A stretch of DNA of 63,901 bases, counting the filler. It is 5 parts of 5 records of this genome, joined end to end, with 100 filler letters (N's around TTAATTAATTAA, not from the genome) between each part and the next. Parts side by side here need not be neighbours in the genome. Positions count along the whole stretch, not along the records: positions 39,495 to 51,002 come from SRR2962707_1114; 4 more parts are not named here. One strand, written 5' to 3'. The position numbers and the translations under genes are program-made. Shown here piece after piece: positions 1 to 63,901 of the stretch. The notes beneath the pieces are model-generated. The model was not told the origin of the DNA. It made no database searches and saw only the letters and a list, made by a program, of their open reading frames with translations. Position 1 is the first letter of the stretch, and each line of letters starts with the position of its first letter.

Positions 1-1
1 G

Positions 2-793
2 CCCAAGGAAATGCTGCCGGTCGTCGACAAGCCGCTTATCCAGTATGCGATCGAAGAGGCCGAGGCCGCCGGGATTGAACAGTTCATGCTGATTACCGGG
101 CGCGGCAAGAACCTGATGGAAGATCACTTCGATCACGCTTTTGAGCTGGAACAGATTCTCGAACAGCGCGGCAAGACCAGGGAACTGGACATGGTCCGGC
201 ATTTCCCGGAGCCGAGCAAAATCCGTTATACGCGCCAGCAGAAAGCCCTGGGTCTCGGCCATGCCATCTGGTGTGCGCAGGATTTCGTGCGCGACGAGCC
301 GTTCGCGGTGCTGCTGCCCGATGACATGGTGCTGGCCAAACGGGGCTGTCTGTCACAGATGATGGACGCCTATGCCGAGGTTGGCGGCAACATCGTCGCC
401 GTCACCGAAGTGCCGCGCGAACAGACCAATCGCTACGGGATCCTGGACATCGAAAGCGATGACGGCCGTCTCGCCAAGGCCTGCGGTCTGGTTGAAAAGC
501 CGGATCCGGCGGATGCGCCGTCGACCCTGTCGATCATCGGACGGTATATTCTGCAGCCGCAGATATTTGAACATCTGGACAAGAAAATCGCCGGGGCCGG
601 CGGCGAAATCCAGCTCACCGACGCCATTGCCGCGACACTTGATCAGGTGCCGTTTCATGGTCTTCGCTATGAAGGGCAGCGCTATGACTGCGGCTCGAAA
701 CCCGGCTTCATTGCCGCCAACGTGGCCTACGCGCTGGAACGTGCCGACATGGAAGATGACGTCCGCGCGGCGCTGGCGGAAATTCTGAAGTAG
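2..793 (+). CDS. galU: UTP--glucose-1-phosphate uridylyltransferase (5' partial)
   Basis: Frame open from base 2 ([16 protein letters not shown]); motifs [32 protein letters not shown]. Confidence 0.96.
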
Positions 794-843
794 CCCCATC
801 GCCCGGTTGCGGTCGGGGCCTGAGATTTTCGGGGGAGATCAGC

Positions 844-2325
844 ATGACGGGATATATTCTCGCGATTGATCAGGGCACGACGTCCTCTCGGGCGATGGTG
901 CTGGACGATGCCTATAACGTGCAGGGTTCGGCACAACAGGAATTCAGGCAGATTTACCCGGCGTCTGGCTGGGTCGAACATGACCCCGAAGACATCTGGC
1001 AATCGGTGATCGGCACCTGCAAGGACGCGATCGCCGCAGCAGGGATTGCGCCTGCTGCCATCGCCGGGATCGGCATCACCAATCAGCGCGAAACCACCAT
1101 CGTCTGGGACCGGAAGTCCGGCAAGCCGCTGCACAACGCCATCGTCTGGCAGGACCGGCGTACCGCCGATGTCACGAACACTCTGCGCACGGACGGCTTC
1201 GAGCCCGCGGTTACTGCCAAGACCGGCTTATTGCTCGACCCATATTTTTCGGCGACCAAGATCGCGTGGATTCTGGACAATGTCGCCGGTGCCCGGAAAA
1301 AAGCGGAAAAGGGCGATCTCGCTTTCGGCACCGTCGACAGCTATCTGATCTGGCGGCTGACGGGAGGCAAACGGCACGTCACCGATGCCACGAATGCCAG
1401 CCGGACACTTATATATGACATCCATGCAGGCGACTGGTCGGATGAACTATTGGCGCTGTTCCGGGTGCCGCGCGCGATGCTCCCGGAGGTTCTCGATTGC
1501 GCCGCTGATTTCGGCGTGACCTCGGCGGACATATTCGGTGCCGGCATCCCGATCACGGGTGTCGCCGGTGATCAGCAGGCGGCGACCATCGGCCAGGCCT
1601 GTTTTCAGCCGGGGATGGTGAAGTCCACTTACGGCACCGGCTGCTTCGCGATGCTGAACACCGGCTCAGAACCGGTGAAATCACAAAATCAGTTGCTGAC
1701 GACGATCGCCTATCGACTGAAGGGGGATGTGACCTATGCGCTCGAAGGATCGATTTTCGTCGCCGGTGCTGCCGTGCAATGGCTCAGGGACGGGCTTGGT
1801 CTGATCGAACGGGCGGATCAGACCGGACCCATGGCGGCAGCGTCAAAGGATGACGGGGTTTATCTGGTCCCGGCGTTCGTCGGTCTGGGCGCACCGCATT
1901 GGGACCCGGATTGCCGGGGCGCGATCTATGGGCTGACGCGCGACACCGGCCCCGCCGAGCTGGCCCGGGCCGCGCTCGAAAGCGTCTGCTTTCAGACCCT
2001 GGACCTGATCGAGGCGATGCACGCCGACTGGACCCCGGATGGCGAGACGGTGCTGCGTGTCGACGGCGGCATGGTGGCGTCGGAATGGATGCTGCAATGC
2101 CTGGCCGACATACTTGCGGCCCCCATCGACCGGCCGGAGATGCTGGAGACGACGGCGCTGGGGGCGGCGTACCTGGCGGGCCTGCAAGCGGGGATTTACG
2201 GCGCGCCGGAAACCTTCGCCACCGAGTGGGCCTGCGCCAAACGCTACGCGGCGCAGATGGACGCCGAAACGCGGGCGCGCAAGATCGAGGGTTGGCGCAC
2301 GGCGGTCCGGCGAACGCTGCTTTGA
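844..2325 (+). CDS. glpK: glycerol kinase
   Basis: FGGY-family motifs [65 protein letters not shown] upstream. Confidence 0.96.
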
Positions 2326-2338
2326 TGTTTGTCTTTCG

Positions 2339-3217
2339 TCAGCGCCGCTGACCCAGGGTGACGGCGATCAGTTCTTCATAGAAGCCCTGGGCAATATGCG
2401 CTTGCGGCGATTCCGTCAGTTCCGCGAGACCGATGGTACGGGTCACCGGCGGGTCGCCGAACGGCAGCTGTTTCAACGGCAGCGGGAAGGGCGAGGCGAT
2501 GCAGTGTTTCGGAATGATCGAAACACCAAGACCATTGAAGACCATCGTCGCCACCGCTTCCAGGTTATCAAGCTCCATCGTCATGTTCACCTTGAGGCCG
2601 CGCTTCTTCAGGTTCTCGGCAATGATCTTCCCGGTCCATGCCCGGCTGTTGAAGCGGATGTAGGGATAGTCTTCGAGCACCTGGGTGTCCTGAGTCGCTT
2701 TGGTGTCCGCCGGTGCGATGACGACAAACGGCTCGCGGGCAATCGGCCGCCATTTAATGGAGCGTTCGTTTTCCGGCGGTGCACTGGTGATCGCGGCGCC
2801 GATCTTGCCTTCATGGAGCCGCGCCACCAGCTCGCCGGAATGATTGTCGATGACGTGGATAACCAGATTGGGAAAGCGGCGCTGACAGGCGATCAGCGCT
2901 TTCGGCAGGATGCCGGTGAGTGTCGTCGGCATGGCGCCGATGGCGAATTCACCGGAAATTTCCCGGGATGCCGCCGCGCTGGTGAGCTTGTCGTATTGCA
3001 GCACGACTTCCTGTACCAGTCCCAGAATGGCGCGCCCGCGCTGATTGAGTACAGGTGGGCGTTTTGTCCGATCAAAGAACTCAGCGCCTAAAGCCTGTTC
3101 AATCGTCTTCATCTGCAGACTGACGGCAGACGGCGTACGGTTCAGAATCTCCGCCGTGGTGATGAAGCTGCCGGTTTCCGCAACGGTCAGGAAAGTCTTT
3201 AAGTAGCTGATTCTCAT
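2339..3217 (-). CDS. LysR-family transcriptional regulator
   Basis: Start trimmed to MRISYLKTFLTVAETGSFITTAEILNRTPSAVSLQMKTIEQALG (LysR HTH); 292 aa; C-terminal GLGVSIIP; divergent from the TRAP operon. Confidence 0.93.
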   Translation of the reverse strand: MRISYLKTFLTVAETGSFITTAEILNRTPSAVSLQMKTIEQALGAEFFDRTKRPPVLNQRGRAILGLVQEVVLQYDKLTSAAASREISGEFAIGAMPTTLTGILPKALIACQRRFPNLVIHVIDNHSGELVARLHEGKIGAAITSAPPENERSIKWRPIAREPFVVIAPADTKATQDTQVLEDYPYIRFNSRAWTGKIIAENLKKRGLKVNMTMELDNLEAVATMVFNGLGVSIIPKHCIASPFPLPLKQLPFGDPPVTRTIGLAELTESPQAHIAQGFYEELIAVTLGQRR

Positions 3218-3467
3218 ATGAATTCTCTCCGAGTATCGGGGGTGGCGGTCTTCGCTGGGTGGCTGATGCGCACGTAACGCCCATGATTTGCTCAATATGA
3301 TTATAAAGTAAAAATATTTTAGGATAACCGTAAATATAACTCGTTTGCCTGATTTTGTAGCCTGACATAGCCTTTTTGCTGAAATTCGACACAGCGGCTC
3401 CCATCAGAATGACCGCCGTCGATACCGATTTTTTCTGAATCGGACAAAACAGAGAGGTATAAAAATC

Positions 3468-4682
3468 ATGACAATTGAGAGCGATAAAAGAGAAGCCGAG
3501 CTTCACAGCCGCCGGCAGTTTCTGGAGGTCGGTGCCAAGTACGGCATGACGGCTGCTTTTCTGGCCGCCGCATCAACAGCGGGCGGGGTTTCCATTGCCG
3601 AAGCCGCCGAAGCGATCTCGGCCGTGGAAAAAGCCAAAAAAGACGCGGCGGAACATTCCCTGCTGTTCGGTTGCGGTGGCACCCCGAACCGTTGGCCCGA
3701 AGGACAGATTTTCAAACAGAACTTCGATCTGACGGGGCTGCTGCAGTTGAAGGAAGGCATTGAACGCAACACTGCCGGCAAGGTGCATGTCGACATCAAA
3801 TACGGCGGCGCACTTGGCGGTCAGGTCGCCGTCGGCCGCAAGGTCCAGCAAGGCATCGTTGCCGGTTCACAGTCTTCATCGCAGAACATGGCGGCCCACG
3901 CGCCGGTCTGGAACGTCACCGATTTTCCGTACGTGATCGGCTCGGTCGAGAACTACTGGCGCTGCGTCTTCTCGAAGGAAGTCAATGACACGTTGCGCAA
4001 GACGTCCATGGCGCAGGGGGTTATTCCGCTTTGCATCTTCCCGCAGACCCGTTGGCTCGAGCTGAAAATGGGCCTGCCCGCCGAAGTGCGTCATCCGAAA
4101 CAGCTCGACGGGCTGAAAATGCGCGTCACCGGCTCCAAACTTGAACAGACGGCGTTCAACATCCTGCCCGCCAACCCGACCCCCATCAACTGGGGCGAGG
4201 TCTATTCCGCGGTCAAGGAAGGCGCTGTTGACGGGATCCACGTGGGTACCGGTTCGGTTGCGGACGCGGGCATCTATGAAGTGGTCGGCCAGCTTGTCGA
4301 CACCGAATGGATGTTCAACGCCGACACGCTCTATATGAGCACCAAATGGTTCAACGGTCTGCCGGCCGCAGTGCAGGGCGGCGTCATGGAAGGCGCCTAT
4401 GAAGCGCAGGTCTACAACTATGCGATCTATGAACCGGCGTTCAAGTTCCAGGCCGGTATCCGCAAGGATTCCCCGCCGGATGCGGCATGGAACACCGTCA
4501 AGGCGAAGAAAGTCTACCTGACAGAGTCCGAACGTGCGGAATGGGTCGATGCGCTGTCCTACGAGCGCAACAAGGAAATCTACGACCCGCTGATCGAGCG
4601 TTTCGGCAAGACCGAGTACGAAACGGTCAAACGTGTGGCGAGTTCCGGTGATCCCGTGATCCCGCGCCGCTGGTGGATGTAG
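3468..4682 (+). CDS. TRAP transporter substrate-binding protein (DctP family) with Tat signal
   Basis: SRRQFLEVG twin-arginine motif plus hydrophobic stretch; DctP motifs LDGLKMRV, PTPINWGEVYSAVKEGAVDG, WFNGLPAAVQ; followed by dctQ/dctM; SD GAGAGG. Confidence 0.9.
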   Translation: MTIESDKREAELHSRRQFLEVGAKYGMTAAFLAAASTAGGVSIAEAAEAISAVEKAKKDAAEHSLLFGCGGTPNRWPEGQIFKQNFDLTGLLQLKEGIERNTAGKVHVDIKYGGALGGQVAVGRKVQQGIVAGSQSSSQNMAAHAPVWNVTDFPYVIGSVENYWRCVFSKEVNDTLRKTSMAQGVIPLCIFPQTRWLELKMGLPAEVRHPKQLDGLKMRVTGSKLEQTAFNILPANPTPINWGEVYSAVKEGAVDGIHVGTGSVADAGIYEVVGQLVDTEWMFNADTLYMSTKWFNGLPAAVQGGVMEGAYEAQVYNYAIYEPAFKFQAGIRKDSPPDAAWNTVKAKKVYLTESERAEWVDALSYERNKEIYDPLIERFGKTEYETVKRVASSGDPVIPRRWWM

Positions 4683-4696
4683 TATAGACTGTGACT

Positions 4697-4731
4697 GCGG
4701 CCCCGGGACGGTTCGCCGTTCCCGGGGCTGC
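4697..4731 (+). terminator. GC-rich hairpin after dctP (likely mRNA stabiliser or partial terminator)
   Basis: GCGGCCCCGGGACGG-TTCG-CCGTTCCCGGGGCTGC with no U-tract; typical position after a solute-binding-protein gene. Confidence 0.55.
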
Positions 4732-4776
4732 GCACCGTTCTTTGCCGCACCGGCGCAGTAGGGGAGACCGACTTTC

Positions 4777-5304
4777 TTGTACAATCAATGGAAAGCAGTT
4801 TGGTCGTGGCTTGATCAAAAGATCGAGTACGTCGTGAACTCGATGTTCTACGGCTACCTGGCCAGCATAGTCGTGATCGAGGTGTTCCGCAGATATGTGC
4901 TGAGCGATGCCAGCTCCTGGGGCGAGGAAACCGCGATCTATGCCTTTATTTGGATGACCTATATCGGTGCGGCGCGGGGGGTCCGTCAGCGCAAACATCT
5001 GACGATCGATATTCTCCGACGGCACTTCAACAGGGCCGGGCAGTTCTGTCTGCATATGCTGAGCGATATATGCTTTCTGATCCTGGCAGCCGTGATCGTG
5101 GTGACGTCGATCAAGGCCGTCGACGGTGTCATGCAGTTCGGCCAGACCTTTCAGGGCGCAGATGTGCCGATGTGGCTGGCGATGATCGGCGTGCCGATCG
5201 GCTGGACGCTGATCGGCGTCCGCGTTCTGCAGCGCTCGGTCCACGCCATCAATGTCTTCCGCCGCGGCGAGGTGGAAGAAGAAGCCAGAGCGATCAGCGA
5301 GTAG
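4777..5304 (+). CDS. TRAP transporter small permease (DctQ)
   Basis: Four hydrophobic segments; FRRYVL..SSWGEETAIYAFIWMTYIGA..RKHLTIDIL; TTG start with SD GGGGAG. Confidence 0.9.
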   Translation: MYNQWKAVWSWLDQKIEYVVNSMFYGYLASIVVIEVFRRYVLSDASSWGEETAIYAFIWMTYIGAARGVRQRKHLTIDILRRHFNRAGQFCLHMLSDICFLILAAVIVVTSIKAVDGVMQFGQTFQGADVPMWLAMIGVPIGWTLIGVRVLQRSVHAINVFRRGEVEEEARAISE

Positions 5305-5309
5305 AATTC

Positions 5310-6587
5310 ATGGACACGAGCATCATCATTTCCCTGACAATTCTCGGCGTCCTGTTGATGCTGGGCGTAGAAATTTTCGTCTGTCTCGGCATCGGCGCGA
5401 TTCTGCTGATCGTGCTGACCGGCACCTTCACACTGGACAATGTCGGGATTGCCGCATTTTCGTCGATCGAGATTTTCCCGCTGCTGGCGATGCCGCTGTA
5501 TATTCTGACAGGCGATCTGATTTCGGAATCAGGTATCGCGCGGCAGCTGGTCCGCTTTGCCCGCGCCACGGTCGGCTGGATCAGCGGCGGTCTGGCGCTG
5601 ACGGTTCTGGTCGCTTCCGGGCTGTTTGCCGCGATCAGCGGGTCGAACTCGGCGACGGTCGCGGCGATGGGCAAGATGCTGGTCCCGGAAATGAAAAAGG
5701 ACGGCTATCCGGAAGACTTCGCCGGCGCGGTAACGGCCTGCGGCGGCACCGTCGGCATCATCATCCCGCCCAGTATCGTCTTCGTTCTTTATGGGGTCGC
5801 CGCCGGGGTGCCGGTCGGAGACCTGTTTATCGGCGGCATCATACCCGGCATGCTGATGATCACCGCGATGTCGGTTGTCGGCTGGTATATGGCAAGGCGT
5901 AACGGCTGGGGCACCAAAACAGAGTTCACGTTTCGCAATGTCCTGATCTGCGCCTGGGATGCAAAGCTCGCCTTCGGTGCCAGCTTCATCATTCTTGCGG
6001 GTATTTATGGCGGCGTGTTCACGCCGACGGAAGCCGCTGCTGTCGCCGTTGCCTACTGCGTGATCGGCGGGCTGTTCATCACACGCGAGCTGAAGGCCAG
6101 GGATCTGCCGGATATCATGAACCGCAGCGCCGACATCAACGGTCTGATCGCACCGGTGATCGCCATGGCGCTGATCCTGTCGCAGATCCTGGCCGTGCTC
6201 GGGGTGCCGGAACTCGGGGTCAATGCCCTGCTTGGATTCTCCGACGATCCGGTTGTGCTGACGCTGTGCATTCTCTGCATTCTGCTTGTCGCCGGCGCGA
6301 TCATGGAGGCAACGCCGAACATTCTGCTTCTGGTCCCGTTGCTGGTCCCCGTCGCAACCAAGATCGGCATCGACCCGGTGCATTTCGGCGTCATCATGGT
6401 GGTCGCACTGGCCATCGGCTTCGTGACGCCGCCGGTCGGGCTCAATCTTTTCGTGGCGTCTTCGATCACAGGGGTGCCGTTCACGCAGATCGCCTGGAAG
6501 GCGACGCCGTTTATCCTCGCGTTGCTGATTTCGCTGCTGGTGATCACCTTCGTGCCTGAATTGACGACGATGTTGATCTCGCACTGA
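5310..6587 (+). CDS. TRAP transporter large permease (DctM)
   Basis: Start trimmed to MDTSIII; FPLLAMPLY, FAAISGS..ATVAA, GIIIPPSI, GGVFTPTEAAA, GIDPVHFG, TPPVGLNLFV; 425 aa. Confidence 0.95.
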   Translation: MDTSIIISLTILGVLLMLGVEIFVCLGIGAILLIVLTGTFTLDNVGIAAFSSIEIFPLLAMPLYILTGDLISESGIARQLVRFARATVGWISGGLALTVLVASGLFAAISGSNSATVAAMGKMLVPEMKKDGYPEDFAGAVTACGGTVGIIIPPSIVFVLYGVAAGVPVGDLFIGGIIPGMLMITAMSVVGWYMARRNGWGTKTEFTFRNVLICAWDAKLAFGASFIILAGIYGGVFTPTEAAAVAVAYCVIGGLFITRELKARDLPDIMNRSADINGLIAPVIAMALILSQILAVLGVPELGVNALLGFSDDPVVLTLCILCILLVAGAIMEATPNILLLVPLLVPVATKIGIDPVHFGVIMVVALAIGFVTPPVGLNLFVASSITGVPFTQIAWKATPFILALLISLLVITFVPELTTMLISH

Positions 6588-6699
6588 GCGATGCCGTTTC
6601 TCACGGTCATCAGAAAAGAGAGATAAAATACTGGCCTAATAGGTTGTCGCCCCGGCACAATGCGAAAAACAAAAAGTTAGACTGAGGAAGGAAACAAAT

Positions 6700-9039
6700 A
6701 TGTCCGAACAACCGCTCGGCAGTCCCGATGATGCCGCCGGAGCACCGGCAGGTGGACTTGAAAGCCCCCCGGTGCGCGCCACCATACCGGCCCATGAAAT
6801 CGGCACCGTATCGCTGACTCCTACCGGGAATTTCGAAGCCGGCAGCTATCAGACCTTCACGCTGGTCTACACAGCGGGCAAGTTCGGTATTGATGATTCC
6901 GGATCGATGCGGATCTGTTTCCGGTTTGCCAGCGATCAGACCCGCCCGCAGTTTGAAAATCCCGAGGGACCGAATTTTACCACGATCACCGCCTCGAACG
7001 GGGCTGTGCTGCAATATCATTACGACCCCAAGGGCAACGTCCGGCCCTGGGACCGCACGCTTTATATCAAAGTGGTGAAGGGGTTCCTGACCAAGGGCGA
7101 CACCATTACCGTGGTGTTCGGTGATACCTCGCAGGGCTCGCCGGGAATGCGACTGCAGACGTTCTGTGAAGAAACTTTTGAATTCCACACCCTGATCGAT
7201 CCGATCGCGACGTACTGTTATCAGCCGGTCCCGGAACAGCCGGTGATCCGCATCGTCCCGGGCGTGCCGGAAACCTATGTGATGGTGGCGCCGACCCTGA
7301 TCGCGACGAGCGAGACGTTCGCGCTCAAGATGAAGGGTGAAGACAAGTGGGGCAATCCGTCGGATCAATGCGATGCGACGTTCGCGCTGCGTGTGAAGGG
7401 GGACGCCGTTATAGACGGTCTGCCGGAACAGGCGACCTTCAAGCCCGGCGCCTTCACCAATATCATCGAGGGTCTCTCCATAGCTGAACCCGGACAGGCG
7501 GTGATCGAACTTGTCGATGCGGACGGCACCGTCATGGCGCAAACCAATCCGATCCGCGCCGCCAAGTCCCCCGCGCTCAAGCATTACTGGGGTGATTTGC
7601 ATGGCCAGTCCGAGGAGACCATCGGCACCGGCAGCGCCGATGCCTATTTCAAATACGCCCGCGATCTGGCCTTTGTCGATGCCACCGGCCACCAGGGGAA
7701 TGATTTCCAGATCACCTCGCCGTTCTGGCTGGAGCTTGACGAACTGTGCGAACGCTACGACGACCCCGGCTCGTTCATTGCCATCCCGGGATATGAATGG
7801 TCGGGTAACACCGGGCTCGGCGGTGACCGCAATATCTATTTCCCGGAGCAGGGCCGCACGCTCAGGCGTTCGTCGCATGCGCTGGTGCAGGACCACAGCG
7901 ATATCGGCAACGACGCCAACAGTGCGCAGGAACTTTTCGATGCGCTGGCCGCCAACAAGGAATGGGACGTGGTCGGCTATGCGCACTGCGGTGGCCGTTA
8001 TGCGGACGTGAAGCTGGCGCACGACGGTCGCTTCGAGAAATCCATGGAGATACACAGTTCATGGGGCACGTTCGAGTGGCTGGTGAAGGATGCCTTCGAA
8101 ATGGGCTACCGGGTCGGCATCGTCGCCAATTCCGACGGCCACAAAGGGCGGCCGGGCGCGAGCTATCCCGGCGCATCGCTGTTCGGCGCCGTCGGCGGGC
8201 TGACGTGTTTTCTGGCACCGGACCTGAGCCGGGACTCCATTCTCGATGCCATGCGCAAGCGCCGTCACTATGGGACCACCGGCGGGCACGGCGGGCGCAT
8301 GTACATCGATGTCAAAGCCGGCTTTGACGGTCCGGCAACGCTGTATCACGACGACCCGCGTCTGGGGCCGAGTGAAGGTCATACGACAAGCACGGCCCTG
8401 ATGGGCGATATCGTGCATCTGCCGTCGGGCAGTGCCACGCTCGATGTGGAAATAACCGGCGCGGCCCCGATCGAACGGGTCGATATCTATAACGGGCTGG
8501 ACCATATCGAGACCATCCGCCCCTATACGACGGAAGACCTCGGCAACCGTATCCGGGTGCTCTGGGAAGGCGCGGAATATCGTGGCCGCTTCCGCCAGGT
8601 AATCTGGGACGGCGAAGCGCATCTGTCAGATAACAAGATCATCGATGCGAAGCCGATCAACTTCTTCAACCGTGACAAGACCCTGGACCGGACGTCGGAT
8701 ACCTCGCTCAAGTGGCGCGCACTGACCACCGGCAATATCGGCGGGTTCGATGTCTGGGTCGAGGATGCCTATGGCGGGACGCTGAAGATCGAAACCCCGT
8801 TGGTCAAATGCGGCGTGCCGCTGGAAGAAATCGACATCAATGACGAGGTCTTCGACAAAAGCGACATTCTGCCCCGGTATCTGAAGATTTTCCGGCTGCC
8901 GGCGGAGAACCCGCATCGGCATGTGTCGTTCACACGCACGCTCGATCTCAAGGACCACGGCGACAACCCGATCTTCATCCGCGTCACGCAGGAAGACGGC
9001 ACCCTGGCCTGGACCAGCCCGATCTATATCTATCGATAG
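6700..9039 (+). CDS. DUF3604-like / PHP-fold putative metal-dependent hydrolase
   Basis: 779 aa; YWGDLHGQSEE, GYEWS..GGDRNIYF, AHCGG, MEIHSSWG, GIVANSDGHKGRPG, RRHYGTTG and terminal IRVTQEDGTLAWTSPIYI match the DUF3604/PHP pattern; SD GGAAGG; no signal peptide. Confidence 0.75.
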   Translation: MSEQPLGSPDDAAGAPAGGLESPPVRATIPAHEIGTVSLTPTGNFEAGSYQTFTLVYTAGKFGIDDSGSMRICFRFASDQTRPQFENPEGPNFTTITASNGAVLQYHYDPKGNVRPWDRTLYIKVVKGFLTKGDTITVVFGDTSQGSPGMRLQTFCEETFEFHTLIDPIATYCYQPVPEQPVIRIVPGVPETYVMVAPTLIATSETFALKMKGEDKWGNPSDQCDATFALRVKGDAVIDGLPEQATFKPGAFTNIIEGLSIAEPGQAVIELVDADGTVMAQTNPIRAAKSPALKHYWGDLHGQSEETIGTGSADAYFKYARDLAFVDATGHQGNDFQITSPFWLELDELCERYDDPGSFIAIPGYEWSGNTGLGGDRNIYFPEQGRTLRRSSHALVQDHSDIGNDANSAQELFDALAANKEWDVVGYAHCGGRYADVKLAHDGRFEKSMEIHSSWGTFEWLVKDAFEMGYRVGIVANSDGHKGRPGASYPGASLFGAVGGLTCFLAPDLSRDSILDAMRKRRHYGTTGGHGGRMYIDVKAGFDGPATLYHDDPRLGPSEGHTTSTALMGDIVHLPSGSATLDVEITGAAPIERVDIYNGLDHIETIRPYTTEDLGNRIRVLWEGAEYRGRFRQVIWDGEAHLSDNKIIDAKPINFFNRDKTLDRTSDTSLKWRALTTGNIGGFDVWVEDAYGGTLKIETPLVKCGVPLEEIDINDEVFDKSDILPRYLKIFRLPAENPHRHVSFTRTLDLKDHGDNPIFIRVTQEDGTLAWTSPIYIYR

Positions 9040-9070
9040 GTCCGATCGGTCATGGCCTACAATCTCGAAC

Positions 9071-9158
9071 CGTCACCCTGAACTCGATTCAGGGTCCATA
9101 ATTTCCCGTCGCGCAAACGATGTGAATGATTCTGGACCCCGGCTTTCGCCGGGGTGAC
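9071..9158. repeat. REP-type palindrome doublet (alphaproteobacterial GTCA...TGAC family)
   Basis: GTCACCCTGAACTCGATTCAGGGTCCA ... CTGGACCCCGGCTTTCGCCGGGGTGAC: two self-complementary units in inverted arrangement. Confidence 0.8.
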
Positions 9159-9266
9159 AGGTTAAGGTCTGTCCGCCATCTTGCCGAAGGCCCCTCGGCG
9201 GAGTAGGTTCGCGCAAAACCGGCGTGGGCCGGGTCCGCATTCGTTTAAAAGGGTACGTTCGCCGCT

Positions 9267-11033
9267 ATGAAAGCATCGCAAATCGGTATTCAGGTTCTTC
9301 GTGAAATGCCTTCCGACGCCGACGATCTGGCGGCGGCATGGCTGATCCGGGGCGGTTACATTCACCGCCATGCGTCGGGGATATTCACCTTCGCGCCGTT
9401 GATCTATCGGGTCGAGAAAAAAGTCTCCGACATCATCAACGAGGAAATCACCCGTTTTGGCGGAATCCAGGTCCGTTTCCCGCTGCTGCAGAGCGCCGAA
9501 ATCTGGAAGCAGTCCGGCCGTTGGGCGGTCTATGAGCATGCCAATCTGATGTTCCAGTCGGAAGACCGCCGGGGCCGTCTGTTCGGTCTCAGCCCGACCG
9601 CCGAAGAGGTCGCTTGCGATCTCGGCAAACATCTCATCCGCAGCCCCAACCAGCTGCCGCTGAACGTGTTCCAGAACCACATGAAATTCCGCGATGAACT
9701 GCGCCCGCGCTCGGGCCTGCTGCGGTCGCGCGAATTCATCATGATGGATGCCTATAGCTTTGACATCGACGAAGACGGCCTCGACCTGTCGTACCGCAAG
9801 ATGCGTCAGGCCTATCACGCGATCTACAAGAAGATGGGCTTCAACTACATTGTCGTGCAGGCGGATTCCGGCGCGATCGGCGGCTCGGCCTCCGAAGAGT
9901 TCATGGCCGTTTCCGAAGCCGGTGAAGATACGCTGCTATATACCGATGAAGGCTATGCCGCCAATCTGGAGCGTGCCGCCAGTGAAGCCCCGGCCCCCGT
10001 GCTGGCCGAAGACGGCGATATGGAAATCATCGATACCCCGGAAAGCGAGACCATCAAGAAAGTCGCCGATCTGGTCGGCGTGCATCCGTCCGCCGTGCTC
10101 AAGACACTGGTCTTCGATCTTGTCTATCAGGACCGGGTCGAACAGGTGGTGGTGCTGATCCGCGGTGATTGCGACGTTAACGAGGTCAAGCTCGGTAACC
10201 ACTTCGGCGCCATCGCCGCGCAGCCCTCAGACGCCGATACGGTGCGCAACGTGACCGGATGCGAGCCGGGCTACGTCGGTCCGGTCGGCATCAAGCCGGG
10301 CGCGAAAATGATCGCCGATAAAACCATCGAGGGTCTGACCAGTCTCGTTTCCGGGTGCTGTGAAAAGGACCGCCATGCGGTCAGGGCGCGTCCGGGCCGG
10401 GACTTCGAGATGCCGCCGGTCGCCGACCTGCGCCTCGCCAATGCCGGTGAAATCGCACCCAACGGCCAGCCGTTGCAGCAGTGCAAGGGGATCGAAATCG
10501 GCCACGTCTTCAAGCTCGGCACCAAGTATTCCGAGCCGCTGAATGCGGGCGTCATCGATTCCAATCAGGTTTTCCAGAATTTTCACATGGGCTGCTACGG
10601 CATCGGCACGACGCGGATTCTACAGACCATCGTCGATCAGAACTGTGACGCCGAGACGGGGATCAAATGGCCGGTCGTGCTGGCGCCTTTCCATGCGCAC
10701 CTGATTCCGGTCAAGGCCGACAACCCCGAGATGATGCAGGCCGCCGAGGACATGGGCGCGAAACTCGAGGCGCTCGGCTGCGAGTGCATCGTAGACGACC
10801 GCAAGGGCTCGCTCGGCTCCAAGCTCAAGGATGCGGACATTCTGGGCATGCCGCTGCGGGTCGTGTTCGGCCGCGATCTGGCGGACGGCAAGGTGGAGAT
10901 TTTCAACCGCCTCACGGATGAGAAGGATATCGTGCCGATCGCGGACGCCATTGAGCGGCTTGCCGGCTTCGTCAAAAGCGAACTCGACGCCGCCGACGCC
11001 CGCCGTGATGCGGTGGTTGCCGAAGGGGTTTGA
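9267..11033 (+). CDS. proS: proline--tRNA ligase, long form with INS editing domain
   Basis: LREMP, GIFTFAPL, WKQSGRW, LSPTAEE, KFRDELRPRSGLLRSREFIMMDAYSF, INS region (LKTL, GYVGPVG), GIEIGHVFKLGTKYS, MGCYGIG; 588 aa. Confidence 0.95.
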   Translation: MKASQIGIQVLREMPSDADDLAAAWLIRGGYIHRHASGIFTFAPLIYRVEKKVSDIINEEITRFGGIQVRFPLLQSAEIWKQSGRWAVYEHANLMFQSEDRRGRLFGLSPTAEEVACDLGKHLIRSPNQLPLNVFQNHMKFRDELRPRSGLLRSREFIMMDAYSFDIDEDGLDLSYRKMRQAYHAIYKKMGFNYIVVQADSGAIGGSASEEFMAVSEAGEDTLLYTDEGYAANLERAASEAPAPVLAEDGDMEIIDTPESETIKKVADLVGVHPSAVLKTLVFDLVYQDRVEQVVVLIRGDCDVNEVKLGNHFGAIAAQPSDADTVRNVTGCEPGYVGPVGIKPGAKMIADKTIEGLTSLVSGCCEKDRHAVRARPGRDFEMPPVADLRLANAGEIAPNGQPLQQCKGIEIGHVFKLGTKYSEPLNAGVIDSNQVFQNFHMGCYGIGTTRILQTIVDQNCDAETGIKWPVVLAPFHAHLIPVKADNPEMMQAAEDMGAKLEALGCECIVDDRKGSLGSKLKDADILGMPLRVVFGRDLADGKVEIFNRLTDEKDIVPIADAIERLAGFVKSELDAADARRDAVVAEGV

Positions 11034-11054
11034 TTGCCGGTTCCGGGCTTCCCA

Positions 11055-11132
11055 CGTCACCCCGGCGAAGGCCGGGGTCCAGGGTAATCGTTCCGACTTG
11101 TGCTCTGGATTCCGGCATGCGCCGGAATGACG
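11055..11132. repeat. REP-type palindrome doublet
   Basis: CGTCACCCCGGCGAAGGCCGGGGTCCAG ... CTGGATTCCGGCATGCGCCGGAATGACG, between convergent genes. Confidence 0.8.
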
Positions 11133-11140
11133 GCACGGGA

Positions 11141-12145
11141 TCAGTCTTTCCACGCCTCGGCCAATAGACGATATGAATTGCGACGGTCTTCCTGGGCATG
11201 GGTCCAGGTCAGGACCACGGCTTCGTCGATGCCGAGTTTTCCAGCCAGCGCCTCCAGTTGCTGATAAACGCTTTGCCCGGTGCCGATGATGGCGCCGGCA
11301 CGCAGCTCGGCGATGCGGGCCTTATCGGCGTTAGTGTAGTCATATTCAGCGACAGTTTCCGGCGGCTCGATGGGGCGGAGATCGCCTTTCTCGCGCAGCA
11401 CCTTCCAATGCGCTCGGGACGTGAACAGGCGTTCCGCGTCGGCCTCGGTTTCCGCCGCCAGCGCCCACACACAGACATTGGCGATGGGCTCGGGATAGCG
11501 CGCGCTGGGTTTGTAGTTGTCGCGGTAAATCTGAAACGCGCGTTCGACACCGCGGCCGTCGGTGATGAAATGCGCGAAACAGTATGGGATGCCGAAATGC
11601 GCCGCGACCTGTGCGCCGTAATCCGAGGTGCCGAGCATCCAGATTTCAGGCGAGGTCTCACCCTCGGGCCTGGCGACCAGACCGTTGAAGGGATGCCCGG
11701 TGATCAGCGGTTCGCCGGATACCCACGCCATCAGATCACGCACGTTGGCGGGGAAATGCTCCGCATCCTCGTTGGCGTTGGGATTGAGCGCAAAGGCGGT
11801 CTTGCCGTCGGACCCCGGCGCGCGGCCGAGACCGAGGTCGATGCGGCCCGGCGCCAGCGCATCGAGGACGCGAAACTGCTCGGCGACCTTCAGCGGCGCA
11901 TAGTGCGGCAGCATGATCCCGGCGCTGCCGATACGGATCGTCGCCGTCGACTGGGCAATCGCGGCCATGACGATTTCTGGCGCCGAGCCGACGATGGTCG
12001 GATGGTTGTGATGCTCGGAAACCCAGAACCGCTTGTAGCCGAGTTCTTCACAATACTGTGCCAGAGCCACGGTATTGCGAATGGTCTCAGCCTGGGGAAC
12101 ACCCGTGGCGGCGGTTGACTGATCGAGGACCGAAAGCTGAACCAT
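11141..12145 (-). CDS. LLM-class (luciferase-like) flavin-dependent monooxygenase, YhbW-like
   Basis: LSVLDQS, GYKRFWVSEHHN, IRIGSAGIMLPHYAPLKVAEQF, PGRIDLGLGRAPGSD, FAHFI. Confidence 0.92.
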   Translation of the reverse strand: MVQLSVLDQSTAATGVPQAETIRNTVALAQYCEELGYKRFWVSEHHNHPTIVGSAPEIVMAAIAQSTATIRIGSAGIMLPHYAPLKVAEQFRVLDALAPGRIDLGLGRAPGSDGKTAFALNPNANEDAEHFPANVRDLMAWVSGEPLITGHPFNGLVARPEGETSPEIWMLGTSDYGAQVAAHFGIPYCFAHFITDGRGVERAFQIYRDNYKPSARYPEPIANVCVWALAAETEADAERLFTSRAHWKVLREKGDLRPIEPPETVAEYDYTNADKARIAELRAGAIIGTGQSVYQQLEALAGKLGIDEAVVLTWTHAQEDRRNSYRLLAEAWKD

Positions 12146-12528
12146 CAGCTTTCGGCGTCCACGTCTGCAAACACCTGTTTGACGTGGCGCATGCTGTCGA
12201 GCGCGGCGGGCAGGCCGCAGTAAATCGCCGTCTGCAGCACGGCTTCGACGATCTCTTCCCGGCTCAGGCCGTTGTTCAGAGCACCCCGGATGTGGACCGA
12301 CAATTCGTGCGGCCGGTTCAGCGCCGTCAGCATGCCGATGTTCATGAAGCTGCGGGTGCGGCGGTCGAGACCCGGGCGTGTCCAGCAGGCGCCCCAGCCG
12401 TATTCGTTGACCAGATCCTGTAGCGGCCGCGTCAGTTCGTCCGTGGCGGCGAGGCTTCTGTCGACATAGTCGTCACCCAGCACCTCGCGGCGGACTTTCA
12501 TCCCAGCGTCGTATTGTTCCTTGTTCAT
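12145..12528 (-). CDS. carboxymuconolactone decarboxylase family protein (PcaC-like)
   Basis: Start trimmed to MNKEQYDAGMKVRREVLG; WGACWTRPGLDRRTRS, ELSVHIRGALNNG, AIYCGLPA; its stop overlaps the LLM start (TGATG). Confidence 0.9.
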   Translation of the reverse strand: MNKEQYDAGMKVRREVLGDDYVDRSLAATDELTRPLQDLVNEYGWGACWTRPGLDRRTRSFMNIGMLTALNRPHELSVHIRGALNNGLSREEIVEAVLQTAIYCGLPAALDSMRHVKQVFADVDAES

Positions 12529-12614
12529 GGTGTCTTCCTTCCCTGTTTCGAGCCATCTTGCCAGGCAGCATAGCCGACCGTCTGCAAGCGGCAAGGGAGG
12601 TTGCGCGGGGGAGG

Positions 12615-13679
12615 TCAGGATCGGGCGGTCACACGGGCAGGGGATTGTCTTTTCGGCGGCGGTGCCGTGGTGCCGCGGATCATGATGTCGGTCGGCAATG
12701 CTGCGGGGGCATCCGGGGCTTCGCCGGCAATGCACTGTAACAGATACTCGGCAGAGCCCTTGCCCATGCGCCGGCTCGGCACATGGATCGTGGTCAGGCC
12801 CGGTGACAGATGTTCGGCCAGCGGCAGATTATCAAAGCCGACGATCGAGACATCTTCGGGAACTCTCAGGCCGAGGTGTCGGGCTTCCAGCAGGGCGCCG
12901 ACCGCCAGGACATCGTTGCCGCAGAACAGCGCCGTCGGCCGCTTCGTTTTTGGGCGCTGCATCAAGACCTTGAAGGCATCGCGTCCGGCCCCGATCTCAT
13001 AGGGTTTTTCGATCAGCATCGCAGGGTCGAGCGAAAGTCCCCGGGCGCTAAGTGCCGCCGCAACACCCTGTACGCGTTCTCGCGCACGATCGTTGCCGCT
13101 TTGAATGCCGGCAATGACGCCGATCCGTTTGTGGCCGAGTTCCAGCAGGTGCTCGGTGATGCGTTGGGCGGCGCCGGGATTGTCGAAGCCGACACAGGGA
13201 TAGGGTGATGCATCGGCATAGGTCCAGGTGAGTACAAACGGACAGTGATGCTGCGACAGCATGTGCAGGGTTTCCGGTCTGTGGTCGCGGCCGACGAGAA
13301 TCATGCCGTCGACACCTCGCTCCAGCAGGGCGCGAACCTGAGTGTTTTCATGATCCAGATCGTAATTGGTGACAGCCAGCAAGAGCGTCTGGCGTGCTTC
13401 GGCAAGACGGTTTTCGACAGCATCGACACCGCTCGCGAAAATGGCGCTTTCCAGTGTCGGGATCACCGCGCCGATCGTATACGAACGCGCGGAGGCGAGG
13501 GCGCGGGCAGCACCGTGACGGACATAACCCAATGCTCTGATCTGTTGCTCGACACGTTCACGAAGTGCCGGACGCACGGCTTCGGGACTGTTCAGAACCC
13601 TGGACACCGTCGCCGTCGATACCCCGGCGGCGTCGGCGATGTCCTGTAAGTTGGGTGTTTCAGACGGCTTCAAGGGCAT
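12615..13679 (-). CDS. LacI-family transcriptional regulator
   Basis: LQDIADAAGVSTATVSRVLN HTH, ARALAS hinge, PTALFCGNDVLAVGA, VPEDVSIVGFD, LTTI. Confidence 0.95.
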   Translation of the reverse strand: MPLKPSETPNLQDIADAAGVSTATVSRVLNSPEAVRPALRERVEQQIRALGYVRHGAARALASARSYTIGAVIPTLESAIFASGVDAVENRLAEARQTLLLAVTNYDLDHENTQVRALLERGVDGMILVGRDHRPETLHMLSQHHCPFVLTWTYADASPYPCVGFDNPGAAQRITEHLLELGHKRIGVIAGIQSGNDRARERVQGVAAALSARGLSLDPAMLIEKPYEIGAGRDAFKVLMQRPKTKRPTALFCGNDVLAVGALLEARHLGLRVPEDVSIVGFDNLPLAEHLSPGLTTIHVPSRRMGKGSAEYLLQCIAGEAPDAPAALPTDIMIRGTTAPPPKRQSPARVTARS

Positions 13680-13742
13680 GCGCGATTATATGCTTTTTTA
13701 GCGGATTGACTCTGATCGCAGATGGTGCGAACGTCACTCAGT

Positions 13743-13756
13743 TGTAAGCGCTTACA
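13743..13756. promoter_or_regulatory. LacI-family operator (perfect 14-bp palindrome)
   Basis: TGTAAGCGCTTACA about 65 nt upstream of the lacI-family start; fits the TGnnAnCGnTnnCA-like pattern of LacI/GalR operators. Confidence 0.8.
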
Positions 13757-13823
13757 TTTTTTCAGCAAGATATATTTTGCGCGGAGAACTAAAGCATGCA
13801 ATAATGGGATATATAGTCTCATT

Positions 13824-13923
13824 NNNNNNNNNNNNNNNNNNNNNNNNNNNNNNNNNNNNNNNNNNNNTTAATTAATTAANNNNNNNNNNNNNNNNNNNNN
13901 NNNNNNNNNNNNNNNNNNNNNNN
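13824..13923. other. artificial contig spacer
   Basis: 44 N + TTAATTAATTAA (stops in all six frames) + 44 N. Confidence 0.99.
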
Positions 13924-14769
13924 ACCGGTCAGGTTTTCGGTCAGAACCGGGTTCTTTTTATGCGGCATTGCCGACGAACCCTTTTGACCCGCCGAGAAGA
14001 ACTCGGCACCCTCAAGGACTTCGGTGCGCTGCATGTGGCGGACTTCGGTGGCGACGTTTTCGATGGAGCTGGCAACAACACCAAGGGCGGCAAAGAACGC
14101 CGCGTGGCGGTCGCGCGGGATCACTTGGGTGCTGATCGGCTCGGGTGTCAGGCCGAGCTGTTCGCAGACATGCTCTTCTACGCGGGGATCGATGTTGGCG
14201 AATGTACCGACAGCGCCCGAAATCGCACCGGTGGCGATTTCTTCGCGGGCGGTTTTCAGGCGGGTCAGGTTGCGGTCCATCTCGGCATAGAAACGCGCAA
14301 AGGTCAGACCCATTGTGGTCGGTTCCGCGTGGATGCCGTGGCTACGCCCCACACGCAACGTGTCTTTATGCTCAATCGCACGACGCTTGAGCGCGGCCAG
14401 AAGCTCCGCCATATCGGCGATCAGGATGTCGGCGGCGCGGGTCAGCTGGACGTTGAAACAGGTATCAAGCACATCAGAGGATGTCATGCCCTGATGCACA
14501 AAACGTGCCTCGTCGCTGCCAACATGTTCGGCCAAGTGGGTCAGGAACGCGATAACGTCATGCTTGGTGACCGCTTCGATTTCGTCGATACGGGCCACGT
14601 CGAATTCAACATCTTTGGCTTTCCAAACCGCATCGGCATTGGCCTGAGGGATCACGCCCAGCTTGGCCATCGCATCACAGGCATGTGCCTCGATCTCGAA
14701 CCAGATGCGGAACTTGGTTTCGGGGGACCAGATTGCGACCATCTCGGGGCGGGAATAACGGGGAATCAT
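13924..14769 (-). CDS. purB: adenylosuccinate lyase (3' truncated by contig end)
   Basis: MIPRYSRPEM, TKHDVIAFL, HQGMTSSDVLDT, GRSHGIHAEP, GSSAMPHKKNP. Confidence 0.96.
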
Positions 14770-14892
14770 GTGGTGATACCTTTATCTAGGGGCGTGAGGG
14801 TTCGGGCGCGGCATAGACCGCAAAGGGCTAAAGAACAAGGCTCAACAGGGGTTTGAGGGTAGCAGGTGCTGCGTGTGGCGCGAGGGCGGGAT

Positions 14893-14926
14893 GCCTCCGG
14901 CGGGAGTTTATTGGGCAAAATGAAAG
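14893..14926. repeat. short intergenic motif resembling a Rhodobacteraceae dispersed repeat
   Basis: GCCTCCGGCGGGAGTTTATTGGGCAAAATGAAAG; recognised from recall only, single clear copy here. Confidence 0.4.
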
Positions 14927-15027
14927 GGAACGCCGCGTTCATTCATTTACGGGCTGGCAGTTTCGCAAGGGTCCGGTTTAGGTGTAGGGGATTGAAAACA
15001 GGTCATCTTTGAGGAGCGGCGCGCGCC

Positions 15028-16176
15028 ATGTCTGATACATCTCGATTGAACCAAGCCACCATTGCCGCACAGGCTGCGGGTGCCGTTGATCCACAAAGCG
15101 GCGGCGTTGTGCCCCCGTTGCAAATGGCCACCACCTATTTGCGCGACGCGCAGTATCAGCCGTTGCGCCCCGATAATATCTACCTGCGCGATCAAAGTGA
15201 CATCGTGCGCGTTGCCGAGACGGTTTTGGCGCAGCTTGAGGGTGCCGCGGAGACGTTGCTGTTTCCATCCGGCATGGCGGCGATTGCGGCGGCGTTTCGC
15301 ACGGTGCCAAATGGTGGCTGCGTTTTGGTCCAATCCCAGATTTATTGGGGCACCACCAAGTGGCTGCGCGATTTCTGCACGCGGCGCGGGATTGAACTGC
15401 ACGAGGTTGAGGCATCGGATGCAGCCGCGTTTGAAGCCGCCTGTGCCGTACATAAGCCGTCGCTGGTGTTGATCGAGACACCGTCGAATCCATGGCTGCG
15501 CATCACCGATGTAGAAGCCGCTGCCAAGGCTGTTCATGCCGTTGGCGGGCTGCTGATGGTCGACAGTACCGCCGCCACGCCTGTGTTGCAAAAGCCTCTG
15601 GCCGCGGGGGCAGACATTGTGATGCATTCGGCCACCAAGGGCATTAACGGCCATTCGGATGTGTTGGCGGGCGTTCTGGCGACCAACGACACAGAGGCGC
15701 AAATCTGGACCGATATCAAAGCCGACCGTCACGATGCTGGCGCGGTCATCGGGCCGTTCGAGGCATGGTTGTTGGTGCGCGGCATGCGGACCCTGCCCTT
15801 GCGCATGCGTGAAATGTCGCGCAACGCCCAAGCGCTGGCTGAATTTCTGGACCAACATGATCAAGTCGAAGCCGTGCTGTATCCCGGCCTGCCCGCCCAC
15901 CCCGGGCATGACATCGCCACACGCCAGATGAATGGTGGCTTTGGGCCGCTGTTGTCGTTCATCGTAAAAGGCGGGGCCGACGCCGCATTGGCCGTCGCCG
16001 GAAAGCTTGCATTGTTTCACCGCGCAACGTCGCTTGGTGGCGTCGAAAGCCTAGTCGAGCATCGCCACACGATCGAGCCGCATACAGGCATTCCCGAAGG
16101 CCTACTGCGTGTCTCGGTCGGGATCGAGGATGTGGAGGATTTGAAGGCGGATCTGGTTCAGGCCTTGGCCGTCTAG
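15028..16176 (+). CDS. PLP-dependent trans-sulfuration enzyme (cystathionine gamma-synthase/lyase family)
   Basis: GGVVPPLQMATTY, LFPSGMAA, IETPSNP, VDST.ATP, DIVMHSATKGINGHSDV (PLP Lys), ATSLGGVESLVEH, LLRVSVGIED. Confidence 0.92.
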   Translation: MSDTSRLNQATIAAQAAGAVDPQSGGVVPPLQMATTYLRDAQYQPLRPDNIYLRDQSDIVRVAETVLAQLEGAAETLLFPSGMAAIAAAFRTVPNGGCVLVQSQIYWGTTKWLRDFCTRRGIELHEVEASDAAAFEAACAVHKPSLVLIETPSNPWLRITDVEAAAKAVHAVGGLLMVDSTAATPVLQKPLAAGADIVMHSATKGINGHSDVLAGVLATNDTEAQIWTDIKADRHDAGAVIGPFEAWLLVRGMRTLPLRMREMSRNAQALAEFLDQHDQVEAVLYPGLPAHPGHDIATRQMNGGFGPLLSFIVKGGADAALAVAGKLALFHRATSLGGVESLVEHRHTIEPHTGIPEGLLRVSVGIEDVEDLKADLVQALAV

Positions 16177-16205
16177 GACGCGTAGTCAGATGCAGTCCGG
16201 TGAGA

Positions 16206-16250
16206 GCGCGGAGGGGTATTTGGTCAATCGCCAATACCCTCACCGCGTGC
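16206..16250 (+). terminator. imperfect hairpin after the trans-sulfuration gene
   Basis: GCGCGGAGGGGTATTTGG-TCAATCG-CCAATACCCTCACCGCGTGC; no U-tract. Confidence 0.4.
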
Positions 16251-16362
16251 ATCACCGGACCATTGATTGCAAATTTCCGCCCGCTGCCTTTAAAGTAGCC
16301 GCGCAGGCAGAGGTCGCGGCTTTTGCCGGCAGCTTTGCGCAGACAGAACCATAGGGCCAACA

Positions 16363-17496
16363 ATGAACACGACGAGCGAAATGCCCAGTTTTCTGGGGCG
16401 GCGGCGACTTTTGGCGGGGTTCGGCGCAACAGCGGCCTTGGGGGCCTGCGCCGGCACAGCGCAACATAGCCCGACCAAGCGGCCCCCCGTTGACCACGAT
16501 CCATTGGCGCGGTTTCGATTGTTCGCGGATGCCAGCCAGCAAAAATGGCGCGGCCATCTGGCAGCCCCCACGACAGGACGCAAGCTGCGCGTTTTGGCGC
16601 TGTCCAGCGGCGGCGAGGAAGGGGCGTTCGGGGCCGGTGCGCTGGTCGGTTGGTCGGCCACTGGAACGCGGCCCGAATTTGATATCGTAACCGGTATTTC
16701 GATTGGTGCCCTTATCGCGCCCTTTGCTTTTATTGGCAGTGCGGTCGACGATAATCTGCAACGCATATTTACAGATTTCGGTACCGAGGACATCGTAAAA
16801 TTCAGCCCTTTTAACGGGCTGTTCCGTCAGGCGCTTTTCGACACGACGAAACTTGACCAGTTGATCACACGGTCCACCCCGTCCGAATTCATAGACCGCA
16901 TTGCGGCGCGGCACGCAGCGGGCGCGCGGCTGTTCATTGTCACCTCGGAGCTGGAGACCGCGCGCGCGTCTGTTTGGGATATGGGCGAAATCGCACATGC
17001 GCGCGAATATGATCTGTTTCGTGCGATCATGCGGGCCTCGGCGGCGCTGCCGGGGTTGTTTTCGCCCGTCGATCTGAAATTCACGGCAAATGGTGTGACC
17101 TATAGCGAAACCCATGTGGATGGCGGCGTTCACATGCAGTTCCTTGCCATTCCCGCATTTGCCTTTACCGCGCGCCATCGTGAATTCCCCGATGGAGAGA
17201 TTTACCTGCTGATTAACAACACACTTGATCCCGCCCCCGTCGCTGTTGCGCGCAATCCTCTGGCGATCTCGCAGCAGGCGCTAACGACATTTGCACGGGC
17301 CAGCGCCCTGTCATTGATGAACGCTACCAGCCTGTTTGCCCGCGCCAACGGGTTGGATTTGTACGTCACATCAATTGATCCGAAATCCGGGCTCGTCTTT
17401 GACCCTTCCGACCGGTTTTCGCTGCCCTACATGACTGAGCTCTTTGAGTACGGGCTTGGGCGCGGGAAAAGTGGTACGCTTTGGTCGCCCGGGTGA
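16363..17496 (+). CDS. patatin-like phospholipase, predicted Tat lipoprotein
   Basis: GRRRLLAG twin-Arg plus lipobox LGAC; LALSSGGEEGAFGAG, GISIG (catalytic Ser), ASAALPGLF, HVDGG (catalytic Asp). Confidence 0.88.
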   Translation: MNTTSEMPSFLGRRRLLAGFGATAALGACAGTAQHSPTKRPPVDHDPLARFRLFADASQQKWRGHLAAPTTGRKLRVLALSSGGEEGAFGAGALVGWSATGTRPEFDIVTGISIGALIAPFAFIGSAVDDNLQRIFTDFGTEDIVKFSPFNGLFRQALFDTTKLDQLITRSTPSEFIDRIAARHAAGARLFIVTSELETARASVWDMGEIAHAREYDLFRAIMRASAALPGLFSPVDLKFTANGVTYSETHVDGGVHMQFLAIPAFAFTARHREFPDGEIYLLINNTLDPAPVAVARNPLAISQQALTTFARASALSLMNATSLFARANGLDLYVTSIDPKSGLVFDPSDRFSLPYMTELFEYGLGRGKSGTLWSPG

Positions 17497-17693
17497 TCCC
17501 GCGCAGGGCAATTCCTGAATAAAACCAGATGCCCTACCCCAGCGTCGTCACAACTGCCCTTAGGTAAAGTTACGGTGCGTCAATTGGAGATCGTAGCGCT
17601 TTAATCGGCGTTGCGGCTGTTGCCAGCCTTAAATCCCCCCTCCTAACCTGATGATGCCCGCATAACGGGCAATAACATCTGGGAGGAGTTATT

Positions 17694-18977
17694 ATGAAAC
17701 GATTGAAATCAAGCCTGTCGGTCGGGGCAATTGCGATTGCTGCGGCATTGGCCAGTGTCACGGGGTCTTGGGCCCAGGATTTGCCACGCGGCGACGCCAA
17801 GGAACTGGGGTTTGACCCCGCGCGGCTGGCACGGATGGACGCGACATTCGGCGCATTGATCGACAAAGGCATGACGCCCGGTGCGGTGATTATGGTGATC
17901 CGTGACGGTCAGGTCGCACATTTATCGGCCATGGGCAAACGCACCCCCGATGGCGAACCGATGACCGAAGACAGTATTTTTCGTATCTATTCGATGACCA
18001 AACCCATCACATCGGTCGCCGCGATGATGCTGGTCGAGGAAGGCCGGTTGATCCTGAACGCGCCGGTGGTGACCTATCTGCCCGCGTTTAAAAACATGAC
18101 CGTGGTGACCGGCGAAAAAGACGCCGACGGCAACGCGGTGACGCGCCCCGCCAAGGGGGCGATGACGGTACAGGATTTGATGCGCCACACATCGGGCCTG
18201 ACCTATGGGTTTTTCGGGGCCGGACCCGCCCGCGAGGCATATAAAGCAGCCGAAGTTGCCAGCCCGGAAAACACCGGCATCGAGCAGGCGAACCTGCTGG
18301 CCAGCCTGCCCTTGGAACATGATCCCGGCACCGTTTGGGAATATTCCCGCGCCACGGATGTTTTGGGCGCGGTGGTCGAAGTCGTTTCGGGTCAAACCCT
18401 TGAGGCATTTATGGCAGACCGGATTTTCGATCCGTTGGGCATGACCGATACAGCGTTCTATGTGGATGACACGGCTGACTTTGACCGCATCGCAGAGCCC
18501 TTTGCCGATCAAGGGACGCTGGGCGGGAATCCTCTGTTCGATCCGCGTGTGCGCAAACCCAACCAATCGGGCGGCGGCGGGCTGGTGTCCACCGCGCAGG
18601 ATTATGCCAAGTTCGCGCAGATGATGCTAAACGGAGGCGAGCTGAACGGCACGCGGCTTTTATCGCCGAAAACGGTGCAGCTAATGACCTCGGACCATTT
18701 GAAGGGGATCAAACCGGGCAAATACTATCTGCCCGGTGCGGGGTATGGGTTCGGCCTTGGCTATGCGGTACGTCTTGAGGATGGCAATGCGCCGTCCTTT
18801 GGCACAGCGGGTGAATTCAACTGGGGCGGCGCGGCAGGCACGGGCTATTATACCGACCCAAAGGAAGACATGATCGCGCTTTTGATGATCCAGTCCCCCG
18901 CCAACCGTGGACCGCTTCGGCTGATTTTCCGCAACCTGCTTTATCCGACAATCGCAGATAGTCGCATCGACGATTGA
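17694..18977 (+). CDS. secreted serine hydrolase (beta-lactamase class C / family VIII esterase fold)
   Basis: Sec signal ending SWA-Q; IFRIYSMTKP (SxxK), LMRHTSGL, PGTVWEYS, DPLGMTDT, WGGAAGT; SD GGAGG. Confidence 0.9.
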   Translation: MKRLKSSLSVGAIAIAAALASVTGSWAQDLPRGDAKELGFDPARLARMDATFGALIDKGMTPGAVIMVIRDGQVAHLSAMGKRTPDGEPMTEDSIFRIYSMTKPITSVAAMMLVEEGRLILNAPVVTYLPAFKNMTVVTGEKDADGNAVTRPAKGAMTVQDLMRHTSGLTYGFFGAGPAREAYKAAEVASPENTGIEQANLLASLPLEHDPGTVWEYSRATDVLGAVVEVVSGQTLEAFMADRIFDPLGMTDTAFYVDDTADFDRIAEPFADQGTLGGNPLFDPRVRKPNQSGGGGLVSTAQDYAKFAQMMLNGGELNGTRLLSPKTVQLMTSDHLKGIKPGKYYLPGAGYGFGLGYAVRLEDGNAPSFGTAGEFNWGGAAGTGYYTDPKEDMIALLMIQSPANRGPLRLIFRNLLYPTIADSRIDD

Positions 18978-18990
18978 ACCAAACAACGCA

Positions 18991-19020
18991 AATGCCCCGG
19001 TCCGCGATGATCGGGGCATT
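18991..19020 (+). terminator. stem-loop after the serine hydrolase gene
   Basis: AATGCCCCGGTC-CGCGAT-GATCGGGGCATT. Confidence 0.6.
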
Positions 19021-19155
19021 CCCTCACTGTGCCGCAATGCCGGATGCGTTGCGTCTATGGTGCAGATCAATCGCCCCCAAACCGTCATGAAACATTCACA
19101 TTCAAACATCATAAAACGGTTGACTCGTACGCTATATTTTAATTATTCATGAAAT

Positions 19156-19998
19156 ATGGAAACAGCACTCACCAACCGCCTCTCGACCCTTAGTCATCCG
19201 CAACGGATGGCGGTTTTTCGGTTGCTTATGCGGCGCTATCCCGACGCGCTGCCAGCAGGTGAAATCGCCCAAGCATTGACCCTTAAATCCAGCACGGCTT
19301 CCGTATATCTCGCCGCACTTACCCAAGCCGGCATGATCTCTCAGCGGCGCGACGGAACGCGGCTGCTGTATACCGTGAACCTTGATGCCACCCGAGATGT
19401 CGTCTCGGACCTGTTTCTTGATTGCTGCCGTGGTCGGGCCGATCTGTGCCCGCCCCAATTTTCTGACCTCCTCAGGAGCATCTCTCCCATGTCTGATCAA
19501 AAGTATAACGTCTTGTTCGTATGCACCGGCAACTCTGCCCGGTCGATCTTTGCCGAGACCATTCTGCGCGACTTGGCAGGTGATAAATTCACCGCTTTTT
19601 CCGCAGGCACGACACACCGGTCCGAGCTGAACCCCTTTGCGGTGGAAATGCTGGAATCCAAGGGGCACGATATTTCGCTTCTTAGGTCCAAGAACGTGAG
19701 CGAATTCCAAGGGGCGGATGTGCCGAAAATGGATTTCGTCTTTACCGTTTGTGACCGTGCGGCGAACGAGGAATGCCCAACATGGCCCGGCCAGCCCGTG
19801 TCAGGCCATTGGGGTTTGCCCGACCCGGTCAAGGCCCAAGGAACGGACGCTGAAAAGCGCCTAGCCTTTCAGCAGACATATGGCGCGCTGCACAACCGGA
19901 TCAGCGCGTTTACCTCGCTGTCGTTCGAAGCGTTGGACCGCGCGGCCTTGCAAAAACACGTCGACGCGATCGGCAAACACACATCCACACAGGAATAA
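19156..19998 (+). CDS. ArsR-family regulator fused to LMW-PTP-type arsenate reductase (ArsR-ArsC)
   Basis: N-terminal wHTH (LSHPQRMAVFRLL) with CCRGRADLC metalloid site; C-terminal VLFVCTGNSARS, VCDRAANEECP, HWGLPDP. Confidence 0.92.
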   Translation: METALTNRLSTLSHPQRMAVFRLLMRRYPDALPAGEIAQALTLKSSTASVYLAALTQAGMISQRRDGTRLLYTVNLDATRDVVSDLFLDCCRGRADLCPPQFSDLLRSISPMSDQKYNVLFVCTGNSARSIFAETILRDLAGDKFTAFSAGTTHRSELNPFAVEMLESKGHDISLLRSKNVSEFQGADVPKMDFVFTVCDRAANEECPTWPGQPVSGHWGLPDPVKAQGTDAEKRLAFQQTYGALHNRISAFTSLSFEALDRAALQKHVDAIGKHTSTQE

Positions 19999-20001
19999 AT
20001 C

Positions 20002-21000
20002 ATGACAACTTATGCACTTAACGGCCTAGGCCGGATGGGTAAACTTGCCCTGCGCCCCCTGCTGGAACGCGGTGCCAAGATCGCGTTTATCAATGATGCC
20101 GTGGGCGACCCGGCCATGCACGCCCATCTGCTGGAATTTGATTCCGTCCACGGGCGCTGGCCCGCCAAGTTCGAGGCCGATGACACTTCGATCAGCATCG
20201 ACGGCACGCGCATTCCCGTGACCAGCACTCGCAATCTGGACGACCTGCCATTGAACGGCGTTGATGTGGTGATCGACTGCACCGGCGCGTTCAAGACCGA
20301 GGCCAAGCTGGCCCCGTACTTTGCCGCTGGCGTTAAAAAGGTCATCGTATCGGCCCCGGTCAAAGACGGCCCCACCGCCAATATCGTTTTTGGCGTCAAT
20401 GACGATGTCTATGACGCAGACGCACATCACATCGTAACCGCAGCCAGCTGTACAACGAACTGTCTGGCCCCAGTGGTCAAGGTTCTGCTTGAAGGGATCG
20501 GCATCAAACACGGGTCGATCACGACCATCCATGATGTGACCAATACCCAGACAATCGTGGACCGCCCAGCCAAGGACATGCGCCGCGCGCGGTCGGCCTT
20601 GACCAACCTGATCCCCACGACGACCGGATCGGCGACAGCAATCACATTGATCTATCCTGAACTGACCGGAAAGCTGAACGGCCACGCTGTGCGCGTGCCG
20701 CTGCTAAACGCCTCCATCACTGATTGCGTATTCGAGATGGCCCGCGAAACCACCGTCGACGAAGTGAACGCCCTGTTCGAGGCCGCAGCCAGTGGCCCAC
20801 TAAAAGGCATCTTGGGCTATGAAACACGTCCGCTGGTGTCGTCGGATTACACCAACGATACCCGCAGCAGCATCATCGATGCGCCATCGACCATGGTGGT
20901 GAACGGCACGCAGGTGAAAATCTATGCGTGGTATGACAATGAATACGGCTATGCCTACCGGCTGGTCGATGTGGCCATGATGGTGGGTGACAAGCTGTGA
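20002..21000 (+). CDS. ArsJ-associated glyceraldehyde-3-phosphate dehydrogenase
   Basis: [44 protein letters not shown]; lies between arsRC and arsJ. Confidence 0.93.
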
Positions 21001-22262
21001 CACGTCCGGCGGGTTTTGCAGCCTATATGACGGTGACGGCGGCCTATTGGGCGTTCATGCTGACCGATGGTGCCTTGCGCATGCTGGTATTGCTGCATTT
21101 TCACACCCTTGGTTTTTCGCCCGTGCAACTGGCCTATCTGTTTGTTCTCTACGAGATCGCAGGCGTGGTGACCAACCTGTCGGCGGGGTGGATTGCCGCG
21201 CGGTTCGGGCTGACCTCGACGCTTTATGCGGGGCTTGCCTTGCAGGTCGTTGCATTGCTGGCACTGGCGCAGCTTGATCCTGCGTGGGGCATCACGGCCT
21301 CTGTGGTTTTTGTCATGCTGGTCCAAGGTGTGTCCGGCGTCGCCAAAGATCTGGCCAAGATGAGCTCGAAAAGTGCGGTAAAAATTCTGGCACCAACGGA
21401 TGGTGGCGGATTGTTTCGCTGGGTGGCATTGCTGACCGGATCAAAGAACGCCGTCAAAGGCTGCGGGTTCTTGCTGGGTGCAGCACTGCTGGCGGTCCTT
21501 GGGTTCGTGCCATCGGTGCTGACCATGGCCGCGATCCTGTTCATCATCCTGATCGGCGTGGTGATTGGCATGCCAACGGGCCTTCCGGTCGGGCGCAAAG
21601 ACGCAAAATTCTCCGAGGTTTTCTCAAAGAACCGCAACATCAACTGGCTAAGTGCCGCACGCCTGTTTCTGTTCGGCGCACGCGATGTGTGGTTTGTGGT
21701 CGGCATCCCGATCTATTTCTACGCAGTGTTGTCTGACGGATCAGAGGCCGGAAACCGCGCCGCGTTCTTTATGATCGGATCGTTCATGGCGGTTTGGACC
21801 ATCCTGTACGGCGTCGTGCAGGGCTGGGCCCCACGCATCCTGCGCGCCGCATCCCGCAACGATGCCGAAATTTTGGCGCAGGCCAGAATATGGGTGGCTG
21901 TTTTGATGATCGTCCCGGCCTTGCTCGCCACTGCGGTCTGGCTCGCACCTGCGCCGTCCACCCCGCTGACGGTGACGATCATCTTGGGGCTTTTGGTCTT
22001 TGGCGGGATATTCGCGGTAAATTCGGCGCTACATTCCTTTTTGATCCTCAGCTTTACGGATGCAAAACGGGTGACGATGGATGTCGGGTTTTACTATATG
22101 TCCAACGCGGCAGGCCGGTTGGTTGGCACCCTGCTGTCGGGGTTCACCTATCAGATAGGCGGGCTGCCCCTGTGCCTTGGCACGGCTGCCGGCATGATCT
22201 TTTTTAGCTGGCTCGCCACATCGCAGCTTAGCAACAAGACCGCGACAGCGGTTCATTCATAA
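20997..22262 (+). CDS. arsJ: organoarsenical (1-arseno-3-phosphoglycerate) efflux MFS permease
   Basis: [81 protein letters not shown] overlap with gapdh. Confidence 0.93.
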
Positions 22263-22276
22263 CCCCGATACAAAAG

Positions 22277-22306
22277 AAAAAGCGAAGCCCACCGGCTCCG
22301 CTTTTT
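22277..22306. terminator. bidirectional intrinsic terminator between arsJ and catalase
   Basis: AAAAAGCGAAGCC-CACC-GGCTCCGCTTTTT, with A/T tracts on both sides. Confidence 0.7.
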
Positions 22307-22328
22307 CCGATTTCAGTTTCCGGCAGAC

Positions 22329-23846
22329 CTAGCCGCTGATGCTCTTGGCCGAGGCCATACCGGGTGCCTTGGACACGCCGCCGATCTTTTCACGAACAGC
22401 TAATTCGATGCGGTCCCCGATCTCTTGATCCACATTGCGCCAGTATTCAAACGCGCGCAGCAGAACCTTTTCGCTGACCCCGTCGGCCAGATGGCCAGCG
22501 ACGTTTCCGACAAAACGCGTCCGCGCGTCATCGTCCATCACCTCGCGCACCAGAATACCGGCTTGGGTCCAGTCGTCGTCCTTGGGGCGCAAAGTATAGG
22601 CTTGGCGCACCATGTCCCCGTCTGCATGCCACAGGCCAGCCTCGCCGCCCGGCTCGGGTTGTGCAGCAGGGCCGCCATAGGAATTCGGCGCATAGACCGG
22701 ATCGCTCACGGGGACAGTCCGCCCTGCCCCGTCTTTGGAATAGCTGTGAACCGGCGATTTCGGCGTGTTCACCGGGATCTGCTTATAGTTCACACCCAAA
22801 CGGGCACGGTGGGCATCCGCATAGGAAAAGCCGCGCGCCAGCAGCATTTTGTCAGGCGATAGACCAACCCCCGGCACCATATTATTCGGCTCGAACGCCA
22901 GCTGTTCGATCTGCGTGTGAAAATCGGTCGGGTTTTGGTTCAACGTCAGTTTACCAACCTCGATCAGCGGATAATCATCATGCGGCCAAACCTTGGTCAG
23001 ATCAAACGGGTTGATGTCATAGGTCTTGGCGTCTTCATACGGCATGATCTGCCATTTGAGCGTCCAGCTGGGGTTGTTCCCGTCGCTGATAGCATCGAAA
23101 AGATCGCGGCGGTGGAAATCGCCATCGGTGCCGGCCAGTTTGTCGGCCTCATCCTGGCTTAGATAGGCATTGCCGTCGCCTTGGTCTGTGTGAAAATGGA
23201 ACTTCACCCAAAACTTTTCACCCTCGGCGTTGATCAGCGAATAGGTGTGGCTGGAATAGCCGTTCATCTCGCGCCATGTTTTGGGAATACCACGATCCCC
23301 CATCAAATAGGTCACCTGATGGGCGCTTTCCGGGGACAAGGTCCAGAAATCCCACTGCATGTCATGGTCGCGCATGTTGTTATCCGCACGGCGCTTTTGA
23401 CTGCGGATAAAATGCTGGAACTTCATCGGATCGCGAATAAAGAAGATCGGCGTGTTGTTCCCGACCATGTCGAAATTTCCGTCTTCGGTATACATTTTTA
23501 CGGAAAAACCACGGGGGTCACGCCATGTGTCGGGACTGCCGCGTTCACCCGCAACTGTAGAAAAGCGCATTGCCACGTCACATTTTGCGCCGGGCTGGAA
23601 AATCTTGGCTTTGGTATATTGCGACACATCCTGTGTCGTCTCGAAAGTGCCGAACGCGCCGGAGCCTTTGGCATGGGGCTGGCGTTCGGGAATACGTTCG
23701 CGGTTGAAATTCGCCATCTGTTCAAGAAGATAGTGATCGTTCAGCACGATCGGGCCATCGGGACCAACGGTCAGCGAATGCTCATCACTTTGCACTCTGA
23801 TACCGGCGTCGGTTGTTGTGGGGGGAACATCTTTTTTCTGTGTCAT
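22329..23846 (-). CDS. monofunctional small-subunit heme catalase
   Basis: [15 protein letters not shown] (distal His), [43 protein letters not shown] (proximal Tyr); ATG at 23846 with SD GGAG (alternative GTG at 23852). Confidence 0.95.
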
Positions 23847-23954
23847 CGTCACTCTCCAAAGCTTGCCTATTTGGAAAACCCGTTAGAGTGCGAAAAGTTC
23901 CTTAGCAGTATCCCGGCAAGGGTCCGACATAGGTTGATCAGATCAGATAAATGC

Positions 23955-23987
23955 AAAAGCCAGAGGCAAACATGCCTCTGGCCTTTT
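23955..23987 (-). terminator. intrinsic terminator downstream of tauC
   Basis: AAAAGCCAGAGGCA-AACA-TGCCTCTGGCCTTTT. Confidence 0.75.
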
Positions 23988-24067
23988 CGCGCCGTTTTGA
24001 TCGCTGGCGTTCATCGGTGCAGCAATCGCAACGGCTCGGCTTTTTCAGTCCGCAGGAAGAATACTAC

Positions 24068-25333
24068 TTACGTGCGGCCCTTCCATGGCACCAGCCAATC
24101 CTCTGCTTTGCGCATCAGGATGTCGATGCTAAAGCCGATTACGCCGATCAGGATAATCCCCATGAGAACCACATCGGTCAGCTGGAAACGGCTGGCGACC
24201 ATGATCATCATGCCTGCCCCCTTTTCGGCGGCAACCAGTTCGGCCGCGACCACAGTTCCCCAACAGACACCCATAGCAACCCGCGCGCCGGTGAAAATTT
24301 CAGGCAGCGAATTCGGCACGATGACGTATCGCAGAACCTGCCAGCGGCTCGCGCCCAGTGAATAGGCCGCATGCACCTTGGAGATCGCCACCCCCGACAC
24401 GCCTGCACGCGCCGAGATTGCCATGATCCACAGTGCCGCCAGAAACAGCAGGATAATCTTGCCGCTTTCCCCGATTCCGGCCCAGATGATGACCAGCGGG
24501 ATCAGCGCAAGCGGAGGCACCGGACGCATGAATTCCACGATCGGGTCGAACCAGCCGCGGAACCAACCGCTAAGGCCCATGGCATAGCCAAGTGGAATGC
24601 CGATGATAGCGCCACAAAGAAAGCCCACGATGACACGGAACAGCGACCAATATAGATGCTCCCAAAGGGTAAAGTTCTGATATCCCCGCACCGAGATTTC
24701 CTTGACGCGGGCCACCACGGCTTCGGGCGACGGAAGCCAGATCGGTTCCATCTGCATACCCGGATCGGGCACAAAATTCAGCGAGCCTTTTGACGTGACC
24801 GCCACGGTACCGTTGGCAACCTCGATACGGCTGCCCGGCGATACGGGCTGGCCGTCGATCGCGACAACCTTGGCACCGTCTTTGCGGGTAAATTCGTCGT
24901 TCTTGTCCATCAACAACAGATCAGAACGCCACGCTGCAAGGGCGATGGAATCGTCTTTGGCGAAACCGTCTCCGGGTGCCACGTCCTGCGGGTCGCCCTT
25001 CTCTCCGGCGGGAAAGACGCGGGCATGGACTGTGGCATCATCGCGCGCGCCGTCAGGTGCTTCCATTGTATAGGTAAACTGCGTGTCCCCGACAAACGGA
25101 CCCGGCGCATGAAACGGCACCCAATCCGATCCGGTAAATGCGCCCCAAAGGCAGAACAGCGTGAGTACCGACAAGAAACTGGCCCATCTGTCGGGGCGCA
25201 CGGCGCTCTCGTCTCCGAAGGTCACAGTCTTGAGCGAGGTGAAATCGCGGCGAACCCTGATCTTGCTTATTACGAAACGCACGACAATGAATGCCGCGCA
25301 GAAGATGGCGATATAGATGGCGAGAACAATCAT
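24068..25333 (-). CDS. tauC: taurine-type ABC transporter permease
   Basis: WLPSPEAV, HLYWSLFRV, FMRPVPPLALIPL, AAYSLGAS, VAAELVAA; long N-terminal/periplasmic extension. Confidence 0.82.
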   Translation of the reverse strand: MIVLAIYIAIFCAAFIVVRFVISKIRVRRDFTSLKTVTFGDESAVRPDRWASFLSVLTLFCLWGAFTGSDWVPFHAPGPFVGDTQFTYTMEAPDGARDDATVHARVFPAGEKGDPQDVAPGDGFAKDDSIALAAWRSDLLLMDKNDEFTRKDGAKVVAIDGQPVSPGSRIEVANGTVAVTSKGSLNFVPDPGMQMEPIWLPSPEAVVARVKEISVRGYQNFTLWEHLYWSLFRVIVGFLCGAIIGIPLGYAMGLSGWFRGWFDPIVEFMRPVPPLALIPLVIIWAGIGESGKIILLFLAALWIMAISARAGVSGVAISKVHAAYSLGASRWQVLRYVIVPNSLPEIFTGARVAMGVCWGTVVAAELVAAEKGAGMMIMVASRFQLTDVVLMGIILIGVIGFSIDILMRKAEDWLVPWKGRT

Positions 25334-26139
25334 GCTTTTGCCTCCTCGGTGCGGCCCATAATCTCTTCTTCCATGTCCCAGATCATAGACAGGATTTCTT
25401 CGCGTTTTTCACCAAATTCCGGGTCGCGCTTTACGACGCGCAGGTCCTTGCCCACGCCTGCCGCTGCAAAAGGAAGACGGTATTCTTTGTGGATGCGCCC
25501 CGGTCGCGGTGCCATCACCAAAAGCCGCTGCCCCAAGAGCAAGGCTTCCTCGACCGAGTGGGTAATCAAAATGATCGTCTTGCCGGTCTCTTTCCACAAC
25601 TTCAGGACCAGCCCCTGCATTTTTTCGCGGGTCAGCGCATCAAGCGCGCCCAGCGGTTCATCCATGAGGATCACGTCCGGATCGTTCGCAAGGCAGCGGG
25701 CCAAGGCCACACGCTGCTGCATACCGCCCGAAAGCTCGTACACCGACTTGTCCTTGAAATCCTGAAGGCCCACGACATCAAGCAGGTGATTTACATTGTC
25801 CATGTAGTCTTTTTTCTTGCGGCCTGCCATGCGGGGGCCAAAACTGACGTTGTCCCGCACGCTCATCCACTCAAAAAGAGCACCTTGTTGAAAGACCATC
25901 CCACGCTCGGCGCTCGGGCCGGTCACCGCATGACCATTAAGCGTCACGCTCCCCTCGGTCGGGGAAAGAAAACCGGCAAGGATATTAAGAAACGTGGTCT
26001 TGCCACAGCCCGAAGGCCCCAAGACGCTCATCAACTCACCGCTTTCTATCTCCAACGAGACGTCTTTGAGCGCCTGCACAAAGCTCCCGTTCGGAAGATC
26101 GAACCGCATGGAAAGATTATTGATCGAAAGTTTCGACAT
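25330..26139 (-). CDS. tauB: taurine-type ABC transporter ATP-binding protein
   Basis: GPSGCGKTT, GPSAERGMVFQ, LSGGMQQR, LMDEPLGALDALTRE, ITHSVEEA. Confidence 0.85.
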   Translation of the reverse strand: MSKLSINNLSMRFDLPNGSFVQALKDVSLEIESGELMSVLGPSGCGKTTFLNILAGFLSPTEGSVTLNGHAVTGPSAERGMVFQQGALFEWMSVRDNVSFGPRMAGRKKKDYMDNVNHLLDVVGLQDFKDKSVYELSGGMQQRVALARCLANDPDVILMDEPLGALDALTREKMQGLVLKLWKETGKTIILITHSVEEALLLGQRLLVMAPRPGRIHKEYRLPFAAAGVGKDLRVVKRDPEFGEKREEILSMIWDMEEEIMGRTEEAKA

Positions 26140-26219
26140 ACGGCACCACGCACCCTTTAATGTATCAGTGTTTGGAAAACGCGGGCCCGCATCCGTGCGC
26201 GCCCGCGTGGTACTTGTCT

Positions 26220-27027
26220 TTACATTGCGCCGGCTTGTGCCAGCGGGCCTGCGTTGACGTTTTCGGAATAGTCATCCTTGGCTTCGTCAAAGCTGCCCGC
26301 AGCGACGAACACATCCGCGACACCCTTCATGAAGGCCTGCGCACCACCGCCAAGCCATTTCTGGCTAAGCTGATCGTCGACGCTGGGGAATTCAAAGGTC
26401 GCCATTGTGGCAGCTGCGGCCTCTTCGTCCATACCCGCATCTTTGGCGATGACGGGCAGCATCTTGTCGGTGTTCTCACCGCTGTTCCACATCTTGTTCG
26501 CCTCAGCCGTCACGGCAAGAAATCCAGCCACGACATCAGGGTTTTCAGCGATATAATCGCTAGGCCCCGAGGTCACATCGAAAACGAGGATGCCCAGATC
26601 TTCCTTTTCCGCGCCGGTCAACAAGATGTTGCCATGCTCCATCATACGCCGCAAGCTTCCGCCCCAGCCGCAAGCCATGTCAATGGAACCCTGCGCGATC
26701 GCCGCGGCACTTTCAGGTGGGGCCATGTTGACGACCTGCATCGACCCGATGTCCACGCCGAAGTGGTTCATCTGCACGATAAAGTTGTAATGCGCGGCGG
26801 TACCCAGAGGCACGGCAACCTTTTTACCGGCCAGCTCGCTTGCGTTGTTTTTGTCGATCTCAAGCTCTTCGCGCACAACGCAGTTGTCGTTTTCCGAATA
26901 GCTGACCGCCACGTCGAGAATTTGCAAATCCTGGCCCGCGCTCGTTGCAACCACGAAAGGCGGCACGCCCTGGCTGACCGACAGTTGCACGTCGCCCGAC
27001 GCCATTGCCGCGCTCATTGCGGTGCCG
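26220..27027 (-). CDS. tauA: taurine-type ABC transporter substrate-binding protein (5' truncated)
   Basis: GTAMSAAMASGDV, LAGKKVAVPLGTAAHY; SsuA/TauA-like; first gene of the tauABC run. Confidence 0.8.
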
Positions 27028-27127
27028 NNNNNNNNNNNNNNNNNNNNNNNNNNNNNNNNNNNNNNNNNNNNTTAATTAATTAANNNNNNNNNNNNNNNNN
27101 NNNNNNNNNNNNNNNNNNNNNNNNNNN
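27028..27127. other. artificial contig spacer
   Basis: 44 N + TTAATTAATTAA + 44 N. Confidence 0.99.
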
Positions 27128-27128
27128 C

Positions 27129-28385
27129 GTCATTCGCGGCTGCGTGCCGAAAAAGCTGTTCGTCTATGCGAGCCACTTCTCGGATGATTTCGAAGACGCC
27201 GCCGGCTTCGGCTGGACGGTAGGCGAGGCGAAGTTCGACTGGAAAACGCTCATCGCCAACAAGGACAAGGAAATCGACCGCCTGAACGGCATCTACATCC
27301 GCAATCTGAAAAACGCCGGCGTCGAGATCATCCAGAGCCGCGCCATCCTCAAGGACGCGCATACTGTCCACCTTGTGGCGGAAGACCGCGACGTGACGGC
27401 CGACAAAATCCTGATCGCCGTCGGCGCCAAGGCAAATGTCGACGAGAAGCTCGAAGGCGTGGAACACACCATCACCTCCAACGAGGCCTTCCATCTGGAG
27501 GAACTGCCGCGCAGCATCGTCATCGCGGGCGGCGGCTATATCGCGGTGGAGTTCGCGGGCATCTTCAACGGCCTCGGCGTCGAAACGACGCTGCTGTATC
27601 GCGGCGAGCAGATCCTGCGCGGCTTCGATGAGGATTTGCGCACGCTTCTCCATGAGGAAATGGACAAGAAGGGCGTGCGGATCATCACCGGCCAGGTCTT
27701 CACCAAAGTCGAGAAAACGTCCTCCGGCCTGAGAGCGACGCTGACCTCTGGCGACACGCTCGAAGCCGACGCCCTCATGTTCGCCATCGGCCGCGACCCG
27801 AATACGGAGGGGCTCGGCCTCGATGCGGCAGGCGTAAAGCTCGGCAAGAAGGGCGAAATCATCGTGGATGAATATTCGCGCACCAATGTCGAGAACATCT
27901 ACGCCGTCGGCGACGTCACCGACCGCGCGAACCTCACCCCCATCGCGATCCGCGAGGGCCATGCCTTCGCCGATACCGTCTTCGGGGACAAGCCCACCAA
28001 GGTCGATCACTCGATCATCCCGACCGCGATCTTCTCCCAGCCCGAAATGGGCACTGTCGGCCTCACCGAGGCCGAGGCCCGCGAGCGCTACGACGAGATC
28101 GACGTCTACAAGACCGCCTTCCGCGCGCTTAAAAACACGCTCTCGGGCTCGCAGGAACGCACATTCATGAAGCTCATCGTGGATGCGAAGACCGACAAGA
28201 TGCTCGGCGTCCACATCATGGGCACGGCCTCCGGCGAGCTGATCCAGGCCGTCGGCATTGCCGTCACCATGGGCGCCACCAAGGCCCAGTTCGACATGAC
28301 CATCGCCGTCCACCCCACGGCGGCGGAGGAACTGGTGACGCTGAAGGAGAAGTGGCAGGCCCCGGTCATCAAGGCAGCCGATTAA
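27129..28385 (+). CDS. gor: glutathione-disulfide reductase (5' truncated)
   Basis: VIRGCVPKK (second redox Cys), [43 protein letters not shown]. Confidence 0.95.
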
Positions 28386-28536
28386 CCGCTTTTCCCGGTC
28401 CCTCAGCGCGATCAAGGGCTTAGACTTCCCTTTAGAGGGCTTGTGGACTATAACTCCGGCCTCCAAATTAGGAGTATGCGGCAAGCCGGGCAGGAGGCCC
28501 GGGAAGCGGTGCCGCATGTATTTCGGAGAGAAGACG

Positions 28537-29931
28537 ATGGCGGAAAACTGGAAACCGGAGAGCTGGCGCGCCAAGCCCGCGAAGCATCTCCCGGCCTACC
28601 CGGATGACGCAGCGCTCGCCGCCGTGGAAGAGCGCTTGCGCTCCTATCCGCCGCTCGTGTTTGCAGGTGAGGCCCGCAAGCTGAAGGCGGATCTCGCCGA
28701 AGTCTGCGAGGGCCGTGCTTTCCTGCTGCAGGGCGGCGATTGCGCCGAGAGCTTCGCTGAATTTTCCGCCGACAATATCCGCGACACCTTCCGCGTGCTG
28801 CTGCAGATGGCGGTCGTGCTGACCTTCGCCGCCGCCTCGCCGGTCGTGAAGGTAGGCCGCATCGCGGGTCAGTTCGCCAAGCCGCGCTCCTCGCCCATCG
28901 AGACCATCGGCGACGTTACGCTGCCGTCTTACCTCGGCGACAACATCAACGGCATCGACTTCGACGAGAAGTCGCGCGTGCCCGACCCTGAACGTCTGCT
29001 GCGCGCCTATTCGCAGTCGGCCTCGACGCTGAACCTCATCCGCGCTTTCGCGAATGGCGGCTATGCCGATCTCGATTTCGTGCACCGCTGGAACCTCGGC
29101 TTCGTCTCCGACAGTTCCGAAGGCGCGCGTTATGAAGAACTCGCGAACCGCATCACGGAAGCGCTCGACTTCATGCGCGCCTGCGGCATCGACAGCGAAA
29201 CGCAGCCCAAGCTTCATACGACGGATTTCTACACGAGCCACGAGGCTCTGCTGCTCGGCTACGAGCAGGCGATGACGCGCATCGATAGCACCACGGGCGA
29301 TTGGTACGACACCTCCGCCCACATGCTCTGGATCGGCGACCGCACGCGCCAGCCCGATCACGGCCATGTCGAATACATGCGCGGCATCAAGAACCCGATC
29401 GGCATGAAGTGCGGCCCCTCGCTCGACCCGGAAGAACTTGTCCGCCTCACCGATCAGCTCAATCCGAAAAACGAGCCGGGCCGCCTCACGCTTATCTGCC
29501 GCTTCGGCGCCGAGAATGTCGAAAAGCACCTGCCGCAGTTGATCCGCGCCGTCGAGCGTGAGGGCAAGAAGGTCGTCTGGTCCTGCGATCCGATGCACGG
29601 CAACACCATCAAGGCGTCGTCGGGCTACAAGACGCGCCCCGTCGACCGCATCCTCGCCGAAGTGCAGGCCTTCATGGCCGTTCATCGCGCCGAGGGCACG
29701 CATGCCGGCGGCGTCCATTTCGAGATGACTGGCCAGAACGTCACCGAATGCATCGGCGGCGCGCAGGCGATCACCGAAACGGAACTCGGCGACCGCTACC
29801 ACACCCATTGCGACCCGCGCCTCAACGCCAGCCAGTCGCTCGAACTCGCCTTCCTCATCGCCGAAGGGCTGAAGAAGGAGCGGGCAGAGGCCCGCCGCGC
29901 GGAACCCGTTGCGGCGCTCGGTGCCTGGTAA
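28537..29931 (+). CDS. class II 3-deoxy-7-phosphoheptulonate (DAHP) synthase
   Basis: Start trimmed to [11 protein letters not shown] (SD GGAG); [52 protein letters not shown]. Confidence 0.95.
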
Positions 29932-29954
29932 GCAACAGTCACGGATGAAAATGA

Positions 29955-29982
29955 AAAGGCCCGGTGGAAACACCGGGCCTTT
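29955..29982. terminator. bidirectional intrinsic terminator
   Basis: AAAGGCCCGGTG-GAAA-CACCGGGCCTTT, perfect 12-bp stem between convergent genes. Confidence 0.85.
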
Positions 29983-29985
29983 CTT

Positions 29986-30999
29986 CTAGCTCACCTTGAT
30001 AAGCCTTCGCCCGAGATTCTCGCCCTCGAACAATCCGATAAACGCCGCTGCTGATCCCTCGATCCCGTCCGACACATCTTCCGTATAGACGAGCTTCCCC
30101 TCGTGGATCCACTGGCCCATCTCCGCCTGCGCCTCGCGGAACCGCTTGAAGTAGTCGAACACGACAAGCCCCTCCATCCGCAGCCGATGTGTGATGAAGC
30201 GCGTCACATTGCGAATGCCGACCAGTTCATTGTCCGCGCGGTTGTACTCGCTCACCTGCCCGGAAATCACGATCCGTCCATGTTCCTTTATGTTGAGGAT
30301 CGCGGCGTCGAGCATCTCGCCCCCCACATTGTCGAAATAGATATCGACGCCGTCCGGGCAGTGTTCCTTGATTGCCGCGCGTAAATCAGCGCCGCGATAG
30401 GAGAAGCAGGCATCGAAGCCGAGCCCCGTCACGTAGTCGCATTTCCCTTTCGACCCGGCGATGCCGATAACCTTGCACCCCCTCATCTTCGCGATCTGCC
30501 CCGCCGTCGCGCCCACGGGCCCGGCGGCGGAAGAGATCAGCACGGTATCTCCTTCTTTCGGCTGCCCGAGTTCCAGCAGCCCGAAATAGGAAGTGAGCCC
30601 GGGAATGCCGAGCACCCCGATGGCGGCCGTCGGGCGCAGTGCCCCGTGAAACATCTCGGCGGGAAGTTTCTGCACGCCGCGCCCGTTCGACACCGCATGT
30701 GTCACCCAGCCGAAGCCGCCGGTCACCCGGTCGCCCACCGAAAATTTCTCGTTGTTCGACGCTTCGACGACGCCCACCATCGCGCTGTCGATGGTCTCGC
30801 CCACAGGTAGCGCCGCCGTATAGCTGTCGCCCGAAAGCCGCCCGCGCATGCCGGGGTCGACGGAGTGATGCTCGGTGCGGATCAGGATGTCATGCTCGCC
30901 GATATCCGGCAGCGTCACATCCTCCAGCCGGAAATTCTCACGCTTCGGCTTCCCCTCCGGCCGCGACGCCAGCACCCAGCGTTTCGCCTTTGTCGGCAT
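29986..30999 (-). CDS. NADP-dependent oxidoreductase (CurA/PTGR alkenal-reductase family), paralogue 1
   Basis: Start trimmed to MPTKAKRWVLASRPEG (SD GGAGG); SVDPGMR, LGIPGLTSYFGL, SSAAGPVG, GVDIYFDNVGG. Confidence 0.9.
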   Translation of the reverse strand: MPTKAKRWVLASRPEGKPKRENFRLEDVTLPDIGEHDILIRTEHHSVDPGMRGRLSGDSYTAALPVGETIDSAMVGVVEASNNEKFSVGDRVTGGFGWVTHAVSNGRGVQKLPAEMFHGALRPTAAIGVLGIPGLTSYFGLLELGQPKEGDTVLISSAAGPVGATAGQIAKMRGCKVIGIAGSKGKCDYVTGLGFDACFSYRGADLRAAIKEHCPDGVDIYFDNVGGEMLDAAILNIKEHGRIVISGQVSEYNRADNELVGIRNVTRFITHRLRMEGLVVFDYFKRFREAQAEMGQWIHEGKLVYTEDVSDGIEGSAAAFIGLFEGENLGRRLIKVS

Positions 31000-31023
31000 G
31001 GTTCCTCCTCCCTCACTCTCCTT

Positions 31024-31114
31024 CGTCATTGCGAGAAGCGAAGCGACGAAGCAATCCAGGGGCTGCAACCGATGCTTGCCGCTCTGGATTGCTTCGCTTG
31101 CGCTCGCAATGATG
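31024..31114. repeat. REP/RPE-type palindrome doublet
   Basis: CGTCATTGCGAGAAGCGAAGCGACGAAGCAATCCAG ... CTGGATTGCTTCGCTTGCGCTCGCAATGATG; common alphaproteobacterial intergenic repeat form. Confidence 0.85.
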
Positions 31115-31130
31115 GACGCAGACGCAGGTC

Positions 31131-32156
31131 TTACACCGCTTTGTCCGGCCCGATCTTCACCAGCATCTTGCCGAAATTCGCGCCCTTGAAGAGATTGAGG
31201 AAAGCCTTCGGCGCATTCTCGATGCCGTCTTCCACCGTCTCTTCCCACTTCATCTTGCCGCTTTTGATGAGCGGGCCCATCTCCTCGAAAAACTCGCCGA
31301 GATGCTGGAAGTAGTTGGAAACGATGAAGCCCTGCAGACGCAGGCTCTTGCCGACGATCTGGATCAGGTTCGTCGGGCCGGGCCGCGGCTCGGTGTCGTT
31401 ATACTGCTCGATCATGCCGCACAGCGCCGCCCGTCCGTTCGGCCGCATGTTTTCGATGGCCGCTTCAAGGTGCTTGCCGCCGACATTCTCGAAATAGACG
31501 TCGATCCCCTTTGGGAAGGCGTCCTTCACGGCCTTGGTCAGGTCGCCGCAGGTCTTGTAGTTGATCGCCTTGTCGATGCCGGCTTCCTTCTCAAGCCACT
31601 TGCACTTCTCGTCCGAGCCCGCCGAGCCCACGACATAGCAGCCATGCGCCTTCGCAAGCTGGCACACAACCGAGCCGACCGCGCCCGACGCCGCCGACAC
31701 GAACACCGTGTCGCCGTCCTTCAGGTTCGCCACCTTGAAAAGCCCCGCCCATGCCGTCATGCCCGGCATGCCGAGCACGCCGAGAAACGCCTCGATGGGC
31801 CCGAGCGCCGGATCGACCGGCGTAAAGCCCGCCGCCGGCGCCGTCGCGAATTCGCGCCAGCCCAGCATGTGGTTCACATACGTGCCGACCTTCAGCTTGT
31901 CGCTTTTCGATTCCACCACCTGGCCGATCGCGCCGCCTTCGAGCGGGCTGCCGATCTGGAACGGCGGCACATAGCTTTCGCGGTCCATCATGCGCCCGCG
32001 CATGTAAGGGTCGACCGACATCCATATGTTACGCACCAGCACCTCGCCGTCGCCGGGCTGGCGCGCTTCCGTCGTCGCCACTTCGAAATCGCTGTCCTTC
32101 GGCATGCCGACGGGCCGCGCCTTCAGGCGGATTTCCTTGGAAGTCAGGTTCATCAT
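31131..32156 (-). CDS. NADP-dependent oxidoreductase (CurA/PTGR family), paralogue 2
   Basis: LKARPVG, MSVDPYMRGRM, LGMPGMTAWAGL, VSAASGAVGS, GIDVYFENVGG, GANFGKMLV. Confidence 0.92.
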   Translation of the reverse strand: MMNLTSKEIRLKARPVGMPKDSDFEVATTEARQPGDGEVLVRNIWMSVDPYMRGRMMDRESYVPPFQIGSPLEGGAIGQVVESKSDKLKVGTYVNHMLGWREFATAPAAGFTPVDPALGPIEAFLGVLGMPGMTAWAGLFKVANLKDGDTVFVSAASGAVGSVVCQLAKAHGCYVVGSAGSDEKCKWLEKEAGIDKAINYKTCGDLTKAVKDAFPKGIDVYFENVGGKHLEAAIENMRPNGRAALCGMIEQYNDTEPRPGPTNLIQIVGKSLRLQGFIVSNYFQHLGEFFEEMGPLIKSGKMKWEETVEDGIENAPKAFLNLFKGANFGKMLVKIGPDKAV

Positions 32157-32268
32157 GGGTCTCCTCCACGTCTCTGGGTTTCGTTGAGGAGGAGACTAGC
32201 GGCCTTTCCCGCGCGGCGGAAGGAATCTTGCCCCGCGCGTGAACAACTGCTTGTGAGCTTCTGAACGG

Positions 32269-33630
32269 TCAGGACACCTTCCAGCCGCCGCCCAGCGCCA
32301 CGAACAGGTCGACCGCCGTGCTGTAGCGGTTGAGCCGCGCCTGCGCCGCGCTGTCCCGCGCCGAAAGCCAGCTTCGCTGCGCATCGAGCACGGAGAGAAG
32401 ATCGCTGGCGCCCGCGCGGTAGCGCGCCTGCGACAACTCGTAAGCCTTGCGTGCTTCTTCCGCGGCAATGGCGAGCGAGGCCTCGCGCGCCGCAGTCGCC
32501 TCGACGTTGACGAGCGAGTTCTCCACTTCCGCAAAGGAGTTCAGCACGGTCAGACGGTAGTTCGCGGCAAGTTCCGTCTGCCGGCCTTTCGCCGATTGCA
32601 GGTTCCCTTCGAGCGACCCGCCGGAAAAGATCGGTGCGAGCAGCGACGCGCCGAGCGAACTCGCCGTCTCCGCCGCGCTCGCCGTCGCGAAGCTCCGCGT
32701 CAGCGAGGCGGAAAGATCGAGCGAAGGAAAGAATGCCGCCCGCGCCGCGCCGATATCGGCATTCGCCGCCTTCAGCCGTGCTTCCGAGCTGCGAATGTCC
32801 GGCCGCCGCTCCAGCAGGTCCGAGGGTTGTCCCGCCGCGATGGCGGGCAGGGCAACGGTGTCGAGCGTCGCCGTCTCCACGCCGAAGCGCCCCGGCACGC
32901 GCGCGAGCAGGATCGCCAGCGCATTTTCGTTCGCGGCGAGGTCGGCCCGGAGCGCCGGAATGCCCGCCTCGATGGTCGCCACCGTGTTCCTCTGCTGCGC
33001 GAGGTCGAGCCCCGAAATGCTCCCCGCCTCGTAGCGCGCTTCCACGATATCGAGCGTATCGCGCGCGGCTTTCAGCGAGTCTTCCGCAATCGCGATCCGG
33101 TCCTTCAGCGTCAGGATCGTGAAATAGGTCGTCGCCACTTGGCTTTGCACGATCAGCGCCGCGCCATCCTTGTCGTATTCCGTGGCTTCCAGCGAAAGCC
33201 CCGCCGCGCGCGCCTGGTCGCGGTAGCGGCCCCATATGTCGAGCGCATAGCTCGCCGAGAGGCCAATGTCGGCGCTCTCGCGTGTCGTGCCGCCCCGCGT
33301 CTCGTTCCGCCCGGCGCTGCCGCTCCCGTTCACCTGCGGCAGCAGCGAAGAGCCCGCCGCCCGCGCCGCGCCTCCCGCCTGTTCGACGCGCGCCAGTGCC
33401 TGTTCGATGTCGAGATTGTTCGCAAGCGCCACCTGCATCAGCAGCGACAGTTCCGGGTCGCCAAACGCCGTCCACCACGCGGTGTCCGCGGTGACGTTCA
33501 TCCCGTCCCGCTGCCCCGCGCTCCATGTCTCCTGTGCCCCCGTCTCCGGCCGCTCGTAATCCGGCGCCATGGTGCAGGCGGCGAGCGAGACGGAGAGGAA
33601 AAGGGCGACAAGATTTTTGTTGAAGGTCAT
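32269..33630 (-). CDS. efflux outer-membrane factor lipoprotein (NodT/TolC family)
   Basis: Start trimmed to MTFNKNL; lipobox LAAC-TMAPDYERP, WWTAFGDPEL, LLERRPDIR, IGAARAAFFP, LFVALGGGW. Confidence 0.92.
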   Translation of the reverse strand: MTFNKNLVALFLSVSLAACTMAPDYERPETGAQETWSAGQRDGMNVTADTAWWTAFGDPELSLLMQVALANNLDIEQALARVEQAGGAARAAGSSLLPQVNGSGSAGRNETRGGTTRESADIGLSASYALDIWGRYRDQARAAGLSLEATEYDKDGAALIVQSQVATTYFTILTLKDRIAIAEDSLKAARDTLDIVEARYEAGSISGLDLAQQRNTVATIEAGIPALRADLAANENALAILLARVPGRFGVETATLDTVALPAIAAGQPSDLLERRPDIRSSEARLKAANADIGAARAAFFPSLDLSASLTRSFATASAAETASSLGASLLAPIFSGGSLEGNLQSAKGRQTELAANYRLTVLNSFAEVENSLVNVEATAAREASLAIAAEEARKAYELSQARYRAGASDLLSVLDAQRSWLSARDSAAQARLNRYSTAVDLFVALGGGWKVS

Positions 33631-33640
33631 GTTTCGTACC

Positions 33641-35602
33641 TCACTCCGACGCCAGCGCAACCACAGGATCAAGCTGCGCCGCCTTCCGCGCGGGCAAATA
33701 GCCGAACACCAGCCCGGTGAAAAACGCGCAGGTGAACGCAAGCACCGAGGGCATCGCATTGATCGCAATGTTCATGCCTGCGCTGCTCAGTGCCCCGGCA
33801 AGCGACAGGCCCAGTAGCACGCCGATCAGCCCGCCCACGCCGCAGACCACCAGCGCCTCTGTGTTGAACTGCACCAGAATATTGTTCATCCGCGCGCCCG
33901 TCGCCATGCGGATGCCGATTTCCCGCGTCCGCTCCGTCACGCTCACAAGCATGATGTTCATGACGCCGATGCCGCCGACGAGCAGCGAAATCGCCGCCAC
34001 CGAGCCGAGGAGTATCGTCATCGTGTTCGACATGTCCTCCATCGTCTCCAGCATCGAGGCCGTATTGCGGATTTGGAAGTCCTCCGTCCGGTGCCGCGCC
34101 ATCATCAGCGTATGGATCGCTTCTTCCGTTTCGTCCACGCGCGCCGCATCCGCTACCTTCACCGTCACCGTATTCGCATATTGCTGCCCGAAGAGCCGCA
34201 TGAAGCCGGTCGTGATCGGCACGAAGGCGACATCGTCCTGGTCGCCTCCGAAAGAGGCCGCGCCCTTCGCCTGCATGACGCCCACAACCTCGAAAGGAAT
34301 GTTGCCCGCCAGCACATATTCGCCGACCGGGTTGCCGCCATCGGGAAACAGCGCATCCACCACCGTCTGACCGAGCACGATCACCGGCGCATAGCCGTTG
34401 AGGTCCGCCTCGGTGAAAAACCCGCCTTCGCTGACGGGCCAGTCGCGCACTTCGGTCATCTCCGGCCAGGTGCCGTTGATCTGGGTCCGGTAATCGATAT
34501 TGCCGAAGCGCACGGTGGACGAGCTGCTGCGTTCGGGAATAGCCGCCGTCACATTCGGTATCGTCTCGGCAATCGCCTGGGCATCCGCCGGTATCAGCGT
34601 TGCAATGTCGCCGCTGGAGCGGATGCCCGGCGCGCCGGGGCGCACCAGCAGCAGGTTGGTGCCCATGCTCTGCATGGCGCTCATGATGTTCGCCTTGCTG
34701 CCGTCGCCGATGGCGAGCATGACGACAACGGCGGCAACGCCGATCACGACGCCGAGCAGCGTCAGCGCCGTGCGAAAGATGTTCACGCGCAGCGAACGGA
34801 ACGCCATTTTGATGGCTTCGGCGATTTCCGCCTGTATCACCTGCGCGCCGCTGCCCATCGGCGCGTCTTCGCCCGCGCCGCTGCCTGCGCGCAGCTTCGG
34901 TCCGCTGTCGGAAACAATGTGTCCGTCGCTGATCTGGATCGTGCGGTCCGCATGTTCGGCCACCGCCGGGTCATGCGTGATGAGAATGATCGTGCGGCCT
35001 TCCGCGTTCAGTTCCTTCAGCACGTTCAGCACGTCGGCGCCGCTCTGCGTGTCGAGCGCGCCCGTCGGTTCGTCGGCGAGGATCACGTCGGCGCCGTTCA
35101 TCAGCGCCCGCGCAATGGAAACGCGCTGCTGCTGGCCGCCCGATAATTCGGAGGGGCGGTGCGCTGCGCGGTCGCCCATGCCGAGCCGGTCGAGCAGCGC
35201 CTTCGCGCGCTCGAAGCGTTCGCTCCGCGTCGCACCCGCATAGATCGCAGGCAGCTCGACGTTCTCCGCCGCCGTCATCGTCGCAAGCAGGTTGTAGCGC
35301 TGGAACACGAAGCCGAACGTGTCGCGCCTGAGCGCCGCCAGGTCGTCGGACGTGAGAGCGGCGACATTCGTCCCCGCCACCTCGTAACGGCCGCCGCTCG
35401 GCCGGTCGAGACAGCCGAGAATGTTCATCAGCGTCGATTTGCCGGAGCCCGATTGCCCCATGATGGCAACGAACTCGCCGCGGCGGATCGTCAGCGACAC
35501 GCCGTCCAGCGCCCGCACTTCCGTCTCGCCGGTCTGGTAGACCTTGGTGACATTGCGAAGCTCGATCAGCGGCGCGCCGTTGCGGGGGAGGGGGGAATGC
35601 AT
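33641..35602 (-). CDS. macB: MacB-family ABC exporter (fused ATPase-permease)
   Basis: [79 protein letters not shown]. Confidence 0.92.
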
Positions 35603-35613
35603 CTGCCGCGCTC

Positions 35614-36834
35614 CTACAGGAAGCCCATTCGGCGCCGGCTGCTGCCGCCGCCCGCGCCATCGGATGTGACGACGCCCGTCACCACGGTCTCGCCCGCCTC
35701 AAGCCCGCTCTTGATCTCCACATTGATGCGGTTCGCGAGCCCGGTTTCGACTTCGCGCGGGCGCGGGCCGTTGCCGGTCATCACCTGAACCGTCTGCGTG
35801 CCGCCCTGCGTTTCCCGCACCGCGCCCACAGGCACGGTGAGAACGTCGCGCGCCTCGCCGAGCAGGAAAAACACCTGGGCCGTCATATCCTTCATCAGCA
35901 GCCGCTCGGGATTCTCGATATCGACTAGCACCGTGTAGAGCACCACCTCGTTGACGATTTCCGGCGTCGGCAATATCTGGCGCACCGTCGAAGTCCAGCG
36001 CCGCTCCGGGCTTCCAAGCGTCGTGAAATAGACCGGCATGCCCGCCTTGAGCTTGCCCACATCCGCTTCCGCCACCTGCGCCTCGACAGTCATGGTGTCG
36101 AGATTGGCGATCTGCAGCACGACAGGCGCGGTCTGGTTCGCGTTCAGCGTCTGTCCCTGCAGCGCCGTTTGCGACGTCACTGTGCCGCTGATCGGCGCAT
36201 AGATTTTCGTGTAGCCGAGATTGGCTTCGCCCGCTTCCACGGTCGATTGCTGCTGTTCGATCTGCGCCTTCAGCGAGCCGATCTGCGCACCGATGGTCTG
36301 CACCGCCGTCTCGCTCGTGTCGAGGTCGTCCCGGCTCACCGCGTCGATCTTCGCAAGGCCGATATTGCGGTCATATTGCCGCTGCGCCAGCACGAGCTCG
36401 GCCTGCGCGCCCGCAAGCTGAGAGGTGAGGTCGGCGAGCCGCGCCCGCGCGCCCGCCACTTCCGCCGCATAGACCTTGGCGTCGATGGTGGCGAGCAGGT
36501 CGCCCTTCGTCACCTGTCCGCCGACATCCACATGCACCGTTTCAAGCTGGCCGGAAACCTGCGCGCCCACATCCACATATTCTTTCGGCTGCAGCGAGCC
36601 GAGCGCCGTCACTGTCTGCTCGATGTTGCCGCGCGTCACCGTCTGCGTGCGATAGGTGACGTCCTCGCCGCCGAAGAGCCAGCCGGAGATGAGCCACAGC
36701 GCAACAAGCGCCAAAAGCGCAATCGCGCCCCAGCGCGCAGGGCCGGGGAGCCCGCTCCATGTCGCGCGTAGCCGCTGAGGCAGCCTCATCGGGCCGCCCG
36801 CCTGCCGTTCCGTTGTGTCGTATTCATATCCCAT
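35614..36834 (-). CDS. macA: MacA-family periplasmic adaptor subunit
   Basis: N-terminal TM helix; [42 protein letters not shown]. Confidence 0.9.
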
Positions 36835-36889
36835 GGCCGCATTTGTCCGTCCGAAGTGTCCCCACTCTATATAACGGACAAACCGCCCC

Positions 36890-36915
36890 GTTCCGTCGCC
36901 CGAAAGCGACGGAAC
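36890..36915. terminator. 10-bp perfect hairpin between oxidoreductase 3 and macA
   Basis: GTTCCGTCGC-CCGAAA-GCGACGGAAC; no clear U-tract. Confidence 0.5.
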
Positions 36916-36939
36916 TGCGATAGATGCAAAATGAGGGCG

Positions 36940-37938
36940 TCAGGAAACCCGGATCATGCGCTTGCCGACATTGTCGCCCGCAAGAAGCCCGATCAGCGCC
37001 TGCGGCGTGTTCTCGAGCCCCTCCATGATGTCTTCCATGACCTTGATCTTGCCGGAATTGACCCAGCCCTGGAGCTCGGCGAGCGCGGCGTCGTGCTTGT
37101 CCATGTAGTCCATCACGATGAAGCCCTGCATGATGAGCCGCTTCACGACCACGAGCCCCGGAATGCCGCGCGGCCCATGCGCGGGCGCCGCGCCGTCATA
37201 TTGCGACACCGCCCCGCAGCAGGCGATCCGCCCGTGATTGTTCATGCCGAACAGAACGGCTTCCAGAATGTCGCCGCCGACATTGTCGAAATAGACGTCG
37301 ATGCCCTTCGGTGCGGCCTTCCGCAGCGCCTTGCCCACGGGTTCCGCCTTGTAGTCGATGGCCGCATCGAAGCCGAGTTCGTCGGTCAGCAGCTTGCACT
37401 TCTTCTCGCCGCCCGCGATCCCGATGACCGTGCAGCCCTTGATCTTCGCAATCTGCCCGACAATCGTGCCGACCGAGCCCGCCGCCGCGGACACGACCAC
37501 TGTGTCGCCCGCTTTCGGCTTGCCGACTTCCAGCAGCCCGAAATAGGCGGTCAGCCCGGCAATGCCGTACACGCTGAGAAGGTGCGACAGGGGCTCCATC
37601 TTCGGCAGCTTCTGCGCCGTCTTGGCGGCCACGGCGGCATATTCCTGCCAGCCCGTATCCGAGAACACGAGGTCGCCCTTGGCAAAGCCCGGCGCCTTCG
37701 CCTCCAGAACCTCCGAAATCGAGCCGCCCGCCATCACCGTCCCTGCTTCCACGGCGGAGCGATAGGTCGCGCCCTGCATCCAAGCCCGGTTCGCCGCGTC
37801 GAGCGAGATCAGCTTCGTCTTCAGCAGCAATTCTCCGTCCTTCGGCGCGGGCATGGCGCCCTCGGCCAGCTTGAAATGGCTGGGTGCGAGCTTTCCCTGC
37901 GGCGTTTCGGTCAGCAGAATCTGGCGGTTGGCGGTCAT
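36940..37938 (-). CDS. NADP-dependent oxidoreductase (CurA/PTGR family), paralogue 3
   Basis: Start trimmed to MTANRQILL (SD GAGGAGG); ISLDAANRAWM, GIAGLTAYFGL, VSAAAGSVG, GIDVYFDNVGG. Confidence 0.9.
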   Translation of the reverse strand: MTANRQILLTETPQGKLAPSHFKLAEGAMPAPKDGELLLKTKLISLDAANRAWMQGATYRSAVEAGTVMAGGSISEVLEAKAPGFAKGDLVFSDTGWQEYAAVAAKTAQKLPKMEPLSHLLSVYGIAGLTAYFGLLEVGKPKAGDTVVVSAAAGSVGTIVGQIAKIKGCTVIGIAGGEKKCKLLTDELGFDAAIDYKAEPVGKALRKAAPKGIDVYFDNVGGDILEAVLFGMNNHGRIACCGAVSQYDGAAPAHGPRGIPGLVVVKRLIMQGFIVMDYMDKHDAALAELQGWVNSGKIKVMEDIMEGLENTPQALIGLLAGDNVGKRMIRVS

Positions 37939-38125
37939 GGTGTCCTCCTCGGGGTCCGTTTTTTCGTTGGACGGGAGCCTAGCCCCGGCGGCGCTCCGGC
38001 GCACCCGCGAATGCCGCTCCGGCCCGTTCATCCCTGAACTATTGTGAGTGCGCGTCTCAACGGCTAAAACCGCGAGGCCGAATCCCCATATCCTTGGGGC
38101 GTAACCGCCCGGATTTGCTTGTGAA

Positions 38126-39394
38126 ATGACCGATAAGCTCCGCATAGCCTTCGCCCAGTTGAACCCCGTCGTGGGCGACATCGCCGGCAATTTCGACAAG
38201 GCCGTCGAGGCCCGCCGCGCGGCGGAAGTCGAAGGCGCGGAACTCGTCGTCTTCACCGAACTCTTCCTGACGGGCTATCCACCTGAAGATCTCGTGTTGA
38301 AGCGCGCCTTTCAGGATGCCGCCCGCGCCGCTGCCATCGAGCTTGCCCGCCAGACCGGCGATGGCGGTCCCGGCGTCCTCATCGGCTGTCCCTGGCTCGC
38401 CGACGACGGCAAGCTCTTCAACGCCGTCCTCTATCTCGACAAGGGCGAGGTGCGCGGCTACCGCGCCAAGGTCCACCTGCCGAACTATTCCGTCTTCGAT
38501 GAGCCGCGCGTCTTCGACGAGGGCCCCATGCCCGGCCCCTTCAACATTCGCGGCGTCCGCGTCGGCGTCCCCATCTGCGAGGACATCTGGTTCGCGGACG
38601 TGGTCGAGTGTCTGGAGGAATCCGGCGCCGAGATGATCCTCGTCCCGAACGGTTCCCCCTACGACTTCAACAAGTATGACGCGCGCATGCAGCTCGCCGT
38701 CGGCCGCATCAAGGAAAGCGGCCTGCCGCTCGCTTACGTGAACCAGCTCGGCGGCCAGGACGAACTCGTCTTCGACGGCGCTTCCTTCGTGCTGAACGCC
38801 GATCTCTCGCTCCCGATCCAGATGCCGGCATGGGAAGAAAAAATCGTCTGCACGGACTGGACGCGCGAGGCGAAGGGCTGGGTCTGCGCGCCGGGCGAAG
38901 TCGCGAAGATCGAGGAAAGCGACGAAGCGCTTTATCTCGCCGTCGTTCAGGGCCTGCGTGATTACGTCCGCAAGAACCGCTTCCCCGGCGTCGTGCTCGG
39001 CCTCTCCGGCGGCATCGACAGCGCGCTCGTCGCCGCCATCGCCGTCGACGCGCTCGGCCCCGACAAGGTCCATTGCGTCATGCTTCCCTACCGCTACACC
39101 TCGTCGGAAAGCCTCGAGGACGCGGAGGCCTGCGCCAGGCTCCTCGGCGTCCGCTACGACACGGTCCCCATCGAAGCCCCCGTTTCCGGCTTCCTCGAAA
39201 CGCTCGGACCGATGTTCGAGGGCACGCAATCCGACACGACCGAGGAAAACCTCCAGTCCCGTTCGCGCGGCGTCATCCTCATGGCGATCTCCAACAAGTT
39301 CGGTTCCATGCTGCTGACGACCGGCAACAAGTCCGAAGTCTCAGCGGGTTACGCCACCATTTATGGCGACATGAATGGCGGCTTCAATCCGATC
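38126..39394 (+). CDS. nadE: glutamine-dependent NAD+ synthetase (3' truncated)
   Basis: Nitrilase domain (AQLNPVVGD, ELFLTGYPPEDL, KVHLPNY, ICEDIW) plus synthetase domain (GLSGGIDSA, ENLQSR, TTGNKSE, YATIYGDM). Confidence 0.95.
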
Positions 39395-39494
39395 NNNNNN
39401 NNNNNNNNNNNNNNNNNNNNNNNNNNNNNNNNNNNNNNTTAATTAATTAANNNNNNNNNNNNNNNNNNNNNNNNNNNNNNNNNNNNNNNNNNNN
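39395..39494. other. artificial contig spacer
   Basis: 44 N + TTAATTAATTAA + 44 N. Confidence 0.99.
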
Positions 39495-39590
39495 AGTCAG
39501 TGAGTCAGTGAGTGCGCTGGTTTTAGTTGAGTTCCTTCTTTTTGGTCTTCTTGTGGTTGTTGTTGTGTTGCTGCTGTTGTTGTTGTTACC
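39495..39590. repeat. low-complexity microsatellite-like sequence at the edge of the eukaryotic contig
   Basis: AGTCAGTGAGTCAGTGAGT followed by imperfect (TTG/CTG)n runs. Confidence 0.6.
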
Positions 39591-39614
39591 GTCGTTACTG
39601 CTTGCTGCAGCAAT

Positions 39615-41129
39615 ATGAGCAGCGAGTTCGGGGAGCTTCCCCCTATCCCGCCTGAGTTGAAGAAGTTGCGGGCCTTCTTCGTGCTGGCAAGGCGCGTGTC
39701 GAAGGGTGGGAAGCCAGAGGGGAAGATATGTAGCTGGCTGCTTCGTCAACATGCTGTAGTCACTGGTGCGCGCATGCCCGTGGCTCAGGGCGGGGAAAGC
39801 CGCGCTTTTATCATGGCAGCGTTGGACCAGCTTGAGCGTGAGAAGCCCACGCTTCCGCCGCACACAGGCGAAGAAGAGCTGGAGATCTTGCAGGTGTACG
39901 CCTTCAAGAACTTCAAGCTTGCAGAGGCACCGGATCTGCAAGGCAATGCCAACAAAGCGACGGCTATAATCTACCTGAATGCCGCCAAGATGTTTGACTG
40001 CCTGGTTGCCACAGCTGGGAAAGATTCCCAGCATATTCCTGTGGATCAATTCATCATGCTGAAGAATGCGTGCATGACACGATCAGTTGAGATTGTACGG
40101 GCACTGAAAGAGGGCCGCCGACCAGCGCCTCCCGAGTACGCCAATACCTCCGCAGGTGCTGCAGGCGCACTGGCCGGAGGTGGAGGCAGCTCGGCCTCTG
40201 CTGGAGCGCCCGCCACAACCAATGACTACGAGCCTCAGTTTGGCGGAGGTGGCGGGGCTAGTGGCAATGGCGGTGTGCGCATGCCAGCACCGTACCCCGC
40301 ACCGGCACCTACACCTGCACCAGTATTCTCGCCTGCTCCAGCGCCGTCGTTTGGGTCCACCGGGGGCTATGTTCCGACATTTGGAGGGCCTCCTGTTGCT
40401 CCACCGCCTGTCCCTGCTCCAGCCCCTCAAGTTGATGATGATGACGATTTTTTCGCCAGCATGATTCCAGCGGCACCAACGGGCATGCCTGGCTCCAGCA
40501 AACCGACGTTTTCTGCCGCACCGTCCCCGGCACCTGCCGCAAAGCCCACATTTGGTGCAGCTCCTGGGCCGGCCAATGGGCCGCCACCGCAGCACCAGAA
40601 TCCGCACCCAAGCACTGATCCATTGGCGCCGGTCATGGCGTCAGTGACAAAGGCTAAGGCTTCCGATGCCGCTCGCAACTACGGTGACGCACTTGAAGAG
40701 TACAAGGCGGCTCTCCAGCAAATTTTGTTTGCACACAAAAATGAACCAGGCCTGAGTGCCGATAGCAAAGCAAACTTGATGCAGGAAGCAAGACGTGGCA
40801 TGACGCGCGCGGAGCAGATCAAAGTTGAACTAACAACTCTACCGCCAGCCTTGCCGACGTCCACTCTTGACCCCTTGCTGAGCGTCCAGCTCCCAGACTC
40901 TAGCACAGTACGGCTGGTTTCTGGTGCACTGAACCAAGATCTCAAGGGAAACCTCGGAAATGCCCTCGAGGTATACAAAAGCGCTTTGCAATCGCTGATG
41001 GGTGCGATGAAGGCGACAGCACACGATCCGCGAACAAAGGGTATTGTGGTGTCGCAGTTAAAGCTGTACATGAGCAGGGCAGAGCAGCTCAAAGCTTGGC
41101 TGCGTGAACGAGGTCGTAAAACGGACTGA
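39615..41129 (+). CDS. Vta1/LIP5-like ESCRT protein with two C-terminal MIT domains (eukaryotic)
   Basis: N-terminus LPPIPPELKKL..FIMAALDQLEREK..YAFKNFKLAE..ALKEGRRP parallels the Vta1 N-domain; Pro/Gly-rich linker; two repeats of the MIT pattern A..D...NY..AL..YK.AL...(Y/G)M.RAEQ(I/L)K; no intron needed. Confidence 0.78.
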   Translation: MSSEFGELPPIPPELKKLRAFFVLARRVSKGGKPEGKICSWLLRQHAVVTGARMPVAQGGESRAFIMAALDQLEREKPTLPPHTGEEELEILQVYAFKNFKLAEAPDLQGNANKATAIIYLNAAKMFDCLVATAGKDSQHIPVDQFIMLKNACMTRSVEIVRALKEGRRPAPPEYANTSAGAAGALAGGGGSSASAGAPATTNDYEPQFGGGGGASGNGGVRMPAPYPAPAPTPAPVFSPAPAPSFGSTGGYVPTFGGPPVAPPPVPAPAPQVDDDDDFFASMIPAAPTGMPGSSKPTFSAAPSPAPAAKPTFGAAPGPANGPPPQHQNPHPSTDPLAPVMASVTKAKASDAARNYGDALEEYKAALQQILFAHKNEPGLSADSKANLMQEARRGMTRAEQIKVELTTLPPALPTSTLDPLLSVQLPDSSTVRLVSGALNQDLKGNLGNALEVYKSALQSLMGAMKATAHDPRTKGIVVSQLKLYMSRAEQLKAWLRERGRKTD

Positions 41130-41345
41130 CAGGCTGTTAATTTAATCGTTATTCTGCGCATTCAACCTTTTGGACCTGTTGTGTCGTGTGCACAGACAGC
41201 ACTTGCGAAGGCTGCTTCTCAAGTTACAAGTTATGAACTTGTCAAAATGGCCTGAGCTGTATTAGGACAACTATGAACTACAGTTGGCGATTGACAAGTG
41301 CATTCACCTTCTTGGTGTCTGGTGGGCACCGAATGGCTGTCGGCG

Positions 41346-44300
41346 CTACCTCGTTTGCCCACTCCGATGCGGAGGTGTGATGCTATCAGCAGGCTCTGTG
41401 CTATCGGAATCAACGGTTGTGAAGCCACTGCTCCCAGACTCGTCAGCGTCATCCATCGGTCTGTGCATGGGCGAGCTGCTGCATCTGCTGCTGATCGATT
41501 GAGAGCTGGCATTCGCAGCACTGCTCATCTCAACACTATCTGCATCCATTTGGCGTTCAAAATTCGATGCTTGCCGATCCGAGGACTCTATGGCCCTGCC
41601 CCTTCCAGCAGAGACTTCAGCGCTCACCTCACGAACCTGGTTGTCGCTCGCCTCAATCAGCGCTGCCGCTTCGGCCTCGCAAATTCCAGTTTTCAAAATA
41701 GCCTCCATGTCCTCTAAAAGGTCATCTATGCTTGGCTCGGTGTCGTGCGGATCATTGTCGTTCAAAGTGGCGATAGGCCCATGGAACGGTTTCGTTTTCT
41801 CCTGCACTTTGGCTTTGCTTGGCGCACAGCGGTCCTGACGAAGCACAGGTGTTCCATTTGCAGCTCGCAAATCATGCACGCGAGCCTCAATCTCAGCAGG
41901 CGGTAAGCCAAATAAGCGAGCGCAATGCACCACTTGCTGCGACACGTCTTCGGGACGAGATCCATCCTGGCTACAAGCAAGATATCTGCAGCGTGCCAAC
42001 AATTCTGCATCGTCAACAGATTGGGTGTGTTGGTCTCCCATGGTTGAACTTTTTGCTTGACTGCGTGAATCGTGCAGCTTGCCACTTGCAGCAGCATTAC
42101 TCTCTTTGTCACGTAATTCCTTGCAAGTTGCACTGTCATCGTGAATCGGCTCTCGGGTATACTCTTCAGGATCATATTTTTCGTGCTTGGCATCTCGAGC
42201 CACAACGCCAACAACCCTTTCCAGACCTGAAGCAATGTGCTGTCCAAGCGGTGTGTGAAACCCGAGTCTTGACGACATGCCTGCAGGTTTGCTGAGCCAA
42301 GCCCGAAACCGTTCTGATGTGGACGCCGAGGTCGTGGTCGCTGCAGATTGAGGTTGATGGTTATCGGGCATTTCTGAATTGGCTGGAGCCGTTTTCGTAC
42401 TACTCGTACGCTCATTTCCTACATAATCAGGGGGAGCCCACAGCAAACTGGTGTTAGATCGTATAAAACATCCAAAACAATATCTCAACGCGCAGCACAC
42501 AAACCTAGATTCAATGGCATGAACGGAACGCAGTGGCCATATTGGTCGGAAATCAAACGACGCGGAAGGTCTAAGTGCACCCATTCGTCATTCGGACTCA
42601 CAAGAGAGCCCTCTGGCCAAACAGCGTCGTACCTGTCGACCCCGGCAGTGCATGGTGAAATAGCAGGCGGTTTTCCAAGGTTTTGCAAACTATGTCCAAC
42701 AACGCACCGAATATAATGTGGGAGCGTAGCAGCAGCCTTTGCTGAGATTGAATTTCTGGCTTGAGTGTCAGCGTCGTCGTGCCCACGCCCTTGGGCCAAA
42801 ATGCTTAATTTCCGGCTAACTTTTCGGACAGTAGCCTTATACGCGTGCATGCTCCCGGACGCAGATTGCAGCTGAAATATAAAAGAGAGACCCGGCTCTA
42901 CTGTTCCCTTGGTTTCATACTGACGTTCCTTGTCCCCCGAAGATTCGCCGTCAAATATTGAGTTTTGCAGTCCGCTGCGGCTATCGTGTATGACAGGACT
43001 CAGTCCGAGAAAACGACGCAAAGCAGACAAAAGTGCAAGACCGTAGCAAATCCGACGCTGACACCGGTGGGTCGAATCATCGTTGTCAGGAGGATGGCCA
43101 TTGTGTAGACTTGTCATGACTGAAATAGAGGCATCTGTTCCCAAGGCCTGCTCGTGTATTTCTTGACGCAAGAGTGTTGCAAGTTCACTCAAATGCGCGG
43201 CAGTGTTGAGCAAAACTGCTGAAGCTGAAATTAGCAAAGGAACTGGAGCAACAAGTAAAAGAGGCTGAACATCTTCAGCTGCGCTGCCAGCAGCGTATTC
43301 TCGAGCACCATCGTAATTGTGCGCCGTGCAATCTTTGGAAGGAGTAGAACAATCACCACCCTTGGACACGTTGTGCTTGTCGACACTCTGTTTTTTACTG
43401 AAGTCGCTGGTCGCAACAGACAGCTGATGATGTGAAATCACCGATGCGCCTAAAATCCAATTGAACATCGGGATATCGAAGAGTCCCAGGCGGCGTAACA
43501 GCGTGATGGACAAAAATTTGTCCGGGGCACGTCCGCTTGTCTTTCCCACGTACCTTGGAAGGTGCGGCAATGGATCTTGAACCATGCGCATGATTTCTTG
43601 GACCCTGAGCAAACGAATTGTTCAACACACACGCATTTAAACTACTATATTCAGCAAAATGGGTTGCGCCTCGTGAAGCTACAACACATTCGAACCCAAT
43701 CGTTGCTAGAAAATATGCAGAGCCGGACAACGTACTCGAATGCGCTGGATGCGGCGTCGTCCTCGGTCAATATGGAAAAATTTCTTTCGCACAACCTTTG
43801 CAAGATTACGACGATTCGTCGAGCAGCAAAGTCCACGAGCTGATGTCGCAAAATAACAACCTTCTCGTGCACATGGAATACTCTTTTTGAAAAAGCAACA
43901 TCAGGCGATGCCTCGTGTATCGTTGCCGCACGCGTTTGATCCGAAAGTCGAGGTACACTTTGCAGCAGGATGTCTTCAGCTTGACTCATGTGCTGCAGAA
44001 TGTTGGTCCATCTCCTTGCTGGCGCTGGGAGAGCTGCTTGATCAATAACAGCATCATCTTCGCCCTCCTGCGTGTCCCAATCAGGTGCGGATATCCGAAT
44101 GTCTTGCAAGAGCGAGTGCAGTGATTTAAAAGCACGGAGATCGTCACATCGCCCCAACGCATGCGGAAGGACCACTTCACGCTCCACATCGGACCACGTG
44201 AGACGGGCACATTCGACCAGACCACGGATAAATCGAACATCAGCTTCAACCTCCATTCCTGTCCCCCAGATTCGCGCACCGCGCAGTTCGTAGAGCCGGT

Positions 44301-47300
44301 GGCTCAAAAGTGCTGACAAAAACCGCATCGCGTGTCTGCAATGGCCATCGTTGCTGCTCTTACTTGCGCCCAGGAGCGCAATTTGAGCTCCACTGCGCGC
44401 AATGCACCCGGCTTGTAGGGGCGAACTACATCTTGGAAACCCAATGAATATTGGTGCACGCGAGGGAACTATATGTTCAGTAAAGAGTTCGTTGGCACGA
44501 AGCCAAACATCCGCGAAAGGCAGCTTCTTTGCAAAATTGTCCACGTGCGGCGATGATGTTGCAGGGTCAACATTTGCACCAAAATTTAAAGAGCCAACCA
44601 TGAGCGCCGTCCGGAGAAGTTGCGCATGGCGCTGAATGCAGATGAGAAACGCATCTGTGCACATGTGGCTGGGTGGAGCTTTAGACGACAACTGTCCCCC
44701 GATCACCGATGAAAGTGCCCCGCTTTGCATACAAATAAAATCAAATGTTTTCACCCATGCGATGATCCCATCGTCTGCAAATTCTTCTCCCGCAACTTGA
44801 GCTATGTGAGCACAGCGTCTATCAGACAGCCGAACGTTCAAAGGCCAGCCAGTCTCACGAACGGCACGTTCGAGGATACGCAATGTCCTCGCGCATTCGT
44901 TAATCAGCGGCAAGTAGGTGATCAAGATGTCGTGGTACGGACGCCCAGAGGTCGCGACAGACATTTCAGCACGGTATGCATTGTGAAAGGGAAACCCATT
45001 CAAGCATGCCACCAGCAGCGGCCGCAGCTGCACTTCCCACATGCAATACGCGCATATCACTTGCATCGACAGTTCAACACTCGAAATACTGCTGGCGTCC
45101 AAAGAAGGGTTGGCTGTAGGTCGAGCGTCTCCAAACGATTGAAACAAGCTTAGGTGTGAGTTGAATTGCGCAATACCAATCTGCACCCGCGATAGCGCTT
45201 GAATGTCAAATGGCAAGCATTCGCGACGGCAAGGGCTCCACAAATTGCGGCGGTTGGATTCGTCAATCGCTGCTTTCACTCGGTGAAAAAGGAAATTTAG
45301 GCGGTGAGCATTAAGACTGACTGACCACATGTCCAGTTGCAGAAAATTCTGATCGTTGTGCCCAGAACTGGCGCCGGGTGTAGCGTCAGCCCTGCATTCG
45401 ACCTGAGACGCGGCCAGCCACACCATTCGTTTGCACAAGGCCAGTCGGCGAATGTTGACCTGCGCTGATGTCCCTGTCTGAGTTGAAGGGTCTAGTGTCC
45501 CAGCGCTGGATGGGGTCGAAGCCTGCGACGACGAAACGGTCGTCGACTCAGACACAGCAGAATCAGGTGGCACCAAAGAGCTTGGCAACGTCAACGGCAG
45601 CACTCGCACTAGTTCTGGGAGCACGTCAGTCCAAAAGTCACAATCATTGCATGTGCGGTTGTGGGTTTTCGTTTTGTCACTTGCGGCAAAATATCTCGTC
45701 ACGTCGTCTCGGCATGCACTGGCACGTGCGCTGCTGTCAGAATCGTCGACGTCGGCAAGTTGGAGAGCGCCAAGAGCGGCCGTAAAAGTTCCAAGCACGT
45801 CCAATTGTGCACCAATGGATCTACCGTCATCACAACTACGAATTCTCCCATGCTGAACCCCAATGGGTTTGACTGGCAGACGCACTATGGGAATTCGATC
45901 AATTTGCACATCGCGGGTGGCAAGAGCAAGAATGTTAACTACCCGAATTTGGTGTGTTGTGTGGTGCCAGCGGTCTGCCTCGTAAACAAGCCAACTACGG
46001 GTACCGGCGGCTTTGGGCGCTTCGCAACTTGCAGGTTCTTCCCTGCCATGCACGCTTTTTGACTGCCGCGGCATTGTATCGGCACCAGCCCACAAACGTA
46101 AATCCGCTGACAACGCAGCGGCGAGTGCCATTGCTCGATTAAGCGCACACAGTTCGCTTGGCACTGCTTCTGAAATGAACTTTGGGGCAGTGCCCCACAA
46201 AGCCGTCAAAAACGATTGACGAAAGTGCAAAGCAAACGATGCAGACCAATTGTCCACCTGTTGATGATTCTCGGTTCCACAACTTTGCGGCAGCGCAGCA
46301 CAACCATGGTTCAAATTTTCTGGAGCATTCGGGGCGACAACGTCGCCATTTCGCGAGCCCACAGCGGTATGCTTTGCACTCAGGTTAATATTGGAGGCCA
46401 CGGCGCCATGCTCGCCAAGCAAAAGTTCCCGGAGGAAGCATAGCGTGGCATGAATGATGGGCTTCGGAGGTTCATCATCGTATTGAAGACTAGCTTCGCT
46501 ATCATCGCGTTGATGGTCGTTAAAAACCCATGGCTTGTTGGAGTTTTGCATCAAATCCCAAACAAACTTGCTTGCAACACCAGCTGCTTGACGGGGACGA
46601 AGCGCTGTCCGGAACCCCTGCAAAAACTGTTTCAGGCCATTGCGTGCAGCTGCTGCTAAACGCTCTCTGTGCCCAATTTGGACGCGCGGCGGGCAGAACG
46701 CGTCAAGTGGATTCCCACTGGAGCGTACGTGGGTGATGTGCAGGCAGAGCAAAAACGCAGGGGACAAAATGCGCGAGGCTTCCTCGAAAAGCATGCCCAT
46801 TGTCCAACAGGCCATAGGTCCATCCAGCACCCGACAACGTGTTAACGCAGAATCCGTTGCCAGCTGCTTGACTTGGCAAAGTAAGCGAGTCGCAAGTGCG
46901 CAGTACCTGCAAATTCAAAACGCAGATGGACAGTTTGTTGTCGTAAAGCAATCCGACATTCTCAGTTCCAAATTGCACATTGCATCAAGTGTACGTACTG
47001 AGCCTCCACTGTTCCTGTTGGAAAATCAGCCAAATGCCGACGACGCTGCTGCCATTCGGGCGACATATGTCGCCATTGTTGTTCGGTGGGAGGAACCCAT
47101 CGAGTGATACTGGATAAGACAGGCTTCCATAGCCGCCATTCAACTTGCACAGCCGATGGTTTTCCCACTCTTTGTGCTACACTTGCTTGCCTAGCCTCCG
47201 CTCTCAAAAAGCAGTGAAAACAAATGCCGAAACAAACTTCGTTCCCATGGCTGTCAATATTTGCGGCATTTTCGACGGTCACAACGGAGGACTTGCAGTC

Positions 47301-50300
47301 AACACACGTATTGGCCAAAGAGAGCAGAATACCTGCCAAAAAATGACCTGAGCACAGAGCGTCGGCTGTTGCCACGAAAGCACAGTCGCCATCTAACTGC
47401 CACGAGCTTCTTAACTGCAAGGGCACTGGTGCTAGTTTCACAACGCTTGATATGGTCGAGTAGAAGTTCATTGCATCAATCCAAAACATATCCACGGCTT
47501 CGCCCACATCGCCACGAGCATTGCTGAGTTGGGGCAATGAGGACGAGGTCAAAACACAGCGAGTTCCCACCACTCGCTTCAGCAAACGTCGCATGAGCCG
47601 AAAGAACAAGCGACCATCTACCAACGCAGGAGCACGACCTGGCAGCTCGTCGTTGTGACTGAAGCTAGCACTTTGCAACGCCAAATCGCGATAGAGTGCA
47701 CGCACCAACCGCTCGGTGGCGTTGGCCACAGGTGCGCCTAGGTGGGCTCTTATGTCGGGGCGGTTTGAAAGAATCATATCCAACACATCTACGCGCGAAA
47801 TAAAAATCACACAGACACCAAATTTGTAAATCATAGAGCTGCAAAGATCGCTGTTAATAGTGCCGTTTGAACTTGAGAAGGCGGCGCTGCTCCTTACCTG
47901 ACTTTTCCATATCCCGCTCTAAGTTCGACACACCCACACCACGAAGCAGAGTCTTGAGCACAGCCTAGAAATTCAAATATGGCTCACTTACTGATACAGC
48001 CGTTGCAAGTTCGGCACGCTGAAGCAGGCAAATATTGGTAATGTTGCAAAACTCACGACGCTCATCGCGGCAGAATTTGAGATCGAACCAGACCGTGCGG
48101 TACCCAGAGCGTTTGTGCGCACGAGCTCAAAGATTGCTCGATCACAAGGAGTGGTGGAAGCTTCAATAATGTGCATCAAGTGATCCACTGGCGCCTTTAA
48201 ATCTGTGTCTGCCGTTGACGCACCAGAATCTCCTGGCACTTGCTTAATGAGAACCTGCGGCAGAGACCCCTTCATGACACAGTCCGCAATCATGAAAACA
48301 CTTTGTGCTGGTCCAAAGAAAGCGGTGATGGTCTCTTCACAATTTTGCCATTCAAAAAAGTGCCTGTGGCCGCAAGCGGCGCCGCCTGCCGGCAATGCAG
48401 TGCCATTCACCCCATCGTTCATTGCACGTCCCTCGGATCGTTCCACCAAAAGTTGCAGCTGCTGCTTCCAATTTCCCCGCATTTCGTCCACATGGGCGAA
48501 GATGCAACTTGACATGTAGTCTCGAAAGGCTTGGTTGGACGTTGGTGATGAACGGCGCTGATCACTCAGGGGCTCCATTCCCTGCAACACGCGTAAGATT
48601 GATTAAAACACCAGCTAGAACACAACAACACAGAAAGCACGAGAAGTTTGCTTGCAGCACACCTCGCAATTTGGGGACGATGATGGTGAAGGTGTTCGTG
48701 GTTTTTGAGTACCCTTCCTTACGAGACTTTGTTGCCAACGACGTCGCTGATCGACGAGCCAACAGTCAAACAAGAGGCCCATCGTTCGTAATTCAAATTG
48801 GCGACTTGGTTGAAAGGAAGTGCGCGTCTGTCTGCCGGTTTCACCCCGTACTTCATCCTCCTGGTCATCAATGCTGGTCTCCATTGTTGCTGACTGTTCG
48901 GTGTGGGCTTTCTCTTGCCTGTGAGTTCTTAAAACTACAAGGCAAGAACGTTCAGCAGGCAACCATGGCACTGTAGGGCGTAGAAAAAAAGAACGCAGCT
49001 CGATCCCTGCCGTGTTAAGTGCAATGGCGCAGACTTGCGTAGCAAGGACCATGTCCCATACTTGGACGGTGGACCTTTGAGGAGCATAAATGATCAAAAA
49101 GGTTCCCCGTCTGCGCATGGATTCACTTTTGGAGTCTGAAACACTATGGTCGTGAAAGGCGACAAAGTTTGTCCACTCACATGTCGCATCCCGATAACCT
49201 TTGAAATACTTCACTACCTGACCCTGTGGCAGCAGGTAAACTCGAATACGACCGTTGCTGTCTGAGACAGCAGCCATTGCTGCAGGAGATGCTGCCAGCG
49301 GCTCGGTGGAAGGGCACAGACGGGGTTTTGCACCTCGCCAATTGTGTACCCAGCACCATGAAACAGAGCGCACTGCACAGTTTCCCGGAGCATCGTCATA
49401 GAATGTTGCACGGGCGAGGTCTTCATTGAAGTACGCCGATCCGCCCGCTTTTTGCACGGGAGGCGCAAGTGAGGGTGCTAAACGGGTGATTGTTGCTTTA
49501 AATATGGGAGAGCCATTCGTCGATCCACTTTTATTTTCGGGCCACATACGCTCCGCTGCAAGGTGCAAGAGCAAGTCTGATGCCGTGATGTAGCCTGGCA
49601 AACGGCTCACTATCAGTTGACAGCGTACTCGCATCATAAAAACGCCTCGTGTAGTCACGTACGTGTCGACCATAAAACAACGGGAAGAACTGCGTGCGCT
49701 AGCAATGGCTGCAATCTTTGGCATTTCTGTATCATCTCCACAACACGGGCCGCAATGTTTTCGTTGCCAAACCGCATCACTTACTTCCTGCAGCAGGGAA
49801 GCAGCAGGCGCCTTTGAAAAAGTAGCGAGCGATGGCACTGACTCCGTTAAATACGAGGCAGGAACAACAGTGGCAACAATTTGAGTGCCCAGAACGGATT
49901 TTCGAGGATCATGTGATTCCTCAGCAGTACACAGTGGTCGAGTACTCCAGCTGCAGTGAAACAGTGACAGTGGAGCGGAGAGAGCTGTGGTATCGTCAAC
50001 CGCATTGCCAACAGTTGACACTTGTCGGAAGCGACGTGCGTATGCTGTGCCACTGCCACTGGCATCTTCTCCTCCAACACCATTGTCACCTGGGAAGTCG
50101 AAATGATTGTCGCGATGAGTGTGACACCGATTGGCGGCTGCCCACAAGTGCCCTTGAATCCAATACTCGGTCACCACCCACTGCGGAAAGGCAAACACCA
50201 CTCCGTCCTCGAAAACAACTGCAACATCGGGCATATAGCCACTTCCAACCTTGGCGCCTTTTTCATTCGCATGACCACTGCCCATCACATCAGCATTCGT

Positions 50301-51002
50301 GTCAAGATGTTCAAAAGGCGCGTCGAACATCGACCACGGTGCAGCTTCATCGGCGATCTCTTGATTGGGTGTTGAAGCCGCGCTAACAACCTGGACAGTC
50401 GTGAAGTGCAATACCGGCTCGATTTCGCCGCGGAAGTAAAAGTCCAACACTGTGTGCGGCATAAAGTTTGTCGACAACACGGCAGAAGAAGCGGACCGTA
50501 TGACGTCCAAAAATGTGGGCCAAGTACATTGCGATTGCTGCAGCATAAACTTGGCGGCAAGTCCTCCTTCGCCGACAAACTCAAGCCCGCTAGCTGCAAC
50601 ACTTGCCCGCGCGCCTCCTGCAGCCGGCAACTCGCTGTCCTCATCCCTCCCCAAAGGTGCAAACACCATCACACGCCCAGAGCGAAACCCGCACAGTAAA
50701 AAGGCGTTCGCGACGCCACAGAACGCCAGCGCCGTGATCACATCTCCACGAAAGTCAGGCTCGCACTTCCAACACACAAAGTCGCTTGCTCCTGCGTCAC
50801 AGTCGTCCTCACTACCGTCAGCAACAGCAGCAACAGGCTCGTCGCGCTCGTCCTCACCATCCGCAGCATCCGCACCGTTCCACTCTGACGCTCCAGCCTT
50901 TGAATTGTCTCCTTCCCTACCGTTGGCCTCGAAGGAGGCAAAATCTGTAGCACTTGCTCCTCTCCCTCCACTGCCTCCTGCTCCTCCTCCTCCTCCTCCT
51001 CC
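41346..51002 (-). CDS. RAB3GAP2-like (Rab3 GAP non-catalytic subunit) giant multi-exon gene, 5' truncated
   Basis: LLCGFRSGRVMVF, AAVSDSNGRIRVY..VVKYFKGYRDATCEW and FLIIYAPQRSTVQVW match RAB3GAP2 N-domain motifs. Exons 51002-48663, 48581-48057, 47964-47898, 47788-46999, 46906-43736, 43604-42505, 42418-41346 join in frame: 9066 nt = 3022 codons including the stop. Confidence 0.72.
42419..42504 (-). other. spliceosomal intron (86 nt, phase 1)
   Basis: CTAG|GTTTGT...CTGATTATGTAG|GA. Confidence 0.65.
43605..43735 (-). other. spliceosomal intron (131 nt, phase 2)
   Basis: GA|GTACGT...TTTGCTCAG|G. Confidence 0.65.
46907..46998 (-). other. spliceosomal intron (92 nt, phase 2)
   Basis: CA|GTACGT...TTTTGAATTTGCAG|G. 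Confidence 0.7.
47789..47897 (-). other. spliceosomal intron (109 nt, phase 1)
   Basis: TCAG|GTAAGG...TTTATTTCGCGCGTAG|AT. Confidence 0.7.
47965..48056 (-). other. spliceosomal intron (92 nt, phase 0)
   Basis: GTC|GTGAGT...AATTTCTAG|GCT. Confidence 0.7.
48582..48662 (-). other. spliceosomal intron (81 nt, phase 0)
   Basis: GAG|GTGTGC...GTGTTGCAG|GGA; joins NCE to GMEP. Confidence 0.7.
50981..51002. repeat. (CCT)n microsatellite (poly-Gly on the minus strand) at contig end
   Basis: CTCCTCCTCCTCCTCCTCCTCC running into the spacer; in frame with the RAB3GAP2-like ORF. Confidence 0.8.
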
Positions 51003-51102
51003 NNNNNNNNNNNNNNNNNNNNNNNNNNNNNNNNNNNNNNNNNNNNTTAATTAATTAANNNNNNNNNNNNNNNNNNNNNNNNNNNNNNNNNNNNNNNNNN
51101 NN
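51003..51102. other. artificial contig spacer
   Basis: 44 N + TTAATTAATTAA + 44 N. Confidence 0.99.
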
Positions 51103-51396
51103 GTCCTTGATACGCAGCATCTCGGGGCCGTAGGCATCGTAACGGCCAGATTCTTTCCACAAATCGGCGGACTGCATCGTCGGCATCAGCATTGGGATAT
51201 GTCCCGCGCGCTGCTGTTCTTCGTGCACAATCTTTTCAATGTTGCGCAGCACCTTGTAGCCCAGCGGTAGCCAAGAATAGATTCCGGCTGCGGCCTGTTT
51301 GATCATACCGGCGCGCAGCATGTAGCGGTGGCTCACGATCTGCGCCTCGGCAGGCGTCTCGCGCAGCACGGGCATGAAATATCGGCTCAGGCGCAT
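51103..51396 (-). CDS. proS: proline--tRNA ligase (3' truncated)
   Basis: [63 protein letters not shown]; typical alphaproteobacterial N-terminus. Confidence 0.95.
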
Positions 51397-51620
51397 TAGG
51401 TCTTCCTCTGGGCGAAAATAGGGTCGTCAAGGGTTGTGAGCCAAGGCGCGCGCCTTGGCAAGGGGGCCATAGCGGCACATCTGGCATCACACGGCGTGAG
51501 TAGACGCCAAATACGACCGGAAGGATGGGCCAGATGCCATCCACTGCCCCGCCCCCTTGAATCCTCGGACACAAACGGCGATGTAGGACGGAAGCCCAAA
51601 GCCCCGAGAGGACCCAAGCG

Positions 51621-52703
51621 TTGTCCGCACGCGACCAATTGAAATACTGGGGCGTCGCGACGCTCGTCATCGCGGTGACCTTATGGTTTCTGGGCGATGT
51701 CCTTTTGCCCTTCCTGATCGGGGGGGCCGTCGCCTATTTCCTCGATCCCTTGGCCGACCGGCTGGAACGTTTCGGGTTTAGTCGGGCCCTGGCCACTGCG
51801 ACGATCACGCTTGGCGCGCTGCTGATCTTTGTGATGATGATGCTGCTGGTGGTGCCGTTGCTGATTGAGCAAACTGGTCAGCTGATCAACACTGCACCGC
51901 AATTATTCAACAACCTGCAGACGTTTTTGGCGGAAAAATTCCCCAATCTACTGAACGAAGGCGGCGTGGTGCGTGAAACGCTGATCTCGCTGGGCAATAC
52001 GATCCGCGACAAGGGCGGCGAGGTGCTGAATACAGCGCTTTCGTCGGCGGCGTCACTGCTGAACATTGCGGTGCTCTTCATCGTCGTGCCTGTGGTATCG
52101 GTTTATTTGCTGCTGGACTGGGATCGCATGGTCGCCCGCATTGATGAACTACTGCCGCGTGATCACGCCCCTACCATCCGTATGCTTGCCCACGACATAG
52201 ACACCACATTGGCGTCGTTCATCCGGGGCATGGGTACGGTTTGCCTGATCCTGGGCACCTATTATGCCATCGCACTGATGCTCGTCGGGCTGCAATTCGG
52301 TCTGGTCGTCGGATTCATTGCAGGTCTGATCACCTTCATTCCCTACGTGGGCGCACTTGTGGGCGGCGCTCTCGCCATCGGTCTTGGCCTCTTCCAATTC
52401 TGGGGTGACTGGCTTTCACTCGGGCTAGTGGCCGGGGTATTCGTCCTGGGCCAGGTGATCGAAGGCAATGTTCTTACCCCAAAACTGGTTGGAGATTCCG
52501 TTGGCTTGCACCCGGTCTGGCTGATCTTTGCGCTGTCCGTCTTTGGCGCGCTGTTCGGATTTGTCGGCATGCTGATCGCTGTCCCGATGGCAGCAGCCTT
52601 TGGCGTCATTGCCCGCTTTGCCGTTGCGCAATATAAGGAAAGTCGGCTTTATCGCGGTAGCCCATCCAGCATTATGCTCGACACGTCCGACACTCAGGAC
52701 TAG
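51621..52703 (+). CDS. AI-2E family transporter (PerM-like)
   Basis: LLPFLIGGAVAYFLDPL, FIPYVG, QVIEGNVLTPKLVGDSVGLHPVWLIFAL, FGFVGMLIAVP; TTG start. Confidence 0.92.
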   Translation: MSARDQLKYWGVATLVIAVTLWFLGDVLLPFLIGGAVAYFLDPLADRLERFGFSRALATATITLGALLIFVMMMLLVVPLLIEQTGQLINTAPQLFNNLQTFLAEKFPNLLNEGGVVRETLISLGNTIRDKGGEVLNTALSSAASLLNIAVLFIVVPVVSVYLLLDWDRMVARIDELLPRDHAPTIRMLAHDIDTTLASFIRGMGTVCLILGTYYAIALMLVGLQFGLVVGFIAGLITFIPYVGALVGGALAIGLGLFQFWGDWLSLGLVAGVFVLGQVIEGNVLTPKLVGDSVGLHPVWLIFALSVFGALFGFVGMLIAVPMAAAFGVIARFAVAQYKESRLYRGSPSSIMLDTSDTQD

Positions 52704-52706
52704 GTA

Positions 52707-53405
52707 ATGGGTCGCAGGCAACTCAAGTTCGACCTACCGTTCAGACCAGCGCTGGGGCGCGGTGATTTCTATGTCTCGCGAGCCAATGCGCTGGCGACGA
52801 CGCAGATTGATCGATGGCGGGACTGGCCAGGGCGCAAACTGGTACTTACGGGGCCCCAGGGATCCGGCAAGACACACCTTGCCCATGTCTGGAGCTCGGA
52901 ATCGGGTGCCGCCATCCTGCAATCCCGCGACCTGCCCGACGCAGACATCCTACGACTTGCCGACGGCCACGTCTGTGTCGAGGATGTACCCCTGATCGCC
53001 GGGGACGCCGCCGCCGAGCAGGCGTTGTTCCATCTGCACAATCTGACCCTGGCTCAGGGAAATTCGCTGCTGCTGACAGCGCCCACTCCGCCGTCGCATT
53101 GGCAGTTGGGTCTGCCGGATCTGGCCAGCCGCGTGATGGGCACACAGCTGGCAAGCCTCTCTGCCCCGGATGACATTCTGCTGAGCGCAGTGCTTGCCAA
53201 GCTGTTCGCCGACCGTCAGATCGTGCCTGCACCGGATGCCATCACGTATCTCGTGCGCCACATGTCCAGATCCTTTGCCATGGCCGGGCGGCTGGTTGAT
53301 GCGATTGATGACGCCGCCCTCGGCACCCCGAAAGGTGCCAGCCGACTGCTTGCTGGCAAGGTTCTTGCCGAAATTGAACCAGAAGGCGACGAAGACCGGC
53401 CCTGA
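52707..53405 (+). CDS. hdaA: DnaA-related AAA+ protein (Hda/HdaA)
   Basis: QLKFDL clamp-binding motif, GPQGSGKTHLA, ALFHLHN, LPDLASR, KLFADRQ; usual position between AI-2E and ppk. Confidence 0.85.
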   Translation: MGRRQLKFDLPFRPALGRGDFYVSRANALATTQIDRWRDWPGRKLVLTGPQGSGKTHLAHVWSSESGAAILQSRDLPDADILRLADGHVCVEDVPLIAGDAAAEQALFHLHNLTLAQGNSLLLTAPTPPSHWQLGLPDLASRVMGTQLASLSAPDDILLSAVLAKLFADRQIVPAPDAITYLVRHMSRSFAMAGRLVDAIDDAALGTPKGASRLLAGKVLAEIEPEGDEDRP

Positions 53406-53444
53406 CGTCACACAGTTTTTACATCCCCCCGTAATAAGGCGACC

Positions 53445-55622
53445 ATGACACAAGCTGATTTCCTCAAAGCCCCGCTTCCCGAACCCGTCGAAATGCTGGA
53501 CGTGGACCTGACTGGCCCCGGCCGCTTCTATAACCGAGAGCTTAGTTGGCTTGGTTTCAACTGGCGGGTGCTGGAAGAGGCGGAAAATCCGCGGGTACCG
53601 CTGCTGGAAAGGTTACGCTTTGTTTCGATCTCGGCCGCAAACCTTGACGAATTCTATACCGTTCGCGTGGCCGGCCTGCGTGAACTGGCCCAGGCAGGTA
53701 ACACCACCCCTGCCGCCGATGGGCTGACGCCTCTTGCCCAGCTCGTGCTGATCAACGAAGACGCGCGCAACCTCATGGCGGCGCAGCAACGGGTTCTGAC
53801 CGCCCTGCGCGAAGAGATGGAAACCCAAGGCATCACCGTCGTGGACCGCAATGCGCTGACGCGCGAAGATGCCGACCACCTGGCCGAAGAGTTCCTCGAA
53901 CAGATATTTCCGGTCCTGTCCCCGCTTGCAATCGATCCGGCGCACCCCTTTCCGTTCATTGCCAACAACGGTTACTGCCTTGCCCTGCAGCTGGAACGCA
54001 GCCGGGACAAACGCACTTTGCAGGCGCTGCTGCCCATTCCGGCGCAGATCGACCGTTTCGTCGGCCTGCCCGCCGAAGAAGGCCAGAACCGGTTCATTTT
54101 TCTCGAAGATGTGCTGTTGCTGCACATCGACAGCCTGTTCCCAGGCTACAAGGTCAAGGATTATTTCGGGTTCCGCGTTCTGCGTGACAGCGACCTAGAG
54201 GTCGAGGAAGAGGCCGAGGATCTGGTCCGCGAATTCGAAGTTGCGCTCAAACGTCGCCGCCGGGGCGAGGTGGTGCGTCTGACCATCTCAGCCGGTGCAC
54301 CCAAAAGCCTGAAGTCCGTCGTAATGCGCGAACTGCACGTCAAGGATGACGAGGTGATCGAGCTTGAAGGCATGATCGGTGCCGCAGACCTTAAGGAACT
54401 GGTGCTAGAGTCGCGCCACGATCTTCTTTGGCCGATGTTTACCCCACGCGTGCCCGAACGGGTGCAAGACCACGACGGCGATATGTTCGCTGCGATCAGT
54501 CAAAAAGACATGCTTCTGCATCATCCCTACGAAACGTTTGAGATGGTGACCCGGTTTCTGGCACAGGCGGCGCGCGACCCCGACGTGGTCGCGATCAAGC
54601 AGACGCTATACCGCACATCGCGCAACTCACCGATTGTCGATGCACTTTGCGAGGCAGCCGAGGACGGAAAATCCGTAACCGCGCTAGTTGAGCTCAAGGC
54701 GCGTTTTGACGAGGCTGCCAACATTCGGCAGTCGCGGCGTCTGGAACGTTCCGGCGCGCACGTAGTCTATGGTTTCCTTGACTGGAAGACACATGCCAAG
54801 ATCAGCGCCGTAGTGCGCCGCGAAGGTGAAAAACTAGTGACATATACCCATTTCGGGACCGGCAACTATCACCCGATCACAGCTAAGATCTATACCGACC
54901 TGTCGTTTTTTACCTGCGACCGTAAACTCGGGCGCGATGCCTCCAAGGTCTTCAATTACCTTTCCGGTTATGCCTTGCCGGAAAGGTTGGAAAACCTCGC
55001 CATATCACCCCATACGCTTAAATCCCGCATCATCGAGATGATCGAAGCCGAAGCGGAACATGCCCGCGCAGGCAAGCCCGCGCAAATCTGGGTCAAAATG
55101 AACTCGCTGATAGAACCGGATATTATCGACGCGCTCTATGCTGCCTCTCAGGCGGGCGTAATGATTGATCTTGTCATCCGCGGCATCTGCGGCATCCGGC
55201 CGGGCATTAAAGGGTTGTCAGAGAGTATTCGCGTGAAATCCATCGTTGGACGGTTCTTGGAACACAGCCGTATCGCCTGTTTCGGGAATGGTCACGGATT
55301 GCCGCACAAAAAGGCGCGCGTCTTCATTTCTTCGGCCGACTGGATGGGTAGAAATCTCAATCGCCGGGTCGAAACCTTGATCGAGATTGAAAATGACACG
55401 GTCAAGGCGCAAATCGTCAGCCAGATCATGGCGGCCAACTTGGCTGACACTGCGCAAAGCTGGGTGATGGAACCGTCGGGCGCCTTTGTCCGCCATCCGG
55501 TGCAGGAAGGGGAATTCTCTTTCAACTGCCACCGGTTCTTTATGGAAAATCCGTCGCTGTCTGGGCGCGGCTCCGCCGGCGCCAAGGATGTACCGCAACT
55601 GACCCACACCGACGACACTTGA
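53445..55622 (+). CDS. ppk: polyphosphate kinase 1
   Basis: NRELSWLGFNWRVL, NLDEFYTVRVAGL, AHPFPFI, LLHHPY, KQTLYRT, ELKARFDE, KTHAK, GTGNYH, GRFLEHSR, SSADWMGRNLNRRVE. Confidence 0.96.
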   Translation: MTQADFLKAPLPEPVEMLDVDLTGPGRFYNRELSWLGFNWRVLEEAENPRVPLLERLRFVSISAANLDEFYTVRVAGLRELAQAGNTTPAADGLTPLAQLVLINEDARNLMAAQQRVLTALREEMETQGITVVDRNALTREDADHLAEEFLEQIFPVLSPLAIDPAHPFPFIANNGYCLALQLERSRDKRTLQALLPIPAQIDRFVGLPAEEGQNRFIFLEDVLLLHIDSLFPGYKVKDYFGFRVLRDSDLEVEEEAEDLVREFEVALKRRRRGEVVRLTISAGAPKSLKSVVMRELHVKDDEVIELEGMIGAADLKELVLESRHDLLWPMFTPRVPERVQDHDGDMFAAISQKDMLLHHPYETFEMVTRFLAQAARDPDVVAIKQTLYRTSRNSPIVDALCEAAEDGKSVTALVELKARFDEAANIRQSRRLERSGAHVVYGFLDWKTHAKISAVVRREGEKLVTYTHFGTGNYHPITAKIYTDLSFFTCDRKLGRDASKVFNYLSGYALPERLENLAISPHTLKSRIIEMIEAEAEHARAGKPAQIWVKMNSLIEPDIIDALYAASQAGVMIDLVIRGICGIRPGIKGLSESIRVKSIVGRFLEHSRIACFGNGHGLPHKKARVFISSADWMGRNLNRRVETLIEIENDTVKAQIVSQIMAANLADTAQSWVMEPSGAFVRHPVQEGEFSFNCHRFFMENPSLSGRGSAGAKDVPQLTHTDDT

Positions 55623-55868
55623 GCGGGTGCCGCAACGGCAATCTGTCCGGCCGGGATGCGCGCCCCATTTCGGCCGCTATAACACGTGCAAACGACCCTA
55701 CTTCGTAAAGATTTCGGAAACTATTGTTGCAACATATTAAGAATTGCACATTCCAGACGTGGAGCGAGGGTCAACCTAAGGCCTGTGCATTGCCAAAAGG
55801 ATGATACCGACTGGCACAAGGTGTCAGTAAACCGCGTAGAACGCGCCAAACTTGATAAAAGTGTATCT

Positions 55869-57162
55869 ATGTCCAGTATTTTGACAAACTACGGATCACA
55901 AACAGCGCTTCGTTCGATAAATACCGGTCTTGGTGAGACTCGCGTTCAAATCGCAACGGGCAAGTCCGTTGCCACATCCGCCGAAAATGCGTCAATCTGG
56001 GCCATCTCAAGGGTGATGAAATCCGATGTTATCGGCTTTGACAAGATTTCCAGCAGTCTGGCCTTGGGGGATTCGATCGTCGCCATCGCGCGCCAGGGTG
56101 CCGAGACGATCACCAGTCTGTTGACCGACATGAAGCAGCTGGTCGTTTCTGCACAGGTTGAAAATGCTGACCGCGAAAAGATCCAAAACAACATAGACAA
56201 GCTGAAAGAACAGATTGAGGGCATCGTTGGCACGGCGAGCTTCAATGGTCAAAACCTGCTCAAGAACACAAGCACTGAGACTGGTTCCGGACAAATCGAG
56301 ATTTTTTTCATCGCTTGATCGTTCCCAGTCCGCTGTCATCGCAACCGATATTTCCGTTCGACGCCTCGACCTGAGTACCAAGGAGACCGCCATATCCTCC
56401 TCTGGTGGAAGTTATGCCGCAGACACCGTCACCGACACGCTTAACGGCACTCAGTCTGTATCGCTCGACATCAGCGCCGTCGCAGTAGAGGCGGGCACGG
56501 CCTTTTCCCTGTCCATCTTTGGGACGGACGCCGATTCATCCTCGTTTGCCCCTGCGCCGTTGAATAATTCGGCGGCAGCATCCCACACCCAGACGGAAAG
56601 GGCTGCGAGCGAAATCAGCTATGTGGCGCGCGACGGTGACACGTCGAGCGATGTGGGCCGTGCACTCGCCCTCAAATTTGCGGGATATGCTGCGCGCAAT
56701 GAAATTGACAGTTCGGTGCTGAACATCACCACATCGGGCGACAACATCACCGTAACTTCTGAGGTCACAGACGGGGCCTACGCCATTTCCGGCGTCAGTC
56801 TCAATGTGCTTGAGGCTGATGCCGGAAATACAATTGGCGGCGGTCTGGATGTGCTGAACGATCTGGATCTTACGACGGACGAAGGCGCCCTGGCCGCCTT
56901 GGATCAGATCGAAGGGCTGATCCAGACGTCAATCGACAGCTCTGCTGCCTTGGGTTCGGCGCAGGGACGGCTGGAAACCCAGTCGGACTTCATATCGCGG
57001 CTCATATCCTCGCTAAAGTCCGGCATTGGCCGGTTGGTCGATGCCGACCTGACCGAAACCTCTGCCCATCTTCAGGCCCTTGAGGTCCAAGAACAGCTGG
57101 CAATCAATGCCCTGTCAATTGCCAACAACGCACCACGTGTGATTTTGGTACTGCTCGGCTAA
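55869..57162 (+). pseudogene. flagellin, frameshifted by +1 T in a T7 run
   Basis: MSSILTN..IATGKSV..NASIWAIS..ASFNGQNLL in one frame and SSLDRS..ALGSAQGRLETQ..LVDADL..LQALEVQEQLAINALSIANNAP in the next; removing one T from 56302-56308 gives IEIFSSLDRS and a 430-aa ORF. Confidence 0.88.
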
Positions 57163-57397
57163 CCCGGATCGGGCCGTCCCACCTACGGTCCCACAATCTG
57201 ATCGCATCGGTCGGCTTGGGACGGCTGTTCGCCGGGCAAGAGTATGCCCCGACCTGAGGCGAAATATCTACTGACCTCAGGTATCATCCTCCTACGCCCG
57301 CCCCCAAAAGCGGTGTTTACGCAAGGAAGGCACGCATGTTTGTTGACGCCCCGGGTGCCTTCTTGCATGGTGGTCCCATTACGGCCCGGGGAAAGAC

Positions 57398-58942
57398 ATG
57401 GACAGTATTTTGGACCCAGCTCATCCCGAATGGGGGCCTTTCGGGCGTCCACTGTTTGACGATCCGCAATCTCAGGCCTTGTCACGTGTCGGCGTGATCG
57501 ACATCGGATCGAACTCGGTCCGCCTTGTTGTGTTTGACGGCGCGGCGCGATCCCCGGCTTACTTCTATAATGAAAAGATCATGTGCGGCCTGGGGGCCGG
57601 CATGTCAGAGACCGGCCGCCTGAACCCCGAGGGCAAACTGCGCGCCTTTTCCGCGATCCGCCGGTTTCAGATGCTGGCCGAGGGTATGAACCTGCCCCCC
57701 CTCACCGCCGTTGCCACCGCCGCCATGCGCGAGGCAGAAGATGGCCCGGAGTTTCGCGAAGAGGTCGAAGCCGCTACCGGCCTGCGCATCTGGGTTATCG
57801 ACGGAGAGGAAGAAGCGCGCCTTTCTGCGCAAGGCGTTCTACTGGGCTGGCCCGGTAGTTACGGACTAGTCTGCGACATCGGCGGATCGTCCATGGAACT
57901 CGCCGAAATCTCCGACGGGCGCGTAGGACGTAGGGTTTCATCGAACCTCGGACCGCTCAAGCTGCGCGACCTGAGCGGCGGCAAAAAACAACGCGATGGG
58001 GTGATCCGCAAAACGATGGATGACCTGTCGCAAGCCATGGGAACCCAAAGGGATCGGCTGTTCCTCGTGGGGGGGTCTTGGCGCGCAATCGCACGGATCG
58101 ACATGCACCGTCAGGGGTATCCCCTGCATGTTCTGCACGAATATCGCATGACATCGAAAACGGTTCAGGCCACGGTCAAATACATTGAAAAGGCAGACCT
58201 CGAGCAACTGCGTAGCGAATGCAGCCTGTCATCGGCCCGGATGGCGCTGGTGCCCTATGCCGCCGAAGTGCTGCGCCGATTGGTTCAGGTGTTCAAACCC
58301 AAGGACATCGCCATTTCCAGCTACGGCATCCGCGAAGGACTGCTGTACGAACAGATGCCACAGGCCCTGCGCGATCGTGACCCCCTGGTCGAGGCGTGCC
58401 GCTTTGCCGAGGCCAAGGATGCGCGCCTTCCCGGGTTCGGCATGAAGCTGTACAAATTCGTGCTGCCGATCTTTCGCAGTGCGCCTGCGGCGCGGTTGCG
58501 ATTGGTCATGGCCGCCAGCTTACTGCACGACGTGAGCTGGCGGGCGCACCCGGATTACCGTGCGGAAACCTGTTTTGACAACGCCACCCGCGCCAATCTG
58601 GGTGGGATGAGCCATGGTGAGCGGGTTTTTCTGGGACTGGCGCTTTTGCACAGATACCGCAACAAGCGCGAAGGCACCCGGTTTGAAGATCTGTACGATC
58701 TGCTGGATAATGCAGGCAAGCAAGAGGCCGAAGTGCTGGGCAAGGCTATGCGCTTTGGCGCGATGCTATGGATGTCGGACACCTCGCAAGAGGGGGCCAC
58801 ACTCGAATGGCAGCCCAAGAACAAGGTGCTGAAACTGAAGCTAACCAAAGAGGCGCAGCCGCTGTTCGGAGAGGTTGCGGAATCCCGCTTTGGTTCACTC
58901 GCCCGCGCACTGGGGGCGCAGAGCGAAGTCATTCTCAGGTGA
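57398..58942 (+). CDS. ppx: exopolyphosphatase (Ppx/GppA family)
   Basis: VIDIGSNSVRLVV, ATAAMREA, GEEEARLS, DIGGSSMEL, VGGSWRA, GIREG, LLHDVSWRAHPDYR. Confidence 0.94.
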   Translation: MDSILDPAHPEWGPFGRPLFDDPQSQALSRVGVIDIGSNSVRLVVFDGAARSPAYFYNEKIMCGLGAGMSETGRLNPEGKLRAFSAIRRFQMLAEGMNLPPLTAVATAAMREAEDGPEFREEVEAATGLRIWVIDGEEEARLSAQGVLLGWPGSYGLVCDIGGSSMELAEISDGRVGRRVSSNLGPLKLRDLSGGKKQRDGVIRKTMDDLSQAMGTQRDRLFLVGGSWRAIARIDMHRQGYPLHVLHEYRMTSKTVQATVKYIEKADLEQLRSECSLSSARMALVPYAAEVLRRLVQVFKPKDIAISSYGIREGLLYEQMPQALRDRDPLVEACRFAEAKDARLPGFGMKLYKFVLPIFRSAPAARLRLVMAASLLHDVSWRAHPDYRAETCFDNATRANLGGMSHGERVFLGLALLHRYRNKREGTRFEDLYDLLDNAGKQEAEVLGKAMRFGAMLWMSDTSQEGATLEWQPKNKVLKLKLTKEAQPLFGEVAESRFGSLARALGAQSEVILR

Positions 58943-58957
58943 AAAGGCGAATAGCGG

Positions 58958-59338
58958 CTAAAGGTCGATCTGTTCTTTGGGTTCGGGTGGAATGTCCGGA
59001 TCTGACTCCGGCGCAACCTCTTCCGGCGTCTTGTGGCGCATGATGATATCACCGTTGGGCAACATCTTGGGCGGGTGATAGACTGACCAGTCATCAACCT
59101 GCGTCATCAGATCGTGCATGGCAGGCCCCATTTCCTGGGCGAAATCGCGCATTTTGGGGCCTATATCATCCGCGAGGTCCTGCAGATCGTTCAGCGCCGG
59201 ACCCATTTCCTGAACGAGACCCCGAAACAACTGTCTTGCGCCTTCTTTCATAAGGTCAAAGCCTTCGTCATCGGCCTCTTGCGCCTGCAGGGGCGCGGCG
59301 AGCGTTACGACAAGTGCGGCGGCGGTGAGTTTTTTCAT
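58958..59338 (-). CDS. small secreted hypothetical protein
   Basis: Start trimmed to MKKLTAAALVVTLAAPLQA-Q (Sec signal); helical acidic core; YHPPKMLPNGDIIMR; 126 aa. Confidence 0.7.
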   Translation of the reverse strand: MKKLTAAALVVTLAAPLQAQEADDEGFDLMKEGARQLFRGLVQEMGPALNDLQDLADDIGPKMRDFAQEMGPAMHDLMTQVDDWSVYHPPKMLPNGDIIMRHKTPEEVAPESDPDIPPEPKEQIDL

Positions 59339-59376
59339 AGTAAGGATATAGGTAGGCTGATTCGGTCCGCAAAGGG

Positions 59377-60402
59377 TCATAATGTAATATCTATCGTGAC
59401 AGGGAAATGGTCCGAGGCCGCAAGTAGCGCATCCCTCAGGGCCTGATCCTCCCAACAGCCGGGGTCATCGAACGGGTGCCAGATGCGCCATGACGGTGAC
59501 AGCGCCTTCAGATCCTGTGACACCATTATGTAGTCCAGCAGCGCCGAGAGATAGCGTTGTTCGGGCTGGATCAAGAACCGTGCGGTCGAGGGTTGCGCAC
59601 CGATCCGTTGAGTTAACGCCTCTTCTGCATACGGGTCAAATAGCCTGTGTTCGACAGCCGCCAGCCCAGCGCCCAAAACAATCTCGACCGAGGAGCGACC
59701 AAAGAGGTCTTCGTATTCGTCAAGGCCGGGACCGTCGTTAAGATCCCCCATGATCATTAGCGATTCACCCAGGCCCAGATCCGCATCTATGCGCGCACGC
59801 AGCCACATCGCCTGCGCCAGCTGTTTGCGCCGGTTGGCGATGGACAGGCGCATCATCTCTTCCCTTGTGCGCGCACCGTGCGGCGCCTTGGATTTCAGAT
59901 GTGCCCCAATCAGCCGCAGCTGTTTCCCGAATTTGGTCGTCACCGCAAGTTCGAGAGGGGGCTTGGAAAAGACCCCCCGCTCTTCTGTTCCGCCCAGATC
60001 AAGATCGATGTGAAAGACCCCGTCAAAGCGCGGGGCGGTATCGTCCCGGTGGTCATGATGAACGCTCAGTTTGTCGGGGTCGTAAAGGAACGCGATTTCT
60101 TGTTGAGTCGCATTTGTGAAACCGATCACGGCCTTGCGCGTCCGCAGGTGGTACTTGCGCGCAAAGGATTCAAGTGCGGTCACGGTACTGCGTCGACGGC
60201 CGTTGTCCGGTGCCTCAACGATCATCACACCGTCGGCCTGCAGCGCGGCAAACACCACGGCCAGCGCTTCGATCTGTTGATTACGGCTGACGTCACTACG
60301 TGCCGAGGGCAAATCGTCTGCAAGCAGTGCACCTTCGTCATCAAAAAGCGCGTCAAACCACTCCACATTGTATGTGGCCAACCGCAGGTGTTCCGCGGTC
60401 AC
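59377..60402 (-). CDS. endonuclease/exonuclease/phosphatase (EEP) family protein
   Basis: LRLATYNVEWF, IVEAP, AHLKSK, MGDLND, LDYIMVS, SDHFPV. Confidence 0.9.
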   Translation of the reverse strand: MTAEHLRLATYNVEWFDALFDDEGALLADDLPSARSDVSRNQQIEALAVVFAALQADGVMIVEAPDNGRRRSTVTALESFARKYHLRTRKAVIGFTNATQQEIAFLYDPDKLSVHHDHRDDTAPRFDGVFHIDLDLGGTEERGVFSKPPLELAVTTKFGKQLRLIGAHLKSKAPHGARTREEMMRLSIANRRKQLAQAMWLRARIDADLGLGESLMIMGDLNDGPGLDEYEDLFGRSSVEIVLGAGLAAVEHRLFDPYAEEALTQRIGAQPSTARFLIQPEQRYLSALLDYIMVSQDLKALSPSWRIWHPFDDPGCWEDQALRDALLAASDHFPVTIDITL

Positions 60403-60409
60403 CGTACGT

Positions 60410-61093
60410 TCAGACGGCGGCGCGCGATGATACTTCTTCCCAGGCGCGATTGATGTCGATTAGACGGCGTTCGGACATTTTCACTGCCTCTGGTGGCACG
60501 CCGCGGGCCATCATGCGATCCGGATGGCTCTCACGGACCAACGCCTTCCAGGTTTTGCGTATCTCTTCCATTGGGGTGTCAGGTGTCACGCCCAGTACAC
60601 TAAAGGGATCCGGCACCGCGTCGGGCACGAAACGAGTACGCAGGGCACGGAACTGGCCTTCGGACAGGCCGAAAATCTGTGCGACCCTGTCAAGGAATTC
60701 ATCCTCAGCCGGATGATAACTGCCGTCAGCGATGGCAATATGAAACAGCCCCTCCATCAGATCGCAAAGGGTGCCAGTCTCGGTCCCGAACATGGCGTGG
60801 ATACGGCTTGCATATTCCTCAAATCCCGCCACGTCCTGCCGGGCTAGGTTGAACACCCGGGCGGCACCGACTTCATCTTTGGGCGCAATATGAAATATCT
60901 CGCGAAAGGCGGCCACTTCGGCCCGCGTGACCAGGCCATCGGCCTTGGCCATCTTGGCGCTCAGCGCGATAACCGCGATGGTGAAAGCGACCGATCGTTC
61001 AGGCGGTGCCCGCAGTTTGTCAAAAACGGCAGACAGCCCTTCGCCCTTGGCGAGGGCGGCAACGGCATCGGATATGCGTGTCCAAATCGACAT
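60410..61093 (-). CDS. DjlA-like co-chaperone (TerB-like domain plus C-terminal J domain)
   Basis: IALSAKMAKADG, LFHIAIADG, DPFSVLGV, LVRESHPD (HPD motif), INRAWEE. Confidence 0.9.
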   Translation of the reverse strand: MSIWTRISDAVAALAKGEGLSAVFDKLRAPPERSVAFTIAVIALSAKMAKADGLVTRAEVAAFREIFHIAPKDEVGAARVFNLARQDVAGFEEYASRIHAMFGTETGTLCDLMEGLFHIAIADGSYHPAEDEFLDRVAQIFGLSEGQFRALRTRFVPDAVPDPFSVLGVTPDTPMEEIRKTWKALVRESHPDRMMARGVPPEAVKMSERRLIDINRAWEEVSSRAAV

Positions 61094-61102
61094 GGACCCA
61101 GT

Positions 61103-61669
61103 TTATGCAATCCGTTCAAGATTGTCAGTGCAGTTCGTGTAATTGCACCAATTCTGTCGCCGCCCGGCTTTACCAGGCCCCGACCCGCGGGTCAGAGCCG
61201 TTTTTGCATGGATCAGATCCATCCAGCGCCCGAGCTTGAAACCGACTTCGGGCAGACGAGCGATCTCCCTGAACCCAAACGCGGCATGAAAGGATACCGC
61301 GCCAGGATTTTCGCCGCTGATTCCTGCCCACAGGCTGTGCACACCCTCGTCACGGGCATGGTCACTAAGGGCCGTCATCAACGCCCGCCCGGTACCATTT
61401 CCACGTGCCTGCGGCGCCAACATGATCGAATGTTCCTTGGTTCGCGCATAGCCCGGCCCGCCGCGAAACGTACCGTAGGTGGCGAACCTCACGATCAAAC
61501 CGTCGTAGACAGCAACCTGGAATGCACCGCCGCGCGCCGCAATATCTGCGGCAATCCCGATATCGGACTTGAGGTCGGTGGTGAAAGTAATCGCAGTGCT
61601 TTCTATGACCACATTCCAGATCGCAGCAATCTGGCTCGCATCATCATGCTGCGCCCGCCGAACGATCAT
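61103..61669 (-). CDS. GNAT N-acetyltransferase (YncA/phosphinothricin-acetyltransferase-like), C-terminal frameshift
   Basis: IAAIWNVVI, FATYGTFRGGPGY, EHSI, ARGNGTGRALM, FHAAFGF, EVGFKLGRWMDL; the canonical ending MQKRL* (stop 61192-61194) is out of frame. Confidence 0.85.
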   Translation of the reverse strand: MIVRRAQHDDASQIAAIWNVVIESTAITFTTDLKSDIGIAADIAARGGAFQVAVYDGLIVRFATYGTFRGGPGYARTKEHSIMLAPQARGNGTGRALMTALSDHARDEGVHSLWAGISGENPGAVSFHAAFGFREIARLPEVGFKLGRWMDLIHAKTALTRGSGPGKAGRRQNWCNYTNCTDNLERIA

Positions 61670-62280
61670 TGCAGTAGCCTCTGACCGGCCTCGGTCGTGA
61701 AATCCGCCTGCAGCGACGGAGTAAGGTCCGTTTCGAACGTCACACGAAGATCAGACAGGTAGGGCCCCAGCAGATCGCCAAGTTCAGCCGCCCGGGGATG
61801 GCGCACTATCAACTCCTCAAGCACCGGGCCGCCAGTGTCCATCAACGTCCCGGGCGAAACCGGACCGTGCCACTGGATCAGGGCGGGGAACAAGCCGTCG
61901 AATGGCAACATTCCGTCGTCAGGCACCGCCATGGACCATTCCAGCGTGCCACGGCTAAGATGCACGGCACGACCGGCCTGGGGAAACACCCTCACCGCCG
62001 CCTCCAGATCGGTGACGCGGCAAATCCATTTGTCGAGCCTTGGTGGCCCTTCGAAGCGGTCCAGGCCGAACCAGCGCGGATATTTCTTAGGGGGTGCTGC
62101 AGGATCGACTGCAATGGCTTCAAGATAGATCCCATCGCCCAGTCCAAGCAGCCGGTTATGGGTAGCATAATGGTCATGTTTACCCCCTGGCAGCATCGGC
62201 AGACCCAGCGCGGTTTCCGCGTGTGCCACCCCTTCTTCCAAAGTTTCGGCCAGCACCGCGATGTGATCCAAAACTAACAA
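61666..62280 (-). CDS. VOC / glyoxalase-like family protein
   Basis: LDHIAV, PGGKH..YATHNRLLGLGDGIYLEAIAVDP, PRWFGLD, FPALIQW; TTG start uncertain; ATGA overlap with the GNAT gene. Confidence 0.85.
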   Translation of the reverse strand: MLVLDHIAVLAETLEEGVAHAETALGLPMLPGGKHDHYATHNRLLGLGDGIYLEAIAVDPAAPPKKYPRWFGLDRFEGPPRLDKWICRVTDLEAAVRVFPQAGRAVHLSRGTLEWSMAVPDDGMLPFDGLFPALIQWHGPVSPGTLMDTGGPVLEELIVRHPRAAELGDLLGPYLSDLRVTFETDLTPSLQADFTTEAGQRLLQ

Positions 62281-62455
62281 ATCTGCGCATCCTATCGTTT
62301 ATGGCTTTTCTGACGATAGGGTAGCCGACACGAGGTGAACAGATACAAGATGTTACGACATTCCTATATTTTTTCAAAGTCACTGTATCCGGAGACAGAA
62401 ACCATGTTTTCTGGGCAGAGGCTGACCGGGCCTGCGCAGTCCAAGTCGCCATCAC

Positions 62456-63901
62456 TCAAGCTAGAACACGACCGTCGCGCTGCGCGCTAATCAGTTTCAG
62501 GATGTCCTGGGCCGCTTCGGGTATATTGGTGCCTGGTCCAAAGATTGCTTTAACCCCGGCATCGTACAGAAATTGGTAATCCTGCTGCGGAATAACCCCA
62601 CCGCAGATCACCAAAATCTCGCCCGCGCCGGCATCGCGCAGCGCCTGCACCAGCTTTGGCGCCAGCGTCTTGTGACCTGCCGCCTGAGACGAGATGCCGA
62701 TCACATGAACATCGTTGTCGATGGCATCCTGAGCCGCCTCTTCCGGGGTCTGAAACAGCGGGCCGACATCGACGTCAAAACCGATGTCGGCAAAGGCCGT
62801 CGCGATGACCTTGGCCCCGCGGTCGTGCCCGTCCTGGCCCATCTTGACCACCAGCATACGGGGGCGACGGCCCTCTTCCTCGGCGAAATCCTCGACCGAT
62901 TTCTGGATCGCGGCAAAACCGGCATCGCCCGCATAGGCCGCGCCATACACCCCGGCCAGTGTCTTGACCTCGGCCCGGTGGCGACCAAACACTTTTTCCA
63001 TCGCCATACTGATCTCTCCTACGGTGGCGCGGGCGCGCGCCGCGACGACTGCCCCTTCGAGCAGATTTCCGCCCTCGCCTGCTCGGCGGGTCAATTCGTC
63101 AAGCGCGACGTTACAGGCGACTTCGTCACGGCTGGCTCGGATGCTGTTGAGCCGCGCAATCTGGCTTTCGCGCACCTCGTCGTTATCGATGTCTCGGATC
63201 TCTAGAGGGTCTTCGCGATCTTTGCGGTACTTGTTCACGCCAACGATGACCTCTTTGCCACGGTCGATATCCGCCTGGCGGCGCGCTGCCGTTTCTTCTA
63301 TTCGCAGTTTTGGCATTCCAGTGGCGACGGCTTTGGTCATCCCGCCCATCTCATCGACCTCTTCGATGATCTTCCATGCGGCTTCGGCCAGATCAGCAGT
63401 CAGTTTTTCAACGTAATACGATCCGGCAAGTGGATCGACCACATTGGTCACGCCCGTCTCTTCCTGCAGTATCAATTGGGTGTTGCGCGCGATCCGGGCG
63501 GAAAAATCGGTCGGCAGGGCAATCGCCTCGTCCAGGGCATTGGTGTGCAGCGACTGCGTGCCGCCCAAAACCGCCGACATTGCCTCATACGCCGTGCGGA
63601 TCACGTTGTTATAGGGATCCTGTTCGGCCAGCGTCACGCCGCTCGTCTGGCAATGGGTGCGCAACATCTTTGATTTCGAATCCTGCGCCCCAAGTTCCGT
63701 CATGATCCGGTGCCAGAGCATCCGCGCCGCCCGTAACTTGGCCGCTTCCATAAAGAAATTCTTGCCTATGGCGAAAAAGAACGACAGCCGACCAGCGAAT
63801 TTGTCAATGTCCATGCCACGTGCCATCGCGGTCTTTACGTATTCTTTGCCATCAGCCAGGGTAAACGCCAATTCCTGCACCAGGTTCGCGCCGGCCTCTT
63901 G
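62456..63901 (-). CDS. scpA: methylmalonyl-CoA mutase (5' truncated by window end)
   Basis: [62 protein letters not shown] (B12 DxHxxG), GISSQAAGH. Confidence 0.96.

Follow-up and report, generated by a model that had tools for sequence, protein, structure and literature searches.

We describe a locus from a marine alphaproteobacterium which, at roughly even odds (probability about 0.5), is a LysR-regulated, substrate-inducible uptake and catabolism unit, likely for hydroxylated C2-C4 organosulfonates, free or conjugated. According to this reading, a Tat-exported DctP would bind a small organic anion in the periplasm, with such a sulfonate or conjugate as the most likely ligand, DctQM would import the bound anion, and a co-transcribed cytoplasmic enzyme of 779 aa would transform that anion or a closely related derivative, with the product feeding pathways encoded elsewhere in the genome, for example by way of sulfoacetaldehyde and Xsc. 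As to the reaction, we can only speculate that an ester or amide bond is hydrolysed, or that a cleavage releases sulfite or sulfate. The enzyme belongs to a large and unstudied family, and the ligand of the importer could show what this family does.

Organization of the Locus

Positions count along the joined stretch of 63,901 nt that was analysed (the 64-kb window), in which the locus lies within the part SRR2962707_1099, positions 1 to 13,823 (Table 1). The gene order is lysR on the minus strand, then dctP, dctQ, dctM and the gene of the 779-aa cytoplasmic enzyme on the plus strand, followed by hairpins and proS. Every gene listed by the first-pass annotation was recovered in its place, and all three subunits of the TRAP system were identified by Pfam profiles, with DctM also scoring above the TIGR00786 cut-off of 268 bits. 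By in-frame translation dctM starts at ATG 5310, its ORF opening earlier, at 4950. The lysR ORF opens at TTG 3295, and since the NCBIfam models align only from residue 27, the start is probably ATG 3217, giving a protein of 292 aa. No hpsNOP, xsc or tauE was found within the 64-kb window by profile search, nor did the window contain glycyl-radical sulfonate lyase genes.

Table 1. Features of the LysR-TRAP-enzyme locus and the evidence for each.
Feature	Position	Strand	Evidence
lysR ORF	2339..3295	-	PF00126 54.6 bits, PF03466 122.6 bits
AT-rich conserved box ATTATAAAGTAAAAATATTTTAGGATAACCGTAAATATAACTCGTTTGCCTG	3300..3351	.	Conservation across lysR-dctP spacers
dctP, TRAP substrate-binding protein, 404 aa	3468..4682	+	PF03480 127.8 bits
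dctQ, TRAP small membrane subunit	4777..5304	+	PF04290 90.4 bits
dctM, TRAP large membrane subunit, 425 aa	5310..6587	+	PF06808 341.4 bits, TIGR00786 371.6
dctM-enzyme spacer, Shine-Dalgarno GAGGAAGGAAA	6588..6699	+	Sequence read; terminator scan
Multidomain PHP-fold metalloenzyme, 779 aa, predicted cytoplasmic	6700..9039	+	AF2 model, partial PF12228 match
Two GC-rich hairpins 3' of the enzyme gene	9076-9094, 9137-9154 (span 9076..9154)	+	Sequence read, inverted repeat
Terminator-like hairpin with T-rich tail, just 5' of proS	9224..9238	+	Consensus scan

LysR combines an N-terminal HTH_1 domain with a LysR_substrate domain, and its gene diverges from dctP across a spacer of 250 nt. Beside lysR, a box of about 50 nt was kept in all four lysR-dctP spacers compared (the window and the related loci L002, L019, and L039), in which the LysR orthologues of L002, L019, and L039 are 93, 89, and 64% identical to that of the window. 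L001 (LysR 65% identical) lacks dctPQM, and there the same lysR-side box immediately precedes the enzyme gene. The box contains the dyad TTAsGATAAmCGTAA, which we take to be of the T-N11-A motif type, and is a candidate for the LysR operator and promoter region. Within the 112-nt spacer between dctM and the enzyme gene, a consensus scan detected no plus-strand terminator-like site; the spacer had no Rfam match, its predicted fold was not more stable than that of shuffled sequences (z +1.05), and it is 91, 90, and 74% identical in L002, L015, and L019, respectively. The proposal of a single LysR-controlled unit thus held up, given the shared strand from dctP to the enzyme gene, the terminator-free spacer, the retained lysR box and a matching cassette in Sneathiella (see below). 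From this arrangement we infer that dctPQM and the enzyme gene are co-transcribed and that LysR controls the enzyme.

The Enzyme Is a Predicted PHP-Fold Metalloenzyme of a DUF3604-Related Family

The AF2 model of the enzyme (pLDDT 92.6, pTM 0.91) consists of a disordered segment (residues 1-27), a YcnI-like Ig domain (~36-188), a further Ig domain (~187-290), a PHP catalytic domain (~293-530) and a C-terminal beta-sandwich region (534-779). In line with the absence of a signal peptide noted before, the N-terminus has no hydrophobic stretch, the best 15-residue Kyte-Doolittle mean being 0.63 compared to 1.53 for DctP. When aligned with VIA-align, residues 293-530 shared the fold of TM0559 (2anu; Z 18.7, rmsd 2.9 over 196 residues) and BVU_3505 (3e38; Z 18.2, rmsd 3.3 over 221 residues), followed by PsfC of Pseudomonas syringae (7rty; Z 15.0 over 201 residues, 15% identity) and 5zb8 (Z 13.7), whereas Ig-domain matches were well below these (Z at most 10). 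Residues 36-188 matched 7me6 (Z 12.0). Judged from the model, residues 293-530 form a PHP-type distorted barrel.

TM0559 and BVU_3505 comprise 224-343 aa, whereas the enzyme is extended by beta-sandwich domains on both sides (about 290 residues N-terminally, 245 C-terminally), and neither protein has detectable sequence similarity to the enzyme, even with a family profile; the same search, profile included, matched no solved protein by sequence. The structures 2anu, 3e38, and 3o0f were deposited as predicted PHP phosphoesterases, and the deposition titles of 2anu and 3e38 name no demonstrated substrate. PsfC is small as well, with 244 aa compared to the 779 aa of the enzyme, and is presumably an iron-dependent oxidative decarboxylase of fosfomycin biosynthesis, a phosphonate pathway, and not a hydrolase, so that the PHP fold would not be limited to hydrolysis.

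Near-invariant residues of the enzyme include D299, H301, E366, H429, E450, and D479 as well as R433, R484, R521, and R533. Among 44 sequences, the metal-ligand-like residues D299, H301, E366, H429, E450, and D479 were conserved in 43, 42, 43, 41, 43, and 43, respectively, while H331 (34), H452 (35), and H481 (37) were less constant. The former six residues, usually together with these three histidines, would form a two- or three-metal centre of PHP type. The first metal motif is D-x-H, whereas the usual PHP metal-ligand set starts with H-x-H.

The assignment of the enzyme to DUF3604 proved correct in part. Its match to PF12228 (39.7 bits over residues 300-421) passes the Pfam gathering cut-off of 20.4 bits, but is restricted to model positions 94-209 of 591, about a fifth of that model, and the other architecture of the enzyme lies outside it. 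Two paralogues in the related genome G001 gave similarly short matches, the precomputed PF12228 label is carried by 118 of the 120 best homologues, and the Atlas neighbours of the enzyme are DUF3604 clusters. By sequence, we class the family as related to DUF3604 but outside the coverage of the PF12228 model. It is very large, with 4358 representatives at 50% identity, and in agreement with the first-pass annotation no published function for it or for DUF3604 was found in the literature searched. Membership of CehA/McbA (NF038032) was rejected (23.5 bits, cut-off 80), the similarity being weak and local (residues 464-606, in the latter half of the PHP domain).

DctP Resembles Sulfonate-Binding TRAP Proteins

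DctP has a twin-arginine-like N-terminus (SRRQFLEV) and belongs to a small subfamily of ~405-aa proteins (83 clusters, 43-96% identity). Its best solved relative is RpHpsK, the DHPS binder of the HpsKLM system of Ruegeria pomeroyi (24gc; E 7.5e-32 over 227 residues), and the second best, more distant, is the isethionate binder IseP of Oleidesulfovibrio alaskensis (8t9t; E 1.7e-20). IseP is a sulfonate-specific TRAP isethionate-binding protein (abstract of PMC11668362), and belongs to anaerobes, where it is linked to a glycyl-radical isethionate lyase (PMC13335735), genes for which are missing from the LysR-TRAP-enzyme locus. The carrier genus names do not appear in the text of one supplementary file of PMC13335735.

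DctP and RpHpsK are both marine alphaproteobacterial members of the DctP family. The sulfonate anchors of RpHpsK, given in PMC13335735 as Ser125, Asn128, Arg184, and Arg207, align with S137, N140, R195, and R219 of DctP, which are conserved in 27, 29, 29, and 29 of 29 subfamily members, respectively. The invariant R219 lies in the KMRV motif (residues 216-219), which is intact as had been claimed. However, DctP exceeds RpHpsK in length by about 65 residues, carries a Tat-type signal and a C-terminal extension that closes with an invariant WW, and there is no hpsNOP near dctP. Furthermore, N284 and D286, the latter invariant in the subfamily, stand in the places of Asp272 and Gln274, which bind the DHPS hydroxyl in RpHpsK, and DctP was therefore rejected as an HpsK; its ligand would not be DHPS bound in the known way. 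Similar Arg and Asn anchor residues are also present in carboxylate-binding TRAP proteins and do not separate sulfonate from carboxylate; on the alignment, the anchors of DctP thus appear necessary for a sulfonate binder, yet non-specific. Both closest solved relatives suggest a ligand of sulfonate type.

The Enzyme and the Importer Are Linked in a Few Lineages

A conserved TRAP linkage was confirmed to a limited extent. A TRAP system of the lysR-dctPQM type adjoins the enzyme gene in three of 42 related loci. Fourteen loci share a galU/glpK-enzyme-proS backbone, and ten of these contain neither lysR nor TRAP; where the cassette is lacking, the enzyme gene comes straight after glpK or galU. 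In L015 (enzyme 96% and GalU 100% identical), a clean deletion of ~4.2 kb has removed lysR-dctPQM and left the enzyme intact, with a scar in which 30 nt of the lysR 3' end are joined to the last ~25 nt of dctM, which implies that the enzyme works without this importer. Relatives keep the enzyme intact after loss of the transporter, on which it does not depend.

The ten backbone-syntenic loci without the cassette and the deletion in L015 could mean that enzyme and TRAP are mere neighbours, with the enzyme having a role of its own in the galU-glpK-enzyme-proS backbone and lysR-dctPQM being a separate accessory module. The size of the enzyme family, which far exceeds the DctP subfamily (4358 representatives compared to 83 clusters), and the heterogeneous neighbourhoods of the enzyme across its family are in line with this. 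In contrast, L001 has lost dctPQM but retains lysR and its box, joined to the enzyme gene, and Sneathiella (L039) carries lysR-dctPQM-aldehyde dehydrogenase-enzyme in a different, non-syntenic context. Moreover, a DctP of 43% identity and an enzyme homologue of 46% identity are encoded 6 kb apart in L060, and for a gene present in ~7% of genomes chance adjacency would predict far fewer than three independent contexts. We therefore find mere neighbourhood unlikely and retain the reading of a functional unit.

DctP proteins at least 86% identical were found only in three genomes, all with the enzyme adjacent. In a quick tree, cassette-bearing or remnant loci were scattered across a clade of 17 rows, which fits an ancestral cassette that was repeatedly lost. 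All three enzyme paralogues of G001 adjoin a binding-protein-dependent anion transporter (a DctP-TRAP, a TAXI-TRAP with a sulfatase, and a TTT system). Among ten enzyme loci from evenly drawn genomes, a transporter was located within two genes in four (TTT, MFS, EamA, and MFS), a TRAP system stood beside the enzyme in none, and further neighbours included aminotransferases, amidohydrolases and a 2-hydroxyacid dehydrogenase. M20 peptidases adjoin the enzyme in L028-L032 and L041. Based on these comparisons, the link between enzyme and importer appears real, but rare and dispensable.

Possible Association with Sulfonate Metabolism

The neighbourhoods of 14 other DctP-subfamily loci contained TauE (4/14), a sulfolactaldehyde-reductase-like dehydrogenase (5/14) and an aldehyde dehydrogenase (4/14), and L060 has a sulfatase, a HisD-like gene and TauE in addition to its enzyme homologue. 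TauE permeases form a broad family whose members are not solely sulfite exporters. L016 and L018 encode enzymes of 70-71% identity downstream of xsc (1019 bits, threshold 620) in the same orientation, and opposite the enzyme gene are sauS (770 bits, threshold 600) and a gene for an ADP-forming CoA ligase. TauE was nearby in five and a sulfatase in four of 25 enzyme-family lineages, most of which had no sulfur-related neighbour, and none of TauE, sulfatase or Xsc was found near the enzyme at the ten loci from evenly drawn genomes.

In a phyletic test of 151 evenly drawn Alphaproteobacteria, of which 11 carry the enzyme family, Xsc was found in 8 of 11 carriers compared to 12 of 140 non-carriers (one-sided Fisher p 3e-6), the lifestyle control SoxA was likewise enriched (10/11 compared to 50/140, p 4e-4), and within SoxA-positive genomes Xsc was present in 8 of 10 carriers and 10 of 50 non-carriers (p 5e-4), all p values ignoring phylogeny. 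PcaH was not enriched (4/11 carriers, 25/140 non-carriers). In the close relatives G001-G003, xsc is encoded at another place in the genome, and Sneathiella has no Xsc above the cut-off.

The enrichment of SoxA among carriers raises the question whether the unit serves an organic acid free of sulfur (for example a hydroxy- or sugar-acid ester, a lactone or an amide), the sulfonate signals merely reflecting the lifestyle of marine heterotrophs. Anchor residues common to carboxylate binders, the adjoining M20 peptidases, and the evenly drawn loci, where TTT, MFS, EamA, amidohydrolases and others stand in place of sulfur genes, would agree with this. On the other hand, both closest solved relatives of DctP bind sulfonates, the specific single-copy markers xsc and sauS flank 70%-identical orthologues of the enzyme, and the enrichment of Xsc holds inside SoxA-positive genomes, and we regard a non-sulfur substrate as improbable. 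The first-pass annotation had proposed import of an anionic ester of phosphate, phosphonate or sulfonate type; this is partly supported, in that the relatives of DctP, xsc and sauS, and the Xsc enrichment speak for the sulfonate type alone, and nothing points to phosphate or phosphonate.

The position of the enzyme gene directly after xsc in L016 could also be seen as a sign of a classical PHP phosphoesterase, acting on an imported phospho- or phosphonate anion or on a phospho-intermediate (acyl phosphate) downstream of Xsc, the product of which is acetyl phosphate. Such an activity would match the predictions under which the best fold matches were deposited, and the presumed place of PsfC in a phosphonate pathway. 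However, no pho, phn or phosphonate genes occur in any annotated neighbourhood, the first metal motif departs from the usual one, and in G001-G003 xsc has neither pta nor the enzyme gene alongside, so that a fixed product-side role is without comparative support. Taken together, a phosphoesterase is very improbable, and a sulfonate or sulfonate conjugate is the substrate that we favour.

With low probability, the enzyme family as a whole may constitute a new PHP-fold class in marine organosulfur cycling, with a sulfonate or sulfated metabolite that is abundant in algae as its substrate. If so, the enzyme would cleave a sulfonate conjugate or a sulfate ester, or break a C-S bond with release of sulfite, and the LysR-TRAP-enzyme unit would be the simplest, one-enzyme form of that class. 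We know of no sulfatase or desulfonating enzyme with a PHP fold.

Elements Downstream of the Enzyme Gene

The terminator-like site just 5' of proS is weak, because such sites are as numerous in the region as expected from shuffled sequence. The two hairpins downstream of the enzyme gene, accompanied by an 11-nt inverted repeat, had been described as a REP doublet; both hairpins are present, but only a single element of 27 nt recurs, which is REP-like and has two copies in 64 kb. The second hairpin lies inside this element (9132-9158), which was found again, inverted, at 11056-11082 after proS when 9040-9266 was compared to the window by blastn.

Organization of the Locus

The five genes proposed in the first-pass annotation, namely lysR, dctP, dctQ, dctM and a gene encoding a 779-aa protein (hereafter the enzyme), were all confirmed at the positions proposed there, and they are embedded among housekeeping genes (see table). 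For lysR, the internal start codon is the likely one because all family models match only from residue 27 on. The arginine of the KMRV motif of DctP corresponds to R219. DctP belongs to a subfamily whose members carry a Tat-type signal and exceed typical DctP proteins in length by approximately 65 residues, and the C-terminal extension ends in two invariant tryptophans, W402 and W403, in the subfamily alignment (A1). Two hairpins are found 3' of the enzyme gene, and a 27-nt GC-rich palindromic element, which looks like the REP type, is present in two copies in the 64-kb window, inverted and flanking proS (26/27 identical).

Features of the locus and of the remaining window
Feature	Position	Strand	Remarks
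lysR	2339-3295 (ORF)	-	likely start ATG 3217
dctP	3468-4682	+	twin-arginine-type N-terminus; KMRV motif
dctQ	4777-5304	+	
dctM	5310-6587	+	start taken from in-frame translation
dctM-enzyme spacer			112 nt; neither a terminator nor an Rfam element; no stable fold
Enzyme gene	6700-9039	+	779 aa
Flanking housekeeping genes			galU and glpK upstream; proS downstream (NF006625, 617.6 bits)
27-nt palindromic element	9132-9158; 11056-11082		
ArsC-like gene	19156-19998		
ArsJ-associated gene pair	20002-22262		
TauC-like ABC permease	24068-25333		
CurA-like reductase genes	29986-31248; 31131-32156; 36940-38256		within 29986-38256
MacA-MacB-NodT-type efflux system	32269-36834		
Large unmatched ORFs	39615-50777		include 43651-46830 (1059 aa) and 48615-50777 (720 aa)

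The RNA evidence consisted of assembled contigs only. Two 151-nt contigs from X3, the one true metatranscriptome, lie on the 5' end of the enzyme gene (6695-6845 and 6853-7003), and contigs from runs of uncertain type cover 6540-6611 and 6579-6806; a single transcript joining dctM and the enzyme gene was not demonstrated by any of these assembled contigs.

Linkage of the Transporter Cassette and the Enzyme Gene

Among 42 genome loci carrying close relatives of the enzyme, 14 share a galU/glpK-enzyme-proS backbone. The lysR-dctPQM cassette is also found in two of these backbone loci (L002 and L019), L001 has lysR and lacks the transporter, L015 contains remnants of both and neither intact, and the other 10 of the 14 have neither lysR nor the transporter, so that the conserved linkage anticipated in the first-pass annotation has not been borne out yet. 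Outside this backbone, a locus of Sneathiella litorea (L039) combines lysR-dctPQM with genes for an aldehyde dehydrogenase and the enzyme in a different genomic context.

The enzyme and GalU of L015 are 96% and 100% identical, respectively, to those of the window, and at the L015 junction the 3'-terminal 30 nt of lysR are fused to the last ~25 nt of dctM and the entire spacer. Judged from this junction, approximately 4.2 kb were cleanly deleted in L015, and the enzyme gene remained intact. A ~50-nt AT-rich box beside lysR is kept in all four lysR-dctP spacers, and the same box is located directly 5' of the enzyme gene in L001. By its gene order, L001 is thus a locus from which the transporter was lost and in which the regulator, the candidate operator and the enzyme stayed together. 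In a quick maximum-likelihood tree, the loci bearing the cassette or its remnants were spread across one 17-row clade; the cassette is therefore best read as ancestral to this clade and repeatedly lost. DctP proteins of at least 86% identity were found in three genomes only, all with the enzyme gene adjacent, while the wider DctP subfamily comprises 83 clusters (43–96% identity) and contributed one further locus with an enzyme homolog, located 6 kb away (L060).

On these comparative grounds we concluded that the five genes form one putative LysR-controlled unit in the lineage of the window, as the first-pass annotation had suggested; the box preceding the enzyme gene in L001, the cassette of Sneathiella and the spacer devoid of a terminator all support this. 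We likewise concluded from the loci with an enzyme gene and no transporter that the enzyme does not need the DctPQM importer.

Fold and Conserved Residues of the Enzyme

The enzyme has no hydrophobic N-terminus, and residues 1–27 are predicted to be disordered. Its AlphaFold2 model, built from a 44-sequence alignment (31–88% identity), was confident (pLDDT 92.6, pTM 0.91), whereas a model of the catalytic domain only, from a 24-sequence alignment, was discarded (pLDDT 54.8). Searching the solved structures with the enzyme sequence and with the 44-sequence family profile gave no significant match. A whole-model Foldseek search against the PDB was set aside, as it returned mostly Ig-like and GH2 accessory-domain matches (TM ≤0.22), with 3e38 as the only meaningful match; the domains were therefore delimited by an all-against-representatives structural search (VIA-align wide). 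This search assigned a PHP fold to residues 293–530, with matches to TM0559 (2anu, Z 18.7), BVU_3505 (3e38, Z 18.2), PsfC (7rty, Z 15.0), EndoQ (Z 13.7), BAD_1165 (Z 11.4) and RNase AM (Z 10.3). It is preceded by a YcnI-like Ig domain (residues 36–188, Z 12.0) and a second Ig domain (residues 187–290), and the last 245 residues form more beta-sandwich. The candidate metal ligands D299, H301, E366, H429, E450 and D479 are kept in at least 40 of the 44 sequences, as are the arginines R433, R484, R521 and R533. The enzyme scores above the threshold for Pfam DUF3604, yet covers just a fifth of that model, and it falls below the family cut-off for CehA/McbA.

Substrate Class

Among solved proteins, DctP is most closely related to RpHpsK, which binds DHPS, and to IseP, which binds isethionate. 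According to PMC13335735, RpHpsK anchors the sulfonate through Ser125, Asn128, Arg184 and Arg207 and binds the DHPS hydroxyls through Asp272 and Gln274. S137, N140, R195 and R219 of DctP align with the four sulfonate anchors and are conserved in the subfamily, whereas N284 and D286 replace Asp272 and Gln274. Going by this alignment, the anion end of the predicted DctP pocket is retained relative to RpHpsK and the distal end is different. Arg/Asn anchors are also present in carboxylate binders.

Gene neighborhoods provided further evidence for a sulfonate. TauE was encoded at 4 of 14 other loci of the DctP subfamily, a sulfolactaldehyde-reductase-like dehydrogenase at 5/14 and an aldehyde dehydrogenase at 4/14, and in L060 a sulfatase and TauE are joined by a HisD-like dehydrogenase. 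TauE is, however, a broad family. The enzymes of two other loci, L016 and L018, are 70–71% identical to that of the window, and their genes lie opposite sauS and the genes of an ADP-forming CoA ligase with two subunits; xsc and sauS both score well above the NCBIfam cut-offs. In L016 (2226-12158), as in L018, xsc is followed by the enzyme gene on the same strand at a distance of 218–238 nt, and a gene for a second thiamine-diphosphate enzyme is found downstream in convergent orientation. By gene content, both look like a sulfoacetate/sulfoacetaldehyde cluster containing an orphan enzyme.

Loci of the wider family were sought with an 11-row enzyme alignment. Of 123 loci tallied, 107 had a recognizable enzyme ORF by crude ORF calls (16 were dropped, L002 included), and in these TauE was nearby in 5 of 25 lineages and a sulfatase in 4 of 25; in most of the lineages the neighbors were unrelated. 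G001, the genome of a close relative, encodes three enzyme paralogs, beside a DctP-TRAP, a TAXI-TRAP accompanied by a sulfatase, and a TTT system, respectively. One of them (61% identical; L210, G001:C1:846000-864000) has a GntR regulator on one side and, in divergent orientation on the other, genes for a TAXI-type TRAP, an MBL-fold protein and a type I sulfatase; another (35% identical; L211, G001:C8:317000-335000) lies in the vicinity of TctA and of a LysR regulator. In five loci of Burkholderiales type (L165, L169, L175, L188, and L195), GntR, a HIBADH-like dehydrogenase, an enzyme homolog and TctC recur together, joined by a type I sulfatase in L169, L175 and L188.

Xsc was encoded by 8/11 enzyme carriers and 12/140 non-carriers among 151 evenly drawn Alphaproteobacteria (p 3e-6, no phylogenetic correction), and the close relatives of the window organism have xsc. 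SoxA, used as a lifestyle control, was also enriched (10/11 vs. 50/140, likewise without phylogenetic correction), but the Xsc enrichment survived stratification, with 8/10 carriers vs. 10/50 non-carriers among SoxA-positive genomes. PcaH was not enriched among the carriers in this sample. On the other hand, none of ten enzyme loci from these evenly drawn genomes had TauE, a sulfatase, Xsc or TRAP nearby, and another transporter was encoded at most two genes away in 4/10. A further sulfonate gene was not found in the 64-kb window, where the only other sulfonate-flavored gene is an ABC permease that most resembles TauC, a permease for taurine, at 236.9 bits against a cut-off of 342. Replacement of pta by the enzyme after xsc was considered and rejected: in the close relatives G001–G003, xsc is adjoined by neither pta nor the enzyme gene, and the idea is therefore without comparative support. 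Of the substrate types named in the first-pass annotation, a sulfonate is thus favored by the relatives of DctP and by the xsc and sauS neighbors, while phosphate or phosphonate found no contextual support in any annotated neighborhood.

Proposed Function

We consider it about an even bet (0.5) that the locus provides LysR-regulated import of an organic anion followed by its transformation by the PHP-fold enzyme. LysR would sense the substrate or product and activate the divergent promoter, DctPQM would import a small organic anion, for which a hydroxylated sulfonate or its conjugate is the likeliest candidate, and a multi-metal centre of the enzyme would transform this anion in the cytoplasm, with later steps encoded elsewhere in the genome. 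Hydrolysis would be the default reaction for this fold. However, PsfC, a close structural neighbor (7rty), is an oxidative decarboxylase, and the chemistry of the enzyme may therefore be non-hydrolytic, C-S cleavage included. Hence, of the original interpretation, the single unit and the sulfonate option stand, whereas the conserved linkage and ester hydrolysis do not yet hold up.

Distribution and Significance

Among 8000 candidates scored, 7601 were homologs of the enzyme, with 4358 representatives at 50% identity (749 with E 1e-30 or better), and the full 720–800-aa architecture persists down to 31% identity. Members occur in Alphaproteobacteria, Nitrospirota, Chloroflexota, Latescibacterota, Poribacteria and one Asgard archaeon MAG. 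Despite its very large size and its spread over many phyla, the family is without a known reaction. Our literature search found no functional study of the family or of DUF3604 and nothing relevant on PF12228, IPR022028, or PHP together with sulfonates. DUF3604 is mentioned in two papers, neither of which studies its function; one of these, a preprint (October 2026), calls DUF3604 "poorly characterised" and states that neither metal binding nor activity has been reported. Another preprint (10.1101/2024.12.10.627767) has no mention of PHP, DUF or TRAP, and the carrier genus names are absent from the supplementary text of PMC13335735 that was searched.

The window locus offers a practical entry point, as the enzyme is paired with a single, predicted high-affinity binding protein that lends itself to direct ligand screening. 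Identification of the ligand would probably allow thousands of genes to be annotated and might also uncover new chemistry on the PHP scaffold. Both DHPS and isethionate are major currencies in the marine flux of sulfur and carbon. Informative natural variants exist, with the cassette deleted, the transporter deleted and the regulator kept, or the cassette in another context, and Sneathiella litorea DP05 is a cultured carrier.

Other Features of the Window

Elsewhere in the window, an ArsC-like gene adjoins genes for an ArsJ-associated glyceraldehyde-3-phosphate dehydrogenase and an ArsJ organoarsenical efflux permease, which exceed their cut-offs of 450 and 400 bits with 548 and 542 bits, respectively. 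Three paralogous genes for CurA-like NADPH-dependent reductases, all three below the equivalog cut-off, surround the MacA-MacB-NodT-type efflux system. Positions 39615-50777 hold a series of large ORFs with no NCBIfam match at E 1e-20.

Follow-up and report, generated by a model that had tools for sequence, protein, structure and literature searches.

The open reading frame at 39615..41129 (+) encodes a 504 aa protein that joins a Vta1/LIP5-type N-terminal domain to two Vps4-type MIT domains and has no VSL domain. From its sequence, the protein is best read as a member of a small branch of the Vta1/LIP5 family that is lineage-restricted and has MITs in place of the VSL. The combination of a Vta1 N-domain with C-terminal MITs is rare and apparently undescribed; its parts and its pathway are well known. 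Vta1/LIP5 is, to our knowledge, a universal helper of Vps4. The N-terminal MIT pair of canonical Vta1 binds ESCRT-III tails, and in current models the VSL dimer clamps neighbouring Vps4 subunits. The VSL is described as a two-helix hairpin formed by about the last 30-40 residues (PMC2063703), which dimerises, contacts the beta domain of Vps4 and links neighbouring Vps4 subunits (PMC2063703, PMC5413351, PMC5520056), with the dimer forming a four-helix bundle of antiparallel helix pairs (PMC5520056).

The ORF is uninterrupted and intron-free. It runs from an ATG that is preceded by in-frame stops to a TGA at 41127-41129, and aa 4-504 match residues 3-539 of the related protein P0001 from end to end (E 2e-149). 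The window, which is the whole stretch of 63,901 nucleotides that was analysed, consists of five unrelated chunks (1-13823, 13924-27027, 27128-39394, 39495-51002 and 51103-63901) split by four linkers of the form N44-TTAATTAATTAA-N44. A sample of ORFs from chunks 1, 2, 3 and 5 has a typically bacterial content and encodes an FGGY kinase, the TRAP transporter proteins DctP/DctM, prolyl-tRNA synthetase, catalase, a MacB/HlyD pump, polyphosphate kinase, Ppx, flagellin and methylmalonyl-CoA mutase. The 11.5 kb chunk at 39495-51002 is the sole eukaryotic chunk of the window, and the Vta1-like gene starts 120 bp from its edge. Long minus-strand ORFs, convergent to the Vta1-like gene, extend from 41346 to 50669, the nearest of them beginning 217 bp downstream of the Vta1-like stop. 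Only one of these ORFs has a Pfam match, which is to the eukaryotic family RAB3GAP2_N (E 2.7e-21). Rfam and tRNA scans of the whole window are empty, and atlas searches return generic eukaryotic clusters only. Of three contig records placed along the window, just 19-base pieces touch 39567-39587 and none covers the gene, which bears on neither expression nor splicing. Since the gene has a RAB3GAP2_N neighbour and the other chunks are bacterial, it is a genuine gene of a microbial eukaryote that was assembled together with bacteria.

The N-terminal domain (aa 3-170, 39621..40124, +) is a tandem-MIT domain of the type found at the N-terminus of Vta1/SBP1/LIP5 proteins. Six families are listed by Pfam for the 504 aa protein at E ≤ 10, and Vta1 (PF04652) matches aa 38-165 with an E-value of 4.7e-7 and 30.3 bits (cut-off 26.8). 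This score is just 3.5 bits over the cut-off. Most relatives score 80-140 bits against PF04652, so that the N-domain of the query, at 30.3, is unusually divergent. In the AlphaFold2 model (29-sequence alignment) aa 12-165 are helical with pLDDT >90. Comparison by VIA matches aa 3-170 to the LIP5 N-terminal domain 4txq_A with a Z of 19.5 (rmsd 2.2 A over 157 aligned residues, 24% identity) and to the yeast Vta1 N-terminal domain 2rkk_A with a Z of 16.1. Foldseek gives the same domain TM scores of 0.83-0.84 normalised to the target, and a sequence search of the PDB matches the human VTA1 N-domain to aa 6-133 (E 4.7e-3). The description of a recognisable but divergent Vta1 N-domain in the first-pass annotation is therefore borne out both by the PF04652 score of 30.3 bits and by the VIA match to LIP5.

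The C-terminal third of the protein contains two MIT domains. MIT domain 1 (aa 335-409, 40617..40841, +) is a Vps4-type three-helix bundle and is followed by a conserved connector (aa 410-429, 40842..40901, +) and by MIT domain 2 (aa 430-500, 40902..41114, +). Pfam reports MIT (PF04212) in two stretches with an E-value of 3.9e-21 and 75.3 bits, the best stretch in the second domain being aa 432-493. In the AlphaFold2 model aa 335-500 have a pLDDT of 93-98 and form two three-helix bundles joined by a short helix, with predicted helices at 338-352, 356-376 and 382-407 in MIT1 and at 430-444, 447-467 and 472-499 in MIT2. Both the profile and the three-helix bundle that characterise the MIT family are found, and the two further MIT repeats that had been proposed at about aa 337-405 and 430-500 agree in their coordinates with Pfam, the predicted helices and VIA.

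Both C-terminal MITs are closest in sequence to the MIT of VPS4A/B (Vps4/SKD1, PF04212). MIT1 matches the VPS4A MIT 1yxr_A by phmmer (E 3.2e-4), and aa 332-413 match the VPS4B MIT 4u7y_A with a VIA Z of 12.7. For MIT2, aa 430-502 match the VPS4B MIT 2jqh_A by phmmer (E 1.9e-5), and VIA gives Z values of 11.5 for the MITD1 MIT 2ymb_C (aa 426-504), 11.4 for the second MIT of ULK3 and 11.2 for the katanin p60 MIT. The rmsd to known MIT structures is 1.3-2.4 A by VIA, and Foldseek concurs on the domain folds. Alignment to generic MITs by hhalign gives probabilities of 99.8% and 99.7% for the two domains, which share 36% identity with one another (24/66, E 2e-9) and fit the MIT consensus throughout. 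A hydrophobic residue is kept in both MITs at the positions aligned with VPS4A residues 13 (Val to Val) and 64 (Leu to Met), which we take to be positions with MIM-binding roles. For yeast, PMC3987140 gives the mutations I18D (MIM2) and L64D (MIM1). Judged from the consensus and from these two groove residues, the C-terminal MITs look competent to bind MIM tails.

The connector has the pattern LPPxLP..T[LI][DN]PL, includes a short helix at 415-422 and is conserved in the two-MIT relatives P0001, P0003 and P0006. Its pLDDT is 94-96 in the full model and 91-95 in a fragment model, in which the whole C-terminal pair is predicted to be one rigid unit (pTM 0.78, pLDDT 90.4). None of 48,161 chains covers both MITs at low rmsd. 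Calpain-7, ULK3 and the LIP5 N-terminal domain also carry two MIT modules in one unit, so the pair could, like theirs, engage two MIM elements; in the CAPN7-IST1 complex tandem MITs do so (PMC9477494). The relative orientation of the two MITs in the predicted arrangement matches none of these proteins, however, and CAPN7 8uc6_B aligns with the C-terminal pair over 141 residues at an rmsd of 17.4 A. The protein also differs from Vps4/SKD1 in that it has no AAA ATPase cassette and in that its MITs are C-terminal and in tandem. The nearest non-Vta1 sequence relatives of the MITs are small proteins with three MIT repeats (P0023, P0044, P0052, P0105, P0121 and P0122), but these have neither a Vta1 N-domain nor a long linker.

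The VSL that ends Vta1/SBP1/LIP5 proteins is not found in the query. The first-pass annotation had reported no VSL, and its account depended on the C-terminus not scoring as Vta1_C; PF18097 is indeed absent from the 504 aa protein at E ≤ 10. A second VSL profile was built from eight Pfam-confirmed VSLs. This profile recovers the VSL in the canonical Vta1 matches (71 long segments, full-sequence E down to 3.6e-31), but the query, P0001, P0003 and the one-MIT relative P0008 are unreported at E ≤ 10, and P0006 (E 2) and the one-MIT relative P0024 (E 3.2) give noise only. A broader VSL profile run over six frames of 39495-51002 has a best score of 0.6 bits. The absence thus holds by Pfam, by the purpose-built profile and by the six-frame scan of the chunk. 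VSL scores reach no higher than -1.5 bits in any frame of seven metagenome loci from one-MIT relatives, and the five of these loci that are complete carry the N-domain and the MIT in a single frame. A missed spliced VSL exon is very unlikely, because in the orthologues (P0001, P0003 and P0006) just 0-10 residues follow helix 3 of MIT2, a convergent ORF begins shortly after the stop and no frame encodes a VSL. Compared with Vta1/LIP5/SBP1, the protein therefore has two complete Vps4-type MITs where the VSL hairpin would be, and because of this replacement the module for dimerisation and for contact with the Vps4 beta domain is absent.

The architecture was not recognised in the first-pass annotation. 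It is not unique, since a search of public collections including EukProt finds a Vta1 N-domain with C-terminal MITs in 13 clusters at 90% identity, some of which are auto-named VTA1/K12199, but no paper describing it was found. The clusters come from ENA, NCBI, EukProt, JGI and Tara. Four have two MITs (the query's own, P0001, P0003 and P0006) and nine have one (P0008, P0024 and P0170-P0176). An exhaustive HMMER search returned 159 proteins at E ≤ 1e-3, and the Vta1 N-domain occurs together with MIT in 5 of the 45 matches that were scanned, namely P0001, P0003 and P0006, which have two MITs each, and P0008 and P0024, which have a single one. Both Pfam families occur in 9 of 46 profile-search matches. 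The profile search added the seven one-MIT clusters P0170-P0176, all without a VSL, and the other new profile matches have a VSL in every case (35/35, E ≤ 1.7e-6), among them named Vta1 proteins from oomycetes, diatoms, plants and fungi. A query-based search of genome contigs and metagenome contigs found no relative. In full-text searches of the main text of open-access papers, no Vta1 N-domain joined to C-terminal MITs was found.

A tree of the N-domain (109 rows, quick search) gathers the four two-MIT proteins in a single group (SH-aLRT 85). A second group (SH-aLRT 97) holds P0008, P0024 and the fragment P0156, which has the same N-domain as P0024. Both MIT-bearing groups lie inside the Vta1 family. 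A tree built from individual MIT domains (54 rows, 71 columns) lacks the resolution to pair the one-MIT domains with either MIT1 or MIT2. In this tree the four MIT2s fall in a six-row set with two other MITs (SH-aLRT 84), and MIT1 of P0006 falls with the single MITs (SH-aLRT 92). The best reading of these sequences is that the one-MIT proteins are a sister group of the two-MIT branch.

The two ends of the protein are connected by a disordered linker rich in Gly, Ala and Pro (aa 171-334, about 165 aa, 40125..40616, +). The pLDDT of aa 179-314 is mostly <55, in accord with the Pro-rich linker noted earlier and with the flexible linker typical of Vta1. Between orthologues the linker is unalignable with the exception of one acidic-hydrophobic motif, DDDDDFFASMIPAAPTGMP (aa 274-292, 40434..40490, +), with the core [IL]PxAPxxxP. 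An acidic segment resembling MIM2 had been noted and is present here, but its core is not special to this protein and represents a general Vta1 linker motif. The pattern [ILVM]PxAP has one copy each in the query, P0001 and P0008, four in P0003 and eight in P0006, and is absent from P0024; the counts in P0003 and P0006 are matched by 0/1000 shuffles. It is also found in 20 of 79 linkers of VSL-bearing Vta1, with 22 occurrences against a summed shuffle expectation of 3.9. In a second set it is found in 14 of 41 proteins (16 occurrences against 2.59 expected), which divide into 14/34 VSL-bearing and 0/7 one-MIT proteins. Some copies, such as YDIPAAPTGN in P0181, closely resemble that of the query. 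No description of [IL]PxAP enrichment in Vta1 linkers was found in the literature search.

The MIM2 consensus is given as phi-P-x-phi-P-x-x-P-phi-P (Kojima 2016, quoted in PMC5840170). The query motif IPAAPTGMP agrees with it over phi-P-x-A-P but has the distal Pro one position further on, a spacing that is also seen in P0001 and in 3/4 copies of P0003. In the full-length AlphaFold model aa 269-302 have a pLDDT <50 and are docked on no domain. Since the segment is undocked and the motif is widespread in VSL-bearing linkers, the suggestion that a MIM of its own keeps the protein autoinhibited or lets it bind Vps4 is unsupported as stated; the undocked segment is an absence of support for autoinhibition and does not count as evidence against it. 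The motif reads as an old Vta1 linker motif with candidate partners only. By analogy, it might occupy the H1/H3 groove of an MIT or bind to a UEV domain, the latter because [IL]PxAP presumably resembles P(T/S)AP. The motif, shared with many VSL-bearing Vta1, argues for descent of the protein from a Vta1 and not for a chance fusion.

The protein may act by multivalent binding to the C-terminal tails (MIMs) of ESCRT-III. Each chain would present four MIT-type modules, a LIP5-like pair at the N-terminus and a Vps4-like pair in a fixed arrangement at the C-terminus, and with four such modules it would be expected to accumulate on assembled ESCRT-III polymers in the manner of Vta1. With no VSL, it would neither dimerise through a four-helix bundle nor clamp the beta domains of neighbouring Vps4 subunits. 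It seems fair to infer that the protein cannot activate Vps4 in the standard way because the VSL is missing. Any effect on Vps4 would then be indirect, through co-recruitment, through bridging or through competition for shared MIM tails; alternatively, the protein might influence Vps4 through a contact of a new kind. This reading, of a four-MIT tail binder that makes no VSL contact with the Vps4 beta domain and acts on Vps4 indirectly, has about an even chance of being correct. The PF04652 score of the N-domain is marginal, at only 3.5 bits over the cut-off, and a weak in-register likeness between the VSL and MIT helices 1-2 leaves room for a C-terminal MIT to do a VSL-like job.

It is possible, but rather less than probable, that the protein is an extra paralogue that exists beside a canonical VSL-bearing Vta1 and has its own job as a MIT-rich ESCRT-III adaptor. 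Adaptors of this kind in animals include MITD1, calpain-7 and ULK3. The backbone of the N-domain tree is without resolution and so the MIT-bearing groups are tied to no organismal lineage, which would suit a paralogue. Among named proteins, those closest to the one-MIT group in the N-domain (from oomycetes and a diatom) are all VSL-bearing, and the unusual divergence of the query N-domain is as expected under relaxed or changed constraint. The Vta1-type linker motif has been kept, which speaks against this reading.

The likeness between the VSL and the MIT allows a second alternative, in which the C-terminal MIT is homologous and functionally equivalent to the VSL (the VSL corresponding to MIT helices 1-2) and Vps4 is activated in a nearly standard way through the tip of the helix-1/helix-2 hairpin. 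This seems unlikely. MAFFT sets the VSL hairpin on helices 1-2 of MIT1, and positions 2-34 of the Pfam MIT profile match the VSL region of P0011 (E 0.0044). When 71 VSL segments are aligned with 37 generic MITs by hhalign, the score is 16.9 (P 0.0014) in the register VSL 5-38 = MIT 2-35, which is the same as that of MAFFT, and the score is reached by 0/200 column shuffles (mean 8.4, max 16.6). The hhalign probability is only 17% against the generic MITs and 4% against the family's MIT1, however, and there is no alignment to MIT2. A generic MIT HMM scores >0 bits on 67/71 VSL segments (mean 3.65), compared with 132/355 shuffled (mean -0.44) and 47/71 reversed (mean 1.18) controls. One common register is seen in 62/67 of the positive segments, but the segments are mutually related and the 62 agreements are not independent. 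In addition, the conserved Asp of the MIT aligns with a conserved Leu of the VSL, helical hairpins easily give weak matches, and a third helix would fill the dimerisation face of the VSL, which forms a four-helix bundle (PMC5520056). The in-register similarity is a weak lead on the origin of the VSL, and a lead only. A related and similarly doubtful proposal is that the VSL is a cut-down MIT that gained dimerisation through the loss of helix 3, and that the MIT-ended proteins kept or regained the full domain and are themselves coupled to Vps4/ESCRT-III purely by MIT-MIM contacts. If this were true, [IL]PxAP would possibly be a MIM2-type ligand for the Vps4 MIT, and the family would hold a second, undescribed wiring of the Vps4 cofactor.

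The reading of the gene as an artefact, whether through chimeric assembly, mis-calling or a model cut short before a downstream VSL exon, is close to refuted, since the proximity of the gene to the chunk edge (120 bp) and the mixture of bacterial and eukaryotic DNA in the window are set against 504 open codons with in-frame stops before the ATG, an identical protein on record on a 763.5-kb contig, the end-to-end alignment of P0001, the same architecture in the 13 clusters from ENA, NCBI, EukProt, JGI and Tara, the shared frame of N-domain and MIT in the five metagenome loci, and the lack of a VSL in any frame of the chunk or of the seven metagenome loci.

Under the preferred reading, a tail binder that lacks the VSL contact with Vps4, the branch with MITs in place of the VSL would offer a natural way to separate the Vta1 functions that depend on the VSL from those for which ESCRT-III tail binding is enough. 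The [IL]PxAP motif would add a candidate binding site in a region that is usually treated as a passive tether. The branch suggests that there may be another way of tying a Vps4 cofactor to the membrane-cutting machinery.

The window (1-63901) is composed of five separate chunks, which are joined by N44-TTAATTAATTAA-N44 linkers at 13824-13923, 27028-27127, 39395-39494 and 51003-51102. Typical bacterial genes are found in chunks 1, 2, 3 and 5, and encode a TRAP transporter, catalase, MacB/HlyD, a NadE-like protein, Ppk/Ppx, flagellin and methylmalonyl-CoA mutase. Since these four chunks are bacterial and only chunk 4 looks eukaryotic, the window is a mixed assembly.

Chunk 4 also has six long ORFs in succession on the minus strand (41346-50669), which encode 412, 368, 1054, 290, 196 and 684 aa and are spaced by -100 to 154 bp. 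The only Pfam match among them is to RAB3GAP2_N (E 2.7e-21), in the last ORF, of 684 aa. The run may represent one or two very large genes that are split by short introns or frame changes. A 10.9-kb contig from the only sequencing run found to contain this DNA (run X1, record 3) matches 43735-46902 with zero differences, and continues on both sides of this segment without likeness to the window. An effect of the assembly graph may account for the divergence, or the assemblies may differ in structure.

A gene of the one-MIT Vta1-like sister group, which has a Vta1 N-domain and a single MIT, is located at 280-1353 of a 5-kb marine metagenome contig (L001). The gene has no introns, and downstream of it lie a purple-acid-phosphatase-like gene and an ion-transport-domain gene. 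Outside of Vta1, the closest relatives of the MITs in the query (the 504-aa Vta1-like ORF) are the three-MIT small proteins P0023, P0044, P0047, P0052, P0076, P0105, P0111, P0121, P0122 and P0149. These proteins, of 223-394 aa, contain three MIT repeats and little else.

Other Vta1 architectures were also observed. P0018 and P0015, both canonical Vta1 matches, have two VSL hairpins in tandem; those of P0018 are matched at aa 291-332 (E 5e-12) and aa 339-382 (E 3e-19). Two further proteins are unusual in their domains: P0007 (490 aa) has a tandem pair of complete Vta1 N-domains, and in P0073 (516 aa) a Vta1 N-domain is combined with a VSL-like stretch and a RING finger.

A literature search for a description of an [ILVM]PxAP motif in Vta1 linkers found none. 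In VSL-bearing Vta1 proteins of many lineages, the disordered linkers show a several-fold enrichment of this motif, and examples of carriers within the family include P0181, P0201, P0206, P0040 and P0113. It is often followed by T/S-G, and the residues before it are often acidic or hydrophobic.
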